The notes beneath the pieces are model-generated. The model had not been told where the DNA came from. It saw only the letters and a list, made by a program, of their open reading frames with translations, and made no database searches. DNA of 62,342 nt, filler included, from Babesia bigemina (lineage: Eukaryota), in NCBI RefSeq assembly GCF_000981445.1. It is 14 parts of 14 records of this genome, joined end to end, with 100 filler letters (N's around TTAATTAATTAA, not from the genome) between each part and the next. Parts side by side here need not be neighbours in the genome. Positions count along the whole stretch, not along the records: positions 30,242 to 41,750 come from NW_012236939.1; positions 41,851 to 53,943 come from NW_012236940.1; 12 more parts are not named here. One strand, 5' to 3'. This document shows positions 1 through 62,342 of the stretch, in pieces. Numbering within the stretch: position 1 is the first letter of the stretch; each line of letters opens with the position of its first letter. Both the position numbers and the translations under genes were made by a program.

Positions 1-923
1 CTAAATGCGATAAAAACGATCATCATAAGAACGATGAGTCCTTTATGCTAAAAAGGTGCAACTGAAAGCTCCTATTAAACCCTAGACCCATTGCGGCACA
101 TGATACCTACATTAAGGCCTATACCGGATCAACCTTGATCTTGCCACCCATACCCTGACACTCAACGTCATGCTTAAATACTGCGTTGCAACGCGAATAT
201 TAGCGCCTCAGTCTTCCACCGAAGAATCCTAAATAACTAAAGCGGACTAAGCGGGACCTCGTTCAAGTTTTCAAGAGATGCTTGCCGACATCTAATGACT
301 ATATGCGCGACTACATAAATGTTAGCTACTCCCTCTGACGGTTGCGAGGTGTGCATGCCGATATGTTCGTTAAACAGCTACACGGAATGTGCATCCTGAG
401 ATTCTAGCTTAGAACAAAGTAGAGGCAACTCCTGCAGACACTTAAGCGCGTGGACCTCGTTGCGACATTTATTTGAACGCAAATCCGACTCCGTGGATAT
501 CGAGGCAAGGACGACGGTTGGAACACTGTCGCAGACACATTCGGCAGCGGACCACGTCACCAACGAGTCTATTGAAGAGTCCAAAACCAACAATTGCATT
601 GTAAAAATCGGATCGTGACCATGCCAAGACACCTTGACGGCAGTCCTGCGACGCAGGGGTGGATTGAGCCGCCCACTGGAGTGGTCAGAAGAGGCACCAT
701 CAAGAGCACTACGAGGCAAGCATCAACGCGCATATACATTATGCAAAATGGGCTAATGTATTAAATTGAAGATTCGAAAGTCAGTAACGCTTGATGGCTG
801 GTCTGACACCATAGAGCAATTGCTTATGTCGTTCCTTGACCGGAGAGATTTGCTTGCTCGAGAAGTCAGACGCCTCCCATAACATTAAACCCTAATATAC
901 TACTACATGGATCTCGGACTGCT

Positions 924-1475
924 TTAAAACGTGGCCAAGGCGGTGGCAAAAAGGGCTACCGTTGATACCACAGCGGCGAAACCGGAGACAATCTTCTTGT
1001 CGTACTCACTTACGTACTTCAGCAATGCGACCTTGCCAACTACAGTAGCTTTGTACTTAGAAATGTCGTAGATTGCGTCAATGTGAGCCTTAAGTGCCGC
1101 AAAGTATAAAGCAATCGACTCGTTGGACTCTCTGATGACGGCTGCGACCTCCGCCGTGTTGTCGGTCTTGCCCTTAAGATCCAAGGCTTTTTTAGCAGCG
1201 TCAACCTTCACTCTGGCTGCACTGAACAACTTCACGGCACTTTCGAAACTATCAATCTTGCCCTTGCTGGCGCTAAGGCCAACATCCTTAGTGTAGGCGT
1301 CCTCCGCCTTCAGCTTACTAACTTCGGCCTTCAGGTGATCATCCGCGCTGTCGATGGCCTTAACCCACTCTTCGGGTGTGGAGTCGTCCAACTTGGCTTG
1401 GGCTACGCAGACACTTGCGAAGTTGACGGTGGCAAATCCTACCAAGAGGAGAACAACCTTCTTAAATGCGTTCAT
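924..1475 (-). CDS. Small secreted, probably GPI-anchored surface protein (183 aa)
   Basis: ATG-initiated intronless ORF. It has an N-terminal signal-like segment (MNAFKKVVLLLVGFATVNFASVCVA), an Ala/Lys-rich helical body and a terminal hydrophobic stretch (SGFAAVVSTVALFATALATF) with no cytoplasmic tail. Confidence 0.75.
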   Translation of the reverse strand: MNAFKKVVLLLVGFATVNFASVCVAQAKLDDSTPEEWVKAIDSADDHLKAEVSKLKAEDAYTKDVGLSASKGKIDSFESAVKLFSAARVKVDAAKKALDLKGKTDNTAEVAAVIRESNESIALYFAALKAHIDAIYDISKYKATVVGKVALLKYVSEYDKKIVSGFAAVVSTVALFATALATF

Positions 1476-1659
1476 TGTGATTGATATATACGAGTATGTA
1501 AAAGTTCGGCGTCTTATGCTTAACGACTTTGTCGACTTTAAAGATGTATAAAGTGTTGAGTGACAATGTATGATGACAAGTGCAGAGACTGCGTAGGGTT
1601 AGACAGATTCGAGACGGACCACCACAAGCGCAGGATTACGCCTCATGTGTACTTCTGAG

Positions 1660-2069
1660 TCACACTTGTGTACGCGGCGGACACGCGCGTTTCAAGTTGC
1701 GATGTATATGCTTAATAAGTGAGGATATTGACCGTATTTCTGTTGGGTAAGTGCGTAGTAATCGGTTACCTGTGGATCGGTGTCTTTGGGTGCCCGCACA
1801 GGGTCCGCACTCCGGAGGCGCACCTCGCGCACCAAGATTCGGCTGGCGCTCAGATACGCGTACAGTTTCCGCAACATGGACTTTTTCAACTAACTGAGAC
1901 GCCAATGAGTGCGTGTCTTGATGCCCTATTCACCATCTTGGCCATCGCAAAAATGTGGATCTTTCCCAATCGGTCCTGCAGCAGGTACGCAACGTTCTCA
2001 TCTTTTTTTCCGCGTCATAAAATACAGCACTACTGCGAACCTTGTCTGTCGGATATACTATATCCCCTC
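1660..2069 (-). CDS. 3' part of an intron-containing hypothetical gene (truncated by contig end)
   Basis: Reading frames can be joined through short GT-AG introns (GTGAAT...CTCAG, 40 nt; GTAACC...AACAG, 30 nt). No product recognised. Confidence 0.3.
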
Positions 2070-2169
2070 NNNNNNNNNNNNNNNNNNNNNNNNNNNNNNN
2101 NNNNNNNNNNNNNTTAATTAATTAANNNNNNNNNNNNNNNNNNNNNNNNNNNNNNNNNNNNNNNNNNNN
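2070..2169. other. Artificial contig linker (N44-TTAATTAATTAA-N44). Also at 5350, 7619, 9836, 11996, 13950, 16251, 18882, 30142, 41751, 53944, 56161 and 60009
   Basis: Identical 100-bp spacer with stops in all six frames, present 13 times. Confidence 0.99.
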
Positions 2170-4185
2170 GGTTTAGAGCTTAAAGGGGTTTCCCAAACCA
2201 TTGCGGACCCAATGTGTTGGAAAACAATTTGTTGGGCAAAAAAAATTCGGCGCTTTTAATAAACAGGGGGGTTTCCCTTTGGGGAGACAACGTTCCTGCC
2301 TTGGGGGGGAACGGGCGATTTTGAGGGAGTCCGAATTTCTCCCTAAAGTTAAGTGCACACTTTTTCTTGTGGAAATCGGGCAGGGAGTCCAATTTAGGGT
2401 TCTTTGCTTTCGAAAGGCCCGGGCGAAGTCTCATCATATACCCCAGTACTCCCCTTCTTTTCCTGGTCTGGAAGGCGATTTGATCCCAATGACGTTGACT
2501 ACGAGCGCAAGTTCACAGCTAATTTTAGTCAGATGCACGGTCTTCAGACCCTGCGACGACATCTCGTGTACGGGTTGGGAGCTGTCGCGCGTCTCCTTGG
2601 CACGTGGACTGTAGGCCGACCGTAGCATGGCTAAGGAACTCCCGTGTGGACCGAAAACGGTCTCACATTGCCAGCACCCGGAGACAGGGCCTCCGCCCGC
2701 AACCCTCGGACCTCCCCGTAGCAGACCTCATGCAAGAGGCGACATGGATTCCTGCGAACGCCCGATCTATCTCGTATCGGAGAAAGAGACAAAACATACA
2801 CGGGCTAGTAATGCACGTGCGATCGCTGTAGAAGGCCGACAGAATCAGCGTCAGTTGTCCGCCACGAAGTGCGCGGGTGTGCCGCCCAAACGAGCTTGAG
2901 GTATACTCTCGGCACGTCGAGTTCGAGACTCGACAACTGAACGCTTTTCAGGCCAGCGAAAAAAGCTGCGTGGAGTAATGTCTTGTGCAGAGGCGTTCAC
3001 GATGGAGATCTGCGATCGGTCATGGACGAACACCACGTCACCACACGGGTGAGAAAGGGGCAGATCTAAGGCGAATAGTACAAAACTCTACGCGGTTTTT
3101 GTAAAAATATATTAGCCATGCAGTTGGCAACTGCGCAATCTGCAGTTCTACGACGTTTCTGCAATTTTCGAGCAGTGCTGAGGAGCCGCATACGGTGCCT
3201 CCTTCAGCGAGACAAGCGCGCATACGGCACCAAGCCGAACCGTACATAATTGCATCCTTGCGCTGCGGCTCCAGGTCACGGCTACCTGCGTGTCTGAATC
3301 GCGATATGGGTGTGTGATATGGCGATGGCATCGGTACCCGGGTGCCGCTTTGCTGCTATCTGATTAGTAGACTTTATCTATTCGAATAGCAGCGAACATG
3401 CACAGTACGACAGACGTGTCGATATTTTTTTGCGCTCAGATGACGCAGCAACTTGGGCAGCATGAGCCGGGATGAGCCTAAATTTTCCGTGATATTGCTA
3501 AATGGCAATCGCAAACGTTATTCACGTGCACTGTTCGACTAATATTTGCGAGCTGCGGACGGCGTAAGAATTGCCGCGCGGCGCGCCCATGTCTCGTGGC
3601 GGTAGCTCTCGCGGTTGTTGTTAAGCTGCCCGCTAAGCGTTAAGGCTCTTCTTTACATTATATGTATTTTTATGTTTTGAACGTTTTGTCGAATTTGTAG
3701 AAGTGATTCTTGTGTCGTGTGTTACATCGGCGATATACTCGGCGGCAATGCATTGATCCGCTAATAAAGGGCTTTAGCAGGCTGTCTGCCGGTATCTATG
3801 GGTATACTTTTACACATCAGGTTGATTTAACACGATCTTTGCTGTCTGATGTCGTTGAAAAATGCTACGGCCCATGGAAGTCTCCCATTGTTCGGAGACG
3901 CCATGGCGCACTGTGAATCAAAAAAGACTCGTTACCGGTATCAAACGACGTATATTTCCGTCTTAATACCTCCCCCATGAAGTACACGGGTACCCGAGGT
4001 CTCTGTTCTGTCTTGCCGGATCTGCAACGCCAAGTTGTCGCGACGGAGACACGTCGTAAGGTCTCCATGCCATACTATAAATATAGCGGGGTTATAACCT
4101 ATACCTATCACTTGCGCAATCTTCAGGACTTCAAAGTCAAACAATCACTTAGGGTGCATTTCAATTACGTTTGAAATCATTGACA

Positions 4186-5349
4186 ATGAGAGAGGTTATT
4201 GCTGTTCACGTCGGCCAAGCCGGTGTCCAAGTCGGAAACGCAGTCTGGTAAGTACACTTCCATATCGGTACAATCGAAGTGTTTTGTGAGTAGAATCTTA
4301 TTGGCGAGCTATTTAACGCCCAGATTGCTGTCTTGTGAAGTAGGAATGGCATTATTAATACATTAACTGTCAACGATTCGCGGGATATAATGCTTTCTCA
4401 GGGAGTTATTTTGCATCGAGCATGGAATAGCACCTGATGGAACCACGGAAAATAAGGAAGCCAGCGGATCCGGTGACGAAGACAAGGCTTTCCACGCCTT
4501 TTTCGCAGAGACCGCTTCCGGCAAACATGTAGGTTGTCATGATGTGACTACGTATGGGATGGCGAAGTTATCTTTCATGCCGCAATGTTGGTGTGGTAGA
4601 ACATAGTTCGATATGCTGCAGTCATATGTTGATTTTTGGAGTGTTGTGAATTGAATGTGATGATTATATTAATGGTTTTGCGCTTTGGCGAAATGTGTTC
4701 GATTGCATTTCTTGATTGGTTTTAACACGGGCGCAGGTACCTAGGTGCTTATTTGTCGACCTTGAGCCCTCGGTTGTGGACGAAGTGCGCAGGGGCGCCT
4801 ACAGTGGCCTGTTCCACCCTGAGCAGTTGATGTCCGGCAAAGAAGATGCAGCCAACAACTTCGCCCGCGGAAAGTACACCACTGGCAGCGAAATCATGAA
4901 CCCCGCTATGGACCGCATTCGCAAGTTGAGTGACGCTTGTGACAGCATCCAAGGTTTCCTCTTCTTCTCGGCCGTCGGCGGTGGTACGGGGTTCCGGTAC
5001 CGGCAGCCTGCTGTTGGAGAACGTCGGAACCGAATACGAACGCAAGACCAAGCTGAACTTCTGCATATGGCCATCTCCCCAGTGTCTACCCGCGGTTGGT
5101 GAGCCCTACAACTCAGTCTTGTCCACTCACTCCTTGCTGGAGAACCGGAACTTCGCCGTGTCCTCGACAACAAGGCCTCTACTCCATCTGCAAGAAGACC
5201 TCGACTTGGCCGCCCATCTACAGACCTCAACCGCTCATGGCCCAGTTATCTCCTCCTGAAAACTCCTTGCTTTCAAGGGCCTCGAAAGTTGACTGACAAA
5301 TCCAAACAACTGGGCCACCCCAGGATCATTTTAGGTCTGTTAACCCCCT
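4186..5349 (+). CDS. Alpha-tubulin (divergent), 5' part. Exons 4186-4247, 4402-4528 and 4737 to contig end; low-quality frameshifts after ~4990
   Basis: Spliced translation [34 protein letters not shown]...[21 protein letters not shown]...[11 protein letters not shown]...GGGTG. Introns are canonical (GTAAGT..CAG and GTAGGT..CAG). Confidence 0.93.
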
Positions 5350-5561
5350 NNNNNNNNNNNNNNNNNNNNNNNNNNNNNNNNNNNNNNNNNNNNTTAATTA
5401 ATTAANNNNNNNNNNNNNNNNNNNNNNNNNNNNNNNNNNNNNNNNNNNNTTACACATCACATACAACGATAAATGAGTGATTCAAAACATTAGACAACAA
5501 TTAGTTGTATAGGTGAGTAGGTGATGCTAGGTGAGTGTAGACAGTAAACACGTGAGTACGA

Positions 5562-7618
5562 TTATGGTTGCAGGTAAAACACCCTGTTAAGCTTGCTAAC
5601 GCGTGCTTCGGCGAGTAGTGATTGAGCAGCAATCCTATGACTTGAGGGTGAGTGTAAGTGAGATTTGATGTGGAGCAGGTCGAGGCGGGTGACCATGATG
5701 TGGATGAGGTAGAGGAGAGAGAGGAGCCAGAGGGCGACGTTGAGCCAGATGAAGGGGGCGCGGATGGTGAATAGAAATTCTGGAATTGTTCTATGCACAA
5801 GGTTGTAGAGCACGCTTCCTTGTTTGACAACATTCCCTAATGTCTTGCAAAATTCAACGCACGTCCTTTTGGTGTTGATACGCTTGGCTCCATTTAGCGA
5901 TTCTGCGTCGTTGAATATAAAGCCATACTTGTACAATATGGGTAGCGTCGACTGGCAGCTAACAACAGAAATGCAGGCGTGATCGTGACTCGGGTCGGCA
6001 CTTCTTTTTTTTATCTGTTGCCTTTCACAGCCCTTTGCGCAGCTCTGCGTACTGCATCTAGTCCCCGGTTTGCCACACTTGCTATTGCACTCCTCAAACA
6101 ATTGCTGAAGCACATTATAGAATGATTCTGTCAGATACAGGACGGATGACAGATACCGATCGGCGTGCTTCACGGTGAACGTTGTGCTGACTTCGGAGCA
6201 TATAGGCTTCATGTAAGGACCACAGACGTGAGATGAGTTGGAACTCGGATTACAGCTTAACAGGGAGTAGAGAGCACCATCAGCATGCTTACCGAATTTG
6301 TGGCTTGTAGTTCCAAACATGGGCGCGATTTCCAGCTGGGTACTGGGATTTTCAAAATTTGCAGCAATGACGGCACTGTTGAACGCCTCTTCTCTGTGCG
6401 TTATACGTGATTTAAATCTCTGATCATTCCAGTCGACAAGCAAACATTGGAAGAATGCGAACATCTGATCAAATGTTTTGGGAGCACTGGGCAGCACACA
6501 ACGGAGCATAGAGCACAGGGCAGTGAGGGGAGATGACGCAGTGCCGCAGAACGCAGCAAGCACATCTCTAATATGCCTGCCAGTGTACCTGTGCGATGCC
6601 ACGGTTGATATATCATTGAAGCCCATGGGCGTTGTACATGGCCCGTCGGTATGGCTTTTGACCGGGCAGTTGAGTTTGCCGGAGTTCCCATCTAGGTTAT
6701 GCGGTAGGAAGCCCCGTAACCCGTCCTCTAAGTAAGATTGTAGAGGTGATTTTACGCCGCACCTTGGGTGCCTTTTGCATTTCTCGGCGCTGTTGCAATC
6801 GCCGCAGCTTAGGTCATTGCACCGCCAACCCGAGCCACCGACGCCTTGACCATATTCGCACTCACGCCAGCCACTCATCGAAGTTGAACGTTTGCACTGA
6901 TCTAACAGGAAATACAGTTGGTTGTACAGGCGGTTTACGATTTCGCATAGCATACACACTAAGGTGTCCATGTTGGTGGGATACTGGAAGCCTTGCGGGT
7001 TGGTGTTGAAGTCGCAGGCGTAAATCCCGTCACCGTGACCGTGACCCAGCAACGCGATCAGAACAATTTCGGAATAGGTGCACACTTCAGGAAGGATGTC
7101 GGTTAACATTGACGGTGTGATTGCTTTTGGATAGGCATCTAAGGAACCTTCCGCCTCAACACGGAGAGGGACGTCGCTGTCCAGGTTATCATCATTTTCC
7201 GTTACGACAGTGACAGCCTTTTGGTCATCGCCTGGTGCGGGTACCTTTTCAGGCTTCTTGAATAGCTTATCGAAACCATGAAGTGTCAATTCTTGGTGCA
7301 CGGTACTATACGTTAGTCCGGCAAGCCAGCACAGCATATCGTAGATGGAGGACGGGTGCTTCCTCGACGTGGTGGTGGAAAGGTGGCAGACTTGGTAGTA
7401 AAGGTGGAGGTAGTCGAATAGATCCTTAAGTAATCCGGAGTGATCCTGCGACGATCGCTTATCAAATACAGGAAATGGAGCAACAAGCAGCTCCAAGAGG
7501 TTATGGCTCCTACACTCCCCATGGTTACGCAATTCACCGTCCTGCTTCAAAGAGTCAGTGGCAACATCGTAACCATTCGACTTGAAGAAATCACCGAGCG
7601 GATTCTTTTTGTCGCTGG
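5562..7618 (-). CDS. ves1: VESA1-family variant erythrocyte surface antigen, C-terminal part (tail type A, ...VFYLQP)
   Basis: 662-aa ORF with a Cys-rich domain, the TM segment IRAPFIWLNVALWLLSLLYL and the tail RLDLLHIKSHLHSPSSH shared with other copies. Confidence 0.85.
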
Positions 7619-7719
7619 NNNNNNNNNNNNNNNNNNNNNNNNNNNNNNNNNNNNNNNNNNNNTTAATTAATTAANNNNNNNNNNNNNNNNNNNNNNNNNN
7701 NNNNNNNNNNNNNNNNNNT

Positions 7720-9783
7720 AACCTAAAGAACGGTGTTTTCACCAGTACCCCGACTGACAATAGATATAATCTCAACCTTGCAGTGCAATACGCTTTGGCG
7801 GCTCTAACCTCTACCGCCAGGCAAACTGCCAATGCGCTTGAATCGCTTACGTCTACCAAAGACAAGACCATACGTACGATTACGAAGTTTAATCTCAACT
7901 TCACTTTGGAGGAAGCTATTAAAGATGCACAGAAAATTAAGGATGTACTTGGAAATGATAGGGGAGACGGCGTTCAGATAGGCGATAAGCTTACCAAAGC
8001 ATTAGAGGAATCAAAAATGGAAATTGACAAGCTCCATAACAATCTGAGCACTGCGCTTACATCCTTCTCCGCCATTTCGTCCGCCAAACTTGTTGCTCTT
8101 GACGACAGCGTTGAGAGGAGGGTGGAAAGCATACTGACCGAATACATTGGCTCTGATGATGATATCAAATTTGATACTATCATGACAAATTACAAACATA
8201 ACACGACGGAGAACAGCAGCCTTCAGAGAGACATCACTGCCATACAGACTGAAATAGGTAAAACGTTTATTTCAGGCACTGATATGCTTGACACTCAAAA
8301 ACTTGGGGACTACGGTACAGACCAAACATTGCGTGATGAATCCATTGCTCATCTGCAGCAGACAATTTCCCACTTAGAAAATCTCCCCCAACATGTTGCC
8401 GAAGCAAAGGTGGAAGCAGTTGAAAAAATGGAAGAGTTGAGGAAAGAAATTCGAATCATTAAGAACATGATACGAAATTCTGTTGAGGAAGCCATCAATA
8501 CTGCCTCCACGCAGTTGGATGATGCAATGCAGGCACTCCGTGTTACCGTCAAAGATGCCCATGAAGGCTGTCAAACTGCACTTCAATCTCTCCAAACCAA
8601 AATGTTGGAACACGCAAGAGCATCCTTCCTAACAGTTACCAACCAAGTGCAGACTCTATTCGCGGATACCCATTTCGCAGATTTGTTAGCTCTCAAAACT
8701 CTCGTTGTAGAGCAAATTGCAGCAATCGAAAACATCATAAAGCGCGGCCTAAAAACCGGTTTAAAAGGTTTCTTAAAAGTCATGTACGGCAAGGATGAAA
8801 CGGGTGGTCAACTCGGTGCCCTAGTTAAAGAGCTGAACGCTAATCAAAATGTTGAGTTATCATCACTAAAATTAAGGGATTATCTGGACTATATATTACA
8901 ATTCATATATTTCCAAATTTTAAATCAGAGAGATCCCCCCAAGCCCACCGTCGGTGGAGACCATGCTGAAGACGTTAAGAAAGTCCAAGAAAATTTAGAT
9001 GAAATACTTGTGCATCTTGCCAGAGATAAGAAGCTTAAAATATATAATTACGATAATAAATTCGTCTCTTTACTCTCCCACCTCTCCACCTCCCTCCACT
9101 CCCTATCCCCCTCCGCCTTCGCCAACCCCCGGCACCCGGAGCTGCTCGATGCGGTCAAAAAGGGGCTGCAGGGGTTTGTCGAGCAGATGGAGCGGGTGTA
9201 TGTGAACGGGTATGATGATGGAAAACCTATTAATTGGGATACATTTAAGCTTGTTAGACCAAAAATTGACGCCAAAAAATCTGATGGAGATTCTGGCTCA
9301 AACGAGGAGTTGACGGATGACGGTAGGAGGTTGTCCAAGATCTTCCTCACGCTTTTTAATATCATTCACGAAGACATTTCGATGTTAAAATATGAATGTG
9401 AAGATGAGTGGAGCAACAAAAAACTTTGTGAAACTGAGGGAGGCGAGGATAACCCGCTTGGTTCATACCTTCGGCGTTGCGGTTATGCAGTAGCGAAAAC
9501 GGAGAACTCTAAGGACGGTGAATCGCAATGTATAACTAGCATGACCGGCAAAAAGGTTCTTGGCAAGCTCAACGAAGAAATAAAGACTCTCAACGTTGTT
9601 GATCATTTTAAGACGTGCGAGTCGAATGAAGCAGATAAGACAACGAAGCAGAAAAAAGCTGATAAATTTGACATTTTCGATATGCTTAAATGCTTCCCTC
9701 ATCACATTGACAAGTACTATGACGTCTGTCATATGGCCACATTAAATTCAACCAGAAAGCCGTGTAGCGTGTTCGAAATGTAG
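7720..9783 (+). CDS. ves1: VESA1-family gene, internal fragment
   Basis: Frame is open from the contig start. A coiled-coil region is followed by NPLGSYLRRCGY...YYDVCH...KPCSVFEM, homologous to the full-length copies. Confidence 0.85.
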   Translation, partial: NLKNGVFTSTPTDNRYNLNLAVQYALAALTSTARQTANALESLTSTKDKTIRTITKFNLNFTLEEAIKDAQKIKDVLGNDRGDGVQIGDKLTKALEESKMEIDKLHNNLSTALTSFSAISSAKLVALDDSVERRVESILTEYIGSDDDIKFDTIMTNYKHNTTENSSLQRDITAIQTEIGKTFISGTDMLDTQKLGDYGTDQTLRDESIAHLQQTISHLENLPQHVAEAKVEAVEKMEELRKEIRIIKNMIRNSVEEAINTASTQLDDAMQALRVTVKDAHEGCQTALQSLQTKMLEHARASFLTVTNQVQTLFADTHFADLLALKTLVVEQIAAIENIIKRGLKTGLKGFLKVMYGKDETGGQLGALVKELNANQNVELSSLKLRDYLDYILQFIYFQILNQRDPPKPTVGGDHAEDVKKVQENLDEILVHLARDKKLKIYNYDNKFVSLLSHLSTSLHSLSPSAFANPRHPELLDAVKKGLQGFVEQMERVYVNGYDDGKPINWDTFKLVRPKIDAKKSDGDSGSNEELTDDGRRLSKIFLTLFNIIHEDISMLKYECEDEWSNKKLCETEGGEDNPLGSYLRRCGYAVAKTENSKDGESQCITSMTGKKVLGKLNEEIKTLNVVDHFKTCESNEADKTTKQKKADKFDIFDMLKCFPHHIDKYYDVCHMATLNSTRKPCSVFEM

Positions 9784-9935
9784 TTTGGCTTCGGTCTACA
9801 CACATCAGCTAACAGACTGTTTATCACGACTCGTCNNNNNNNNNNNNNNNNNNNNNNNNNNNNNNNNNNNNNNNNNNNNTTAATTAATTAANNNNNNNNN
9901 NNNNNNNNNNNNNNNNNNNNNNNNNNNNNNNNNNN

Positions 9936-10490
9936 TGTTGCGATCGCGCTGCGTAATTTTGAGGGTCTAGGGGACAGTCGTCCATCGATCCCATATAAGG
10001 AGCTTGTTAGTAAGATGCACGACGAATGGTGACGTGGCGCACGATGGGTCACGCAGGCGGTGGATCGGATGGGCTGTCTTCCGGGAATTTGGAGGATTAC
10101 TCTCATGGTTTGCAGCAGAGCGGCATATACTGGGAAACCGGGCATCGCACATACGTTCCATTTTGGTGGCGCTGGGTTCAGAAGTTCACACCTAAGCTGA
10201 TAGATGACCAGCTTCGTGCGATAATTGGTCACGCGCAGCCCGTTGCGTACGAGCCATTTGTGTTTTACGGCAATTCGGCCTACTTCAGGAGTTATGTAGG
10301 AGATCCCGACGTGAGCACAGTTCACGCACTACGCCGTCGAACCAATTACTGCTTTCTTCCCACGGGAGGCAAGAGTTTAGCAGTGCTGGAGAGTGAGTTG
10401 CAGAAACGGGGTGATGCCCACCACGAACTCCGGGAAAAGGTATTCCACGAAGTGCTCCGGTCCGCCAAAGCGCTGGATATGTCCAAATGA
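9936..10490 (+). CDS. 3' end of a hypothetical protein gene, probably with one short intron near 10010-10056
   Basis: The upstream frame (VAIALRNFEGLGDSRPSIPYKELV) joins the 10026-10490 ORF in frame through GTAAGA...CGCAG. Confidence 0.55.
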
Positions 10491-10646
10491 GAGTTTCTTG
10501 TGGTCTGTGACGGGTCAGCAGAGCAAAGGTATCATCAATACGCTTTATTCGCGACTTTAAGTGAATTGTATGTAGCTCCTAATGCTCGATCGTGCTGTTT
10601 CTACCTTGCAGCGTTTATTTAACTTTCATTCACCGTCTCTAAAACC

Positions 10647-11738
10647 ATGGAGACACATATATGTACCACAGCCACACTACTTATCATGGTACATGTTGTG
10701 CTTATGCGATACACTTCGCAGGGGCACATGGCGCGGCGTCCGCTTTTCGTTTTATCCGCGTGGTGTGAATCTCAGAGAGCCAATGCAAGCGAAATCCCAT
10801 TTCGTTCGTCGGAGCGTGTTACTCATTGCGACGTCTGCCATAGAGGGCGTTTGTTGCGAATTGTTGCTGTCAAAGTCGATCCGCTGGAGGGCATGCCGGG
10901 ACTCGGCCTGGACGCTGGTTACGAGTCTGGCTACGAATCCGACAATGCGGACGCGGAGGAAGTCACTGAAGCTGACGTTGCAGACCTAATGAAGCTAATA
11001 CACGACGCGAAGCAGGGGAAACTTGGACCCATGTGGAAAAAGGAGATGATGGCTGCGGAGGAACTCTACTTACGCCGTCGTGCAGCGCTACGGGACCTTG
11101 GCGGAACAGCGGATTCAGATGAGAAACCCAACGTCTCGGAGCTCTTAAAAGAGCAAAATGATGTGCTCGATGAGCACCTAAACGCTATGTTCGACCTCTC
11201 CGAGCTGCGTCACCCTACCGAGGAGGAGGTCAGGCGCAACCTGGGTGAGATGCGGCCGGAGGATGAGGGATGGACACAAGATGACGCGGGACTCCAATCG
11301 ACGCAAGAAAGCCGCGACGCGCAATATATGAGAAGCCTCACGCAAGGCAAGCTTCGTCGGGAGGACCTTAGCAACCTAATCAGCGGATTCTACCGCCAGA
11401 AGGGCATTCTGAACGAGCCTGTAGTAGTCACCGCGCTACCCCCCTTTGAGGTTAGCTGGCGCCAACACAGCCGTTATTTCGACCTCTGGTTCCCGTGCAT
11501 ATCGCCCGAGGACAGAGAGGACGACTATGCCGTGACATTCATGCCGCGGGAGCTGACCATCACGTACAACGGCAAGGCTGTGTCTCGACCCTTGCGCGGC
11601 AAGGTCGACGTCGATGGCTGCTTTTGGTCAATACACGACATGGAGGGACGCGGGAACGTGGTCAGCGTCGTACTTCTCAAAAGCGCTCCCCGCTACTCCG
11701 GAACGTGGGAACACCTCTTCCGCGGCACACGTCCCTAA
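10647..11738 (+). CDS. CS-domain (p23/NudC-like) protein with N-terminal signal/transit-like leader, possibly apicoplast-targeted
   Basis: 363-aa ATG ORF with a hydrophobic N-terminus and a basic segment after it. The C-terminus (WRQ...LRGKVDVDGCFWSI...VVLLK...WEHLF) fits the CS-domain pattern. Confidence 0.7.
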   Translation: METHICTTATLLIMVHVVLMRYTSQGHMARRPLFVLSAWCESQRANASEIPFRSSERVTHCDVCHRGRLLRIVAVKVDPLEGMPGLGLDAGYESGYESDNADAEEVTEADVADLMKLIHDAKQGKLGPMWKKEMMAAEELYLRRRAALRDLGGTADSDEKPNVSELLKEQNDVLDEHLNAMFDLSELRHPTEEEVRRNLGEMRPEDEGWTQDDAGLQSTQESRDAQYMRSLTQGKLRREDLSNLISGFYRQKGILNEPVVVTALPPFEVSWRQHSRYFDLWFPCISPEDREDDYAVTFMPRELTITYNGKAVSRPLRGKVDVDGCFWSIHDMEGRGNVVSVVLLKSAPRYSGTWEHLFRGTRP

Positions 11739-12095
11739 CAGCCCCCAGGCTCACGTGACGACTACCCGTACAACTCACAGTATAATTTTATAATTAAGGC
11801 AGCGCCGACTGCTACACAATGGTGCTACCGATACTACAATACTTCATAGCGATAGCCGTAGATCTACAGGGATTTTCATGCGGCATTTGAGAATTGGCAC
11901 TGTATATGAACCGCTTCTGTGTTGATAATATCACATTCTGCCTATGACAACGGGAAAATGTTAGTATGATTTTAATTGATTACTGTCGTACTCTTNNNNN
12001 NNNNNNNNNNNNNNNNNNNNNNNNNNNNNNNNNNNNNNNTTAATTAATTAANNNNNNNNNNNNNNNNNNNNNNNNNNNNNNNNNNNNNNNNNNNN

Positions 12096-12957
<862 letters not shown>

Positions 12958-13000
12958 TCAATACTGACCATTTAAATCATACCTGACCTCCATAGCAGAA

Positions 13001-13032
13001 AGTCAAAAGCCTCCGACCGGAGGCTTTTGACT
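13001..13032. terminator. tonB bidirectional terminator (vector); second copy at 14114-14145
   Basis: Perfect hairpin AGTCAAAAGCCTCCG-AC-CGGAGGCTTTTGACT. Confidence 0.9.
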
Positions 13033-13135
13033 TGATCGGCACGTAAGAGGTTCCAACTTTCACCATAATGAAATAAGATCACTACCGGGCGTATTTTTTG
13101 AGTTATCGAGATTTTCAGGAGCTAAGGAAGCTAAA

Positions 13136-13915
13136 ATGAGTATTCAACATTTCCGTGTCGCCCTTATTCCCTTTTTTGCGGCATTTTGCCTTCCTGTTTT
13201 TGCTCACCCAGAAACGCTGGTGAAAGTAAAAGATGCTGAAGATCAGTTGGGTGCACGAGTGGGTTACATCGAACTGGATCTCAACAGCGGTAAGATCCTT
13301 GAGAGTTTACGCCCCGAAGAACGTTTTCCAATGATGAGCACTTTTAAAGTTCTGCTATGTGGCGCGGTATTATCCCGTATTGACGCCGGGCAAGAGCAAC
13401 TCGGTCGCCGCATACACTATTCTCAGAATGACTTGGTTGAGTACTCACCAGTCACAGAAAAGCATCTCACGGATGGCATGACAGTAAGAGAATTATGCAG
13501 TGCTGCCATAACCATGAGTGATAACACTGCGGCCAACTTACTTCTGGCAACGATCGGAGGACCGAAGGAGCTAACCGCTTTTTTGCCACAACATGGGGGA
13601 TCATGTAACTCGCCCTTGATCGTTGGGAAACCCGGAGCTGATGAAGCCATACCAAACGACAAGCGTGACACCACGATGCCTGTAGCAATGGCAACAACGT
13701 TGCGCAAACTATTAACTGGCGAACTACTTACTCTAGCTTCCCGGCAACAATTAATAGACTGGATGGAGGCGGATAAAGTTGCAGGATCACTTCTGCGCTC
13801 GGCCCTCCCGGCTGGCAGGGTTATTGCTGATAAATCTGGAACCGGGAGCGGGGGTTCCCCCGTATCTTTCAGCCCTGGGGCCCGATTGAAAGCCCTCCCG
13901 CATCGAATTATTTAA
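13136..13915 (+). CDS. bla: TEM beta-lactamase (vector), with read errors in the 3' half
   Basis: [30 protein letters not shown]...MMSTFK. Confidence 0.95.
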
Positions 13916-14143
13916 CGACGGGAAGTCGCCAATCTGGGTAAACGAAATANNNNNNNNNNNNNNNNNNNNNNNNNNNNNNNNNNNNNNNNNNNNTTAATTA
14001 ATTAANNNNNNNNNNNNNNNNNNNNNNNNNNNNNNNNNNNNNNNNNNNNAACGAATTCTCTAGATATCGCTCAATACTGACCATTTAAATCATACCTGAC
14101 CTCCATAGCAGAAAGTCAAAAGCCTCCGACCGGAGGCTTTTGA

Positions 14144-15110
<967 letters not shown>

Positions 15111-15302
15111 GTGACCAAACAGGAAAAAACCGCCCTTAACATGGCCCGCTTTATCAGAAGCCAGACATTAACGCTTCTGGAGAAACTCAACGAGCTGGAC
15201 GCGGATGAACAGGCAGACATCTGTGAATCGCTTCACGACCACGCTGATGAGCTTTACCGCAGCTGCCTCGCGCGTTTCGGTGATGACGGTGAAAACCTCT
15301 GA
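15111..15302 (+). CDS. rop: ColE1 Rop copy-number regulator (vector)
   Basis: MTKQEKTALNMARFIRSQTLTLLEKLNELDADEQADICESLHDHADELYRSCLARFGDDGENL. Confidence 0.98.
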   Translation: MTKQEKTALNMARFIRSQTLTLLEKLNELDADEQADICESLHDHADELYRSCLARFGDDGENL

Positions 15303-15325
15303 TGAGGGCCCAAATGTAATCACCT

Positions 15326-15353
15326 GGCTCACCTTCGGGTGGGCCTTTCTGCG
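15326..15353 (+). terminator. T7Te terminator (vector)
   Basis: GGCTCACCTTCGGGTGGGCCTTTCTGCG. Confidence 0.9.
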
Positions 15354-15364
15354 TTGCTGGCGTT

Positions 15365-15952
15365 TTTCCATAGGCTCCGCCCCCCTGACGAGCATCACAA
15401 AAATCGATGCTCAAGTCAGAGGTGGCGAAACCCGACAGGACTATAAAGATACCAGGCGTTTCCCCCTGGAAGCTCCCTCGTGCGCTCTCCTGTTCCGACC
15501 CTGCCGCTTACCGGATACCTGTCCGCCTTTCTCCCTTCGGGAAGCGTGGCGCTTTCTCATAGCTCACGCTGTAGGTATCTCAGTTCGGTGTAGGTCGTTC
15601 GCTCCAAGCTGGGCTGTGTGCACGAACCCCCCGTTCAGCCCGACCGCTGCGCCTTATCCGGTAACTATCGTCTTGAGTCCAACCCGGTAAGACACGACTT
15701 ATCGCCACTGGCAGCAGCCACTGGTAACAGGATTAGCAGAGCGAGGTATGTAGGCGGTGCTACAGAGTTCTTGAAGTGGTGGCCTAACTACGGCTACACT
15801 AGAAGAACAGTATTTGGTATCTGCGCTCTGCTGAAGCCAGTTACCTCGGAAAAAGAGTTGGTAGCTCTTGATCCGGCAAACAAACCACCGCTGGTAGCGG
15901 TGGTTTTTTTGTTTGCAAGCAGCAGATTACGCGCAGAAAAAAAGGATCTCAA
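15365..15952 (-). other. ColE1/pMB1 replication origin (vector)
   Basis: TTTCCATAGGCTCCGCCCCCCTGACGAGC...AAAAAAGGATCTCAA. Confidence 0.97.
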
Positions 15953-15973
15953 GAAGATCCTTTGATTTTCTAC

Positions 15974-16003
15974 CGAAGAAAGGCCCACCCGTGAAGGTGA
16001 GCC
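15974..16003 (-). terminator. T3Te terminator (vector)
   Basis: Reverse complement is GGCTCACCTTCACGGGTGGGCCTTTCTTCG. Confidence 0.85.
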
Positions 16004-16474
16004 AGTGAGTTGATTTCAGTCCAGTTACGCTGGAGTCTGAGGCTCGTCCTGAATGATATCAAGCTTGAATTCGTTGCGCCGAGTGGCTGGTTAGGTATGA
16101 TTCAAATGGTCAGTCTTGCGCGATATCCCGAGCATTCTCCCGCAAATCCCACGAGTTCGCGAGTGACTACACCTCGTCAGAGCAGTGATGACGGTTAGAT
16201 GCGGCTCAGCGCCCTTGCTGGCAACTGCGGACGAATGCTTGGATCTCTGANNNNNNNNNNNNNNNNNNNNNNNNNNNNNNNNNNNNNNNNNNNNTTAATT
16301 AATTAANNNNNNNNNNNNNNNNNNNNNNNNNNNNNNNNNNNNNNNNNNNNGTAACTACTCACTTAGAGAATCACCTACTCACCTAAAATACAAACGTAGT
16401 CTAATGTCTCGAATTACTCTAGCGGCAACCTGTGAACTAAATAGCACCTAATGAGGTGATGAGTGGACGACAGA

Positions 16475-16828
16475 GCAACGTGTCAACCTAGCACACAGGC
16501 AACGTGCTAAGCTGGCAACCAGGCAAAGTGGTAACCTAGCAACCAGGCAAAGTGCTAAGCTGGCACCCAGGCAAAGTGGTGACCTAGCAACCAGGCAAAG
16601 TGTTGACCTAGCACACAGGCAAAGTGCTAAGCTAGCACCCAGGCAAAGTGCTAAGCTTGCAACCAGGCAAAGTGCTAAGCTAGCAACCAGGCAAAGTGGT
16701 GAGCTAGCACCCAGGCAAAGTGCTAAGCTAGCACACAGGCTAAGTGCTAAGCTAGCACGCAGGCAACGTGCTAACTTAACAACCAGGCAAAGTGCTAAGG
16801 TAGCAACCAGGCAAAGTGCTAAGCTGGC
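16475..16828 (+). repeat. 24-bp tandem repeat (CAAAGTGCTAAGCTAGCAACCAGG)
   Basis: Direct inspection; 8-aa periodicity in the overlapping spurious ORFs. Confidence 0.95.
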
Positions 16829-17330
16829 GGATGAAACGTAATTTGGTAGGTGTTGTAGCACGTTGATTGCCTGGTGCGTTGAGTTGTGCGTTGACTGTGA
16901 GAGGTGTCCGCGTTGCCCATTGAGTCAGTGTCACGTGAGGCTGGGTGATTGGTTGCTGACGTAGGCGGTCGTGAGGGCCGCGGCGGGTGGCCTAAGTCGT
17001 GTGTTGCGAGTCGCTGGCAGGGTGGCGTAATCTGCGTTGGTCTCGTTAAGCAGCATTTATAGGCGTCAATGTAGCGATTGTTAATATCACATTTAGGCAC
17101 GTAGCCGACACGCTCCGCCAGTATGGCGCCGATACCGCGGCTCGTAGCACGGTGCTGCTGCACTGTGGGAGTTGAGCGCACGGGTCGCTGCAATTTTAAT
17201 GGCGGTGCGAATAATGAATAATTTATAGTGACAGTTGGTGCTAGTCACATGCGCCGCGTCAGGGCATCTGTGGTATCCCGGGCAGCTTGGGTGTCGGTGG
17301 CCTGGGCTGGTGGCATACAGGGGTGAGGGT
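16826..17330 (+). promoter_or_regulatory. Conserved ~500-bp GC-rich element, copy 1 (putative promoter/5' exon or ncRNA)
   Basis: Four highly similar copies, each directly upstream of a small Cys-rich gene and in the same orientation. Function is inferred. Confidence 0.6.
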
Positions 17331-17339
17331 TATGTAAGT

Positions 17340-17793
17340 CATGTCGCAGTTGGTGAGTGCTTGCGTAGGTGATTGATATGCTTGCAGCTTGAGGGGAGTG
17401 GGCGTGGCAGTGGTAGTGTTGCAGTTGGTGAGTGCGTTGCTAGGTGATTGACATGTCTGCAGGTTGAGGGGACTGGGCGCGGCAGTGGTACGTGTTGCAG
17501 TTGGTGAGTGCGTTGCTTAGGTGATTGATATGTTCGCAGGTTGAGGGGAGTGGGAGCGGCAGTGGTAGTGTTGCAGTTGGTGAGTGCGTTGCTAGGTGAT
17601 TGATATACTTGCAGGTTGAGGGGAGTGGGAGCGGCAGTGGTACGTGTTGCAGTTGGTGAGTGCGTTGCTAGGTGATTGACATGCTTGCAGGTTGAGGGGA
17701 CTGGGAGCGGCAGTGGTAGTGTTGCAGTTGGTGAGTGCTGCTTAGGTGATTGATATGTTTGCAGGCTGAGGGGACTGGGAGGGAAGCGGGAAG
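17340..17793 (+). repeat. 75/76-bp tandem repeat with intron/micro-exon-like structure (~6 units)
   Basis: Unit is GTGAGTGCGTTGCTAGGTGATTGATATGCTTGCAG (35 nt) plus GTTGAGGGGACTGGGAGCGGCAGTGGTA(C)GTGTTGCAGTTG (40-41 nt). Confidence 0.9.
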
Positions 17794-18255
17794 ATGGGCT
17801 ATACTCCATTGTGTAAGTGTACAAAACGATGTACAGAGCATGAGTGTCTTTGTTGTCATTTGTGTTGTGCAGGATGTAGGAGTCCAAGTTGTCTTCGATG
17901 TCTCAATCTGTCTACTCGGCTAAGGAGTGGATTCTGGGACTGCAAACCTCAGAGATGTAATGAATGTGACACCAAATTGTGTCCATGTGACTGTTGTGAG
18001 AAAAAAAAATTGGAAGAACGTCGACAGCTTCGCTCTTCTTCCTCCCTCGCAGTCCAATCGCCTAGTGTCTCCTCTTCTACCACCGTACAGCGTTCCACCG
18101 GTGAACCCAGTGCTGTTCATACCACCGCTCCATCCAATTCCTCCCCCGTCCCTTACATCATCGCCGCCGTCGCCCTCCTCATCGTCGTCGTCTGCGTCAT
18201 GGTCTACTTCCGCATCCGGCCGTTCCACAGGGTGCGGTATCTACTGCGCAGCTGA
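17794..18255 (+). CDS. Small 18-Cys hypervariable single-TM protein, copy 1 (153 aa, tail YFRIRPFHRVRYLLRS)
   Basis: ATG in the conserved GGGAAG-ATG context. Cys scaffold, Ser-rich linker, TM and tail are shared with three paralogues in the window. Confidence 0.85.
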   Translation: MGYTPLCKCTKRCTEHECLCCHLCCAGCRSPSCLRCLNLSTRLRSGFWDCKPQRCNECDTKLCPCDCCEKKKLEERRQLRSSSSLAVQSPSVSSSTTVQRSTGEPSAVHTTAPSNSSPVPYIIAAVALLIVVVCVMVYFRIRPFHRVRYLLRS

Positions 18256-18343
18256 TCACAATAACCTAACTGGCAACTGACATCTAATGTGCTAGACAGA
18301 GTAATGGTTGTACTGATGCTAAATAAAATTAGCAGTGAGGTGA

Positions 18344-18475
18344 CCACTCCCTCCCTACTCCGTCATCGTCGCCATCATCCTGCTCGACCTGTGCATCTTC
18401 CGCTTCCCGGTGGGCCGCAACATCCGCGATTTCCTCGTACGCAAGATTCCCTTCTGCATCGCGTTCTACAGCTGA
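18344..18475 (+). pseudogene. Orphan TM-tail cassette (PYSVIVAIILLDLCIFRFPVGRNIRDFLVRKIPFCIAFYS*)
   Basis: Same tail as gene 50502-51074. It has no ATG and is preceded by an in-frame TGA within GAGGTGAC. Confidence 0.85.
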
Positions 18476-18602
18476 ACTATGCAATTTAGTAGCGCATAAA
18501 TCGTTCGTCCATATTCCACTGCTCACCTAACTGGCAACTGACATCTAATGTTCTAGACAGTAATGATTGCGTTGATGGCCAATTACATGAGCAGTGAGGT
18601 GA

Positions 18603-18761
18603 CTACTTCACTCTCCCTACTCGGCCATCGCCGCCGTCATCGTTGGCATCATCGTCGCCATCATCCTGCTCGACCTGTGCATCTTCCGCTTTCCGGTGGG
18701 CCGCAACATCCGCGATTTCCTCGTACGCAAGATACCCTTCTGCATCGCGTTCTACAGCTAA
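18603..18761 (+). pseudogene. Orphan TM-tail cassette (PYSAIAAVIVGIIVAIILLDLCIFRFPVGRNIRDFLVRKIPFCIAFYS*)
   Basis: Second tandem copy, with the same flanks as 18344-18475. Confidence 0.85.
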
Positions 18762-18981
18762 ACTCAGCAATATGTTGGCGCTAACATTCTTAATCGAAAT
18801 CCCACAGATCACCTGACTGGCGACTGACATCTAATGTTCTAGACAGAGTAGCAATTGCGTTGATGATCAATGACATGAGCANNNNNNNNNNNNNNNNNNN
18901 NNNNNNNNNNNNNNNNNNNNNNNNNTTAATTAATTAANNNNNNNNNNNNNNNNNNNNNNNNNNNNNNNNNNNNNNNNNNNN

Positions 18982-19292
18982 AGTGGATAAGGGGCGATGT
19001 AGAGTGGGTTAAGGGGCGATGTAGAGTGGATAAGGGGCGATGTAGAGTGGATTAGGGAGCGATGTAGAGTGGTTTAGGGAGCGATGTAGAGTGGATCAAG
19101 GGGCGATGTAGAGGGGATAAAGGAGCGATGTAGATTGGTTAAGGGGCGATGTAGAGTGGATTAGGGAGCGATGTAGAGTGGTTTAGGGAGCGATGTAGAG
19201 TGGGTTAGGGAGCGATGTGGAGTGGATAAGGGGCGATGGAGAGTGGATAAAGGGGCGGTGTAGAGTGGGTAAAGGGGCGATGTAGAGTGGAT
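18982..19292. repeat. 22/23-bp G-rich tandem repeat (GCGATGTAGAGTGGRTWARGGRG)
   Basis: Direct inspection. Confidence 0.97.
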
Positions 19293-19315
19293 AATAATCA
19301 CCACTTAGGTCACCA

Positions 19316-19600
19316 CTGTCATCGCTGCCGTGTCCATGTCATCGCTGCCGTGACCATGTCATCGCTGCCGTGACCATGTCATCGCTGCCGTGACCATGTC
19401 ATCGCTGCCGTGACCATGTCATCGCTGCCGTGCCCAGTCATCGCTGCCGTGCCCAGTCATCGCTGCCGTGCCCATGTCATCGCTGCCGTGACCATCAACT
19501 TGGTCAGCACCTTGGTCAGCACATAGGTCAACACTTTGGTCATGGCATGGTCAACACGTTGGTCAGCACATTGGGCAGCACATTGGTGAACACTTTAGTT
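19316..19600. repeat. 20-bp repeat (CCATGTCATCGCTGCCGTGA, 19316-19495) followed by 12-bp repeat (TTGGTCAGCACH, 19499-19600)
   Basis: Direct inspection. Confidence 0.95.
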
Positions 19601-19720
19601 AACTATTACACAATCACATACAACGGTTAATGAGTGATTCAAAACATTATAGAACAATTAGTTGTATAGGTGAGTAGGTGATATGCTAGGTGAGTGTAAA
19701 CATTAAACACGTGAGTACGA

Positions 19721-22300
19721 TTATGGTTGCAGGTAAAACACTCTGTTAAGCTTGTTAACACGCGCAGCAGCAAGTAGCGATTGAGCAGCAATCCTATGAC
19801 TCGACGGACTATGCAAATGCGATTTGATGTGGAGCAGGTCGAGGCGGATGACCATGATGTGGATGAGGTAGAGGAAGGAGAGGAGCCAGAGAGAAAGGAC
19901 GAGGTAGGAGAAGGGTTGTCGGATGATCCAGAGGAAGTTGTCACATTCTTCGAACAGCTTCTTGAAATACTGCGATTCAAGCACATTCTTCAATTGACTA
20001 CAGAAATCGGAGCACTTCTTCGGCGATGCCTTGTCATTCAACGTCGACGCCTCACCAAAGACGAAACCATACTGGTAGAGCGTTGGTGCGACGCCTTTGC
20101 AGTCGACAATGGAAGAGCACTGACATTTGTTATTTGGCTTCTCATCATTAACAACACCATGCTCCCCCTTCTTACACTTATCACCACGGAGACATCCACG
20201 GCATCCCCAGTCCTGGCAGTTGATGGAGCAGAAGGCGTTGTAGAGACTGTTAAGTAAATCCCAAAACGTCCACGGGAGGTAGATGGCCCAGGAGAGGTAG
20301 GTGTTGGCGTGTTTGTAAGCGACTATTTCATAAGAATAATTACACAGAGATGAAATATAGGATGCGCAGTTAATTCTGTCTTCGCCTAGCTTACACATGC
20401 CGTTTATCGTAAGATTTCGAAGATGGTAGCTTTCACATTTAGAATGGCTAATAGCGTCGGAACCGTATGCATCAGCGATGGATTTTGTGAGCGCGTATGG
20501 ATCCTTATAAAGCTCGATAGATTGCGATTCGATGGACGACACAATAGCATACGAGAATGTGTCACTCCTAACATATAAGGGCTTATTAGTGTTGATGTAC
20601 TGCGCAAGCGACAACGCAAATCCGAAATGCTCAGGTAGGCTGGTGGGCGGCTTCGGTATTAGAGTGAATAAGCATGAAATATCGACATTATCTAGGAACT
20701 TGGTTAGCACTTTGCATACGTCCCTGCCTTTCCTCGTACTACCAGAAAAACCGCGGAAGCCAAGTGGAGGTTGACATGGCATTCCTTTTCTAGAGGTGGA
20801 CGGACAAGTAGCGCACTCATATTTGCATCCAATTTTAGTAAGCTGGTGCGGCAAATGACCAGGTAGACAATCATTTAAATAGGACATAAGTGGCGATGTT
20901 GGTTGGCAGTTTACATCGGTATTTGCCCGGCACGTTGGTTGGCACTTTGCTTGCTTGGTTGGCTGACCCGTTGCTTCTTCACTTGAGTGCTCCTCGCATG
21001 GCCATTTTGCTGGAGCGGCATTGACACCATATTGGCAGTCGGACCAACCGTGGTGTTTAGCAGTCAGGCCACATTGGCTTTTCAAGAAACTCAATGTTGG
21101 TAACATTCTTCGGAGGATGTCAAAGAACATGTCAAGGCAGTCCTCTCCTGTAGCAGGGTAATGGAACTTAATGGAGTTATTGGAGTAATCGCTAGCGTAC
21201 ACTGTGTATTCATCTCCGTGGCCGGCTATAGTGCAGAGAATGTCGTATGATGTTGAGCAGATGTGCGTCACCGCCGTTCGCATATGTTCATATGATGCCT
21301 TTCTCGGGTAGGCTTCTAGAGATATGGAATCGGTGTCGACGACACTGTGCGTAATGGCATCTTCGCTGGTCGTCTCAGTTGTATCTCCTTGGTCTCTCTT
21401 TGCGTCTTCCTCTTTTTCCGCTTCATTGATCTCGTCTATCACTTCCAGGATTCGCCCATCTCGCATGGCTGTATGGACGGGATGATGCGGAAGACCGGAG
21501 AGCCATAGAAGCATTTCATAGACGCTGCATGGTCTTTTCGTCGATGTTAATGCGGACAGGTGACATACATCGTTGTAACGGTTGAGACAATCATAAAGGT
21601 AATGGAGAATGTCGACGACGTTGATTTGATAAGGATTCCTGTTGTTAGCTTTCTTGAGTTCACTAATCTCCGCTACCCACGCAGCAGTCGTTCTTATATT
21701 GCCAGATGAACCAATATTATCGCTGAGCAGATCGTCATAAATTTTCCTACCATTCATAGATGGCATGTCCTGCAACTCACCGGTCTGCTTGCCTTTCACG
21801 GAATTAATCCTGTAACCACGTTTCTCAAAATACTTACCGAACACATTCTTCTCATACGCATTAATTTGCCTAGCTAAATTGGATTGACATTCTTTTTTCA
21901 GCTTCCCCAACCCACCAACCAGTATCTCCACTATCGTCAGGCATACCTTGGCGCAGTTGCGGCCCTCAGGGGTTAAATCGTAATCAGGGGGGGAATCTGG
22001 TTTTTGAGTGTCGGCAGGATCTTTAGGCTTAAGCTTAGTTAGATCACCCTGGAATTTGTTACCACTATACCTGCTCACGTACGCGTGGCCGAGTTGCTGC
22101 GCGAAGTTGGAGAGGCCGGACTTGAGGGGGGCGAGGAGGGGGGAGTCAAGGTCACCAAACTTTTTGGGAGCGAAGTTGTCAAGGGCGTTTCGGAGGTAAT
22201 TTAGGTTAGTGTGGAAGGTGTGGTCGAAGTGATGGACATTAAGATGACCAAAATTTGGTCGACTTCGGTCAAGGTAATTTATTGGAGGCGATTTAGGCAA
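19721..22300 (-). CDS. ves1: VESA1-family gene lacking the N-terminal ~1000 aa (tail type A); truncated or silent copy
   Basis: 859-codon frame without an ATG start, beginning at the HFDH motif that is internal in the long copies and ending NRVFYLQP. Confidence 0.8.
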   Translation of the reverse strand: MPKSPPINYLDRSRPNFGHLNVHHFDHTFHTNLNYLRNALDNFAPKKFGDLDSPLLAPLKSGLSNFAQQLGHAYVSRYSGNKFQGDLTKLKPKDPADTQKPDSPPDYDLTPEGRNCAKVCLTIVEILVGGLGKLKKECQSNLARQINAYEKNVFGKYFEKRGYRINSVKGKQTGELQDMPSMNGRKIYDDLLSDNIGSSGNIRTTAAWVAEISELKKANNRNPYQINVVDILHYLYDCLNRYNDVCHLSALTSTKRPCSVYEMLLWLSGLPHHPVHTAMRDGRILEVIDEINEAEKEEDAKRDQGDTTETTSEDAITHSVVDTDSISLEAYPRKASYEHMRTAVTHICSTSYDILCTIAGHGDEYTVYASDYSNNSIKFHYPATGEDCLDMFFDILRRMLPTLSFLKSQCGLTAKHHGWSDCQYGVNAAPAKWPCEEHSSEEATGQPTKQAKCQPTCRANTDVNCQPTSPLMSYLNDCLPGHLPHQLTKIGCKYECATCPSTSRKGMPCQPPLGFRGFSGSTRKGRDVCKVLTKFLDNVDISCLFTLIPKPPTSLPEHFGFALSLAQYINTNKPLYVRSDTFSYAIVSSIESQSIELYKDPYALTKSIADAYGSDAISHSKCESYHLRNLTINGMCKLGEDRINCASYISSLCNYSYEIVAYKHANTYLSWAIYLPWTFWDLLNSLYNAFCSINCQDWGCRGCLRGDKCKKGEHGVVNDEKPNNKCQCSSIVDCKGVAPTLYQYGFVFGEASTLNDKASPKKCSDFCSQLKNVLESQYFKKLFEECDNFLWIIRQPFSYLVLSLWLLSFLYLIHIMVIRLDLLHIKSHLHSPSSHRIAAQSLLAAARVNKLNRVFYLQP

Positions 22301-22552
22301 TTTTTAAGGGTCGAAGAAATTTCGCAAAATTAGGTGAAAGGGCAGTCAGGGAGGTAAAGGGAGGTGGAGAGGGAGGTGAGGGAAGTGATGGAGATTAAGA
22401 TAACAAAAATTTGGTCAATTTCGGATGAGGTAATTTTTCTGAGGCGATTTAGGCAATTTTTAGGGGTCGAAGAAATATTGCAAAATTAGGTGAAAGGGCA
22501 GTTAGAGGGGTTAAGGGAGGTGATGAAGGGGATGGTAAGTGTAATTAAAGAA

Positions 22553-23316
22553 GCGATGTGGAGTGGATAAAGGGGCGATGTAGAGTGGGTCAAGGGGCGA
22601 TGTGGAGTGGATAAAGGGGCGATGTAGAGTGGGTTAAGGGCGATGTAGAGTGGGTTAAGGGCGATGTAGAGTGGATAAAGGGGCGATGTGGAGTGGATAA
22701 GGAGCGATGTAGAGTGGATAAAGGGGCGATGTGGAGTGGATAAGGGGCGATGTAGAGTGGGTTAAGGAGCGACGTAGAGTGGATAATAATCACCACTTGT
22801 GACCATGTCATCGCTGCCGTAACCATGTCATCGCTGTCGTAACCATGTCATCGCTGCCGTGACCACTAACTTGGTGAGGTGCTTGGTCATCACGTTGGTC
22901 ATGGCATTGGTCAACACTTTGGTCAGCACATTGGTCATGGCATTGGTCAACACTTTGGTCACCACTTTGGTCATGGCATTGGTCAGCACCTTGGTCAACA
23001 CCTTGGTCACCACGTTGGTCAGCACATTGGTCAGCACTTTGGTCACCACTCTGGTCAACACGTTGGTCAGCTGTTAGGTCAGCACTTTGGTCAGCACATT
23101 GATCAACACTGTCATCGCTGCCGTGTCCATGTCATCGCTGCCGTGCCCATGTCATCGCTGCCGTAACCACAACAATGTCATCGCTGCCGTGACCATGTCA
23201 TCGCTGCCGTAACCATGTCATCGCTGCCGTTACCATGTCATCGCTGCCGTGACCATGTCATCGCTGCCGTGTCCATGTCATCGCTGCCGTGACCATGTCA
23301 TCGCTGCCGTAACCAC
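22553..23316. repeat. Composite array: 23-bp (22553-22785), 20-bp (22798-22865), 12-bp (22870-23108), 20-bp (23109-23316)
   Basis: Direct inspection. Confidence 0.95.
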
Positions 23317-23339
23317 TAACTTGATCAGGTGCTTGGTTA

Positions 23340-23893
23340 ACACGTAGCTTGCGTGCTCGCTTAGCACTTTGCCTGGGTGCCAGCTTAGCACTTTGCCTGG
23401 GTGCTAGCTTAGCACGTTGCCTGGGTGCTAGCTTACCACTTTGCCTGGTTGCTAGGTTAGCACTATGCCTGTTTGCTAGCTTAGCACTTTGCCTGGGTGC
23501 TAGGTCAACACGTTGCCTGGGTGCTAGCTTAGCACTTTGCCTGTGTGCTAGCTTAGCACTTTGCCTTAGTGCTAGGTTGACACGTTGCCTGAGTGCTAGG
23601 TTACCACTTTGCCTGGTTGCCAGCTTAGCACTTTGCTTGTGTGCTAGCTTAGCACTTAGCCTGGGTGCCAGCTTACCACGTTGCCTGGGTGCTAGGTCGC
23701 CACGTAGCCTGGGTGCTAGGTCAACACTTTGCCTGGTCGCTAGGTCAGCACTTCGCCTGGTTGCTAGCTTAGCACGTTGCCTGGGTGCTAGCTTAGCACT
23801 TAGCTTGTGTGCTAGCTTAGCACTTAGCCTGGGTGCAAGCTTAGCACTTTGCCTGGGTGCTAGGTCAACACGTTGCTTGGTCAACACGTTGCT
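23340..23893 (-). repeat. 24-bp tandem repeat
   Basis: Reverse complement of the 16475 unit. Confidence 0.95.
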
Positions 23894-24036
23894 TTGTCTT
23901 ACAGTCATCACCTAATCTTGGTGCTATCTAGTTCACAGGTTGCCGCTAGAGTAATTCGAGACATTAGACTACGTTTGTTGGTTAGGTGAGTAGGTGATTC
24001 GCTAAGTGAGTGTAGTGATTAGAAACGTGAATACAA

Positions 24037-27000
24037 TTACGGCTGTAGATACGATATCTTGGCAAGCCTTCCGACTTGCGCTGCAGCCAACAGCGATTGC
24101 GCCGTTATTTTGTGCGATGACGGTATCCTCAGGTGTGAGCGTATGTGGAGCACATCCAGTCTGCCAACCATCACGCAGATGAGGTAGAAGAGGGAGAGTG
24201 ACCAGAGTGCGAGAACCATGTAGGTGAACGGCTCTCTGATGGTCCAAATGAAGTTGTCACATTCCTCAAATAATTTGGTGAAGTATTGCGATTTTAGCAG
24301 ATTACTCAGTTGTGTATTGAAACTAAGACAGTATTTTCGGTCAGGTCCATACAGCGTTTTTGCGTCGCCAAAAGTGAACCCGTATTGGTAGAACGTAGTC
24401 ATCACTCCACGACAGCTTATCAATGCGTTGCACTTACAGCTGTACTCGACACCATGCTTTCCCGGCTTGCACGAACATTTCGTACAACCGGAGCCTCCAC
24501 AATCAATCTGCTGGAACGCATCGAGCAACGATTTCAGGTAACTGTAGAATGTCCACGGCAGATATACAGCCCATGACAGGTAGAGATCGGCGTGCTTTTT
24601 GGCGAGGTACGTGTACGCATCGGAAGATGTGGAGCAGAGGTAGGGAGCGCAGTGAATATCCCTGTCATGAGGTAGATTGCATGATTCTCTTGACAGGCTC
24701 CACAAGTCAGCTTCCGTGGATTTGGAATGGCCCGAGCTGTTGTGGCCTGTTTGGTTGCGATATGCATTCTGCAGCGCACCTGTGAGTTTGCTTGTCTCCT
24801 TGTATAGCTCGATGGACAGCGCTTTGGTTTTTGTTTCAAAAGCTAAGCTGACATCATCACTGGCGGACTTGCCATGATCTAACATACTGCTTAGCGTCAA
24901 CGCAAATTGGAAGTGTTCGGGCAACGTAGATGGCGGCTTGGGCAGCAGACCGAACAGCATGTTAATATTCGAATTGTCGAAGAATTTGGTCAGCACGTTA
25001 CATATGTCCTTACCTGTCTTCGTGTATCCAGAGAAACCTCTGAAGCCAAGTGGTGTTATACATGGCGCACCGGGTAGGCTTTTGGGACACGTTTTACATT
25101 CGGACTTACATCCCGCTGAAACCAACTGGTGAGGCAGGCACCCGGGTAGGCAGTCGCGAAGATACGACATCAGCGGTGATCTAGGTAGGCAATCGGTCGA
25201 CTCCTCAGCAGGATGTTCACGGCATTGCCAATTGGAGTGTTTGACTCCTCTGCCGTACTGACAGCCGGACCAGCCGTGGTATGTAGCGCTTAGGCCGCAT
25301 TGAGTATGCAAAAATTTAAGCGAGGGTAGTAGTCTGCGAAGAATGTCCAATAGCATCTGGAGGCAATCTTCGCCCCTGGATGGGTAGTGAAAGTTCAGCG
25401 AATTGGTCGAGTAGTCAACGGCGTACATGGAGTACGCGTCCCCGGTTCCAGCGATTGTTGTGAGAATATCGTGGGATCTGGAACACAGGCGTTTCACTGC
25501 TCGCTGAGTATCATCCATCGCTATGTTTTGTGGATACGCTGCCAGGGGTTCGTCGCTGATATATGTGACGGGGATGCCATCGGCGTCTTCGGGCTGTTTA
25601 CTTGGATCGACGAATAGTTCACTGATAGCGTCATCCAACATATCTTGATACACGTTATTGCACGGGAGACCAGACACCCAGCAAAGCATCTCGAATATGT
25701 TACATGGACGTTTCCTCGCAGAGAAGGTGGCGACGTGGCAGACTTGGTAATATATCTGGAGACAGTCGTGCAGTGTATCCAGTGCGTTTTGCTTGGATTT
25801 ATCAATGTAATACAAGTGGTGTTCATCTTTCCCGAACATACGTTTGCAGATGAATAATCCTATCATGCCTTTACTGTCCTGCAGCTCCCAGTGCTTCTTC
25901 CCGTCCTCGGTAACTTTGTAGCCTTGAGTGGCAAAATATTTTCCGAGCTCTGTGTTCATGTTTATTTGATCGCTTTTACACCTTGCAACGCAGTACTTCA
26001 GTATAGTCTTGAACTCGGAATACAGGATGGAGAGCAGCGACAGGCACACTTTAGCGCATTTCGCGGAGTCTTCGGACGGGTAGTCTTTATTATTTGTTTT
26101 TTGTGACCAAACAATGCTATCGGCACCGTCATACACGTTCACGTACGCCTTTTCCAGCTCACCCACCAGCGCCGGGTACCCCCTTCTCAGCGCTTCCAAA
26201 ACTGACGGACTCTCACCATCGCCGAATTTCTCCGGAGTGAATTGGCCAAGTCGGTACTTAAGCCTTTGCAGGTTTTTTGTAAATCCGTGGTCGAAGTGCT
26301 GTGAATCTGCAAGGTCCTTGAGCAGCTTGTTGAGAGCGTCGTTGGGGGAGGAGATTTTGTCGAAGTCGAAGGTGAAGCCTTTTTGGGTGCGCAATGCATC
26401 AAAAAAATTGGCAAAGGATTGTTTTACTCTTTCTGCTAACTCGTGGAGTTTCTTCTGTTCCAGTGACTTTGGAGGTGGAGACGCCCTTGGGTAAAAGTCT
26501 TCAATTGGAACCATAAATCCGTCTTTGATTTTTTGCAACATACCCTTAATTGCGGTGTTACGATCTTCTTGAATGATCGTGAAAATGTTGCCAAGCTGTG
26601 TGTCAACTAATTTCCGGAGCGCTGCCAAGTCTGCTTCATGCCCCTTGGCAAACAGACTCCTCACCTCCTGGGTCAGTATCTCGATGGACTTTTTCACGGA
26701 TTCGGTAAGATCGTTTTGGACGCTGGTGATTGCACCCTGAAGGGCCTGGCGGGAGGAGAGGACGGCTGTTTTCAGTTTTTCAATGGCGGTGTCTAAAGTT
26801 TCGTTGGCGTCTCTCACAGTGACAGCGATGTTATTCAATTGCCATTTGAGTGTTTCCTTCAACTTATTTAACAGCTCTACAGCATCACTGGTTTTGCTAA
26901 CTACGGTTGAGGGAATTGTTTTGAGCCCACTAATGTGGCTGTCAATGAACTTTGCCGCATTTGTGAGCGCTGTATTGGCGGCGTACAATGATGGCATAAG

Positions 27001-29562
27001 GTGACTTAGATCTTCGCCAATCTTCGCAGCTAAGTCCCAACCCCCGCCTTTTTGACCAAATGCTTCCCGAACCTTCGACACAAGATCATCGGTAAGGTCT
27101 ACCCCAGTTCTGATCGCCGTTGTTAATACGTTTTTCCTATAATTAAAGTTATATTTTTTTTCGAGATTCACAATAATTCTGCCACTCGCTGCACTATCCT
27201 TAGTCATTTTGTTAACATGAGTTTTGACAGCATGAATGGCTTTGTCAAGGTCGCTGGCCGGAGCACCAATGAGATTCTTAGACAGTTCACCAGCCAAAAT
27301 TCGTGCCTCATCTACGTTCTTAAATTTACAATCGTTCAGCAATATTTCCACCATATTTGCAGCTTGCCTGGCGGTAGCGTAGAGAGCGGGAAGGGTATAT
27401 TCGACGGCTATCCCAAGGTTTGGATTGCTAATTTCCAATGGTTTATAGTGTGCTGATTGCAAAATGTTTCTCTCAACGTTCTTGGCTATTTTTTCGGCCA
27501 CATCCGTAATGACTTCGGATAACAGTTTAGCATCAAGCCCTCTAACAAATTCATTGATACAAGACACGACTTTCTGCAGCACCGTTTTGCTGTCATCCCG
27601 TTCATCAATAATAAGATTGACTTTGCCAATTTCTGCATTAAACTCCGATTTAATGGCAGCGATGATTTGGCGGCGAATGGCATCCACATTATCAAATCCA
27701 ATATTAAACTTATTCGCCAACTTGTAATCACGTTGACTTTGCTGAATATGTTGATCAATCTTCTTATCTTTAATTAAAATACTCTCAATCCACCCTCCCA
27801 AAACTTTATTTTCGAAATGTTGCTTAGTGAAGTTCTTACCATACGCCTCAACTGCACTAGCTATTCCCCCGAGGCCTTCTCTATTATTGTTATGACCATT
27901 CAGCAATTTTACAGCTTCGCCACTAATTTTGTTTACCGCTTCCTTTATAGTTTTTTTACACACAGCTCCATCAGTACCGATTGCGCTGCAAAGTTTTTCA
28001 ATCGCCGGATCAACTTTCTCCACATCCAGTTTCATATCCCACAACTTCTCCTTATACGCCTGTTCAAGCTCCTCTATGGCTATCGTAGCTTTTTTGACGT
28101 AAGCCGTCGCATGTTCCGCCAACTTATTATTGATGGTCGTTCTCAACTTCTCCAAATCATGTTTCACGAAATCACCCAACCCGGCAACGTAATCCTGGAC
28201 CGTTTTGATGTTGGTGGTGAACAGAGTGTCTACATCTCCTTTGACGAACTCCTCAATTGCCACTTTAATTTCCTTAAAATATCCAATAACCTTTTTATTA
28301 GAACCTTCACGGTAATCCCCCAGCTCCCTTTCTACTGCGTCCCTGGACATGTCAATCGCGGCTCGGATGGTTGACACTTTTTCTGCTTTACTCCGTATCA
28401 GACTTTCGACAGTAGAATTTATTTTTTCGAATTCGTTATGCAATGTATCGCGAAGTTTATGTGATTTCAAGTCTATCTGCTGTACTAATTCAGTCTGCTG
28501 TTTTCCCAACTCATCGTCCACTGCTTTCACCTGACTCACGAATTTTTTGTTATTTGACGACTCACGTAAGTGCTCTAAAACCTTTTTTATTGGTGTCATT
28601 TCACCATTCATTTTATTACTTAACTTAGTATCTAACAAATTGATTCTTTCTGTTTCGATTTTTCTGACCTCTTGCTTAAGGCTGTTAATTGCAGTGGTCC
28701 AAGCCGTCAGCTGTACATTAAGTTCGTTCGAGGAGTTGATTTTGCTACTTTTATCGATGATAGAAGTGTCATTTAATTTCACTAGCGCCGTTATCACTTC
28801 ACTGTTTTTTTCATCTAACTTATTCCCATACCCCTCCAACCACCTCTTCACCGCGCCGACAGCTTCCACAAGCCCAGCACGCCCGGAGCCAATTTTACTA
28901 TCTACAAGTTTTAGTACTTCATTAAGCTTTTTATTGTCTTCAGTGATGTAATTATCATAAGTTGTGACTTCATTTTCGTTTTTCACCGCACCAAGCACAC
29001 CACTCAAAAATCCCATCACCCCGTCACACATCCTGTCAAGGTCAGAGTACACAATCCCCTGGCCAGTGTAGCCTTTAGTGTCAGAGTCGAAGCCGAGGAA
29101 GGTTTCGATGCCGGAACATAGATTATCTAACAGCTTTTTAGGATCATTTGACGCATTATTACGATTAGTCAAAAATTCACAAAGCTTCTCCACTTCCTTC
29201 AAAGCGTCCAACTTGGACTGCAATTTGTCTGGGTCAGCAGAGGGAGTGGGGGAAGAAGGAAGATTATTAAGATGGTTATTAGGCTGTTTAAGTTGATCTT
29301 CAAGACGCTGAATTTCTGGAGTAACTAACTTACTAAGCTCACTAATTTTCACGGTGTCAACAGCCTGGTCAACAGACTTGACAGACTCAGAAAGCTTAGT
29401 AACATAAGGAGAGTAAAGCTTTTTTAGGTCATCATGACTGTTAATTTTAGCGATAATAGCATTCTCAACGGCTTTCTTAACACTCTCACTTTGACCAACA
29501 AATCCGCCAAGTTGACCAGCAAGGTGACCAAGGCTAATGAGCTTGGACTCAATGTCCTCCAA
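24037..29562 (-). CDS. ves1: Long VESA1-family gene (1841 codons, tail type B ...KISYLQP); first in-frame ATG at 29031
   Basis: GIVYSDLDRMCDGVMGFLSGVL block, long coiled-coil region, Cys-rich domain, TM and tail. Confidence 0.9.
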   Translation of the reverse strand: MEDIESKLISLGHLAGQLGGFVGQSESVKKAVENAIIAKINSHDDLKKLYSPYVTKLSESVKSVDQAVDTVKISELSKLVTPEIQRLEDQLKQPNNHLNNLPSSPTPSADPDKLQSKLDALKEVEKLCEFLTNRNNASNDPKKLLDNLCSGIETFLGFDSDTKGYTGQGIVYSDLDRMCDGVMGFLSGVLGAVKNENEVTTYDNYITEDNKKLNEVLKLVDSKIGSGRAGLVEAVGAVKRWLEGYGNKLDEKNSEVITALVKLNDTSIIDKSSKINSSNELNVQLTAWTTAINSLKQEVRKIETERINLLDTKLSNKMNGEMTPIKKVLEHLRESSNNKKFVSQVKAVDDELGKQQTELVQQIDLKSHKLRDTLHNEFEKINSTVESLIRSKAEKVSTIRAAIDMSRDAVERELGDYREGSNKKVIGYFKEIKVAIEEFVKGDVDTLFTTNIKTVQDYVAGLGDFVKHDLEKLRTTINNKLAEHATAYVKKATIAIEELEQAYKEKLWDMKLDVEKVDPAIEKLCSAIGTDGAVCKKTIKEAVNKISGEAVKLLNGHNNNREGLGGIASAVEAYGKNFTKQHFENKVLGGWIESILIKDKKIDQHIQQSQRDYKLANKFNIGFDNVDAIRRQIIAAIKSEFNAEIGKVNLIIDERDDSKTVLQKVVSCINEFVRGLDAKLLSEVITDVAEKIAKNVERNILQSAHYKPLEISNPNLGIAVEYTLPALYATARQAANMVEILLNDCKFKNVDEARILAGELSKNLIGAPASDLDKAIHAVKTHVNKMTKDSAASGRIIVNLEKKYNFNYRKNVLTTAIRTGVDLTDDLVSKVREAFGQKGGGWDLAAKIGEDLSHLMPSLYAANTALTNAAKFIDSHISGLKTIPSTVVSKTSDAVELLNKLKETLKWQLNNIAVTVRDANETLDTAIEKLKTAVLSSRQALQGAITSVQNDLTESVKKSIEILTQEVRSLFAKGHEADLAALRKLVDTQLGNIFTIIQEDRNTAIKGMLQKIKDGFMVPIEDFYPRASPPPKSLEQKKLHELAERVKQSFANFFDALRTQKGFTFDFDKISSPNDALNKLLKDLADSQHFDHGFTKNLQRLKYRLGQFTPEKFGDGESPSVLEALRRGYPALVGELEKAYVNVYDGADSIVWSQKTNNKDYPSEDSAKCAKVCLSLLSILYSEFKTILKYCVARCKSDQINMNTELGKYFATQGYKVTEDGKKHWELQDSKGMIGLFICKRMFGKDEHHLYYIDKSKQNALDTLHDCLQIYYQVCHVATFSARKRPCNIFEMLCWVSGLPCNNVYQDMLDDAISELFVDPSKQPEDADGIPVTYISDEPLAAYPQNIAMDDTQRAVKRLCSRSHDILTTIAGTGDAYSMYAVDYSTNSLNFHYPSRGEDCLQMLLDILRRLLPSLKFLHTQCGLSATYHGWSGCQYGRGVKHSNWQCREHPAEESTDCLPRSPLMSYLRDCLPGCLPHQLVSAGCKSECKTCPKSLPGAPCITPLGFRGFSGYTKTGKDICNVLTKFFDNSNINMLFGLLPKPPSTLPEHFQFALTLSSMLDHGKSASDDVSLAFETKTKALSIELYKETSKLTGALQNAYRNQTGHNSSGHSKSTEADLWSLSRESCNLPHDRDIHCAPYLCSTSSDAYTYLAKKHADLYLSWAVYLPWTFYSYLKSLLDAFQQIDCGGSGCTKCSCKPGKHGVEYSCKCNALISCRGVMTTFYQYGFTFGDAKTLYGPDRKYCLSFNTQLSNLLKSQYFTKLFEECDNFIWTIREPFTYMVLALWSLSLFYLICVMVGRLDVLHIRSHLRIPSSHKITAQSLLAAAQVGRLAKISYLQP

Positions 29563-29736
29563 AGCTTTTTAGTAGCATCATCAATAAAAGAATGGTCAGT
29601 ATCAGCAAGTACTTATAAAGGTTTATAGAGGTCATAGCGTTGATAAGACAAAGTAATTCGAGAGATTTGGACTTAGGGTGAACATGATGGGACATGGCAG
29701 TGGCAAGCGGTGGAAGAAGGGAAGTGAAGAGCGACA

Positions 29737-29794
29737 AGGCACAAGTTATTATTGTGGTTAATAGAGGTCATAGCGGTATTATGGCGAGGTAATT
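29737..29794 (-). promoter_or_regulatory. Conserved ves 5' leader (AATTACCTCGCCATAATACCGCTATGACCT...ATAACTTGTGCCT); also ~40345-40402, ~48868-48928, ~59947-60008 and ~60301-60362
   Basis: Five copies, each immediately after a 23-bp array; four are followed by a ves frame and the fifth runs into a contig end. Function unknown. Confidence 0.7.
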
Positions 29795-32700
29795 TGGGCG
29801 ATGTAGAGTGGGTAAAGGGGCGATGTGGAGTGGATCAGGGAGCGATGAAGAGTGGATAAAGCGGCGATGTAGAGTGGATTAGGGAGCGATGTAGAGTGGA
29901 TAAAGGGGCGATGTAGAGTGGGTAAAGGGGCGATGCAGAGTGGGTAAAGAGGCGATGTAGAGTGGGTAAAGGAGCGATGTAGAGTGGATAGAGGAGCGAT
30001 GTAGAGTGGGTAAAGGGGCGATGTGGAGTGGATAAGGGAGCGATGTAGAGTGGATAAGGGAGCGATGTGGAGTGGATAAAGGGGCGATGCAGAGTGGGTA
30101 AAGGGGCGATGTAGAGTGGATAAAGGGGCGATGTAGAGTGGNNNNNNNNNNNNNNNNNNNNNNNNNNNNNNNNNNNNNNNNNNNNTTAATTAATTAANNN
30201 NNNNNNNNNNNNNNNNNNNNNNNNNNNNNNNNNNNNNNNNNAGGGGCGATGTAGAGTGGATAAAGGAGCGATGTAGAGTGGAGTAAGGGGCGATGTAGAG
30301 TGGATAAAGGGGCGATGTAGAGTGGGTAAAGAGGCGATGTGGAGTGGATTAGGAGCGATGTAGAGTGGGTTAAGGGGCGATGTAGAGTGGATTAAGGGGC
30401 GATGTAGAGTGGATAAGGGGCGATGTAGAGTGGGTTAAGGGGCGATGTAGAGTGGATTAAGGGGCGATGTAGAGTGGATAAGGGGCGATGTAGAGTGGGT
30501 TAGGGAGCGATGTAGAGTGGGTTAAGGGGCGATGTAGAGTGGACTAAAAGGCGATGTAGAGTGGATTAGGGAGCGATGTAGACACGGTTAAGGAGCGATG
30601 TGGAGTGAGTTAGGGGGCGATGTGGAGTGGAAAAAGGAGCGATGTAGAGTGGGTAAAGGGGCGATGAAGGGAGGTTAAGGAGCGATGGAGACTGGGTTAG
30701 GGAGCGATGTAGAGTGGGTTAAGGGGCGATGAAGGGTGGGTTAGGGAGCGATGTAGAGTGGGTAAAGGGGCGATGTAGAGTGGGTCAAGGGGCGATGTGG
30801 AGTGGGTTAAGAGGGCGATGTAAACTGGGTTAAGGGGCGATGTAGAGTATGTTAGGGGCGATGTAGAGTGGGTTAGGGACGCGATGTAGATGTGGGTATA
30901 GGAGCGCATGTAGAGTGGATAAAGGAGCGATGTAGAGTGGATAAAGGATGCGATGTAGCGTGGATAAAGGGGCGATGTAGAGTGGGTAAAGGAGCGATGT
31001 AGAGTGGGTTAAGGAGCGATGTAGAGTGAATAAAGGGGCGATGTAGAGTGAATAAAGGGGCGATGTAGAGTGGATTAAGGGGCGATGTAGAGTTGATAAA
31101 GGAGCGATGTAGAGTGGGTAAAGGGCGATGTAGAGTGGATAAAGGGGCGATGTGGAGTGGGTAAGGGACGATGTAGAGTGGGTTAGGGAGCGATGTAGAG
31201 TGGGTTAAGGGGCGATGTAGAGTGGGTTAAGGGGCGATGTGGAGTGGGTAAAGGGGCGGTGTAGAGTGGGTTAAGGGGCGATGTGGAGTGGGTAAAGGGG
31301 CGGTGTAGAGTGGGTTAAGGGGCGATGTAGAGTGGGTTAGGGAGCGATGTAGAGTGGGTTAAGGGGCGATGTAGAGTGGGTTAGGGAGCGATGTAGAGTG
31401 GGTTAAGGGGCGATGTAGAGTAGATTAGGGGCGATGTAGAGTGGGTTAAGGGGCGATGTAGAGTGGATAAAGGGGCGATGTAGAGTGGATAAAGGGGCGA
31501 TGTGGAGTTGATAAAGGGGCGATGTAGAGTGGGTTAGGGAGCGATGTAGAGTGGGTTAAAAGGCGATGTGAAGTGGATAAAGGGGCGATGTAGAGTGGGT
31601 AAAGGGGCGATGTAGAGTGGATAAAGGGGCGATGTAGAGTGGATAAAGGAGCGATGTAGAGTGGGTAAAGGAGCGATGTAGAGTGGATAAAGGGGCGATG
31701 TAGAGTGGATAAAGGGGCGATGTAGAGTGGAGTAAGGGGCGATGTAGAGTGGGTTAAGGGGCGATGTAGAGTGGATAAAGGAGCGATGTAGAGTGGAGTA
31801 AGGGGCGATGTAGAGTGGATAAAGGGGCGATGTAGAGTGGGTAAAGAGGCGATGTGGAGTGGATTAGGAGCGATGTAGAGTGGGTTAAGGGGCGATGTAG
31901 AGTGGATTAAGGGGCGATGTAGAGTGGATAAGGGGCGATGTAGAGTGGGTTAAGGGGCGATGTAGAGTGGATTAAGGGGCGATGTAGAGTGGACAAAGGG
32001 GCGATGTAGAGTGGGTTAGGGAGCGATGTAGAGTGGGTAAAGGGGCGATGTAGAGTGGATAAAGGGGCGATGTAGAGTGGGTAAAGGGGCGATGTGGAGT
32101 GGGTAAGGGAGCGATGTAGAGTGGATAAGGGGCGATGTGGAGTGGGTAAGGGAGCGATGTAGAGTGGATAAGGGGCGATGTAGGGTGGGTAAAGGAGCGA
32201 TGTGGAGTGGATAAAGGAACGATGTAGAGTGGGTTAGGGAGCGATGTAGAGTGGGTTATGGAGCGATGTGGAGTGTGTTAAGGGGCGATGTAAGGTGGAT
32301 AAGGGAGCGATGTAAAGTGGGTTAAGGGGCGATGCAGAGTGGATAAAAAGGCAATGTGGAGTGGATAAAGGAGCGATGTAGAGTGGGTTAGGGAGCGATG
32401 TAGAGTGGGTAAAGGAGCGATGGAGAGTGGGTTAGGGAGCGATGTAGGGTGGGTTAAGGGGCGATGTAGAGTGGGTAAGGGAGCGATGTAGAGTGGATAA
32501 AGGGGCGATGTAGAGTGGATAAAGGGGCGATGTAGAGTGGGTTAGGGAGCGATGTAGAGTGGGTTAAGGGGCGATGTGGAGTGGATTAGGGAGCGATGTA
32601 GAGTGGGTTAAGGGGCGATGTAGAGTGGGTTAAGGAGCGGTGTTGAGTGGGTTAGGGAGCGATGTAGAGTGGGTAAGGGGCTATGTAGAGTGGATAAAGG

Positions 32701-33070
32701 AGCGATGTGGAGTGGGCTAAGGGGCGATGTAGAGTGGATAAGGGAGCGATGTAGAGTGGATAAAGGGGCGATGTAGAGTGGGTTAGGGAGCGATGTAGAG
32801 TGGATTAAGGGGCGATGTAGAGTGGATTAAGGAGCGATGTAAGGTGGGTTAGGGAGCGATGTAGAGTGGGTAAAGGAGCGATGTAGAGTGGGTAAAGGGG
32901 CGATGTAGAGTGGATAAAGGGGCGATGTAGAGTGGGTTAAGGAGCGATGTAGAGTGCATTAGGGAGCGATGTAGAGTGGGTTAAGGGGCGATGTAGAGTG
33001 CATTAGGGAGCGATGTAGAGTGGGTTAAGGGTCGATGTGGAGTGGGTAAAGGGGCGATGTGGAGTGGGTA
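29795..33070. repeat. 23-bp G-rich arrays (29795-30141 and 30242-33070, separated by a linker)
   Basis: Direct inspection; more than 100 units. Confidence 0.98.
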
Positions 33071-33092
33071 ATAATCACCACTTTGGTCACCA

Positions 33093-33272
33093 CTGTCGCC
33101 GCTGCCGTGACCATGTCATCTCTGCCGTGACCATGTCATCGCTGCCGTGACCATGTCATCGCTGCCGTGTCCATGTCATCGCTGCCGTAACCATGTCATC
33201 GCTGCCGTAACCATGTCATCGCTGCCGTGACCATGTCATCGCTGCCGTGACCATGTCATCGCTGCCGTGACC
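33093..33272. repeat. 20-bp tandem repeat
   Basis: CCATGTCATCGCTGCCGTGA units. Confidence 0.95.
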
Positions 33273-33370
33273 ACTAAATTGGTCACCTCACTGCTTATGT
33301 GATTGGCCATCAACGCACTCATTACTCTGTCTAGCACATTAGATGTCAGTTGCCAGTCAGGTTATTGTAA

Positions 33371-33814
33371 TTAGCTGCGCAGTAGATACCGCACCCTGTG
33401 GAACGGCCGGATGCGGAAGTATATCATGGCGCAGATGACGACGATGACGAGGGCGATAGGTGCGATGATGTAAGGCGCGGGGGAACCGGTGGTAGGCGGT
33501 TGAATGACGGCTTGATGCTCAGCTGTGCGGGAAGAAGAGGAACCGGAGTCAAGGGCGGCACTGGGAGTTAAAGAGAGACGGGAAGGGTAGAGGACTATGC
33601 GTTTCTCGACACAACAGTTACATAGACAGTCGCTGTAACACTCTTTACATCTCGAATGATCGCACTGCTCCTGTCCATTCTTGCGCAAATAGGAGAAGTG
33701 GATACATTGAAGACACCGTGCTATACATCCTTTACAACACCAAGAACAGCAATTACACACTACCTCTTCTTTGCATTGCTTATTACACTTGTAACACCGC
33801 TCCCCTTTCCCCAT
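33371..33814 (-). CDS. Small 18-Cys hypervariable single-TM protein, copy 2 (147 aa)
   Basis: Same scaffold, start context and YFRIRPFHRVRYLLRS tail. Confidence 0.85.
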   Translation of the reverse strand: MGKGERCYKCNKQCKEEVVCNCCSWCCKGCIARCLQCIHFSYLRKNGQEQCDHSRCKECYSDCLCNCCVEKRIVLYPSRLSLTPSAALDSGSSSSRTAEHQAVIQPPTTGSPAPYIIAPIALVIVVICAMIYFRIRPFHRVRYLLRS

Positions 33815-33924
33815 CTTCCCGCTCCCCTCCCAGTCCCCTCAGCCTGCGAACATATCAATCACCTATCAACGCACTCACCAACTGCAACACGTACCACTGC
33901 CGCTCCCAGTCCCCTCACCAACGC

Positions 33925-34412
33925 ACTCACCGCTGTATCCCCCCAGCCCGGGCCACCGACACCCGCACTGCCCGGGATACCACAGCTGCCCTGACGCGAC
34001 GCATGTCATCAGCACCAACTGTCACTTTAAATTATTCACTATTCGCAACGCCATAAAAATTGCAGCGAGCCACGTGCGCTCAACTCCCACAGTGCAGCAG
34101 CACCGTGCTACGAGCCGCGGTATCGGCGCCATACTGGCGGAGTGTGTCGGCTACGTGCCTAAATGTTATATTAACGATCGCTACATTGCCGCCTATAAAT
34201 GCTACTTAACTAGGCCAACGCGGATTACGCCACCCTGCCAGCGACTCGCAACACACGGCTTACGTCACCCGCCGCGGCCCTCACGGCCGCCTACGTTAGC
34301 GACCAATCACCCAGCCTCACGTGACACTCACTCAATGGGTAACGCGTACACCTCTCACAGTCAACGCACAACTCAACGCCACAACACCTACCAAATTACG
34401 GTTCATCCGCCA
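33925..34412 (-). promoter_or_regulatory. Conserved ~500-bp element, copy 2 (followed by only ~1.5 units of the 75-bp repeat, 33820-33925)
   Basis: High similarity to 16826-17330. Confidence 0.6.
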
Positions 34413-34840
34413 GCTTAGCACTTTGCCTGAGTGCTAGGTTAGCACTTTGCCTGGGTGCCAGCTTACCACTTTGCCTGGGTGCTAGGTCACCACTTTGCCT
34501 GAGTGCTAGCTTAGCACTTTGGTCATGGCATTGGTCAACACGTTGCCTGGTTGCCAGCTTAGCACTTTGCCTGGATGCTAGCTTAGCACTTAGCCTGGGT
34601 GCTAGGTCAACACTTAGCCTGGGTGCCAGCTTAGCACTTAGCCTGGTTGCTAGGTTAACACTTCGCCTGTGTGCCAGCTTAGCACGTTGCCTGGTTGCTA
34701 GGTTACTACTTTGCCTGGTTGCCAGCTTAGCACTTTCCCCGGTTGCCAGCTTATCACTTAGCTTGCGTGCTACCTTATCACTTTGCCTGGGTGCTAGGTT
34801 AGCACTTTACCTGCGTGCTAGGTCAACACGTTGCTTGGTC
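34412..34840 (-). repeat. 24-bp tandem repeat
   Basis: Direct inspection. Confidence 0.95.
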
Positions 34841-34979
34841 GTTTAGTCATCACCTAATCTAGGTGTTATTTAGTTCACAGGTTGCCGCTAGAGTAATTCG
34901 ACACATTAGACTACGTTTGTCGGTTAGGTGAGTAGGTGAGATGTTACGTGAGTTGTGTGAATGACAAATGTGACGATGA

Positions 34980-37900
34980 TTACGGTTGTAGATACGATAT
35001 TTTGGCAAGCCTTCCGACTTGCGCTGCCGCCAACAGCGATTGCGCCGTTATCCTGTGCGATGATGGTGATCGTAAGTGCGATTTGATGTGCAGCACATCC
35101 AGTCTGCCAACCATCACGCAGATGAGGTAGAAGAGGGAGAGTGACCAGAGCGCTAGGGTCATCCACAGGAATGGTGCGCGGATGGTGAACATGAAATTAT
35201 CAATGGCTTTGAAGAACTGCACAAGATGTGAGTCTTTCTCAAATGCCTCCTTAAATACATTACAGAAATCTCTGCACGTGCGTTTCGTATGCGATTGTCC
35301 ATCCCTGTTCAGCCTCTCTGGATCGCCGAGAACAAAGCCGTATTTTGCCAATGTCGGCAGCGTTGAATTGCACTTTACAATGGATTTGCATTTGGGATCG
35401 TGATATCGTGGCGGTTGATACGTCGTTGATGTAGTTGGACACTCCTTGACGCACGCTTTTTGATGACAATTCGATCCCCTGGCACCGCATTTGGAGTTGC
35501 ACTCATCGTACAACTTTTTAAGCAGATCGTAGAACGATGCCGTCAGATAGACAATCCACGACAAATACTTATCGGCGTGTTTTGCTGAGAACGTCTCGTA
35601 GATGGCGTGACCGATGGGCCGCAGATAAGGACCGCATACGACGGCGTCCCGTGATAAGCATACGAGACTGGCCAGGCTACCAGCGGCATGCCCCTTCCAC
35701 GCTGCTGAGTGACTAGCGGAAAATAAGTGGTAGACGTTCAAATCATTATACTGACGCCCGAAATTGGCTGCGTTAACTTTCTCATTAAATGCCCGTTGTT
35801 TATGCGCTTGACCATACATACCCCAGCGATCGGTGAGGTGATAGTAGAAGCTGAACATGTCCGCCAGCGTTTTCGGCGCACTAGGCAGAAGGCAGTTGAG
35901 GTAACTGCACAGTCTAGTGAGCGGCGAATTTGGACGGCCACAGAAATACACAAGCACATCGCATATATCCCGGCCAATCATCGTATGCGACGCGATGGCG
36001 CTGATGTCGGCGAAGCCCATTGGAGTTCGGCACGGCATACCAGGTGAATTACCACAAGTGCCACATGACAGACTGGATCCCCTAGCCGTAACCGAATGCG
36101 GCAGGTGGCCTTTCAGACCGTCCTCCAAGAACGATTGCAGTGGCGACTTGACGCCGCAGCTGGGATATTGCTCACCCGTTTGGTTGCCACTTTGGTCATG
36201 CCTTTGGTCACAGTCTTGCTTAGGGCATTGCTTCGTGTTGCACTGCCAGCCCGACCCACCGATGTACCTGCCGTAGTGGCAGTCCCTCCAGCCGCTGAGC
36301 TGTGCGTTGTACTTACACTGCTGCAGCAGGAAGTACAGCTGGTGGTAGAGGCGCTTAAGCAGGTCGAACAACGTGCACAACAGTTGAATCATGTTGGTAG
36401 GGTAATCTAATTTCAGCGAGTTGTCGGAGAAATCACACGCGTAGATTCCGTCCTTGTGACCGTGGCCTAGGATAGCGGTGAGGACGGCGTGGGAGTTGGC
36501 AGACACTTTGTAGAGCGCTTCGTCGATATGCGTGTGTTCAAAGTCAGACGGGTGCGTATCGAAGGGCTGCAGTATCTTCTCACCCGGACGTTGCTTGTCC
36601 TCCTTCATGAACTCGGACTCAATGTGCTTCTTCAGCTTGCCGTACACGGGGTTGAACTGCAGGCCGTTGCACCAGACAAGAATTTCGTAAACGGAGCATG
36701 GAGCCCTGGGTTTGTCAACACGAGTAAGGTGGCATACAGCGAAGTACGTCTGCAGGAAATCATAGAGTTTTCGGATGAGACCACTCTCCTCCGCGATGGT
36801 TACATCAAGCTCGTCCGACCCGGATGTGGATGAAGGAATGCCGGTGACGGGAGATGACAGATGACTGAACAAATTATGCGTCTCGTTGGTAAGGTGTTCG
36901 AGAATGCTGCTACCATTAAAATCAGTTTTGTGATTCAGCTCGCCATGCTCAGCGTTCTCAGGACGATGGACGTCATACCCGTTGTCGCGGAAGAAGAGAG
37001 CGCGGAGGCTGGAGGTGCCGTCAGCTGGGTGATATATTTTGTGGCCATCCCAACCGCTGTATTCGAGTCTATTCTTGAGTTCAGTTAGAGCGTCGTATAA
37101 GATGGGCGTGATGGTCCAACAGATTTTGGCGTAGTTTCTTCTTTCCGCCTCGGTGAGTTTCTCCCATTCGATGGTCCTCAAAGAATACGTTGAAACGTAG
37201 GCTTTTTTGAGCTCCTCGACGAGAGGGGTGAAGCCTGCTTTTAGAGCATTGAGGAGTGAGGGGCACTTGGCTGCGCCGTAGGTAGAGGGCTTGAAGGCGG
37301 TAACAGATTCATTAAGGTTACTCAGGTTCTTGGTGAAGACATGATCGAAGTGCAGTGATTGTGCTAGGACAGTGAGTAAGTTTGTCACTGCGTTGTACGA
37401 AGGCTTGATTTTGGAGGAGTCAGACTCGACATCAGTTTGATTCTGCAGATTAAGGAGGAATGATTTAAAGGCGCCGTGTGATATCGATGCCGCCTCTCTT
37501 AATGGTGACGTTACAGCTGTGAAGGTGTTGGGATTGACATCTTCAATCTGCTCTACCCTCGCAATAAACTTCCCCGCCAGCCTGTTCATGAACCCCTTGT
37601 AACCGATGTCCAGATCGTCGGTGATTTCCTTAGGTAGAGGCTCCAACTCCTTCTCGGCTTTCTCCGCGAACTCTAGCAGAATGGCCTTCACCGAAGTGAC
37701 GTAGTTCTTGTTGACCTGGGTGATCAGAGTGTTCTGAGCTTCGTCGACGTTGGAGCTTACTACTTTGCCAATCGATGCGATTGTCGCCTGGGCTGTTGGA
37801 CCGGCGCTGGTGAGGAAGTTTTCAGCCTCTTTGATGGCCGCGCTTAAATCAATCAATCGCAGGTCGTTGAGTTTGTTTTTGACGTATTCAAGTTGCCCCT

Positions 37901-40349
37901 TTATGGTCTCCGTTTTAATTGTGTCCAGGTTCCACTTCGCGTTGGAGGCTTCGTCTTTAAGGATCTTACATAGCTCACTGAGCGTGGACTTGACGCTTTC
38001 TATATCCTCATTAGCATATCTATTGTAATCGTCAATTGACGTTAGAGCGTTTTTTACATCATCTCGTATTTTTTTAATTGCCTCTGGCAGGGTGCCTGCT
38101 AACTTATTTGGATCTCGATCCGCGACTGCCAAACTTTCTGGCCTTTGGTCAACTTGCAACTTATATTTTCCAAAAATCGTTATATCCGTATCTTGAAGGT
38201 TAACTTTATCTGCACCAAGATATCCCGGAAACTGCTGCTCAAGCGTATTTGTTACTCCTCTGATTGCAGTGTCGACGTCAGCCGCAAGGTTATTCGTTTT
38301 TCCAGATGAACCAACAGGTTGCCCAAGCGCTGCTTTTAGCTTATCGAATAACAGATTCACTTTACTGTGAGCGTCATCGATTTTGGCTGCGATACTGTTC
38401 TTTGAGCCGTTTGGCCTTTGCTTGAGAGCAAAGGAGTGCAACTCTTTTGCGGCTTGCTTGGCTCTGGAAGACATCGCTGATAGCGTTATCAAAATGGCGA
38501 GGTGGAGATTCGTGTTGTCGTACGGCGGAAATGATTGCGGCTTGGATTTATTCACTAAGACAGCCTCAATGGATTGAACGGTATTGTTGAAAAGCGAATT
38601 AAGGTTTCTATCAAGTTCGCTGGCAAATTGCATTATACGTGAGTGTATATTTTGGAGATTCTCGTGAACGTTCTCCGCTGAAGGCAGGTTGACACTTGTA
38701 GCCGTGTTGATTGTATCATCTAGATGCGCAGTAAGTTTTTCTTTAACGGTTGTATTTATACCATCAATCCCATGTTTGTGGAGATTGGTGTCATTGAATT
38801 TATCTCTGTTTTCCCGCACATATTGCAATATATAGCTTTTGTATGTGTGATCCTCTTTCAATATATCGGATACCCACTCACCGACCGTATCCCTAAATCC
38901 ATTGCCGTACTGGTAAACATATCCGCTTACTCCTCTTTCAATACCATTCAGACCTGCGCCATCCCTTCCGCCTCCCTTGATTGCCCCAACTTTATTTCGA
39001 AGTTCTGTTATGATATCTTCAACACTTTTATGCTGTTCGCCTGCTACTCGGCCGGCACTAGAATCTTTAGGGAAATTATTCCCAAGCTCCTTAATATTTG
39101 TATCAACCTTATCGACTGCTTCCTTAATGGCCTTCTTCACCTTAAACAAATCCGCTTTCAGCTCACCGTCCATCGTTATGACAGCTCTAAGCGCTGCCGT
39201 GACTTCCGTTTGAACTTTTCGTTTAGCATCATCTCCTGCGCTGTGGAGCACTAATACTGCAGCTTTCAACTGCTCCACGACGCTATGCATTCTATACGTC
39301 TTCGTGCTGGAATCCTTCTCATTCGATTCCGCCAATACTTTATTCACCTTTTCCAGCGCCACATTCACATAGCTCTCCGCCTTCTTCATACACGCTTCTA
39401 GCTGCTTAACGTATTTTTCCAGATCTGTGCTTATCTCCCTCAGCTTCTTCAAAATTTTCTGCACCCTCAATTTCAAATCATTAACTAATTTATCTATATC
39501 GTCACCCACCTGCTTGTTTATGCAGCTCTTCAAATTGCGGAAACTTGTCTTAATCTTCTCCGTCGTCTCCTTCAACTCAGCGTCTTTCCGCTTGTGCACG
39601 CTGGCCAGCCGCTGGCTCTCGTACTCAACAAGCTTACGAACATGCAACACTTTGTCACGCAACTTATCATTAAGGTCATAAATGTTTTTTTTCATCTTAG
39701 TGTTGTTATTTGCCTTGGGGTCCAGGAATTCCGCGCACCTCTTGCTCCTATCTGTGGCCTCCTTCAGCCGGTCGCCGCAGGACCTTACGGCGTCGGCCAG
39801 CTGTGGATCCAGATCATGTTTGTCAACCTGAATCTTATTAATGCTAGTAATCAACTCACCTCCATTTTTCTTGGTGTAGTCGAGCAGTTTTTTAAGCGGC
39901 TCAATCACTGCTTCATTAGAAGACTTTACATTACCATTATACCCCCGCACCCCTGCGACCACCTTTTCAATCGCAACACTAAAACCTTTTTTGCCAAGGT
40001 GTTTATTGGCCTCAAGTGACTTAATAGCTTCTGTAATTTGCTCTTTATGCTGCCCTAAATGGCCATGGATGTTACTAAGCACACCACTCAAAAATCCCAT
40101 CACCCCGTCACACAGCCTGTCCAAGTCAGAGTACACAATCCCCTGGCCGTCGTAGCCTTTGGAGGCAGAGTCGAAGCCGAGGAAGGTTTCGAGGCCAGAG
40201 CAGAGGTTAGTAAGGATGTTAGTAGGGTTGTTATTTGAGGTGATTTTAAGGTTCAAAATTTCATCAAATTTCTTGTCAAGCTCCCTAGGCGGTACATGGT
40301 CAGGGCAGTGGCAGAGGTGGAAGGAGGGAAGTGAAGGGTGACCAGGCAC
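34980..40349 (-). CDS. ves1: Long VESA1-family gene (1789 codons, tail type B); first in-frame ATG at 40100
   Basis: Same domain order and conserved blocks as 24037-29562. Confidence 0.9.
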   Translation of the reverse strand: MPGHPSLPSFHLCHCPDHVPPRELDKKFDEILNLKITSNNNPTNILTNLCSGLETFLGFDSASKGYDGQGIVYSDLDRLCDGVMGFLSGVLSNIHGHLGQHKEQITEAIKSLEANKHLGKKGFSVAIEKVVAGVRGYNGNVKSSNEAVIEPLKKLLDYTKKNGGELITSINKIQVDKHDLDPQLADAVRSCGDRLKEATDRSKRCAEFLDPKANNNTKMKKNIYDLNDKLRDKVLHVRKLVEYESQRLASVHKRKDAELKETTEKIKTSFRNLKSCINKQVGDDIDKLVNDLKLRVQKILKKLREISTDLEKYVKQLEACMKKAESYVNVALEKVNKVLAESNEKDSSTKTYRMHSVVEQLKAAVLVLHSAGDDAKRKVQTEVTAALRAVITMDGELKADLFKVKKAIKEAVDKVDTNIKELGNNFPKDSSAGRVAGEQHKSVEDIITELRNKVGAIKGGGRDGAGLNGIERGVSGYVYQYGNGFRDTVGEWVSDILKEDHTYKSYILQYVRENRDKFNDTNLHKHGIDGINTTVKEKLTAHLDDTINTATSVNLPSAENVHENLQNIHSRIMQFASELDRNLNSLFNNTVQSIEAVLVNKSKPQSFPPYDNTNLHLAILITLSAMSSRAKQAAKELHSFALKQRPNGSKNSIAAKIDDAHSKVNLLFDKLKAALGQPVGSSGKTNNLAADVDTAIRGVTNTLEQQFPGYLGADKVNLQDTDITIFGKYKLQVDQRPESLAVADRDPNKLAGTLPEAIKKIRDDVKNALTSIDDYNRYANEDIESVKSTLSELCKILKDEASNAKWNLDTIKTETIKGQLEYVKNKLNDLRLIDLSAAIKEAENFLTSAGPTAQATIASIGKVVSSNVDEAQNTLITQVNKNYVTSVKAILLEFAEKAEKELEPLPKEITDDLDIGYKGFMNRLAGKFIARVEQIEDVNPNTFTAVTSPLREAASISHGAFKSFLLNLQNQTDVESDSSKIKPSYNAVTNLLTVLAQSLHFDHVFTKNLSNLNESVTAFKPSTYGAAKCPSLLNALKAGFTPLVEELKKAYVSTYSLRTIEWEKLTEAERRNYAKICWTITPILYDALTELKNRLEYSGWDGHKIYHPADGTSSLRALFFRDNGYDVHRPENAEHGELNHKTDFNGSSILEHLTNETHNLFSHLSSPVTGIPSSTSGSDELDVTIAEESGLIRKLYDFLQTYFAVCHLTRVDKPRAPCSVYEILVWCNGLQFNPVYGKLKKHIESEFMKEDKQRPGEKILQPFDTHPSDFEHTHIDEALYKVSANSHAVLTAILGHGHKDGIYACDFSDNSLKLDYPTNMIQLLCTLFDLLKRLYHQLYFLLQQCKYNAQLSGWRDCHYGRYIGGSGWQCNTKQCPKQDCDQRHDQSGNQTGEQYPSCGVKSPLQSFLEDGLKGHLPHSVTARGSSLSCGTCGNSPGMPCRTPMGFADISAIASHTMIGRDICDVLVYFCGRPNSPLTRLCSYLNCLLPSAPKTLADMFSFYYHLTDRWGMYGQAHKQRAFNEKVNAANFGRQYNDLNVYHLFSASHSAAWKGHAAGSLASLVCLSRDAVVCGPYLRPIGHAIYETFSAKHADKYLSWIVYLTASFYDLLKKLYDECNSKCGARGSNCHQKACVKECPTTSTTYQPPRYHDPKCKSIVKCNSTLPTLAKYGFVLGDPERLNRDGQSHTKRTCRDFCNVFKEAFEKDSHLVQFFKAIDNFMFTIRAPFLWMTLALWSLSLFYLICVMVGRLDVLHIKSHLRSPSSHRITAQSLLAAAQVGRLAKISYLQP

Positions 40350-40404
40350 AAGTTATTATAATGGTGTAAGAAGGTCATAGCGGTATTATGGCAAGGTAAT
40401 TCGA

Positions 40405-42286
40405 GGGATGTAGAGTGGGTTAAGGGGCGATGTAGAGTGGATAAAGGGGCGATGTAGAGTGGATAAAGGGGCGATGTGGAGTTGATAAAGGGGCGATGTA
40501 GAGTGGGTTAGGGAGCGATGTAGAGTGGGTTAAAAGGCGATGTGAAGTGGATAAAGGGGCGATGTAGAGTGGGTAAAGGGGCGATGTAGAGTGGATAAAG
40601 GGGCGATGTAGAGTGGATAAAGGAGCGATGTAGAGTGGGTAAAGGAGCGATGTAGAGTGGATAAAGGGGCGATGTAGAGTGGATAAAGGGGCGATGTAGA
40701 GTGGAGTAAGGGGCGATGTAGAGTGGGTTAAGGGGCGATGTAGAGTGGATAAAGGAGCGATGTAGAGTGGAGTAAGGGGCGATGTAGAGTGGATAAAGGG
40801 GCGATGTAGAGTGGGTAAAGAGGCGATGTGGAGTGGATTAGGAGCGATGTAGAGTGGGTTAAGGGGCGATGTAGAGTGGATTAAGGGGCGATGTAGAGTG
40901 GATAAGGGGCGATGTAGAGTGGGTTAAGGGGCGATGTAGAGTGGATTAAGGGGCGATGTAGAGTGGATAAGGGGCGATGTAGAGTGGGTTAGGGAGCGAT
41001 GTAGAGTGGGTTAAGGGGCGATGTAGAGTGGACTAAAAGGCGATGTAGAGTGGATTAGGGAGCGATGTAGACACGGTTAAGGAGCGATGTGGAGTGAGTT
41101 AGGGGGCGATGTGGAGTGGAAAAAGGAGCGATGTAGAGTGGGTAAAGGGGCGATGAAGGGAGGTTAAGGAGCGATGGAGAGTGGGTTAGGGAGCGATGTA
41201 GAGTGGGTTAAGGGGCGATGAAGGGTGGGTTAGGGAGCGATGTAGAGTGGGTAAAGGGGCGATGTAGAGTGGGTCAAGGGGCGATGTGGAGTGGGTTAAG
41301 GGGCGATGTAAAGTGGGTTAAGGGGCGATGTAGAGTATGTTAGGGGCGATGTAGAGTGGGTTAGGGAGCGATGTAGAGTGGGTAAGGAGCGATGTAGAGT
41401 GGATAAAGGAGCGATGTAGAGTGGATAAAGGAGCGATGTAGAGTGGGTAAAGGGGCGATGTAGAGTGAGTAAAGGAGCGATGTAGAGTGGGTTAGGGAGC
41501 GATGTAGAGTGGTCAAAGGGGCGATGTAGAGTGGATAAGGGAGCGATGTAGAGTGGGTTAGGGAGCGATGTGGAGTGGGTTAAGGAGCGATGTAGAGTGG
41601 ATTAGGGAGCGATGTAGAGTGGATTAGGGAGCGATGTAAGGTGGGTTAGGGAGCGATGTAGGGAGGGTAAAGGAGCGATGTAGGGAGGGTAAATAGGCGA
41701 TGTAGAGTGGGTTAGGGAGCGATGTGGAGTGGGTTAAGGGGCGATGTAGANNNNNNNNNNNNNNNNNNNNNNNNNNNNNNNNNNNNNNNNNNNNTTAATT
41801 AATTAANNNNNNNNNNNNNNNNNNNNNNNNNNNNNNNNNNNNNNNNNNNNGGGGCGATGTAGAGTGGGTTAAGGGAGCGATGTAGAGTGGATAAGGGGCG
41901 ATGTAGAGTGGGTTAAGGGGCGATGTAGAGTGGGTAAGGGAGCGATGTAGAGTGGATAAGGGGCGATGTAGAGTGGGTTAAGGGAGCGATGTAGAGTGGA
42001 TAAGGGGCGATGTAGAGTGGATTAGGGAGCGATGTAGAGTGGATAAAGGGGCGATGTAGAGTGGGTTAAGGGGCGATGTGGAGTGGATAAAGGGGCGATG
42101 TAGAGTGGGTTAGGGAGCGATGTAGGGTGGATAAAGGAGCGATGTAGAGTGGGTTAGGGAGCGATGTAGGGTGGTTAAAGGAGGGATGTAGAGTGGGTAA
42201 AGGGGCGATGTAGAGTGGACAAAGGGGCGATGTAGAGTGGGTTAAGGAACGATGTAGAGTGGATAAAGGGGCGATGTAGAGTGGAG
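40405..42286. repeat. 23-bp G-rich arrays (40405-41750 and 41851-42286, separated by a linker)
   Basis: Direct inspection. Confidence 0.98.
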
Positions 42287-42317
42287 AATAATTACCACTT
42301 AGGTCAGGTGCTTGGTC

Positions 42318-43108
42318 ACCATGTCATAGCTGCCGTAACCATGTCATCGCTGCCGTGCCCATGTCATCGCTGCCGTGACCATGTCATCGCTGCCGTGACC
42401 ATGTCATCGCTGCCGTAACCATGTCATCGCTGCCGTGACCATCTCACCGCTGCCGTGAGCATGTCATCACTACCGTCACCATGTCATCGCTGCCGTTACC
42501 ATGACATCGCTGCCGTGACCATCTCACCGCTGCCGTTACCATGTCATCGCTGCCGTAACCATGTCATCGCTGCCGTGACCATGTCATCGCTGCCGTGACC
42601 ATCTCATCGCTGCCGTGTCCATGTCATCGCTGCCGTAACCATGTCATCGCTGCCGTGACCATCTCATCGCTGCCGTGACCATATCATCGCTGCCGTGACC
42701 ATGTCATCGCTGCCGTGTCCATGTCATCGCTGCTGTGTCCATGTCATCGCTGCCGTAACCATGTCATCGCTGCTGTGTCCATGTCATCGCTGCCGTAACC
42801 ATGTCATCGCTGCCGTGACCATGTCATCGCTGCCGTAACCATGTCATCGCTGCCGTGTCCATGTCATCGCTGCCGTAACCATGTCATCGCTACCGTGACC
42901 ATGTCATCGCTACCGTGACCATGTCATCGCTGCCGTGACATCAACTTGGTCAGCACGTTTGTCAGCACTTTGGTCAGCACTTTGGTCAGCACCTTGGTCA
43001 GCACTTTGGTCAGGTGGTTGGTCAGCACATTGGTCAGCACTTTGGTCAGGTGGTTGGTCAGCACATTGGTCAGCACTTTGGTCAGCATCTTGATAAGCAC
43101 TTTAGTTA
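42318..43108. repeat. 20-bp repeat (42318-42940) followed by 12-bp repeat (42946-43108)
   Basis: Direct inspection. Confidence 0.95.
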
Positions 43109-43225
43109 ACTACTACACAATCACATACAACGATTAGTGAGTGATACAATAGATTAGACAACAATTCATAAGTTAGGTGAGTAGGTGATGCTAAGTGAGT
43201 GTAGAAGGTAAACACGTGAGTACGA

Positions 43226-46200
43226 TTATGGTTGCAGATAAAACACTCTGTTAAGCTTGTTAACACGCGCAGCCGCAAGTAGCGATTGAGCAGCGATGCG
43301 ATGACTCGAGGGACTATGTAGATGCGATTTGATGTGTAGCAGGTCGAGGCGGATGACCATGATGTGGATGAGGTAGAGGACAGAGAGGAGCCAGAGGGCG
43401 ACGTTGAGCCAGATGAAGGGGGCGCGGATTTTGAACAGCAGTTCGTCACACTGCTTGAACAACGCGACGAAGTATTTGGAGTCCATAACTCTCTTCAACA
43501 GTACGCCAAATTTCGTACATGTTCTTGCGTTAGTTTTTTCATTTAACGCAGCCGCATCACCGAATGCGAATCCACATTTGTAAAGCGTGGCTGAAACACC
43601 TTTGCATGATACCAGAGAGTTACACTGACAAGGGTTGTCAAAACTGCCATGGTGGCCCGGCCTGCATCCATCTCCACGCTGGCATCTACGGCATCCCCAG
43701 TCCCTGCAGAAAATCTGTTGATATTCTGTAAACAGCGATTTAAGGTAATCGTGAAACGTCCACGGGAGGTATGTCGCCCATGACAGGTAGAGACCAGCGT
43801 GTTTGGGAGCAAGCAATGAATATGAGTCACCGCTCAAGGATTGAAGGTACGGGCCACATGGATGACTTGTACATGACTGCGTCATCGAGAGACTGCGCAA
43901 GTCGGCCGATATAGGATTATGATTACGATCTTCATGCGCGTCCCGGGTGCTGCCGTACGCATCACGCAGGGCATCGGTGAAGTCACTGCGTTGGTCATGT
44001 AGGTTTATCGTGGCCTTAGCGATGGATGCTGAAAATGCATCTTGTATTACATGTGTCTTTGAATTCGACACACCACTATGCCAGCCATTAGTAAGAGATA
44101 GCGCGAAGCTGAGATGCTCCGGTAGATTGGACGGCGGCTTGGGAAACAAGCAGGACAACGATGAAGTCAGCTTGTTACCTAGCAATTTGGTCAGCACTTC
44201 ACATAGCTCTTTGCCCATCCGTGTACTTCCGGAGTAGCCTCTAAATCCGAGAGGGGTGATACAGGGCATTCCGGGCAGGCCCTTGGGACAGTTGCTGCAT
44301 ACCGATTTGCAGCCGATTGATGTAACGTGGTGAGGTAGGTGGCCGGGTAACGTATCACTAAGGTACGACATAAGTGGCGATGTGGGCCTGCAAATCGATC
44401 CCTCGTTGGCGTGCTCCTTGCAGGGTTGCCTAGATGACATGATATCCCTGCCGTACTGACATTCGCGCCAACCGGAACATTGCGAATCTAGGCTGCACTG
44501 CTGCAACAAATACTTAAGCGGAGGGATAACTCTACGGGTGACCTCGAGCAACATCTGTAGGCAATCGTCTCCCGCGCTAGGGTAATACAAATTTGCGGTG
44601 TTGGTGCAGAAGTCAATGCCGTACGTCGCAAACGCGTCTCCGTGACCGACAACTTTGCAGAGGATATCGTACGATGCGGAACACGTGTCAACCACCGCTT
44701 GTCGTAAAGCGTCATAAGTTATGTTCGCTGGGTAAGCTTCTATGGATGCGACGCTGATATCCGTTGCGGAGGGGCCGTCGCCGGCATTCGCTTTTTTAGG
44801 GTCAACGAATAAGTCAGTGAGAGTCACATCAAGCATAGTTGGGTACACGGCATTATACGTGAGTCCGGAGCACCATACAAGCATTTCGTATACATTACAG
44901 GGTTGTCGTGGTTTGCGGCGAATTGGGATGTGGCACACTTCACTGTACTTCTCGACATGATGCAGAAGGCAACTAAGGAGGTCAAATAGATTGAAGTGAT
45001 CGGGCTTCTTGCTCTCATTCGATTCACACTTACTGAGATGTTTGATTAACGCTGGCTCCGCAACCCCCTGGTCTAGAAGCCTCTCGTAGACGGATTTACC
45101 GGTGAAGTGGTACGACGGGTATTTCAGCTCGCCAGTCTTTGAATCTTCATTTTTGGCCACCTGGAATCCGCAGCGCTTGAAGAATTTACCAAGCGGATTT
45201 TCTTCGCGTTTCTCATTTTCGTACAGCCTCTGGTCACTCCAGCGACCACCGGTGATACACTCTTTACGCAGTCGATCAATGTCCTCTTGCAGCGTGAAGA
45301 TGATGGTGAACAGCAGTTTGGCGCAGTTTCGTTGCTCAGTGGCATCGGTCCAATCCAAGACTCTGCCGGAGTACCGATTAATGTACGCCTTGTCGAGCTC
45401 GGTGAGCAGCGCACGGATGCCCTCTTTGAGACACTGTGACAGCGCAGTCGTGGGTTCGCCGAATGTCGATGGGTTGAAAGTTTTGAATGTATTCTTCAGT
45501 TCATGCAGGTTTTCTTCGAACTTATAGTTGAAGTGCTTCGATGCGTTGAGGCCGTCCAGTAATTTGGTAAGAGCGTCATGTGACGGTTTGATCTTCCTAA
45601 AGTCGGATGTGAAATCTGTCTGCGTTTTAACTTCGCGGACAAATGTTCTGTATGCATCAATGAACATATTTGCAGCTCGGCTGACAGGCGATAGTGTGCC
45701 TGGAGAGGATGTTTTGGGAATGTTCGCAATGTCCTCGAGCCGATTGTTATACTTGACGAAATGCGATTCCATCTTTGTCATAAAACCTTTCATACCAATA
45801 ATCAAATCCTTATCAATGGGTTCAAGTAGAGATTGGAATTCCTTCTTCACCCTTTCGGCAAACGATGTGAACAACTCTTTGATAGCGCAAACATACTGCT
45901 TGCGGGCAAATGTGGTGAGTGTAGTTTCGGCGTTTTTGATGTCCCCGTGTACCTCTTCTTTGAGCGCTTTGGCGACGTCTGTTTCGGCTTTTGTGAGGAA
46001 TGCAACTAAATCTTTAGTTTTCGCAATAGGGCCAGTATGCAGTTCATTTTGCAGGTCGCTGAGGTCCTGCTTGATTTTGTTGATGCTGTTTTTCGCGGCG
46101 TGAGGTCCTTCACTCAACTCCGCAAAATACACTTTTTTCAATTCATTAAGTTTGCTCTGTAGACCATCCCGATAGCTTCCGGGCCCCGCTAATTTAATAA

Positions 46201-48871
46201 TCTCATTGCACAGTTGGTTGAGTTTGGTGGTAACTTCAGTGACTTTTTCCGTAGCTTTAGTATTGAAGTCGTCGATGGATGACAAGTTGGCTGTCGTTTG
46301 CGTTTTCATATCTTCTATCGCGTCGTCTAAATGATCCTTTCTGCACTTTCCTCGGCTGCCTCTGCTGAAAGAATTCGTAAAGTGCGCAAGGGACACACTA
46401 CCGCGGTTATCCAAAGGCAACTGTTCTTCTAAAATTCCCGTCATGGCTTCGACCGCTTCGTCGACTTCTTCGGCATAGTTGGGTCCGTTATTGGGTAGGC
46501 CGCTATTATTTCTCCCAATCGCCATATTGATATTTCTATGTAGGTCACTTGCCGCAGCGAACTCACTGCCCACGTTAGCGAAATGGCATTCGTCAATAAG
46601 CTTACCAATTTTTTGAGCAGCGCCTTGTGCACGGCCGATGAGCTGGTGGAGGATGCTGTTAACAGCGTTCTGAAGATCTTCTTGTTCATGGCTTACTCCG
46701 ACAGATGAGTGCTGAAGTTCGTCATCATTTCCATACTCTTTTTCTATATCACGTATTATTGATGTTACTTCAATAGTTTTGAATCTTATAGCGTTTGTCA
46801 GCTGTGTTGCTAAAGAAGAAAGAAAGTTCTTAATGCTATTTAAATTAACACTGACCTCACGGGAATTGGAATGGTTGAGCGTATCAATTCCGGCAATAAC
46901 AGATTTGAGCCTCACGTCAAGAACTTTTCTAACATGCCTTTTGACATTTACTTTTACGGTAGTTTGTCCATGAGCGCGAAAATAAGAACCAATGTTAGTT
47001 TGAGCATACTGTGTTAGAGCCGCATCTACAATTCCCTGGGATTCCAAAATGTCATTCATCCATTCCTTCAAAACCAATTCTTCGAACGTCTTATTTGTAA
47101 ATTTCGTTGCATACTCCTGCAATGCAGTGACGATCCATTGCAGTCCATTACCAGCGCCTTCTTCTCCTTTGATATCTTTAATTTGTGCTTCAATTGCTTC
47201 GATAACCTTTGCGATTTTCTTATCTCCTGCTTGTATTTCGCTGTCTAATCTCCCTTCTTTAACAATATTGCACAGCTTTCCTATCTCATTCTTGACTGCA
47301 GTGACTTTAGCCTTAATCGCTTCCCTCACCGTAACCAAATCATCCTTTAGCCCAGTCTCCAACTTAGTAATTTTGTCCTTTGCAATATCCACCCAACCGG
47401 AGATATGTTCTGTAACCGCCTTTCCAGCATTGTAAAGCCCTCCAGCATATATGTTAATAAAATTTGTTACTTCTTCAATTTTCTTAGGGAATTTATTTGG
47501 GTCATCCCACTTAACCTCCTTCAATACCTCATCAACTTTCTTCAACGATTCCTTGATAACATTATCGGCCTTGGCAATCCAATTCTGCAACGTGTCAATG
47601 TGCTGTAGCAGCTCACTGTTTATTTTGGTAAGTTCATTCAATATGACGTTAACCATCTCCTTGACCCGTCTAACAAACGCCTGAATCTGCGCATCAATTT
47701 TGCAATCTACGTCCGACGTCAACGTACTAAGTGTAGCGCTTATTTTCTTTTTTGTCTCCTCAAGCGCCTTACTCTCCTTATCCGCCACCTGCTCTAGCCG
47801 CTTAATCTCATGGGCCACGTTACTGACGCCGTGTTTCACTCTAAGCTGCAACGAGGAATTTAAGTAGTGAATTGCAATTTTCATGTCTGTTTTTTCAATT
47901 TTAGTAGTGAAATTATATGCGTTATTAAACGTGTTATTGAATGTTTTTATCTCGTCTCGAAACATGTTCTTAATCTGCTTCTCCGCCGCCTTGACTTGTT
48001 CGACATTCTCATAATCTGTTTCCTGCGACAGTATATTTTGTACCTTGTCTTTAAATGCATCACCCACCTGATTTAACAAGTCTTCAATGGGCTTCTTAAC
48101 TTTCTCATTGGACTCTCTCACTTCTATGTTGTACCTCTCGATCCCCTGAGTCAGAATGGGAAGAAGCTTAGTGAAACCATCGTGACCTGAGCAAAGATGT
48201 TTCTTTATTTCATTACTTACCGAATTTAATGTGTTTTTACCGGCATTGTATGTCTGAGTGTTTTTCACCGCACCAAGCACACCACTCAAAAATCCCATCA
48301 CCCCGTCACCAAGCCTATCAAGGTCAGAGTACACAATGCCCTGGCCAGTGTAGCCTTTGGAAGTCTTATCGTAACCAAGAAAGGTCTCAAGACCGTCACA
48401 TAAATTAACAAGGATATTTTCATTATTAGTTTTAGCAAGTGATTCAGTGAATTTCTTAAGCTTATTAGTAAGATCTTCAAGTTGTTTCTCACGCTCAGTA
48501 ATTTCATCATACGCTTTTTTCTGGGAATCGGAACGCTTAGATTCATGTGATTCAACACATTTTTGTTTAGCATCTTTAAAATGTTTAGAAGAAAAACCAT
48601 TTGAATTTTCTCCAGATTTTCCAGGTTTTTCAAGTTCATCAATTTTCCTCTGGTAGTACTGGCAAGTGGACTCATTTCCCTTGTATTTAACAGGGCATTC
48701 AAGTTTATTTTTTTCGGCTTGGAGGGACTTAGTAGCCTTCTCAATAGCCTCCTCAATCAACTTTTTCAAAGCTTGAGACAACTTGGTAAGACCATCACTG
48801 CCACCATTCCCATGCCTAACCTGGATCAACCAGTCTATGGACTCAGTCAGAAGGTAAGGGAAGGGTGACAA
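43226..48871 (-). CDS. ves1: Long VESA1-family gene (1881 codons, tail type A); first in-frame ATG at 48298
   Basis: Begins at the VESA1 N-terminal motif ESIDWLIQV, contains the conserved blocks and TM, and ends NRVFYLQP. Confidence 0.9.
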   Translation of the reverse strand: MSPFPYLLTESIDWLIQVRHGNGGSDGLTKLSQALKKLIEEAIEKATKSLQAEKNKLECPVKYKGNESTCQYYQRKIDELEKPGKSGENSNGFSSKHFKDAKQKCVESHESKRSDSQKKAYDEITEREKQLEDLTNKLKKFTESLAKTNNENILVNLCDGLETFLGYDKTSKGYTGQGIVYSDLDRLGDGVMGFLSGVLGAVKNTQTYNAGKNTLNSVSNEIKKHLCSGHDGFTKLLPILTQGIERYNIEVRESNEKVKKPIEDLLNQVGDAFKDKVQNILSQETDYENVEQVKAAEKQIKNMFRDEIKTFNNTFNNAYNFTTKIEKTDMKIAIHYLNSSLQLRVKHGVSNVAHEIKRLEQVADKESKALEETKKKISATLSTLTSDVDCKIDAQIQAFVRRVKEMVNVILNELTKINSELLQHIDTLQNWIAKADNVIKESLKKVDEVLKEVKWDDPNKFPKKIEEVTNFINIYAGGLYNAGKAVTEHISGWVDIAKDKITKLETGLKDDLVTVREAIKAKVTAVKNEIGKLCNIVKEGRLDSEIQAGDKKIAKVIEAIEAQIKDIKGEEGAGNGLQWIVTALQEYATKFTNKTFEELVLKEWMNDILESQGIVDAALTQYAQTNIGSYFRAHGQTTVKVNVKRHVRKVLDVRLKSVIAGIDTLNHSNSREVSVNLNSIKNFLSSLATQLTNAIRFKTIEVTSIIRDIEKEYGNDDELQHSSVGVSHEQEDLQNAVNSILHQLIGRAQGAAQKIGKLIDECHFANVGSEFAAASDLHRNINMAIGRNNSGLPNNGPNYAEEVDEAVEAMTGILEEQLPLDNRGSVSLAHFTNSFSRGSRGKCRKDHLDDAIEDMKTQTTANLSSIDDFNTKATEKVTEVTTKLNQLCNEIIKLAGPGSYRDGLQSKLNELKKVYFAELSEGPHAAKNSINKIKQDLSDLQNELHTGPIAKTKDLVAFLTKAETDVAKALKEEVHGDIKNAETTLTTFARKQYVCAIKELFTSFAERVKKEFQSLLEPIDKDLIIGMKGFMTKMESHFVKYNNRLEDIANIPKTSSPGTLSPVSRAANMFIDAYRTFVREVKTQTDFTSDFRKIKPSHDALTKLLDGLNASKHFNYKFEENLHELKNTFKTFNPSTFGEPTTALSQCLKEGIRALLTELDKAYINRYSGRVLDWTDATEQRNCAKLLFTIIFTLQEDIDRLRKECITGGRWSDQRLYENEKREENPLGKFFKRCGFQVAKNEDSKTGELKYPSYHFTGKSVYERLLDQGVAEPALIKHLSKCESNESKKPDHFNLFDLLSCLLHHVEKYSEVCHIPIRRKPRQPCNVYEMLVWCSGLTYNAVYPTMLDVTLTDLFVDPKKANAGDGPSATDISVASIEAYPANITYDALRQAVVDTCSASYDILCKVVGHGDAFATYGIDFCTNTANLYYPSAGDDCLQMLLEVTRRVIPPLKYLLQQCSLDSQCSGWRECQYGRDIMSSRQPCKEHANEGSICRPTSPLMSYLSDTLPGHLPHHVTSIGCKSVCSNCPKGLPGMPCITPLGFRGYSGSTRMGKELCEVLTKLLGNKLTSSLSCLFPKPPSNLPEHLSFALSLTNGWHSGVSNSKTHVIQDAFSASIAKATINLHDQRSDFTDALRDAYGSTRDAHEDRNHNPISADLRSLSMTQSCTSHPCGPYLQSLSGDSYSLLAPKHAGLYLSWATYLPWTFHDYLKSLFTEYQQIFCRDWGCRRCQRGDGCRPGHHGSFDNPCQCNSLVSCKGVSATLYKCGFAFGDAAALNEKTNARTCTKFGVLLKRVMDSKYFVALFKQCDELLFKIRAPFIWLNVALWLLSVLYLIHIMVIRLDLLHIKSHLHSPSSHRIAAQSLLAAARVNKLNRVFYLQP

Positions 48872-48931
48872 GGCACAAGTTATTATTGTGGTTTAAAGAG
48901 GTCATAGCGGTAATATGGCGAGGTAATTGGA

Positions 48932-50155
48932 GGGATGTAGAGTGGGTAAAGGGGCGATGTAGAGTAAGTTAGGGAGCGATGTAGAGTGGGTAAAGGAGCG
49001 ATGTAGAGTGGGTTAAGGGGCGATGTGGAGTGGATAAAGGGGCGATGTGGAGTGGGTTAGGGAGCGATGTAGAGTGGGTTAGAGAGCGATGTAGAGTGGA
49101 TAAAGGGGCGATGTAGAGTGGATAAGCGGCGATGTAGAGTGGATAAAGGGGCGATGTAGAGTGCGTTAAGGGGCGATGTGGAGTGGGTAAAGGAGCGATG
49201 TAGAGTGGGTAAAGGGGCGATGTAGAGTGGATAAAGGGGCGATGTAGAGTGGGTAGAGGAGCGATGTAGAGTGGGTTAAGGAGCGATGTGGAGTGGGTAA
49301 GGGGCGATGTAGAGTGGGTAAAGGAGCGATGTAGAGTGGGTTAAGGAGCGATGTGGAGTGGGTAAGGGGCGATGTAGAGTGGGTTAGGGAGCGATGTGGA
49401 GTGGATTAAGGGGCGATGTAGAGTGGATTAGGGAGCGATGTAGAGTGGGTTAAGGGGCGATGTGGAGCGGGTTAAGGAGCGATGCAGAGTGGGTTAAGGG
49501 GCGATGTAGAGTGGATAAAGGGGCGATGTGGAGTGGGTTAAGGGGCGATGTAGAGTGTATAAGGAGCGATGTAGAGTGGATAATAATCACCACTTAGGTC
49601 ATGTCATCGCTGCCGTGACCATGTCGTCGCTGCCGTGACCATGTCGTCGCTGCCGTGACCATGTCATCGCTGCCGTGACCGTGTCATCGCTGCCGTGTCC
49701 ATGTCATCGCTGCCGTGACCATGTCATCGCTGCCGTGACCATGTCATCGCTGCCGTAACCATGTCATCGCTGCCGTGTCCATGACATCACTGCCGTGTCC
49801 ATGTCATCGCTGCCGTGACCATGTCATCGCTGCCGTGACCATCAACTTGTTTAGCACTTTGGTCATGTCATTGGTCAGCACTTTGGTCATGGCATTGGTC
49901 AGCACATTGGTCGTGGCTTTGGTCATCACTTTGGTCAACACGTTGGTCAGCACCTTGGTCAGCACCTTGGTCGTGGCATTGGTCAGCACCTTGGTCAGGT
50001 GCTTGGTCACCACTTTGATCATGGCATTGGTCAACACTTTGGTCATGGCATTGGTCATGGCATTGGTCACCACCTTGGTCAACACATTGATCAGCACTTT
50101 GGTCATGGCATTGGTCAGCACCTTGGTCAGCACATTGGTCATGACATTGGTCAGG
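48932..50155. repeat. Composite array: 23-bp (48932-49582), 20-bp (49600-49842), 12-bp (49848-50155)
   Basis: Direct inspection. Confidence 0.95.
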
Positions 50156-50249
50156 TGGTAGGTCACCTCACTGCTGATGTGATTAGTCATAAACGCACGC
50201 ATTATATTGTCTAGACATTAGATGTCAGTTGGCAGTTAAGTTATTCTGC

Positions 50250-50375
50250 TTAGCTGCGCAGTAGATACCGCACCCTGTGGAACGGCCGGATGCGGAAGTA
50301 GATCATGGCGCAGATGACGAGGATGATGACGGCGACGGCGGCGATGATGTAAGGGAAGGACGTTGGGGGAAGATG
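50250..50375 (-). pseudogene. Orphan TM-tail cassette (PYIIAAVAVIILVICAMIYFRIRPFHRVRYLLRS*)
   Basis: Matches the tail of copies 1, 2 and 4, lies downstream of copy 3, and starts after the TGA in GAGGTGAC. Confidence 0.85.
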
Positions 50376-50501
50376 TCACCTCACTGCTCATGTGCTTGAT
50401 CATAAACGCGCTCATTACTGTCTATAACATTAGATGTTAGTTGGCAGTTAGGAGATCAGTGGGATTTGGATTACGATGTTTGCGCTAACAAATTGCTGCG
50501 A

Positions 50502-51074
50502 TCAGCTGTAAAACGCGATGCAGAAGGGTATCTTGCGTACGAGGAAATCGCGGATGTTGCGGCCCACCGGGAAGCGGAAGATGCACAGGTCGAGCAGGAT
50601 GATGGCGACAATGATGGCAACGATGACGGCGGCGATGGCTTGGGGGTCAGGGGAAAAAGGTGTGGAGTCTTCTTCAGTAGGGTCTTCGATGGAATCTTCA
50701 TTACCGCTGGTACGACGTAGTGCACTGTTCTCGGACAGATCACCGGAGGAATCAGGGGGAGGCGGTGGAGGTGGAGGCTGTGGAACGGGGGCACTGCACT
50801 CGTCAGGCCGCTCTCTACATTTCCGTTGACAACAGTCACATTTACATTGTAACTCGTTGCCTGCACATTTGGTTATACAATCGAAGGTTTTGCAATTGTA
50901 ACTTGGATCCTTGTTATTTTGCCGCTTCCAGGTATATGCAAAACACTCATAACAACGGGATAAACTATCCGTATTACATTCTTTGCAACACCAGGGACAG
51001 CAGTTACAAACCTGCATATATTTACACTTTTTGTTACACCTAGTGCATGGTTTCCCTGGCCAATAATGAGTCAT
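50502..51074 (-). CDS. Small Cys-rich single-TM protein, copy 3 (190 aa, 18+2 Cys, alternative tail FRFPVGRNIRDFLVRKIPFCIAFYS)
   Basis: Same scaffold and GGGAAG-ATG context; Pro-rich linker. Confidence 0.85.
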   Translation of the reverse strand: MTHYWPGKPCTRCNKKCKYMQVCNCCPWCCKECNTDSLSRCYECFAYTWKRQNNKDPSYNCKTFDCITKCAGNELQCKCDCCQRKCRERPDECSAPVPQPPPPPPPPDSSGDLSENSALRRTSGNEDSIEDPTEEDSTPFSPDPQAIAAVIVAIIVAIILLDLCIFRFPVGRNIRDFLVRKIPFCIAFYS

Positions 51075-51079
51075 CTTCC

Positions 51080-51750
51080 CGCTCTGCTCCCAGTCCCCTC
51101 AACCTGCAAACATATCAGTCACCTAAGCACAACTCACCTACAAAAACACGTACCACTGCCGCTCCCAGTCCCCTCACCCTGCGAACATATCAATCACCTA
51201 GCAACGCACTCACCGACTGCAACACGTACCACTGCCGCTCCCAGTCCCCTCAACCTGCAAACATATCAGTCACCTATGCAAGCACTCACAAACTGCAACA
51301 CGTACACTGCCGCTCCCAGTCCCCTCAGCCTGCAGACATATCAATCACTCAAGCAACGCACTCACCAACTGCAACACGTACCACTGCCGCGCCCAGTCCC
51401 CTCAACCTGCGAACATGTCAATCACTCAAGCAGCACTCACCAACTGCAACACTACCACTGCCGCTCCCAGTCCCCTCAGCCTGCAAACATATCAATCACT
51501 CAAGCTGCACTCACCAACTGCAACACTACCACTGCCGCTCCCAGTCCCCTCAACCTGCAAACATATCAATCACCTAGCAACGCACTCACCAACTGCAACA
51601 CGTACCACTGCCACTCCCAGTCCCCTCAACCTGCGAACATATCAATCACTCATGCAACGCACTCACCAACTGCAACACGTACCACTGCCGCTACCAGTCC
51701 CCTCAGCCTGCAAACATATCAATAACCTAAGCAGCACTCACCAACTGCAA
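51080..51750 (-). repeat. 75/76-bp intron/micro-exon-like repeat (~9 units)
   Basis: Reverse complement of the 17340 unit. Confidence 0.9.
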
Positions 51751-51764
51751 CATGACTTACTTAA

Positions 51765-52240
51765 CCCTCACCCCTGTGTCCCCCCAGCCCAGGCCACCGA
51801 CACCCACGCTGCCCGGGATACCACAGCTGCCCTGACGCGACGCATGTGATCAGCACCAACTGTCACTCTAAATTATTAAATATTCGCAAAGCCATTAAAA
51901 TTGCAGCGACCCGTGCGCTCAACTCCCACAGTGCAGCAGCACCGTGCTACGAGCTGCGGTATCGGCGCTATGCTGGCTGAGTGTGTCGGCTACGTGCCTA
52001 AATGTGATATTAACGATCGCTACATCGCTGCCTATAAATGCTACTTAACCAGGCCAACGCGGATTACGCCACCCTGCCAGTGACTCGCAACACACGACTT
52101 AGGACACCCGCCGCGGCCCTCACGACCGCCTACGTTAGCGACCAATCACCCAGCCTCACGTGACACTGACTCAATGGGCAACGCGGACACCTCTCACAGT
52201 CAACGCACAGCTCAACGCAACAACCAAATAACGGTTCATT
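51765..52240 (-). promoter_or_regulatory. Conserved ~500-bp element, copy 3
   Basis: High similarity to the other copies. Confidence 0.6.
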
Positions 52241-52242
52241 TG

Positions 52243-52408
52243 CCAGCTTACCACTTTGCCTGGTTGCCAGCTTACCACCTTGCCTGGTTGCCAGCTTAGC
52301 ACTTTGCCTGGTTGCTAGCTTAGCACTTAGCCTGGTTGCTAGGTTAGCACTTTACCTGGGTGCCAGCTTAGCACTTAGCCTGGTTGCTAGGTTAGCACGT
52401 TGCTTGGT
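52243..52408 (-). repeat. 24-bp tandem repeat
   Basis: Direct inspection. Confidence 0.93.
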
Positions 52409-52549
52409 CGTTCAGTCATAACCTACGTTAGGTGTGATTTAGTTCACAGGTTGCCGCTAGAGTAATTCGAGACATTAAACTACGTTTGTTATTTAGGCGA
52501 GTAGGTGAGATATTACGTGAGTTGATGTGAATTACAAACGTGAATACAA

Positions 52550-53943
52550 TTACGGTTGTAGATACGATATCTTGGCAAGCCTTCCGACTTGCGCTGCCGC
52601 CAACAATGATTGAGCAGTTATCCTGTGCGATGACGGTATCCTCAGGTGTGACCTGATGTGGAGCACATCCAGCCTGCCAACCATTACGCAGATGAGGTAG
52701 AAGAGGGATAGTGACCAGAGCGCCACGGTCATCCACAGGAACGGTGAGCGGATGGTGAACATGAAATTATCAATGGCTTTGAATAACTGCACAAGATGTG
52801 AGTCCTTCTCAAATGACTCCGCGAATACTGTACAGAAATCTCTGCACGTGCGTTTTTTCTCAATGCCTGCACTTCCGTTCAGCCTCTCTGGATCGCCGAG
52901 AACGAAGCCGTACTTCGCCAATGTCGGCAGCGTGGAATTGCACTTTACAATGGATTTGCATTTGGGATCGTGATATCGTGGTGGATCATGTTTGGATGTA
53001 GTTCTACAATCTTTGATGCACGCCTTTTCATGGCAATTCGATCCCCTGGAACCGCATTTGGAATTGCACTCATCATACAGTTTCTTCAGCAGATCGTAGA
53101 ACGATGCCGTCAGATAGACAATCCAGGACAGATACTTATCGGCGTGTTCTGACGAGAACGTCTCGTAGATGGTGTGACTGATGGGACGCAGATAAGGACC
53201 GCATACGATGGCTTCCCTTGATAAGCATACGAGACTGCCCAGGCTACCATCGGAGTGGCCCTTCTTCAATGCCGAGTGACTAGGGGTAAATAAGTGGTAG
53301 ACGTTCAGCTCATTATACTGACGTCCGAAATTAGCTGCTTTAACTTTCTCCTCAAATGCCTCTTTCTTGTGTTTGTTACCGTGCATACCCCAGCGATCGG
53401 TGAGGTGATGGTAGAAGCTGAACATGTCCGCCAGCGTTTTCGGCGCACTAGGCAAAAGGCAGTTGAGGTAACTGCACAGCCTTGTGAGAGGGGAGTTAGG
53501 ACGGCCACAGAAATCGTAAAGCACCTCGCATATATTCCGGCCTATCATCGTATGCGACGCGATGGCACTGATGTCAGCGAAGCCCATCGGAGTTCTGCAC
53601 GGCATACCAGGTGAATTACCACACGTGCTACATGACAGACTCGATCCCCTAGCTATCACCGAATGCGGCAGGTGGCCCTTCAAACCGTCCTCCAAGAACG
53701 ATTGCAGTGGCGACGTGACGCCGCAGTTGGGATATTGCCCACCCGTTTGGTTGCCACTTTGGTCGTGCCTTTGGTCGCAGTCTTGCTTAGGGCATTGCTT
53801 CGTGTTGCACTGCCAGCCGGACCCACCGATGTACCTGCCGTAGTGGCACTCCCTCCAGCCGCTGAGCTGAGTTGTAAGTTGACACTGCTGCATCAGGAAG
53901 TACAGCTGGTGGTAGAGGCGCTTGAGCAGGTCGAACAACGTCA
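52550..53943 (-). CDS. ves1: VESA1-family gene, C-terminal part (tail type B), cut by contig end
   Basis: Closely similar to the C-terminal ~460 aa of 34980-40349. Confidence 0.88.
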
Positions 53944-54043
53944 NNNNNNNNNNNNNNNNNNNNNNNNNNNNNNNNNNNNNNNNNNNNTTAATTAATTAAN
54001 NNNNNNNNNNNNNNNNNNNNNNNNNNNNNNNNNNNNNNNNNNN

Positions 54044-56160
54044 ATCTACTCTACATCGCTCCCTAACCCACTCTACATCGCCCCTTAACCCACTCCACAT
54101 CGCCCCTTACTCCACCTTACATCGCCCCTTTATCCACTCTACATCGCCCCTTTATCCACTCTACATCGCTCCCTTATCCACTCTACATCGCCCCTTTACC
54201 TACTCTACATCGCCCCTTAACACACTCTACATCGCCCCTTTACCCACTCTACATCGCCCCTTGGTCCACTCCACATCGCCCCTTATCCACCCTTCATCGC
54301 CCCTTTATCCACTCTACATCGCTCCTTTATTTACTCTACATCGCCCCTTAACCCACTCAGCATCGCCCCTTTATCCACTCTACATCGCCCTTTAATCACT
54401 CTACATCGCCCCGTAACCCACTCTACATCGCCCCTTAACCCACTCCACATCGCCCCTTAATCCATCCTACATCGCCCCTTATCCACTCCACATCGCCCTT
54501 TAACTCACTCTACATCGCTCCCTAACTCACCCTTCATCGCCCCTTATCCACTCTACATCGCTCCTTAACCCACTCCACATCGCTCCTTTACCCACTCTAC
54601 ATCGCTCCTTACCCACTCTACATCGCTCCCTAACCCACTCTACATCGCCCCTTAACCTCCTCTAATCGCTCTTCTATCCACTCCACATCGCTCCTTTATC
54701 CACTCTACATCGCTCCCTTACCCACTCTACATCGCTCCCTAACTCACTCTACATCGCCCCTTAACCCACTCTACATCGCTCCTTTATCCACTCTACATCG
54801 CTCCTTAACCCACCCTACATCGCCCCTTAACCCACTCTACATCGCCCCTTTACCCACTCTACATCGCTCCTTTACCCACTCTACATCGCCCCTTATCCAC
54901 TCTACATCGCTCCCTAATCCACTCCACATCGCCCCTTTACCCACTCCTCATCGCCCCTTATCCACTCTACATCGCCCCTCTACCCACTCTTCATCGCCCC
55001 TTTATCCACTCTACATCGCTCCTTAACCCACTCTACATCGCTCCTTAACCCACTCTACATCGCTCCTTTATCCACTCTACATCGCCCCTTAACTCACTCC
55101 ACATCGCTCCTTAACCCACTCTACATCGCTCCCTAACCCACTCTACATCGCCCCTTATCCACTCTACATCGCCCCTTAACCCACTCTACATCGCCCCTTT
55201 ACCCACTCTACATCGCTCCCTAACCCACTCTACATCGCTCCTTAACCCACTCTACATCGCCCCTTTAACCACTCCACATCGCTCCCTAACCCACCTTACA
55301 TCGCTCCTTATCCTCTCTACATCGCTCCTTTACCCATCTACATCGCCCCTTTATCCACTCTACATCGCCCCTTAACCACTCTACATCGCTCCCTAACCCA
55401 CTCTACATCGCTCCCTAACCCACTCTACATCGCCCCTTTATCCACTCCACATCGCCCCTTAACCCACTCTACATCCCTCCCTAACCCACTCTACATCGCT
55501 CCCTAACCCACTCTACATCGCTCCCTAACCCACTATACATCGCTCCTTCATCCACTCCACATCGCTCCCTAACCCACTGCTCATCGCCCCCTAATCCACT
55601 CTACATCGCCCCTTAACCCACTCTACATCCCTCCCTAACCCACTCTACATCGCCCCTTTATCCACTCTACATCGCTCCCTTATCCACTCCACATCGCTCC
55701 TTACTCCACTCTACATCGCCCTTTAACCCACTCTACATCGCTCCCTAATCCACTCTACATCGCTCCCTAACCCACTCTACATCGCTCCCTAACCCACTCT
55801 ACATCGCCCCTTAACCCACTCTACATCGCCCCTTAACCCACTCTACATCGCTCCTTACTCCACTCTACATCGCTCCTTTACCCACTCTACATCGCTCCCT
55901 AACCCACTCTACATCGCCCCTTTACCCACTCCACATCGCTCCCTTATCCACTCTACATCGCTCTCTTATCCACTCTACATCGCTCCCTAACCCACTCCAC
56001 ATCGCCCCTTAACCCACTCTACATCGCTCCTTTATCCACTCTACATCGCCCCTTAACCCACTCCTCATCGCCCCTTTATCCACCTTACATCGCCCCTTTA
56101 CCCACTCCACATCGCCCCTTAACCCACTCTACATCGCCCCTTTATCCACTCTACATCGCT
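54044..56160. repeat. Contig made entirely of the 23-bp repeat (C-rich strand on +)
   Basis: CCACTCTACATCGCYCCYTWAY units. Confidence 0.98.
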
Positions 56161-56261
56161 NNNNNNNNNNNNNNNNNNNNNNNNNNNNNNNNNNNNNNNN
56201 NNNNTTAATTAATTAANNNNNNNNNNNNNNNNNNNNNNNNNNNNNNNNNNNNNNNNNNNNC

Positions 56262-56438
56262 GTCGCGCTCTGGCTCCTCTCTCTCCTCTACCTCACCCAC
56301 ATCATGGTCATCCGCCTCGACCTCCTCCACATCAAGTCACACTTACACTCACCCTCATCACATCGCATAGCTGCTCAATCACTACTCGCCGCTGCACGTG
56401 TTAACAAGCTTAACAGAGTGTTTTACCTGCAACCATAA
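56262..56438 (+). CDS. ves1: VESA1-family gene, last 58 codons (tail type A)
   Basis: VALWLLSLLYLTHIMVIRLDLLHIKSHLHSPSSHRIAAQSLLAAARVNKLNRVFYLQP*. Confidence 0.9.
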   Translation, partial: VALWLLSLLYLTHIMVIRLDLLHIKSHLHSPSSHRIAAQSLLAAARVNKLNRVFYLQP

Positions 56439-56556
56439 TCGTACTCACGTGTTCAATATCTACACTCACCTAGCATCACCTACTCACCTAACTTATGAAT
56501 TGTGCTTTAATCTGTTGCATCACTCATTAATCGTTGTATGTGGTTGTGTAATAGTT

Positions 56557-57437
56557 AACTAAAGTGTTGACCAATGTGCTGCCCAATGCTGTAACTAAGG
56601 TGCTGACCAATGCCATGACCAACGTGCTGACCAAAGTGCTGACCAAGGTGCTGACCAAGGTGCTGACCAACGTGTTGACCAAAGTGGTGACCAACGTGCT
56701 GACCAAGGTGCTGACCAAAGTGGTGACCAAAGTGGTGACCAACGTGTTGACCAACGTGCTGACCAAGATGCTGACCAACGTGCTGACCAAGTTCTGACCA
56801 AAGTACTGACCAAGGTGCTGACCAAAGTACTGACCAATGTGCTGACCAATGCCATGACCAATGTGCTGACCAAGGTGCTGACCAAAGTGGTGACCAAAGT
56901 GGTGACCAACGTGTTGACCAACGTGCTGACCAACGTGCTGACCAACGTGTTGACCTAGCACCCAGGCAAAGTGCTGACTTAGCAACCAGGCAAAGTGCTA
57001 AGCTAGCAACCAGGCAACGTGCTAAGCTAGCAACCAGGCAACGTGCTAAGCTAGCAACCAGGCAAAGTGCTAAGCTAGCAACCAGGCAAAGTGCTAAGCT
57101 AGCAACCAGGCTAAGTGTTGACCTAGCAACCAGGCAAAGTGCTAACCTTGCACGCAGGCAAAGTGGTAAGCAAGCACACAAGCAACGTGCTGACCTAGCA
57201 ACCAGGCAAAGTGGTAAGCTAGCACTCAGGCAAAGTGGTAAGCTAGCACCCAGGCAAAGTGCTGACCTAGCAACCACGCAAAGTGCTAAGCTAGCACCCA
57301 GGCTAAGTGGTAAGCTGGCAACCGAGCTAAGTGCTAACCTAGCACCCAGGCAACGTGTTGACCTAGCACTCAGGCAAAGTGCTAACCTAGCAACCAGGCA
57401 AAGTGCTAAGCTAGCAACTAGGCAAAGTGCTAAGCTG
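56557..57437 (+). repeat. 12-bp repeat (56557-56952) grading into 24-bp repeat (56945-57437)
   Basis: Direct inspection. Confidence 0.95.
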
Positions 57438-57940
57438 GCGGATGAACCATAATTTGGTGGGTGTTGTAGCACGTTGATTGCCTGGTGTGTTGAGTTGTGC
57501 GTTGACTGTGAGTGGTGTCCGCGTTGCCCTTTGAGTCAGTGTCACGTGAGGCTGGGTGATTGGTCGCTAACGTAGGCGGCCGTGAGGGCCGCGGCGGGTG
57601 ACCTAAGTCGTGTGTTGCGAGTCACTGGCAGGGTGGCGTAATCGGCGTTGGCCCGGTTAAGTAGTTTTATAGGCGGCGATGTAGCGATAGTTAATATCAC
57701 ATTTAGGCACGTAGCCGACACGCTCCGCCAGCATGGCGCCGATACCGCGGCTCGTAGCACGGTGCTGCTGCACTGTGGGAGTTGAGAGCACGGGACTCGC
57801 TGCAATTTTAATGGCGTTGCGAAAAATGAATAATTTAGGGTGACAGTTGGTGCTGATCACATGCGTCGCGTCAGGGCAGCTGTGGTATCCTGGGCAGCGG
57901 GGGTGTCGGTGGCCTGGGCTGGGGGATACAGCGGTGAGGG
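57436..57940 (+). promoter_or_regulatory. Conserved ~500-bp element, copy 4
   Basis: High similarity to the other copies. Confidence 0.6.
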
Positions 57941-57949
57941 TGAGTGTTG

Positions 57950-58574
57950 ATGAGGGGACTGGGAGCGGCAGTGGTAGTGTTGCAGTTGGTGAGTGCGTTG
58001 GTAGGTGATTGATATGTTCGCAGGTTGAGGGGACTGGGCGCGGAAGTGGTAGTGTTGCAGTTGGTGAGTGCTGCTTGAGTGATTGATGTCTGCAGGCTGA
58101 GGGGAGTGGGCGCGGCAGTGGTACGTGTTGCAGTTGGTGAGTGCGTTGCTAGGTGATTGATATGTTCGCAGGTTGAGGGGACTGGGCGCGGCAGTGGTAC
58201 GTGTTGCAGTTGGTGAGTGCGTTGCTAGGTGATTTATATGTCTGCAGGTTGAGGGACTGGTAGCGGCAGTGGTACGTGTTGCAGTTGGTGAGTGCGTTGC
58301 TAGGTGATTGATATGCTTGCAGGTTGAGGGGACTGGGAGCGGCAGTGGTAGTGTTGCAGTTGGTGAGTGCGTTGCTTAGTGATTGATATGTTCGCAGGTT
58401 GAGGGGAGTGAGAAGGTAGAGGCAGTGGTAGTGTTGCAGTTGGTGAGTGCGTTGGTAGGTGATTGATATGTTCGCAGGTTGAGGGGACTGGGCGCGGAAG
58501 TGGTAGTGTTGCAGTTGGTGAGTGCTGCTTGAGTGATTGACATGTTTGCAGGTTGAGGGGAGTGGGAGGGGAAG
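57950..58574 (+). repeat. 75/76-bp intron/micro-exon-like repeat (~8-9 units)
   Basis: Same unit as 17340-17793. Confidence 0.9.
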
Positions 58575-59030
58575 ATGTCGAAGTGTAAGTGTGATAATAC
58601 ATGTCAGCCGCGTGAGTGTAGATGCTGCCAGTACTGTTGTAAGAGATGTGGTTTATGTGAAGAATGTCGTGATATATACTTTGAGCGCAAAGGTACAGGC
58701 GAATGCCATCGTTTGAAATGTCTTGGTTGTTTAACCAACTGTGTTTGTTTATGTTGCAGAAGTGATCGCTTTACTGTTACCTATACTCGTTATTACAGCA
58801 GTCCAGAGCGTGCCGGCTCTACCTCCCGTGTTGCCGCTGTCCCCGGTTCCGCCTCTCGCCCCGATTCTCAGCACCGGGTCTCCGCTCAACAGTCCTCCAC
58901 CGCTTCCACCCCCAACGTCCTCCCGTACATCATCGCCGCCGTCGCCGTCATCATCATCGTCGTCGTCTGCGTCATGATCTACTTCCGCATCCGGCCGTTC
59001 CACAGGGTGCGGTATCTACTGCGCAGCTGA
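58575..59030 (+). CDS. Small 18-Cys hypervariable single-TM protein, copy 4 (151 aa)
   Basis: Same scaffold, start context and YFRIRPFHRVRYLLRS tail. Confidence 0.85.
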   Translation: MSKCKCDNTCQPRECRCCQYCCKRCGLCEECRDIYFERKGTGECHRLKCLGCLTNCVCLCCRSDRFTVTYTRYYSSPERAGSTSRVAAVPGSASRPDSQHRVSAQQSSTASTPNVLPYIIAAVAVIIIVVVCVMIYFRIRPFHRVRYLLRS

Positions 59031-59119
59031 TCAGAATAACCTAACTGGCAACAGACATCTAATGTTGTAGACAGTGATGATCGCGTTGATGGCCAATCAG
59101 AAGAGCAGTGAGGTGACCT

Positions 59120-60300
59120 AGCACCTGACCTAGGTGGTGACTAACGTGCTGACCAAAGTGGTGACCAATGCCATGACCAGAGTGCTGACCTATGTGCTGA
59201 CCAAAGTGGTGACCTATGTGCTGACCAAAGTGGTGACCTACCACCTGACCAAGTTAATGGTCACGGCAGCGATGACATTGTTATGGTCACGGCAGCGATG
59301 ACATGGACACGGCAGCGGTGACATGGTTACGGCAGCGATGACATGGTCACGGCAGCGATGACATGGGCACAGCAGCGATGACATGGGCACAGCAGCGATG
59401 ACATGGTTACGGCAGCGATGACATGGTACGGCAGCCATAACTTGGTTACGGCAGCGATGACATGGTAACGGCAGCGATGACATGGTCACGGCAGCGATGA
59501 CATGGTCACGGCAGCGATGACATGGTCACGGCAGCGATGACTGGTCACGGCAGCGATGACAGTGGTGACCAAGCACCTGACCTAAGTGGTGATTATTATC
59601 CACTCTACATCGCCCCTTTATCCACTCTACATCGCCCCTTTATCCACTCTACATCGCTCCCTAACCCACTCCACATCGCTCCCTAATCCACTCCACATCG
59701 CCCCTTTACCCACTCTACATCGCCCCTTAACCCACTCTACATCGCTCCCTAATCCACTCTACATCGCCCCTTTATCCACTCTACATCGCCCCTTTATCCA
59801 CTCTACATCGCTCCCTAACCCACTCTACATCGCTCCTTAATCCACTCTACATCGCTCCTTAATCCACTCTACATCGCTCCCTAACCCACTCTACATCGCC
59901 CCTTTACCCACTCTACATCGCTCCTTAACCCACTCCACATCGCCCGAATAACCTTGCATATTAACGCTATGACCTCTATAAACCATAGCAATAACTTGTG
60001 CTTTGTCCNNNNNNNNNNNNNNNNNNNNNNNNNNNNNNNNNNNNNNNNNNNNTTAATTAATTAANNNNNNNNNNNNNNNNNNNNNNNNNNNNNNNNNNNN
60101 NNNNNNNNACCCACTCTACATCGCTCCCTAATCCACTCTACATCGCCCCCTAATCCACTCTACATCGCCCCTTTATCCACTCTACATCGCCCCTTTATCC
60201 ACTCTACATCGCCCCTTTATCCACTCTACATCGCCCCTTACCCACTCTACATCGCTCCCTAACCCACTCTACATCGCTCCCTAATCCACTCTACATCCCT
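59120..60300. repeat. Composite array: 12-bp (59120-59255), 20-bp (59258-59562), 23-bp (59598-59946, and 60109-60300 after the linker)
   Basis: Direct inspection; mirror image of the minus-strand modules. Confidence 0.95.
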
Positions 60301-60487
60301 TGAATCACCTCGCCATAATACCCCTATGACCTTTATAAACCATCACAATAACTTGTGCCTTGTCACCCTTCTCTTCCCCTCTTCCACCTCTTGCCACTGC
60401 CATGTCCCATCATATTCACCCTAAGTCCAAATTCCTCGAATTACTTCGTCTTATTAACGCTATGACCTCCATAAACCTTTATAATAA

Positions 60488-62342
60488 CTTGTTGATACTG
60501 ACCATTCTCTTACTGACGATGCTACTAAAAAAGCCTTGCAGGACATTGACTCCAAGATTGTCCAGCTTGGTCACCTTGCTGGTCAACTTGGCGCTTTTGT
60601 TGGTGAGGGTGACAGTGTTAAGAAAGCCGTTGAGAATGCTATTATCGCCCAAATTAACAGTAATGAAGAGCTTATAAAGCTTTACTCTTCTCTTGTTACT
60701 AACCTTTCTGTGTCTGTCAACCCTGCTGGCCAGACTGATGACACCGCTGTAATTGGTCCACTTCAAGTTGAAGTGTCTAAAAAAATTGCTGAAATTACTG
60801 ACCAAATTACGCAACTTGAACAGCAAAATAAGCTTAATAATCACTCTCTTCCTTCCCCCTCTCCCTCTGCTGAGCTAGCCAAATTGCATTCCAAGTTGGA
60901 GGCTTTGAAGGAAGTGGAGAAGCTTTGTGGATTTTTGACTAATTCTAATAAGCAGCAAAATAACCCTACTAATAATATTTTAACGCATTTATGTGACGGC
61001 CTCGAAACTTTCCTCGGCTTCAACTCTGAGACTAAAGGCTACGACGGCTCTGGCATTGTGTACTCCGACCTGGATAGGCTGTGTGACGGGGTGATGGGAT
61101 TTTTGAGTGGTGTTCTCAGTAACATCCACAAGCATTTAGGGCAGCATAAAGAGACAATTAATGAAGCAATTACATCACTTAACACCAATAAACACCTTGG
61201 TAAAAAAGGTTTTAATGTTGCGATTGGAAAGGTGGTCGCAGGGGTGCGGGGGTATAATGAGAAGGTGAAGAGGTCAAATGATGATGTCAAGGGCAAGATA
61301 GAAGACTTGTATAACTACGTCAAGACTGAAAATGGAGGTAAGTTACGTAGTGAAATTCAAAATATGCAGGACCCGGAAAATCCCCTTTACTTCGAGTCTG
61401 CTGTGTTTAACGCCGAGAATCTAGTTAAGCAAGCTGTTGCCAAATCAACGCACTTTGCAACTGAGCTTAATAGAGCAACTAAAGACATCAATGATTTTAA
61501 TTTAGATTGCAAAACTAATGTAAATCACGCACTGAAAAATGTTAAGCACGAAACCGAGCGACTGGAGCAGTCCGCTGCTAAGGAGGGTCGGGAGCTGAAG
61601 GCGACGGAAGATGTAATCAAGACAACGCTTGATATTGCTAAGCAGAAGATTAATGAGAGCATTAAGGTAGACGTGAAAAAGCTCATCGAAAAAGTTAAGA
61701 CTGCATTACAGAGTATTTTGACTCAGATGAGGAGGATTAGCAAGGAAATGCAACGATGCATCGCAGAGTTACAGGAATGGATAAGCAAGGTGGAGAAATT
61801 TCTTGGTGAAGATATTGAGAAGCACGTGAAAAAAATTGTGAAGGAAATTAATAAAGATGACTCATACGAACTGCCCAACCAAATTAAGATTGCCGTGCAG
61901 AATACAAAAACAGCAGTTGTACAGCTTAACGGCGCAGGCGAGGAGGGTAGAAAGCAAGTCGAAGATAATGTTAAAGCAGCGCTTGAGCAGGTTAAAGTGA
62001 TGAATGATAAGCTGAAGCAAGATTTGTATGCCGTTAAGCAAGCGATTAAGGGGGCAATTACTAGGTTGGGAGAAACGTTGAAAAAGAACGTTAATCAGGA
62101 CTTGGGGGCGTTGAAGGAGAAAATTACTAAAAAATTCAATCCTATTGCTACCGATGCTACGGAATTTTTCAAACATTTCAGCTCGACGAAAGGAGCGCTC
62201 GATAGAGCAATGAGAGCAGTGGCGACAGATTTGGCAAACATCAAAGATCTCTCTAGAATTGGGCGCATCACCGACGTCCTAGGTTTTGTTCCACTTCTCA
62301 CTGAGATCGGTAAAAATGGACAAAATCCATTCAGTTCTGTTA
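60488..62342 (+). CDS. ves1: VESA1-family gene, N-terminal part running off the window (absent from the ORF track); first in-frame ATG at 61094
   Basis: Manual translation LVDTDHSLTDDATKKALQDIDSKIVQLGHLAGQLG...GIVYSDLDRLCDGVMGFLSGVLSNIHKHLGQHKE... Confidence 0.88.

Follow-up and report, generated by a model that had tools for sequence, protein, structure and literature searches.

The window, 62,342 nt of DNA from Babesia bigemina, is composed of 14 unplaced contigs with N44-TTAATTAATTAA-N44 spacers at the joints. Tandem arrays were detected by TRF, and the five repeat units were then mapped by blastn. We refer to the arrays by the length of their unit as R22, R20, R12, R24 and R75, and to an element of about 500 bp as E500. 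A total of 32 arrays were found, comprising 10 of R22, 7 of R20, 6 of R12, 5 of R24 and 4 of R75 (unit of 75 or 76 bp); the period of 23 bp that a previous sequence-only reading had given for the first of these is in fact 22. The modules are present on 7 of the 14 contigs. Because 8 of the 14 ends of these seven contigs fall in R22, array lengths are unreliable, and block order is visible only up to contig size, at most about 12 kb. Two neighbouring contigs of the same bin are cloning vector.

On the focal contig (41851-53943) all features lie on the minus strand and are given here in gene direction. The contig end cuts the first gene, ves C1, of which the 3' part (52550-53943) is 87-88% identical to ves B1 and has a class I tail ending ..AQVGRLAKISYLQP. 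Its class I 3' UTR (52404-52549) is followed by an R24 array (52245-52403), E500 (51753-52244), the predicted promoter plus non-coding first exon of a small gene, and an R75 array of about 9 units (51086-51752). The small Cys-rich gene itself, of type A (50502-51074), has its ATG 29 nt after the last CAG of R75. Its 3' UTR is accompanied by one extra tail cassette (50155-50501), consisting of a type B transmembrane (TM) segment, tail and stop and a second UTR copy ending AGCAGTGAGGTGAC. Next come arrays of R12 (49869-50154), R20 (49600-49842) and R22 (48934-49579), the conserved start of the leader, CCTCCAATTACCTCGCCATATTACCGCTATGACC.., directly after R22 (48893-48933), and ves C2 (43226-48892), a ves1b-like gene open from 48892, with its first in-frame ATG at 48298 (MGFLSGVL) and a class II tail ending ..ARVNKLNRVFYLQP. 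Behind the class II 3' UTR of ves C2 (43088-43225) lie R12 (42946-43087), an R20 array of 31 units (42318-42939), a junction of R12-like units ..GACCTAAGTGGTAATTATTCT (42285-42317) and R22 (41851-42284), which is G-rich on the plus strand and runs into the contig start.

This long form of the spacer was found in three further copies. The second, on the plus strand (16351-18881), comprises a class I UTR (16351-16487), R24 (16488-16825), E500 (16826-17341), R75 (17342-17781), a type B small gene (17794-18255) and two type A tail cassettes that reach the contig end. The third, on the minus strand (30242-41750), starts with R22 (40407-41750), the leader and ves B1 (34980-40352) and continues with a class I UTR, R24 (34412-34821), E500 (33918-34411), R75 (33827-33917), a type B small gene (33371-33814), R20 (33100-33273) and 2.8 kb of R22 up to the contig end (30242-33069). 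The sequence-only reading had placed the layout here in whole or part; the long form is indeed present, but the small gene is not followed by a 12-bp block, and R75 has only about 1.2 units. The fourth, on the plus strand (56261-60008), contains a ves 3' end with class II UTR (56261-56567), R12 (56568-56955), R24 (56955-57436), E500 (57437-57950), R75 (57951-58568), a type B small gene (58575-59030), R12 (59125-59238), R20 (59257-59561), R22 (59600-59945) and 63 nt of leader.

Short forms, which lack the small-gene unit, occupy the minus strand of another contig. Its first gene, ves A1 (24037-29568; tail class I), is preceded by R22 (29796-30141, from the contig end) and the leader. Between ves A1 and ves A2 (22553-24036) there are a class I UTR, R24 (23353-23863), R20 (23110-23315), R12 (22883-23101), a second R20 (22799-22865) and R22 (22553-22782). 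In place of the canonical leader, ves A2 is preceded by a 156-bp repeat of 1.9 copies (22226-22522, TRF). The 860 aa encoded by this gene (19721-22303) cover no more of ves C2 than residues 922-1690, and the short form after it (18982-19720) holds a class II UTR, R12 (19500-19587), R20 (19317-19495) and R22 (18988-19290, contig end). Two more contigs bear modules on the plus strand: one is pure R22, about 96 units by TRF, with the C-rich strand on plus (54044-56160), and the last (60109-62342) carries R22 (60109-60297), the leader and the 5' part of a ves gene from 60488.

Taken in gene direction, the blocks follow the order ves, 3' UTR, (R12), R24, E500, R75 and small Cys-rich gene, and then small-gene tail cassettes, (R12), R20, R22, leader and next ves. 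The sequence-only reading had proposed such a fixed order and polarity, and annotation of the five repeat types on the window contigs bore this out. The next block after R20 is R22 for 6 of 7 arrays (R12 for 1), after R12 it is R20 for 5 of 6 (R24 for 1), and after R24 it is E500 for 4 of 5 (R20 for 1); all 4 copies of E500 lead into R75 and from there into the small gene. Six R22 arrays have their downstream side inside a contig; the canonical leader comes next in five, and the 156-bp repeat and then the partial ves A2 in the sixth. Polarity relative to the genes was concordant for all 47 oriented elements on the 7 contigs (32 arrays, 7 ves genes or 3' ends, 4 small genes and 4 E500), with none discordant; the chance of this would be 2^-40 if polarities were independent, which they are not, the loci being paralogues. 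Genes are head-to-tail in all five contigs with at least two oriented genes, as had been claimed, and the small-gene unit is optional, as also expected, carried by 4 spacers and missing from 3 similar ones. The simple short form given by that reading, R12 or R24 followed by R20 and R22, holds in that the small gene is missing, but the middle one (22553-23863) reads R24, R20, R12, R20, R22. The spacer is built on a ground of 12-bp-like units, within which 24-, 20- and 22-bp arrays succeed one another in constant order; the inter-array junctions are built of such units, and six R20/R22 junctions are 82-100% alike. In six intergenic intervals, arrays make up 84, 73, 87, 77, 56 and 43% of the length. 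We concluded that an ordered, polar spacer architecture between ves1 genes is real.

The ves proteins of the window carry the conserved VESA C-terminal domain, and their C-terminal part has 305 relatives in B. bigemina and B. ovata, two of which are labelled BbigVes1b in Table S1 of Jackson et al. 2014 (PMC4066756). The tail and 3' UTR fall into two classes which predict the next block at 7/7 ves 3' ends, class I leading to R24 and class II to R12; UTR identity is 83-89% within class I, 87-90% within class II and 67-77% between classes. Protein identity is 22-45% over the N-terminal 600 aa and 38-57% over the C-terminal 440 aa, B1/C1 (87%) excepted. Comparison of the three full ves loci by blastn revealed only three similar regions. 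One covers the initial ~100 nt of the leader (86-91%), another is a 5' block of 120-150 nt (81-89%), and the third takes in the final 270-380 nt together with the UTR (84% in the same class, 66-68% in the other). One pair of loci adds a 64% stretch and a 72-nt match; the remaining ~4.5 kb are unalignable at the DNA level. Flanks 81-94% identical are shared between loci with unalignable bodies. The A1 gene is a mosaic: its tail is of class I, yet its C-terminal domain is nearer to class II genes (50-55%) than to class I (46-49%). For the pair B1/C1, gene (88%) and UTR (89%) have diverged equally, which is what simple co-duplication predicts. Start codons of the ves genes are uncertain; the leader ORFs of A1 and B1 are frameshifted relative to annotated relatives beginning MTSINH.

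The R22 unit combines a core that looks invariant, GCGATGTAGAGTGG, with a linker that varies. Identical unit variants turn up in different arrays, and array length ranges from 189 bp to beyond 2.8 kb. Its G-rich strand is antisense to ves, it abuts the leader, and a conserved ATG-containing motif lies about 30 nt after it. R24 units contain a near-palindrome, GTGCTAAGCTAGCAC. The arrays look mutually derived, with a common GTG(C/G)T(G/C)AC core. An R75 unit consists of a GTGAGTGC..TTGAT..GCAG stretch of 33-36 nt and a segment of 40-41 nt; GTGAGTGC stands at the head of every unit, its first six bases being the anchor used for cutting the units, and GCAG is invariant in 20/20. The distance from the last CAG to the small-gene ATG is 23-29 nt in 4/4 arrays. 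In its sequence, the R75 unit looks like an intron of about 35 nt plus a mini-exon.

E500 is non-repetitive and GC-rich, and its four copies are 92-94% identical, with 434 of 549 alignment columns invariant. The body has 51 singleton sites and 5 two-by-two informative ones (1, 3 and 1 per possible pairing). This set is star-like, so there is no clear sign of recent exchange among the four copies; the pattern would fit purifying selection or a single duplication burst equally well. The left neighbour of the unit is R24 in 4/4 copies and its right border is R12 or R20, with a variable stack of 1-2 extra tail cassettes at the 3' end. The small gene is of type A on the focal contig and of type B in the other three copies. 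The type A protein (190 aa, 22 Cys) has a TM helix 24 aa from its C-terminus and no N-terminal hydrophobic segment or signal peptide. Its relatives number 41 (36 + 5), all B. bigemina proteins annotated 'hypothetical protein' with none from B. bovis among them; the gene belongs to an unnamed B. bigemina family. If locus tags are positional, 6 of 32 family tags are no more than 5 tag steps away from one of 15 tagged ves matches (0305030 beside 0305020). None of 30 family tags looked up was present in a published blood-stage proteome table of 459 rows, in which small Cys-rich membrane proteins are easily missed.

Could the layout result from collapsed or redundant assembly copies of one or two loci? 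The contigs are unplaced, at most 12 kb long, with 8 of 14 ends in R22, and the two neighbouring vector contigs indicate a bin of low quality. Against this, the copies differ by 6-8% in E500 and by 10-17% within a UTR class, and the ves and small-gene bodies are different. Moreover, the repeat blocks, E500 and ves ends are all represented among contigs of 6 public runs (6 studies), in which junctions recur too: E500/R24 is spanned by X3 (51985-52309) and X6 (57395-57528) and E500/R75 by X4 (57679-57994), a piece of X3 (50365-50618) joins the type A gene end to the type B tail cassette, and short-form joints linking R24 or R12 directly to R12/R20 occur in X1, X2 and X4. An artefact is therefore largely refuted and highly improbable. 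Collapse of one or two loci, named beforehand as what would undo the layout, is contradicted by identities of 92-94% in E500, 83-90% within UTR classes and 22-57% in the far more diverged ves bodies.

The reading we prefer, at a probability of about 0.6, is that the spacers are diverged copies of one ves spacer, that their order comes from duplication of ves plus spacer, and that gene ends and spacers provide homology for body exchange. Duplication of the whole unit would give the fixed order and polarity, and the variable ves bodies would be exchanged between loci within the conserved ends and spacers, so that bodies and flanks would have separate histories, the recombination breakpoints falling in the conserved ends. 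Since the arrays fill 43-87% of the intergenic intervals, the terminator and promoter signals of ves would be located inside the arrays or next to them. For the small gene, E500 may supply promoter and first exon, with the R75 units forming a tandem run of short introns and mini-exons within the 5' UTR. Judged from sequence, the conserved flanks are likely to serve the ves family as recombination and control sequences. Order and polarity are no evidence of function in themselves, because common descent by unit duplication yields both.

It is possible, if doubtful, that the arrays are functionless minisatellites copied with the genes, the flanks being recent duplicates and the bodies under diversifying selection. 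The star-like E500 set, the equal divergence of gene and UTR in B1/C1, the free variation in array length, the absence or doubling of single blocks and the core common to arrays that look mutually derived would all suit this; but protein selection alone cannot erase synonymous similarity so fast as to leave ~4.5 kb bodies unalignable beside flanks of 81-94%, the C-terminus of A1 is mosaic, and modules and several junctions recur in runs of six studies. By analogy, R22, and perhaps R12, R20 and R24, might instead be protein-binding sites or nucleate silent chromatin, and so choose the expressed ves. A parallel would be the SPE2 arrays upstream of subtelomeric var in Plasmodium falciparum, which are bound by PfSIP2. 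R22 lies directly upstream of leader or ves in 6/6 cases, about 30 nt before the ATG-containing motif, and has an invariant-looking core with unit variants common to different arrays; hardly any non-repetitive DNA remains between the genes for a promoter. We regard this as unlikely, as the range of lengths and the pure R22 contig are more satellite-like than a tuned control element, and the shared variants fit recent common descent equally. Less probable still is that the small-gene unit is a mobile or duplicative insertion that spread into ves spacers rather than an original part of them. Its presence in 4 spacers and absence from 3 otherwise similar ones, its constant left neighbour, its own conserved upstream element and its variable cassette stack speak for insertion, but no transposase, integrase or reverse transcriptase ORF was seen in the unit, inspection of its borders showed no terminal repeats, and its right border varies, as from deletion or unequal exchange.

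In Trypanosoma brucei, silent VSG arrays are head-to-tail, with 70-bp repeats before each gene and a conserved 3' block, and these flanks delimit the copied cassette. The window resembles them in its head-to-tail variant antigens, upstream tandem repeats and conserved 3' block, but comes from an organism of another phylum, shows no sequence relation, lines up four to five kinds of repeat and has a further gene within the spacer. P. falciparum subtelomeres carry TARE1-6/rep20 blocks and SPE2 arrays upstream of upsB var. They too place distinct repeat blocks in fixed order and polarity beside variant antigens, one block directly upstream, but the series occurs once per chromosome end, from telomere to first var, whereas in the window it recurs between successive genes.

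Closer at hand are the ves1 locus of active transcription (LAT) and ves1/smorf clusters of B. bovis, which share the VESA C-terminal domain and a small unrelated gene family interspersed with ves1. In the LAT, however, ves1alpha and ves1beta form a divergent pair separated by a promoter region below 500 bp, whereas the window genes are head-to-tail only, with intergenic distances of 1.2-1.7 kb or more consisting mostly of tandem arrays. SmORFs have a signal peptide, unlike the small protein here, with its TM helix near the C-terminus. The contrast with divergent B. bovis pairs drawn by the sequence-only reading is fair for the window but not absolute, since Jackson et al. 2014 (PMC4066756) report 35% of B. 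bigemina ves1 genes to be in divergent LAT-like pairs. The same paper places tandem ves1 loci at chromosome ends and names ves2, not the small Cys-rich family, as the smORF analogue (PMC4066756). Within its ves1a/ves1b/ves2 repertoire, the window genes are related to proteins labelled BbigVes1b, and the ves1b genes with ves1a-type 3' ends that it reports resemble our two tail classes and mosaic A1 (PMC4066756). The spacer blocks, their order, E500 and the small Cys-rich family are not described in the part of that paper covered here (PMC4066756), and our literature search found no published ordered ves spacer architecture. New here are the prediction of the next repeat by tail/UTR class, the intron-like reading of R75 and the unnamed small-gene family. 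Conserved flanks round hypervariable ves bodies are the anatomy that a cassette system would need, and this fits Jackson et al. 2014 (PMC4066756), according to whom transposition of ves1 genes from locus to locus is routine.

The five tandem units of the spacers were mapped with Tandem Repeats Finder and blastn. The map contains ten arrays of the 22-bp unit (R22), seven of the 20-bp unit (R20), six of the 12-bp unit (R12), five of the 24-bp unit (R24) and four of the 75/76-bp unit (R75), together with seven ves genes or 3' ends, four genes for small Cys-rich membrane proteins and four copies of a non-repetitive element of about 500 bp (E500). R22 corresponds to the unit that the sequence-only reading had given as 23 bp; its period is actually 22 bp. 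Every array falls within seven contigs, named by their start coordinates: 16351, 18982, 30242, 41851, 54044, 56261 and 60109. The window holds 14 contigs in 62,342 bases, separated by spacers of the form N44-TTAATTAATTAA-N44; the coordinates 41851-53943 correspond to exactly one contig of 12,093 bases, and block order is readable only within contigs, i.e. up to 12 kb.

The 47 oriented elements have one polarity relative to the genes throughout. The formal chance of such agreement is 2^-40, but since the loci are paralogues this value says only that the polarity pattern is not noise. In gene direction, R20 is followed by R22 in six of seven arrays and by R12 in the seventh, R12 by R20 in five of six and by R24 in one, and R24 by E500 in four of five and by R20 in one; the succession E500, R75, small gene holds in 4/4 copies. 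Six R22 arrays have their downstream side inside a contig, and in five of these the canonical leader, the conserved sequence between R22 and ves, comes next; the sixth is followed by a 156-bp repeat (1.9 copies) and a ves matching only residues 922-1690 of a full copy. The concordant elements and the neighbour counts bear out, with small corrections, the fixed order and polarity that had been claimed, and the genes are indeed head-to-tail in all five contigs carrying two or more. The three short spacers, described as lacking the small-gene unit, are all present, but the middle one differs from its description and reads R24, R20, R12, R20, R22.

The 1690-aa ORF at 43226-48298(-), the second ves gene of contig 41851 (C2), has 305 relatives at E <=1e-5 when searched with its C-terminal 541 residues; the 120 listed of these, with E values of 1e-148 to 1e-221, come without exception from Babesia bigemina or B. 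ovata. The best identity to any relative is about 66%, which indicates that the window's own ves genes are not in the protein collection. A conserved C-terminal domain, one TM helix and the tail ..SHRI(A/T)AQSLLAA..YLQP place the ORF in the ves1 family, and two relatives, BBBOND_0305380 and BBBOND_0303890, carry the label BbigVes1b in Table S1 of Jackson et al. (2014, PMC4066756). The ves proteins of the window share 22-45% identity in the first 600 aa and 38-57% in the last 440 aa, with the exception of B1 (contig 30242) and C1 (contig 41851), which are 87% identical. Comparison of the three full loci by blastn revealed similarity in three regions: the first approximately 100 nt past R22 (86-91%), a block of 120-150 nt encoding ..NLCxGLETFLGF..GIVYSDLDRLCDGVMGFLSGVL (81-89%), and the last 270-380 nt of the gene with the 3' UTR (84% for the same tail class, 66-68% across classes). 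One locus pair has an additional 64% stretch and a 72-nt match. The approximately 4.5 kb between the conserved ends could not be aligned; thus, bodies and flanks of the same loci differ greatly in divergence. For the recent duplicates B1 and C1, used as a control, the gene is 88% and the UTR 89% identical.

The ves tails form two classes. Class I, ending ..AQVGRLAKISYLQP, comprises C1, B1 and A1 (the last in contig 18982), and the UTR with which contig 16351 opens belongs to it; class II, ending ..ARVNKLNRVFYLQP, comprises A2 (contig 18982), C2, the 3' end that opens contig 56261 and the gene of contig 5450. These tails match the two commonest among the 120 listed relatives. The 3' UTRs split as the tails do (83-90% identity within a class, 67-77% between), and the next block is R24 after class I in 4/4 and R12 after class II in 3/3, an eighth, class II, 3' end being cut 112 nt past the stop. 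R24 or R12 begins 133-173 nt past the stop in all five ves genes with both stop and downstream DNA present, and two further ves 3' UTR ends run into R24/R12 arrays. The tail of A1 is class I, yet the rest of its C-terminal domain is nearer to class II genes (50-55%) than to class I (46-49%), so the A1 C-terminus appears to be a mosaic. It recalls the category of ves1b genes with ves1a-type 3' ends described in the accessible text of Jackson et al. (2014, PMC4066756). Two ves fragments lie on the short contigs 5450-7618 and 7719-9835; one has a class II tail and is the gene just mentioned, cut 112 nt past the stop, and the other is an internal piece on the + strand, and both lack repeat modules because their contigs end too early.

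R22 lies upstream of ves in 6/6 cases. About 30 nt past R22 the leader begins with CCTCGAATTACCTCGCCATAATACCGCT-ATGACCTCTAT, and some reference gene models begin at its ATG (MTSINH..), others at MAPQFKKLTD.. or MGFLSGVL. The MTSINH models were rejected as proof that ves translation starts 30 nt past R22, because frameshifts break the leader reading frame in both A1 and B1, and one or more reference models run out of frame further along. The leader (29569-29795, 40353-40406, 48299-48933 and 60298-60487) carries a short conserved ORF, MT(S/F)INH.NNLCLVTL.FPSSTSCHC, which A1 and contig 60109 each have twice. Other relatives have a start of the MAPQFKKLTDCPENLRESIDW type, which in C2 is degenerate and lacks an ATG. 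Start codons look poorly defined in this family. A2 (19721-22552) consists of the C-terminal half of a ves only, aligning to C2 residues 922-1690 at 41% identity, and the 156-bp repeat stands where the canonical leader would be. A2 may be a copy truncated at its 5' side, or it may belong to a shorter class of ves genes, for instance ves1a.

The junctions UTR to R24, R12 to R24, R12 to R20 and R20 to R22 are all built of 12-bp-like units, the short R20/R22 junctions are 82-100% alike, and a GTG(C/G)T(G/C)AC core is common to R12, R20 and R24; R24 units also contain the near-palindrome GTGCTAAGCTAGCAC. From their make-up, the arrays look like local expansions inside one ancestral 12-bp-like spacer, an origin that would by itself account for fixed order and polarity. 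Kinship of R20 with ves N-terminal coding sequence (..WLIQVRHGNG..) was rejected, the tblastn E values of 0.19-0.21 being at chance level. Three full intergenic intervals between gene ORFs measure 1475-1733 bp and a fourth, from the B1 stop to the small-gene ATG, 1165 bp. In six intergenic intervals the share taken up by arrays is 84, 73, 87, 77, 56 and 43%; E500 also lies in the last two. We infer from this that the promoter and terminator signals of ves must be located within the arrays or immediately next to them.

Each R22 unit joins an unvarying core, GCGATGTAGAGTGG, to a telomere-like linker that varies (GGGTTAGGG, GGGTTAAGGGG or GGATAAAGGGG), and identical unit variants recur in different arrays. 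Its G-rich strand is antisense to ves in all R22 arrays, e.g. 30242-33069 and 54044-56160. With loops of up to 12 allowed, the window has 45 G-quadruplex motifs, and 33 of them lie on this G-rich strand, though R22 makes up only 8,778 of 61,198 bases. No true telomere repeats were found in the window; the B. bovis unit is given as CCCTA3-4 by Brayton et al. (2007, PMC2034396). According to Table S1 of Jackson et al. (2014, PMC4066756), the ves-family genes BBBOND_0111390, 0313930 and 0314010 lie near the right ends of chromosomes 1 and 3 on the reverse strand, and are thus transcribed away from the telomere; for these three genes only, the G-rich strand of R22 would point to the chromosome end, as in telomeres.

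Identity among the four copies of E500 is 92-94%, and 434 of the 549 columns in their alignment do not vary. Informative sites in the E500 body split 1, 3 and 1 over the three pairings of the four copies, a star-like pattern with no clear mosaic, and these sites are too few to show exchange between copies. E500 was dropped as a candidate structured RNA, since 0 of 161 predicted pairs have a compensatory change in the four copies. The R22 core, GCGATGTAG, also occurs in E500, at 52020-52040 and at the corresponding position of the other copies, but on the strand opposite to that of the R22 arrays; it is exact in two of the four copies and one or two bases off in the other two, and may be a chance match.

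R75 arrays are located at 51086-51752, 17342-17781, 57951-58568 and 33827-33917. Each unit begins GTGAGTGC, has TTGAT about 12 nt before GCAG, and continues with a 40-41-nt segment. GCAG is invariant in 20/20 units; because the GT[GT]AGT start served as the anchor for cutting the units, the GCAG count alone is independent of that choice. The first 33-36 nt of each unit look like a complete short intron, and the small-gene ATG lies 23-29 nt past the last CAG in all four arrays. From the intron-like units and this spacing, we predict that E500 comprises the promoter and first exon of the small gene and that R75 forms tandem mini-introns and mini-exons of its 5' UTR. Such an array in a 5' UTR would be unusual, if true.

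All four small genes lie inside ves spacers. Their products have 147-190 aa with 19-22 Cys and share 24-32% identity with the type A copy, the cysteines being aligned. The ORFs begin MTHYWPGKPC, MGKGERCY, MSKCKC and MGYTPLC and, as read, have no N-terminal hydrophobic stretch; the TM helix lies 14 aa (type B) or 24 aa (type A) from the C-terminus, which suggests a tail-anchor-like layout. In two word-indexed searches, on which the restriction to this species rests, 36 relatives were obtained for type A and 5 for type B, all of them B. bigemina 'hypothetical protein' entries. No Pfam family was matched, the ESM Atlas gave no usable match, and a 20-sequence profile had 0 matches in the PDB at E up to 1. 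The AlphaFold2 model (mean pLDDT 59.7, pTM 0.27) is confident for the TM helix alone. With tags assumed to be positional, at least 6 of 32 tagged family members are within five tag steps of one of 15 tagged ves matches among the 120 listed of 305, e.g. BBBOND_0305030 beside 0305020. Of the 32 locus tags, 30 were looked up in the blood-stage proteome table of Jackson et al. (2014, Table S1, PMC4066756), and none of these is present there.

Past the small-gene stop there are one or two extra tail cassettes, each consisting of a TM helix, a cytoplasmic tail, a stop and a UTR of approximately 100 nt ending AGCAGTGAGGTGAC (50155-50501 and 18256-18881). A cassette may be of the same tail type as the gene or of the other, and the order differs between loci: in contig 41851 a type A gene precedes a B tail, and in contig 16351 a type B gene precedes two A tails. 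Canonical alternative splicing, with the cassettes as 3' exons, was rejected, since they have no AG acceptor in front.

Contigs assembled from six public sequencing runs of six studies were aligned to the window, contig depth not being taken as copy number. None of the public runs sharing sampled words with contig 41851 has more than 12% of them or is catalogued as RNA. The run contigs cover repeat blocks, E500, the leader/5' block and ves 3' ends, with little or no cover of the ves body (43467-47910), of most of the small-gene body (50739-51142) and of 58636-58885. Near-identical pieces include 84 nt of E500 with 0 differences (run X7) and 136 nt with 4-5 differences (X2). With at least 31 nt on each side, the E500/R24 junction is bridged at 51985-52309 (X3) and 57395-57528 (X6), the E500/R75 junction at 57679-57994 (X4), and a type A gene end with a B tail cassette at 50365-50618 (X3). 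Joints in X1, X2 and X4 run from R24 or R12 straight to R12/R20, skipping the small-gene unit, so long spacers, with the unit, and short ones, without it, both exist elsewhere.

We compared the locus with known arrangements of variant genes. In a B. bovis-type LAT two ves1 genes diverge from an intergenic bidirectional promoter of less than 500 bp, whereas here the genes lie on one strand per contig in 5/5 contigs with at least two oriented genes and the intervals are 1165-1733 bp, with tandem arrays making up 43-87% of each one measured. Repeat blocks downstream of each ves1 are shared with the LAT (here R24 or R12), such repeats being mentioned for B. bovis by Brayton et al. (2007, PMC2034396). 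The locus is not a B. bovis-type LAT. In trypanosome VSG arrays with 70-bp repeats, a repeat array stands upstream of the gene and a conserved block at its 3' side. The same elements are found here (R22 in 6/6; a 3' block of 270-380 nt), and by analogy the spacer may work most like such arrays, a likeness of function and not of homology. VSG bodies are also copied between loci with breakpoints in the flanks; on that point, flank and body divergence disagree here and A1 has its mosaic C-terminus, and the E500 copies show no clear mosaic. The TARE/SPE2 repeats of P. falciparum are ordered subtelomeric blocks, lying between telomere and first gene, to which a specific factor binds; they resemble the spacer, in functional terms only, in having distinct blocks of fixed order and polarity beside variant antigen genes. 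The contigs studied here are unplaced. The small family shares with SmORF and ves2 a physical link with ves1 loci (4/4 in ves spacers; 6/32 tags), but SmORFs are secreted, with an N-terminal signal peptide and no anchor, whereas the small ORFs have no hydrophobic N-terminus and a TM helix near the C-terminus, and homology searches matched only small B. bigemina 'hypothetical' proteins and no Pfam family. Judged on its predicted proteins, the family is thus neither SmORF-like (no signal peptide) nor ves2-like (no ves1 similarity). Searches of the openly accessible full-text literature found neither the spacer grammar nor the small family described, and both are absent from the accessible text of Jackson 2014 (PMC4066756), B. 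caballi 2023 (PMC10463595), B. ovata 2017 (PMC5660447) and Brayton 2007 (PMC2034396).

The interpretation that we favour, with a probability of about 0.6, is that the layout is the conserved spacer of head-to-tail ves1b-type arrays: a ves-plus-spacer unit would have been duplicated, its order and polarity being inherited, and ves bodies would have been exchanged between loci with breakpoints in the conserved ends. That flanks and bodies have diverged to such different degrees, that the tail class goes with the next block and that A1 is mosaic all point to body exchange, which agrees with the routine transposition of ves1 genes between loci stated in the accessible text of Jackson et al. (2014, PMC4066756). 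The star-like E500 copies, with no clear mosaic, count against it. The cassette system proposed by the sequence-only reading is supported in part. Its strongest form is distinctly unlikely. In that form whole ves bodies would be replaced from one head-to-tail locus to another, with the G-rich, telomere-like R22 and the conserved 3' blocks as the sites where replacement starts and is resolved, which would make the system the apicomplexan equivalent of trypanosome VSG cassettes with their 70-bp repeats; the spacers would also hold a second variant family of small Cys-rich tail-anchored proteins, with a 5' UTR of working mini-introns and membrane tails swapped from downstream cassettes.

Rival accounts carry less weight. 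That the arrays are neutral satellites within a co-duplicated spacer is rather unlikely, and that they are regulatory slightly more so. A mobile small-gene unit is improbable, and the chance that the layout is an assembly artefact is very slight. R22 holds 8 of the 14 ends of the seven module-bearing contigs, so the assembly evidently broke there and array lengths (up to >2.8 kb) are minimum or unreliable values. The modules are not collapsed copies of one or two loci: the E500 copies are no more than 92-94% identical, and ves bodies and small proteins are far more diverged. Two contigs of the window, 12096-13949 and 14050-16250, were observed to be cloning vector with beta-lactamase ORFs (Pfam E 1e-17 to 1e-33), which marks the bin as one of low quality. 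A full ColE1 RNAI (Rfam RF00106, 75 bits), at 15809-15912 in a vector contig, is the sole match of the Rfam search, in which no family matched any module.

Babesia bigemina, a major parasite of cattle, owes its persistence to variation of the VESA1 surface antigen. The 22-bp arrays at these loci explain why assemblies break there, and the spacer blocks could be used as anchors to amplify or assemble the ves repertoire. The small Cys-rich membrane proteins of the spacers are a candidate second variant family, for which no name was found in the accessible literature, and they alter the picture of ves2 alone as the counterpart of B. bovis smORF. With defined blocks on either side of the gene, the conserved polar spacer offers a testable substrate for ves movement and control, and naming these blocks allows breakpoints to be hunted.
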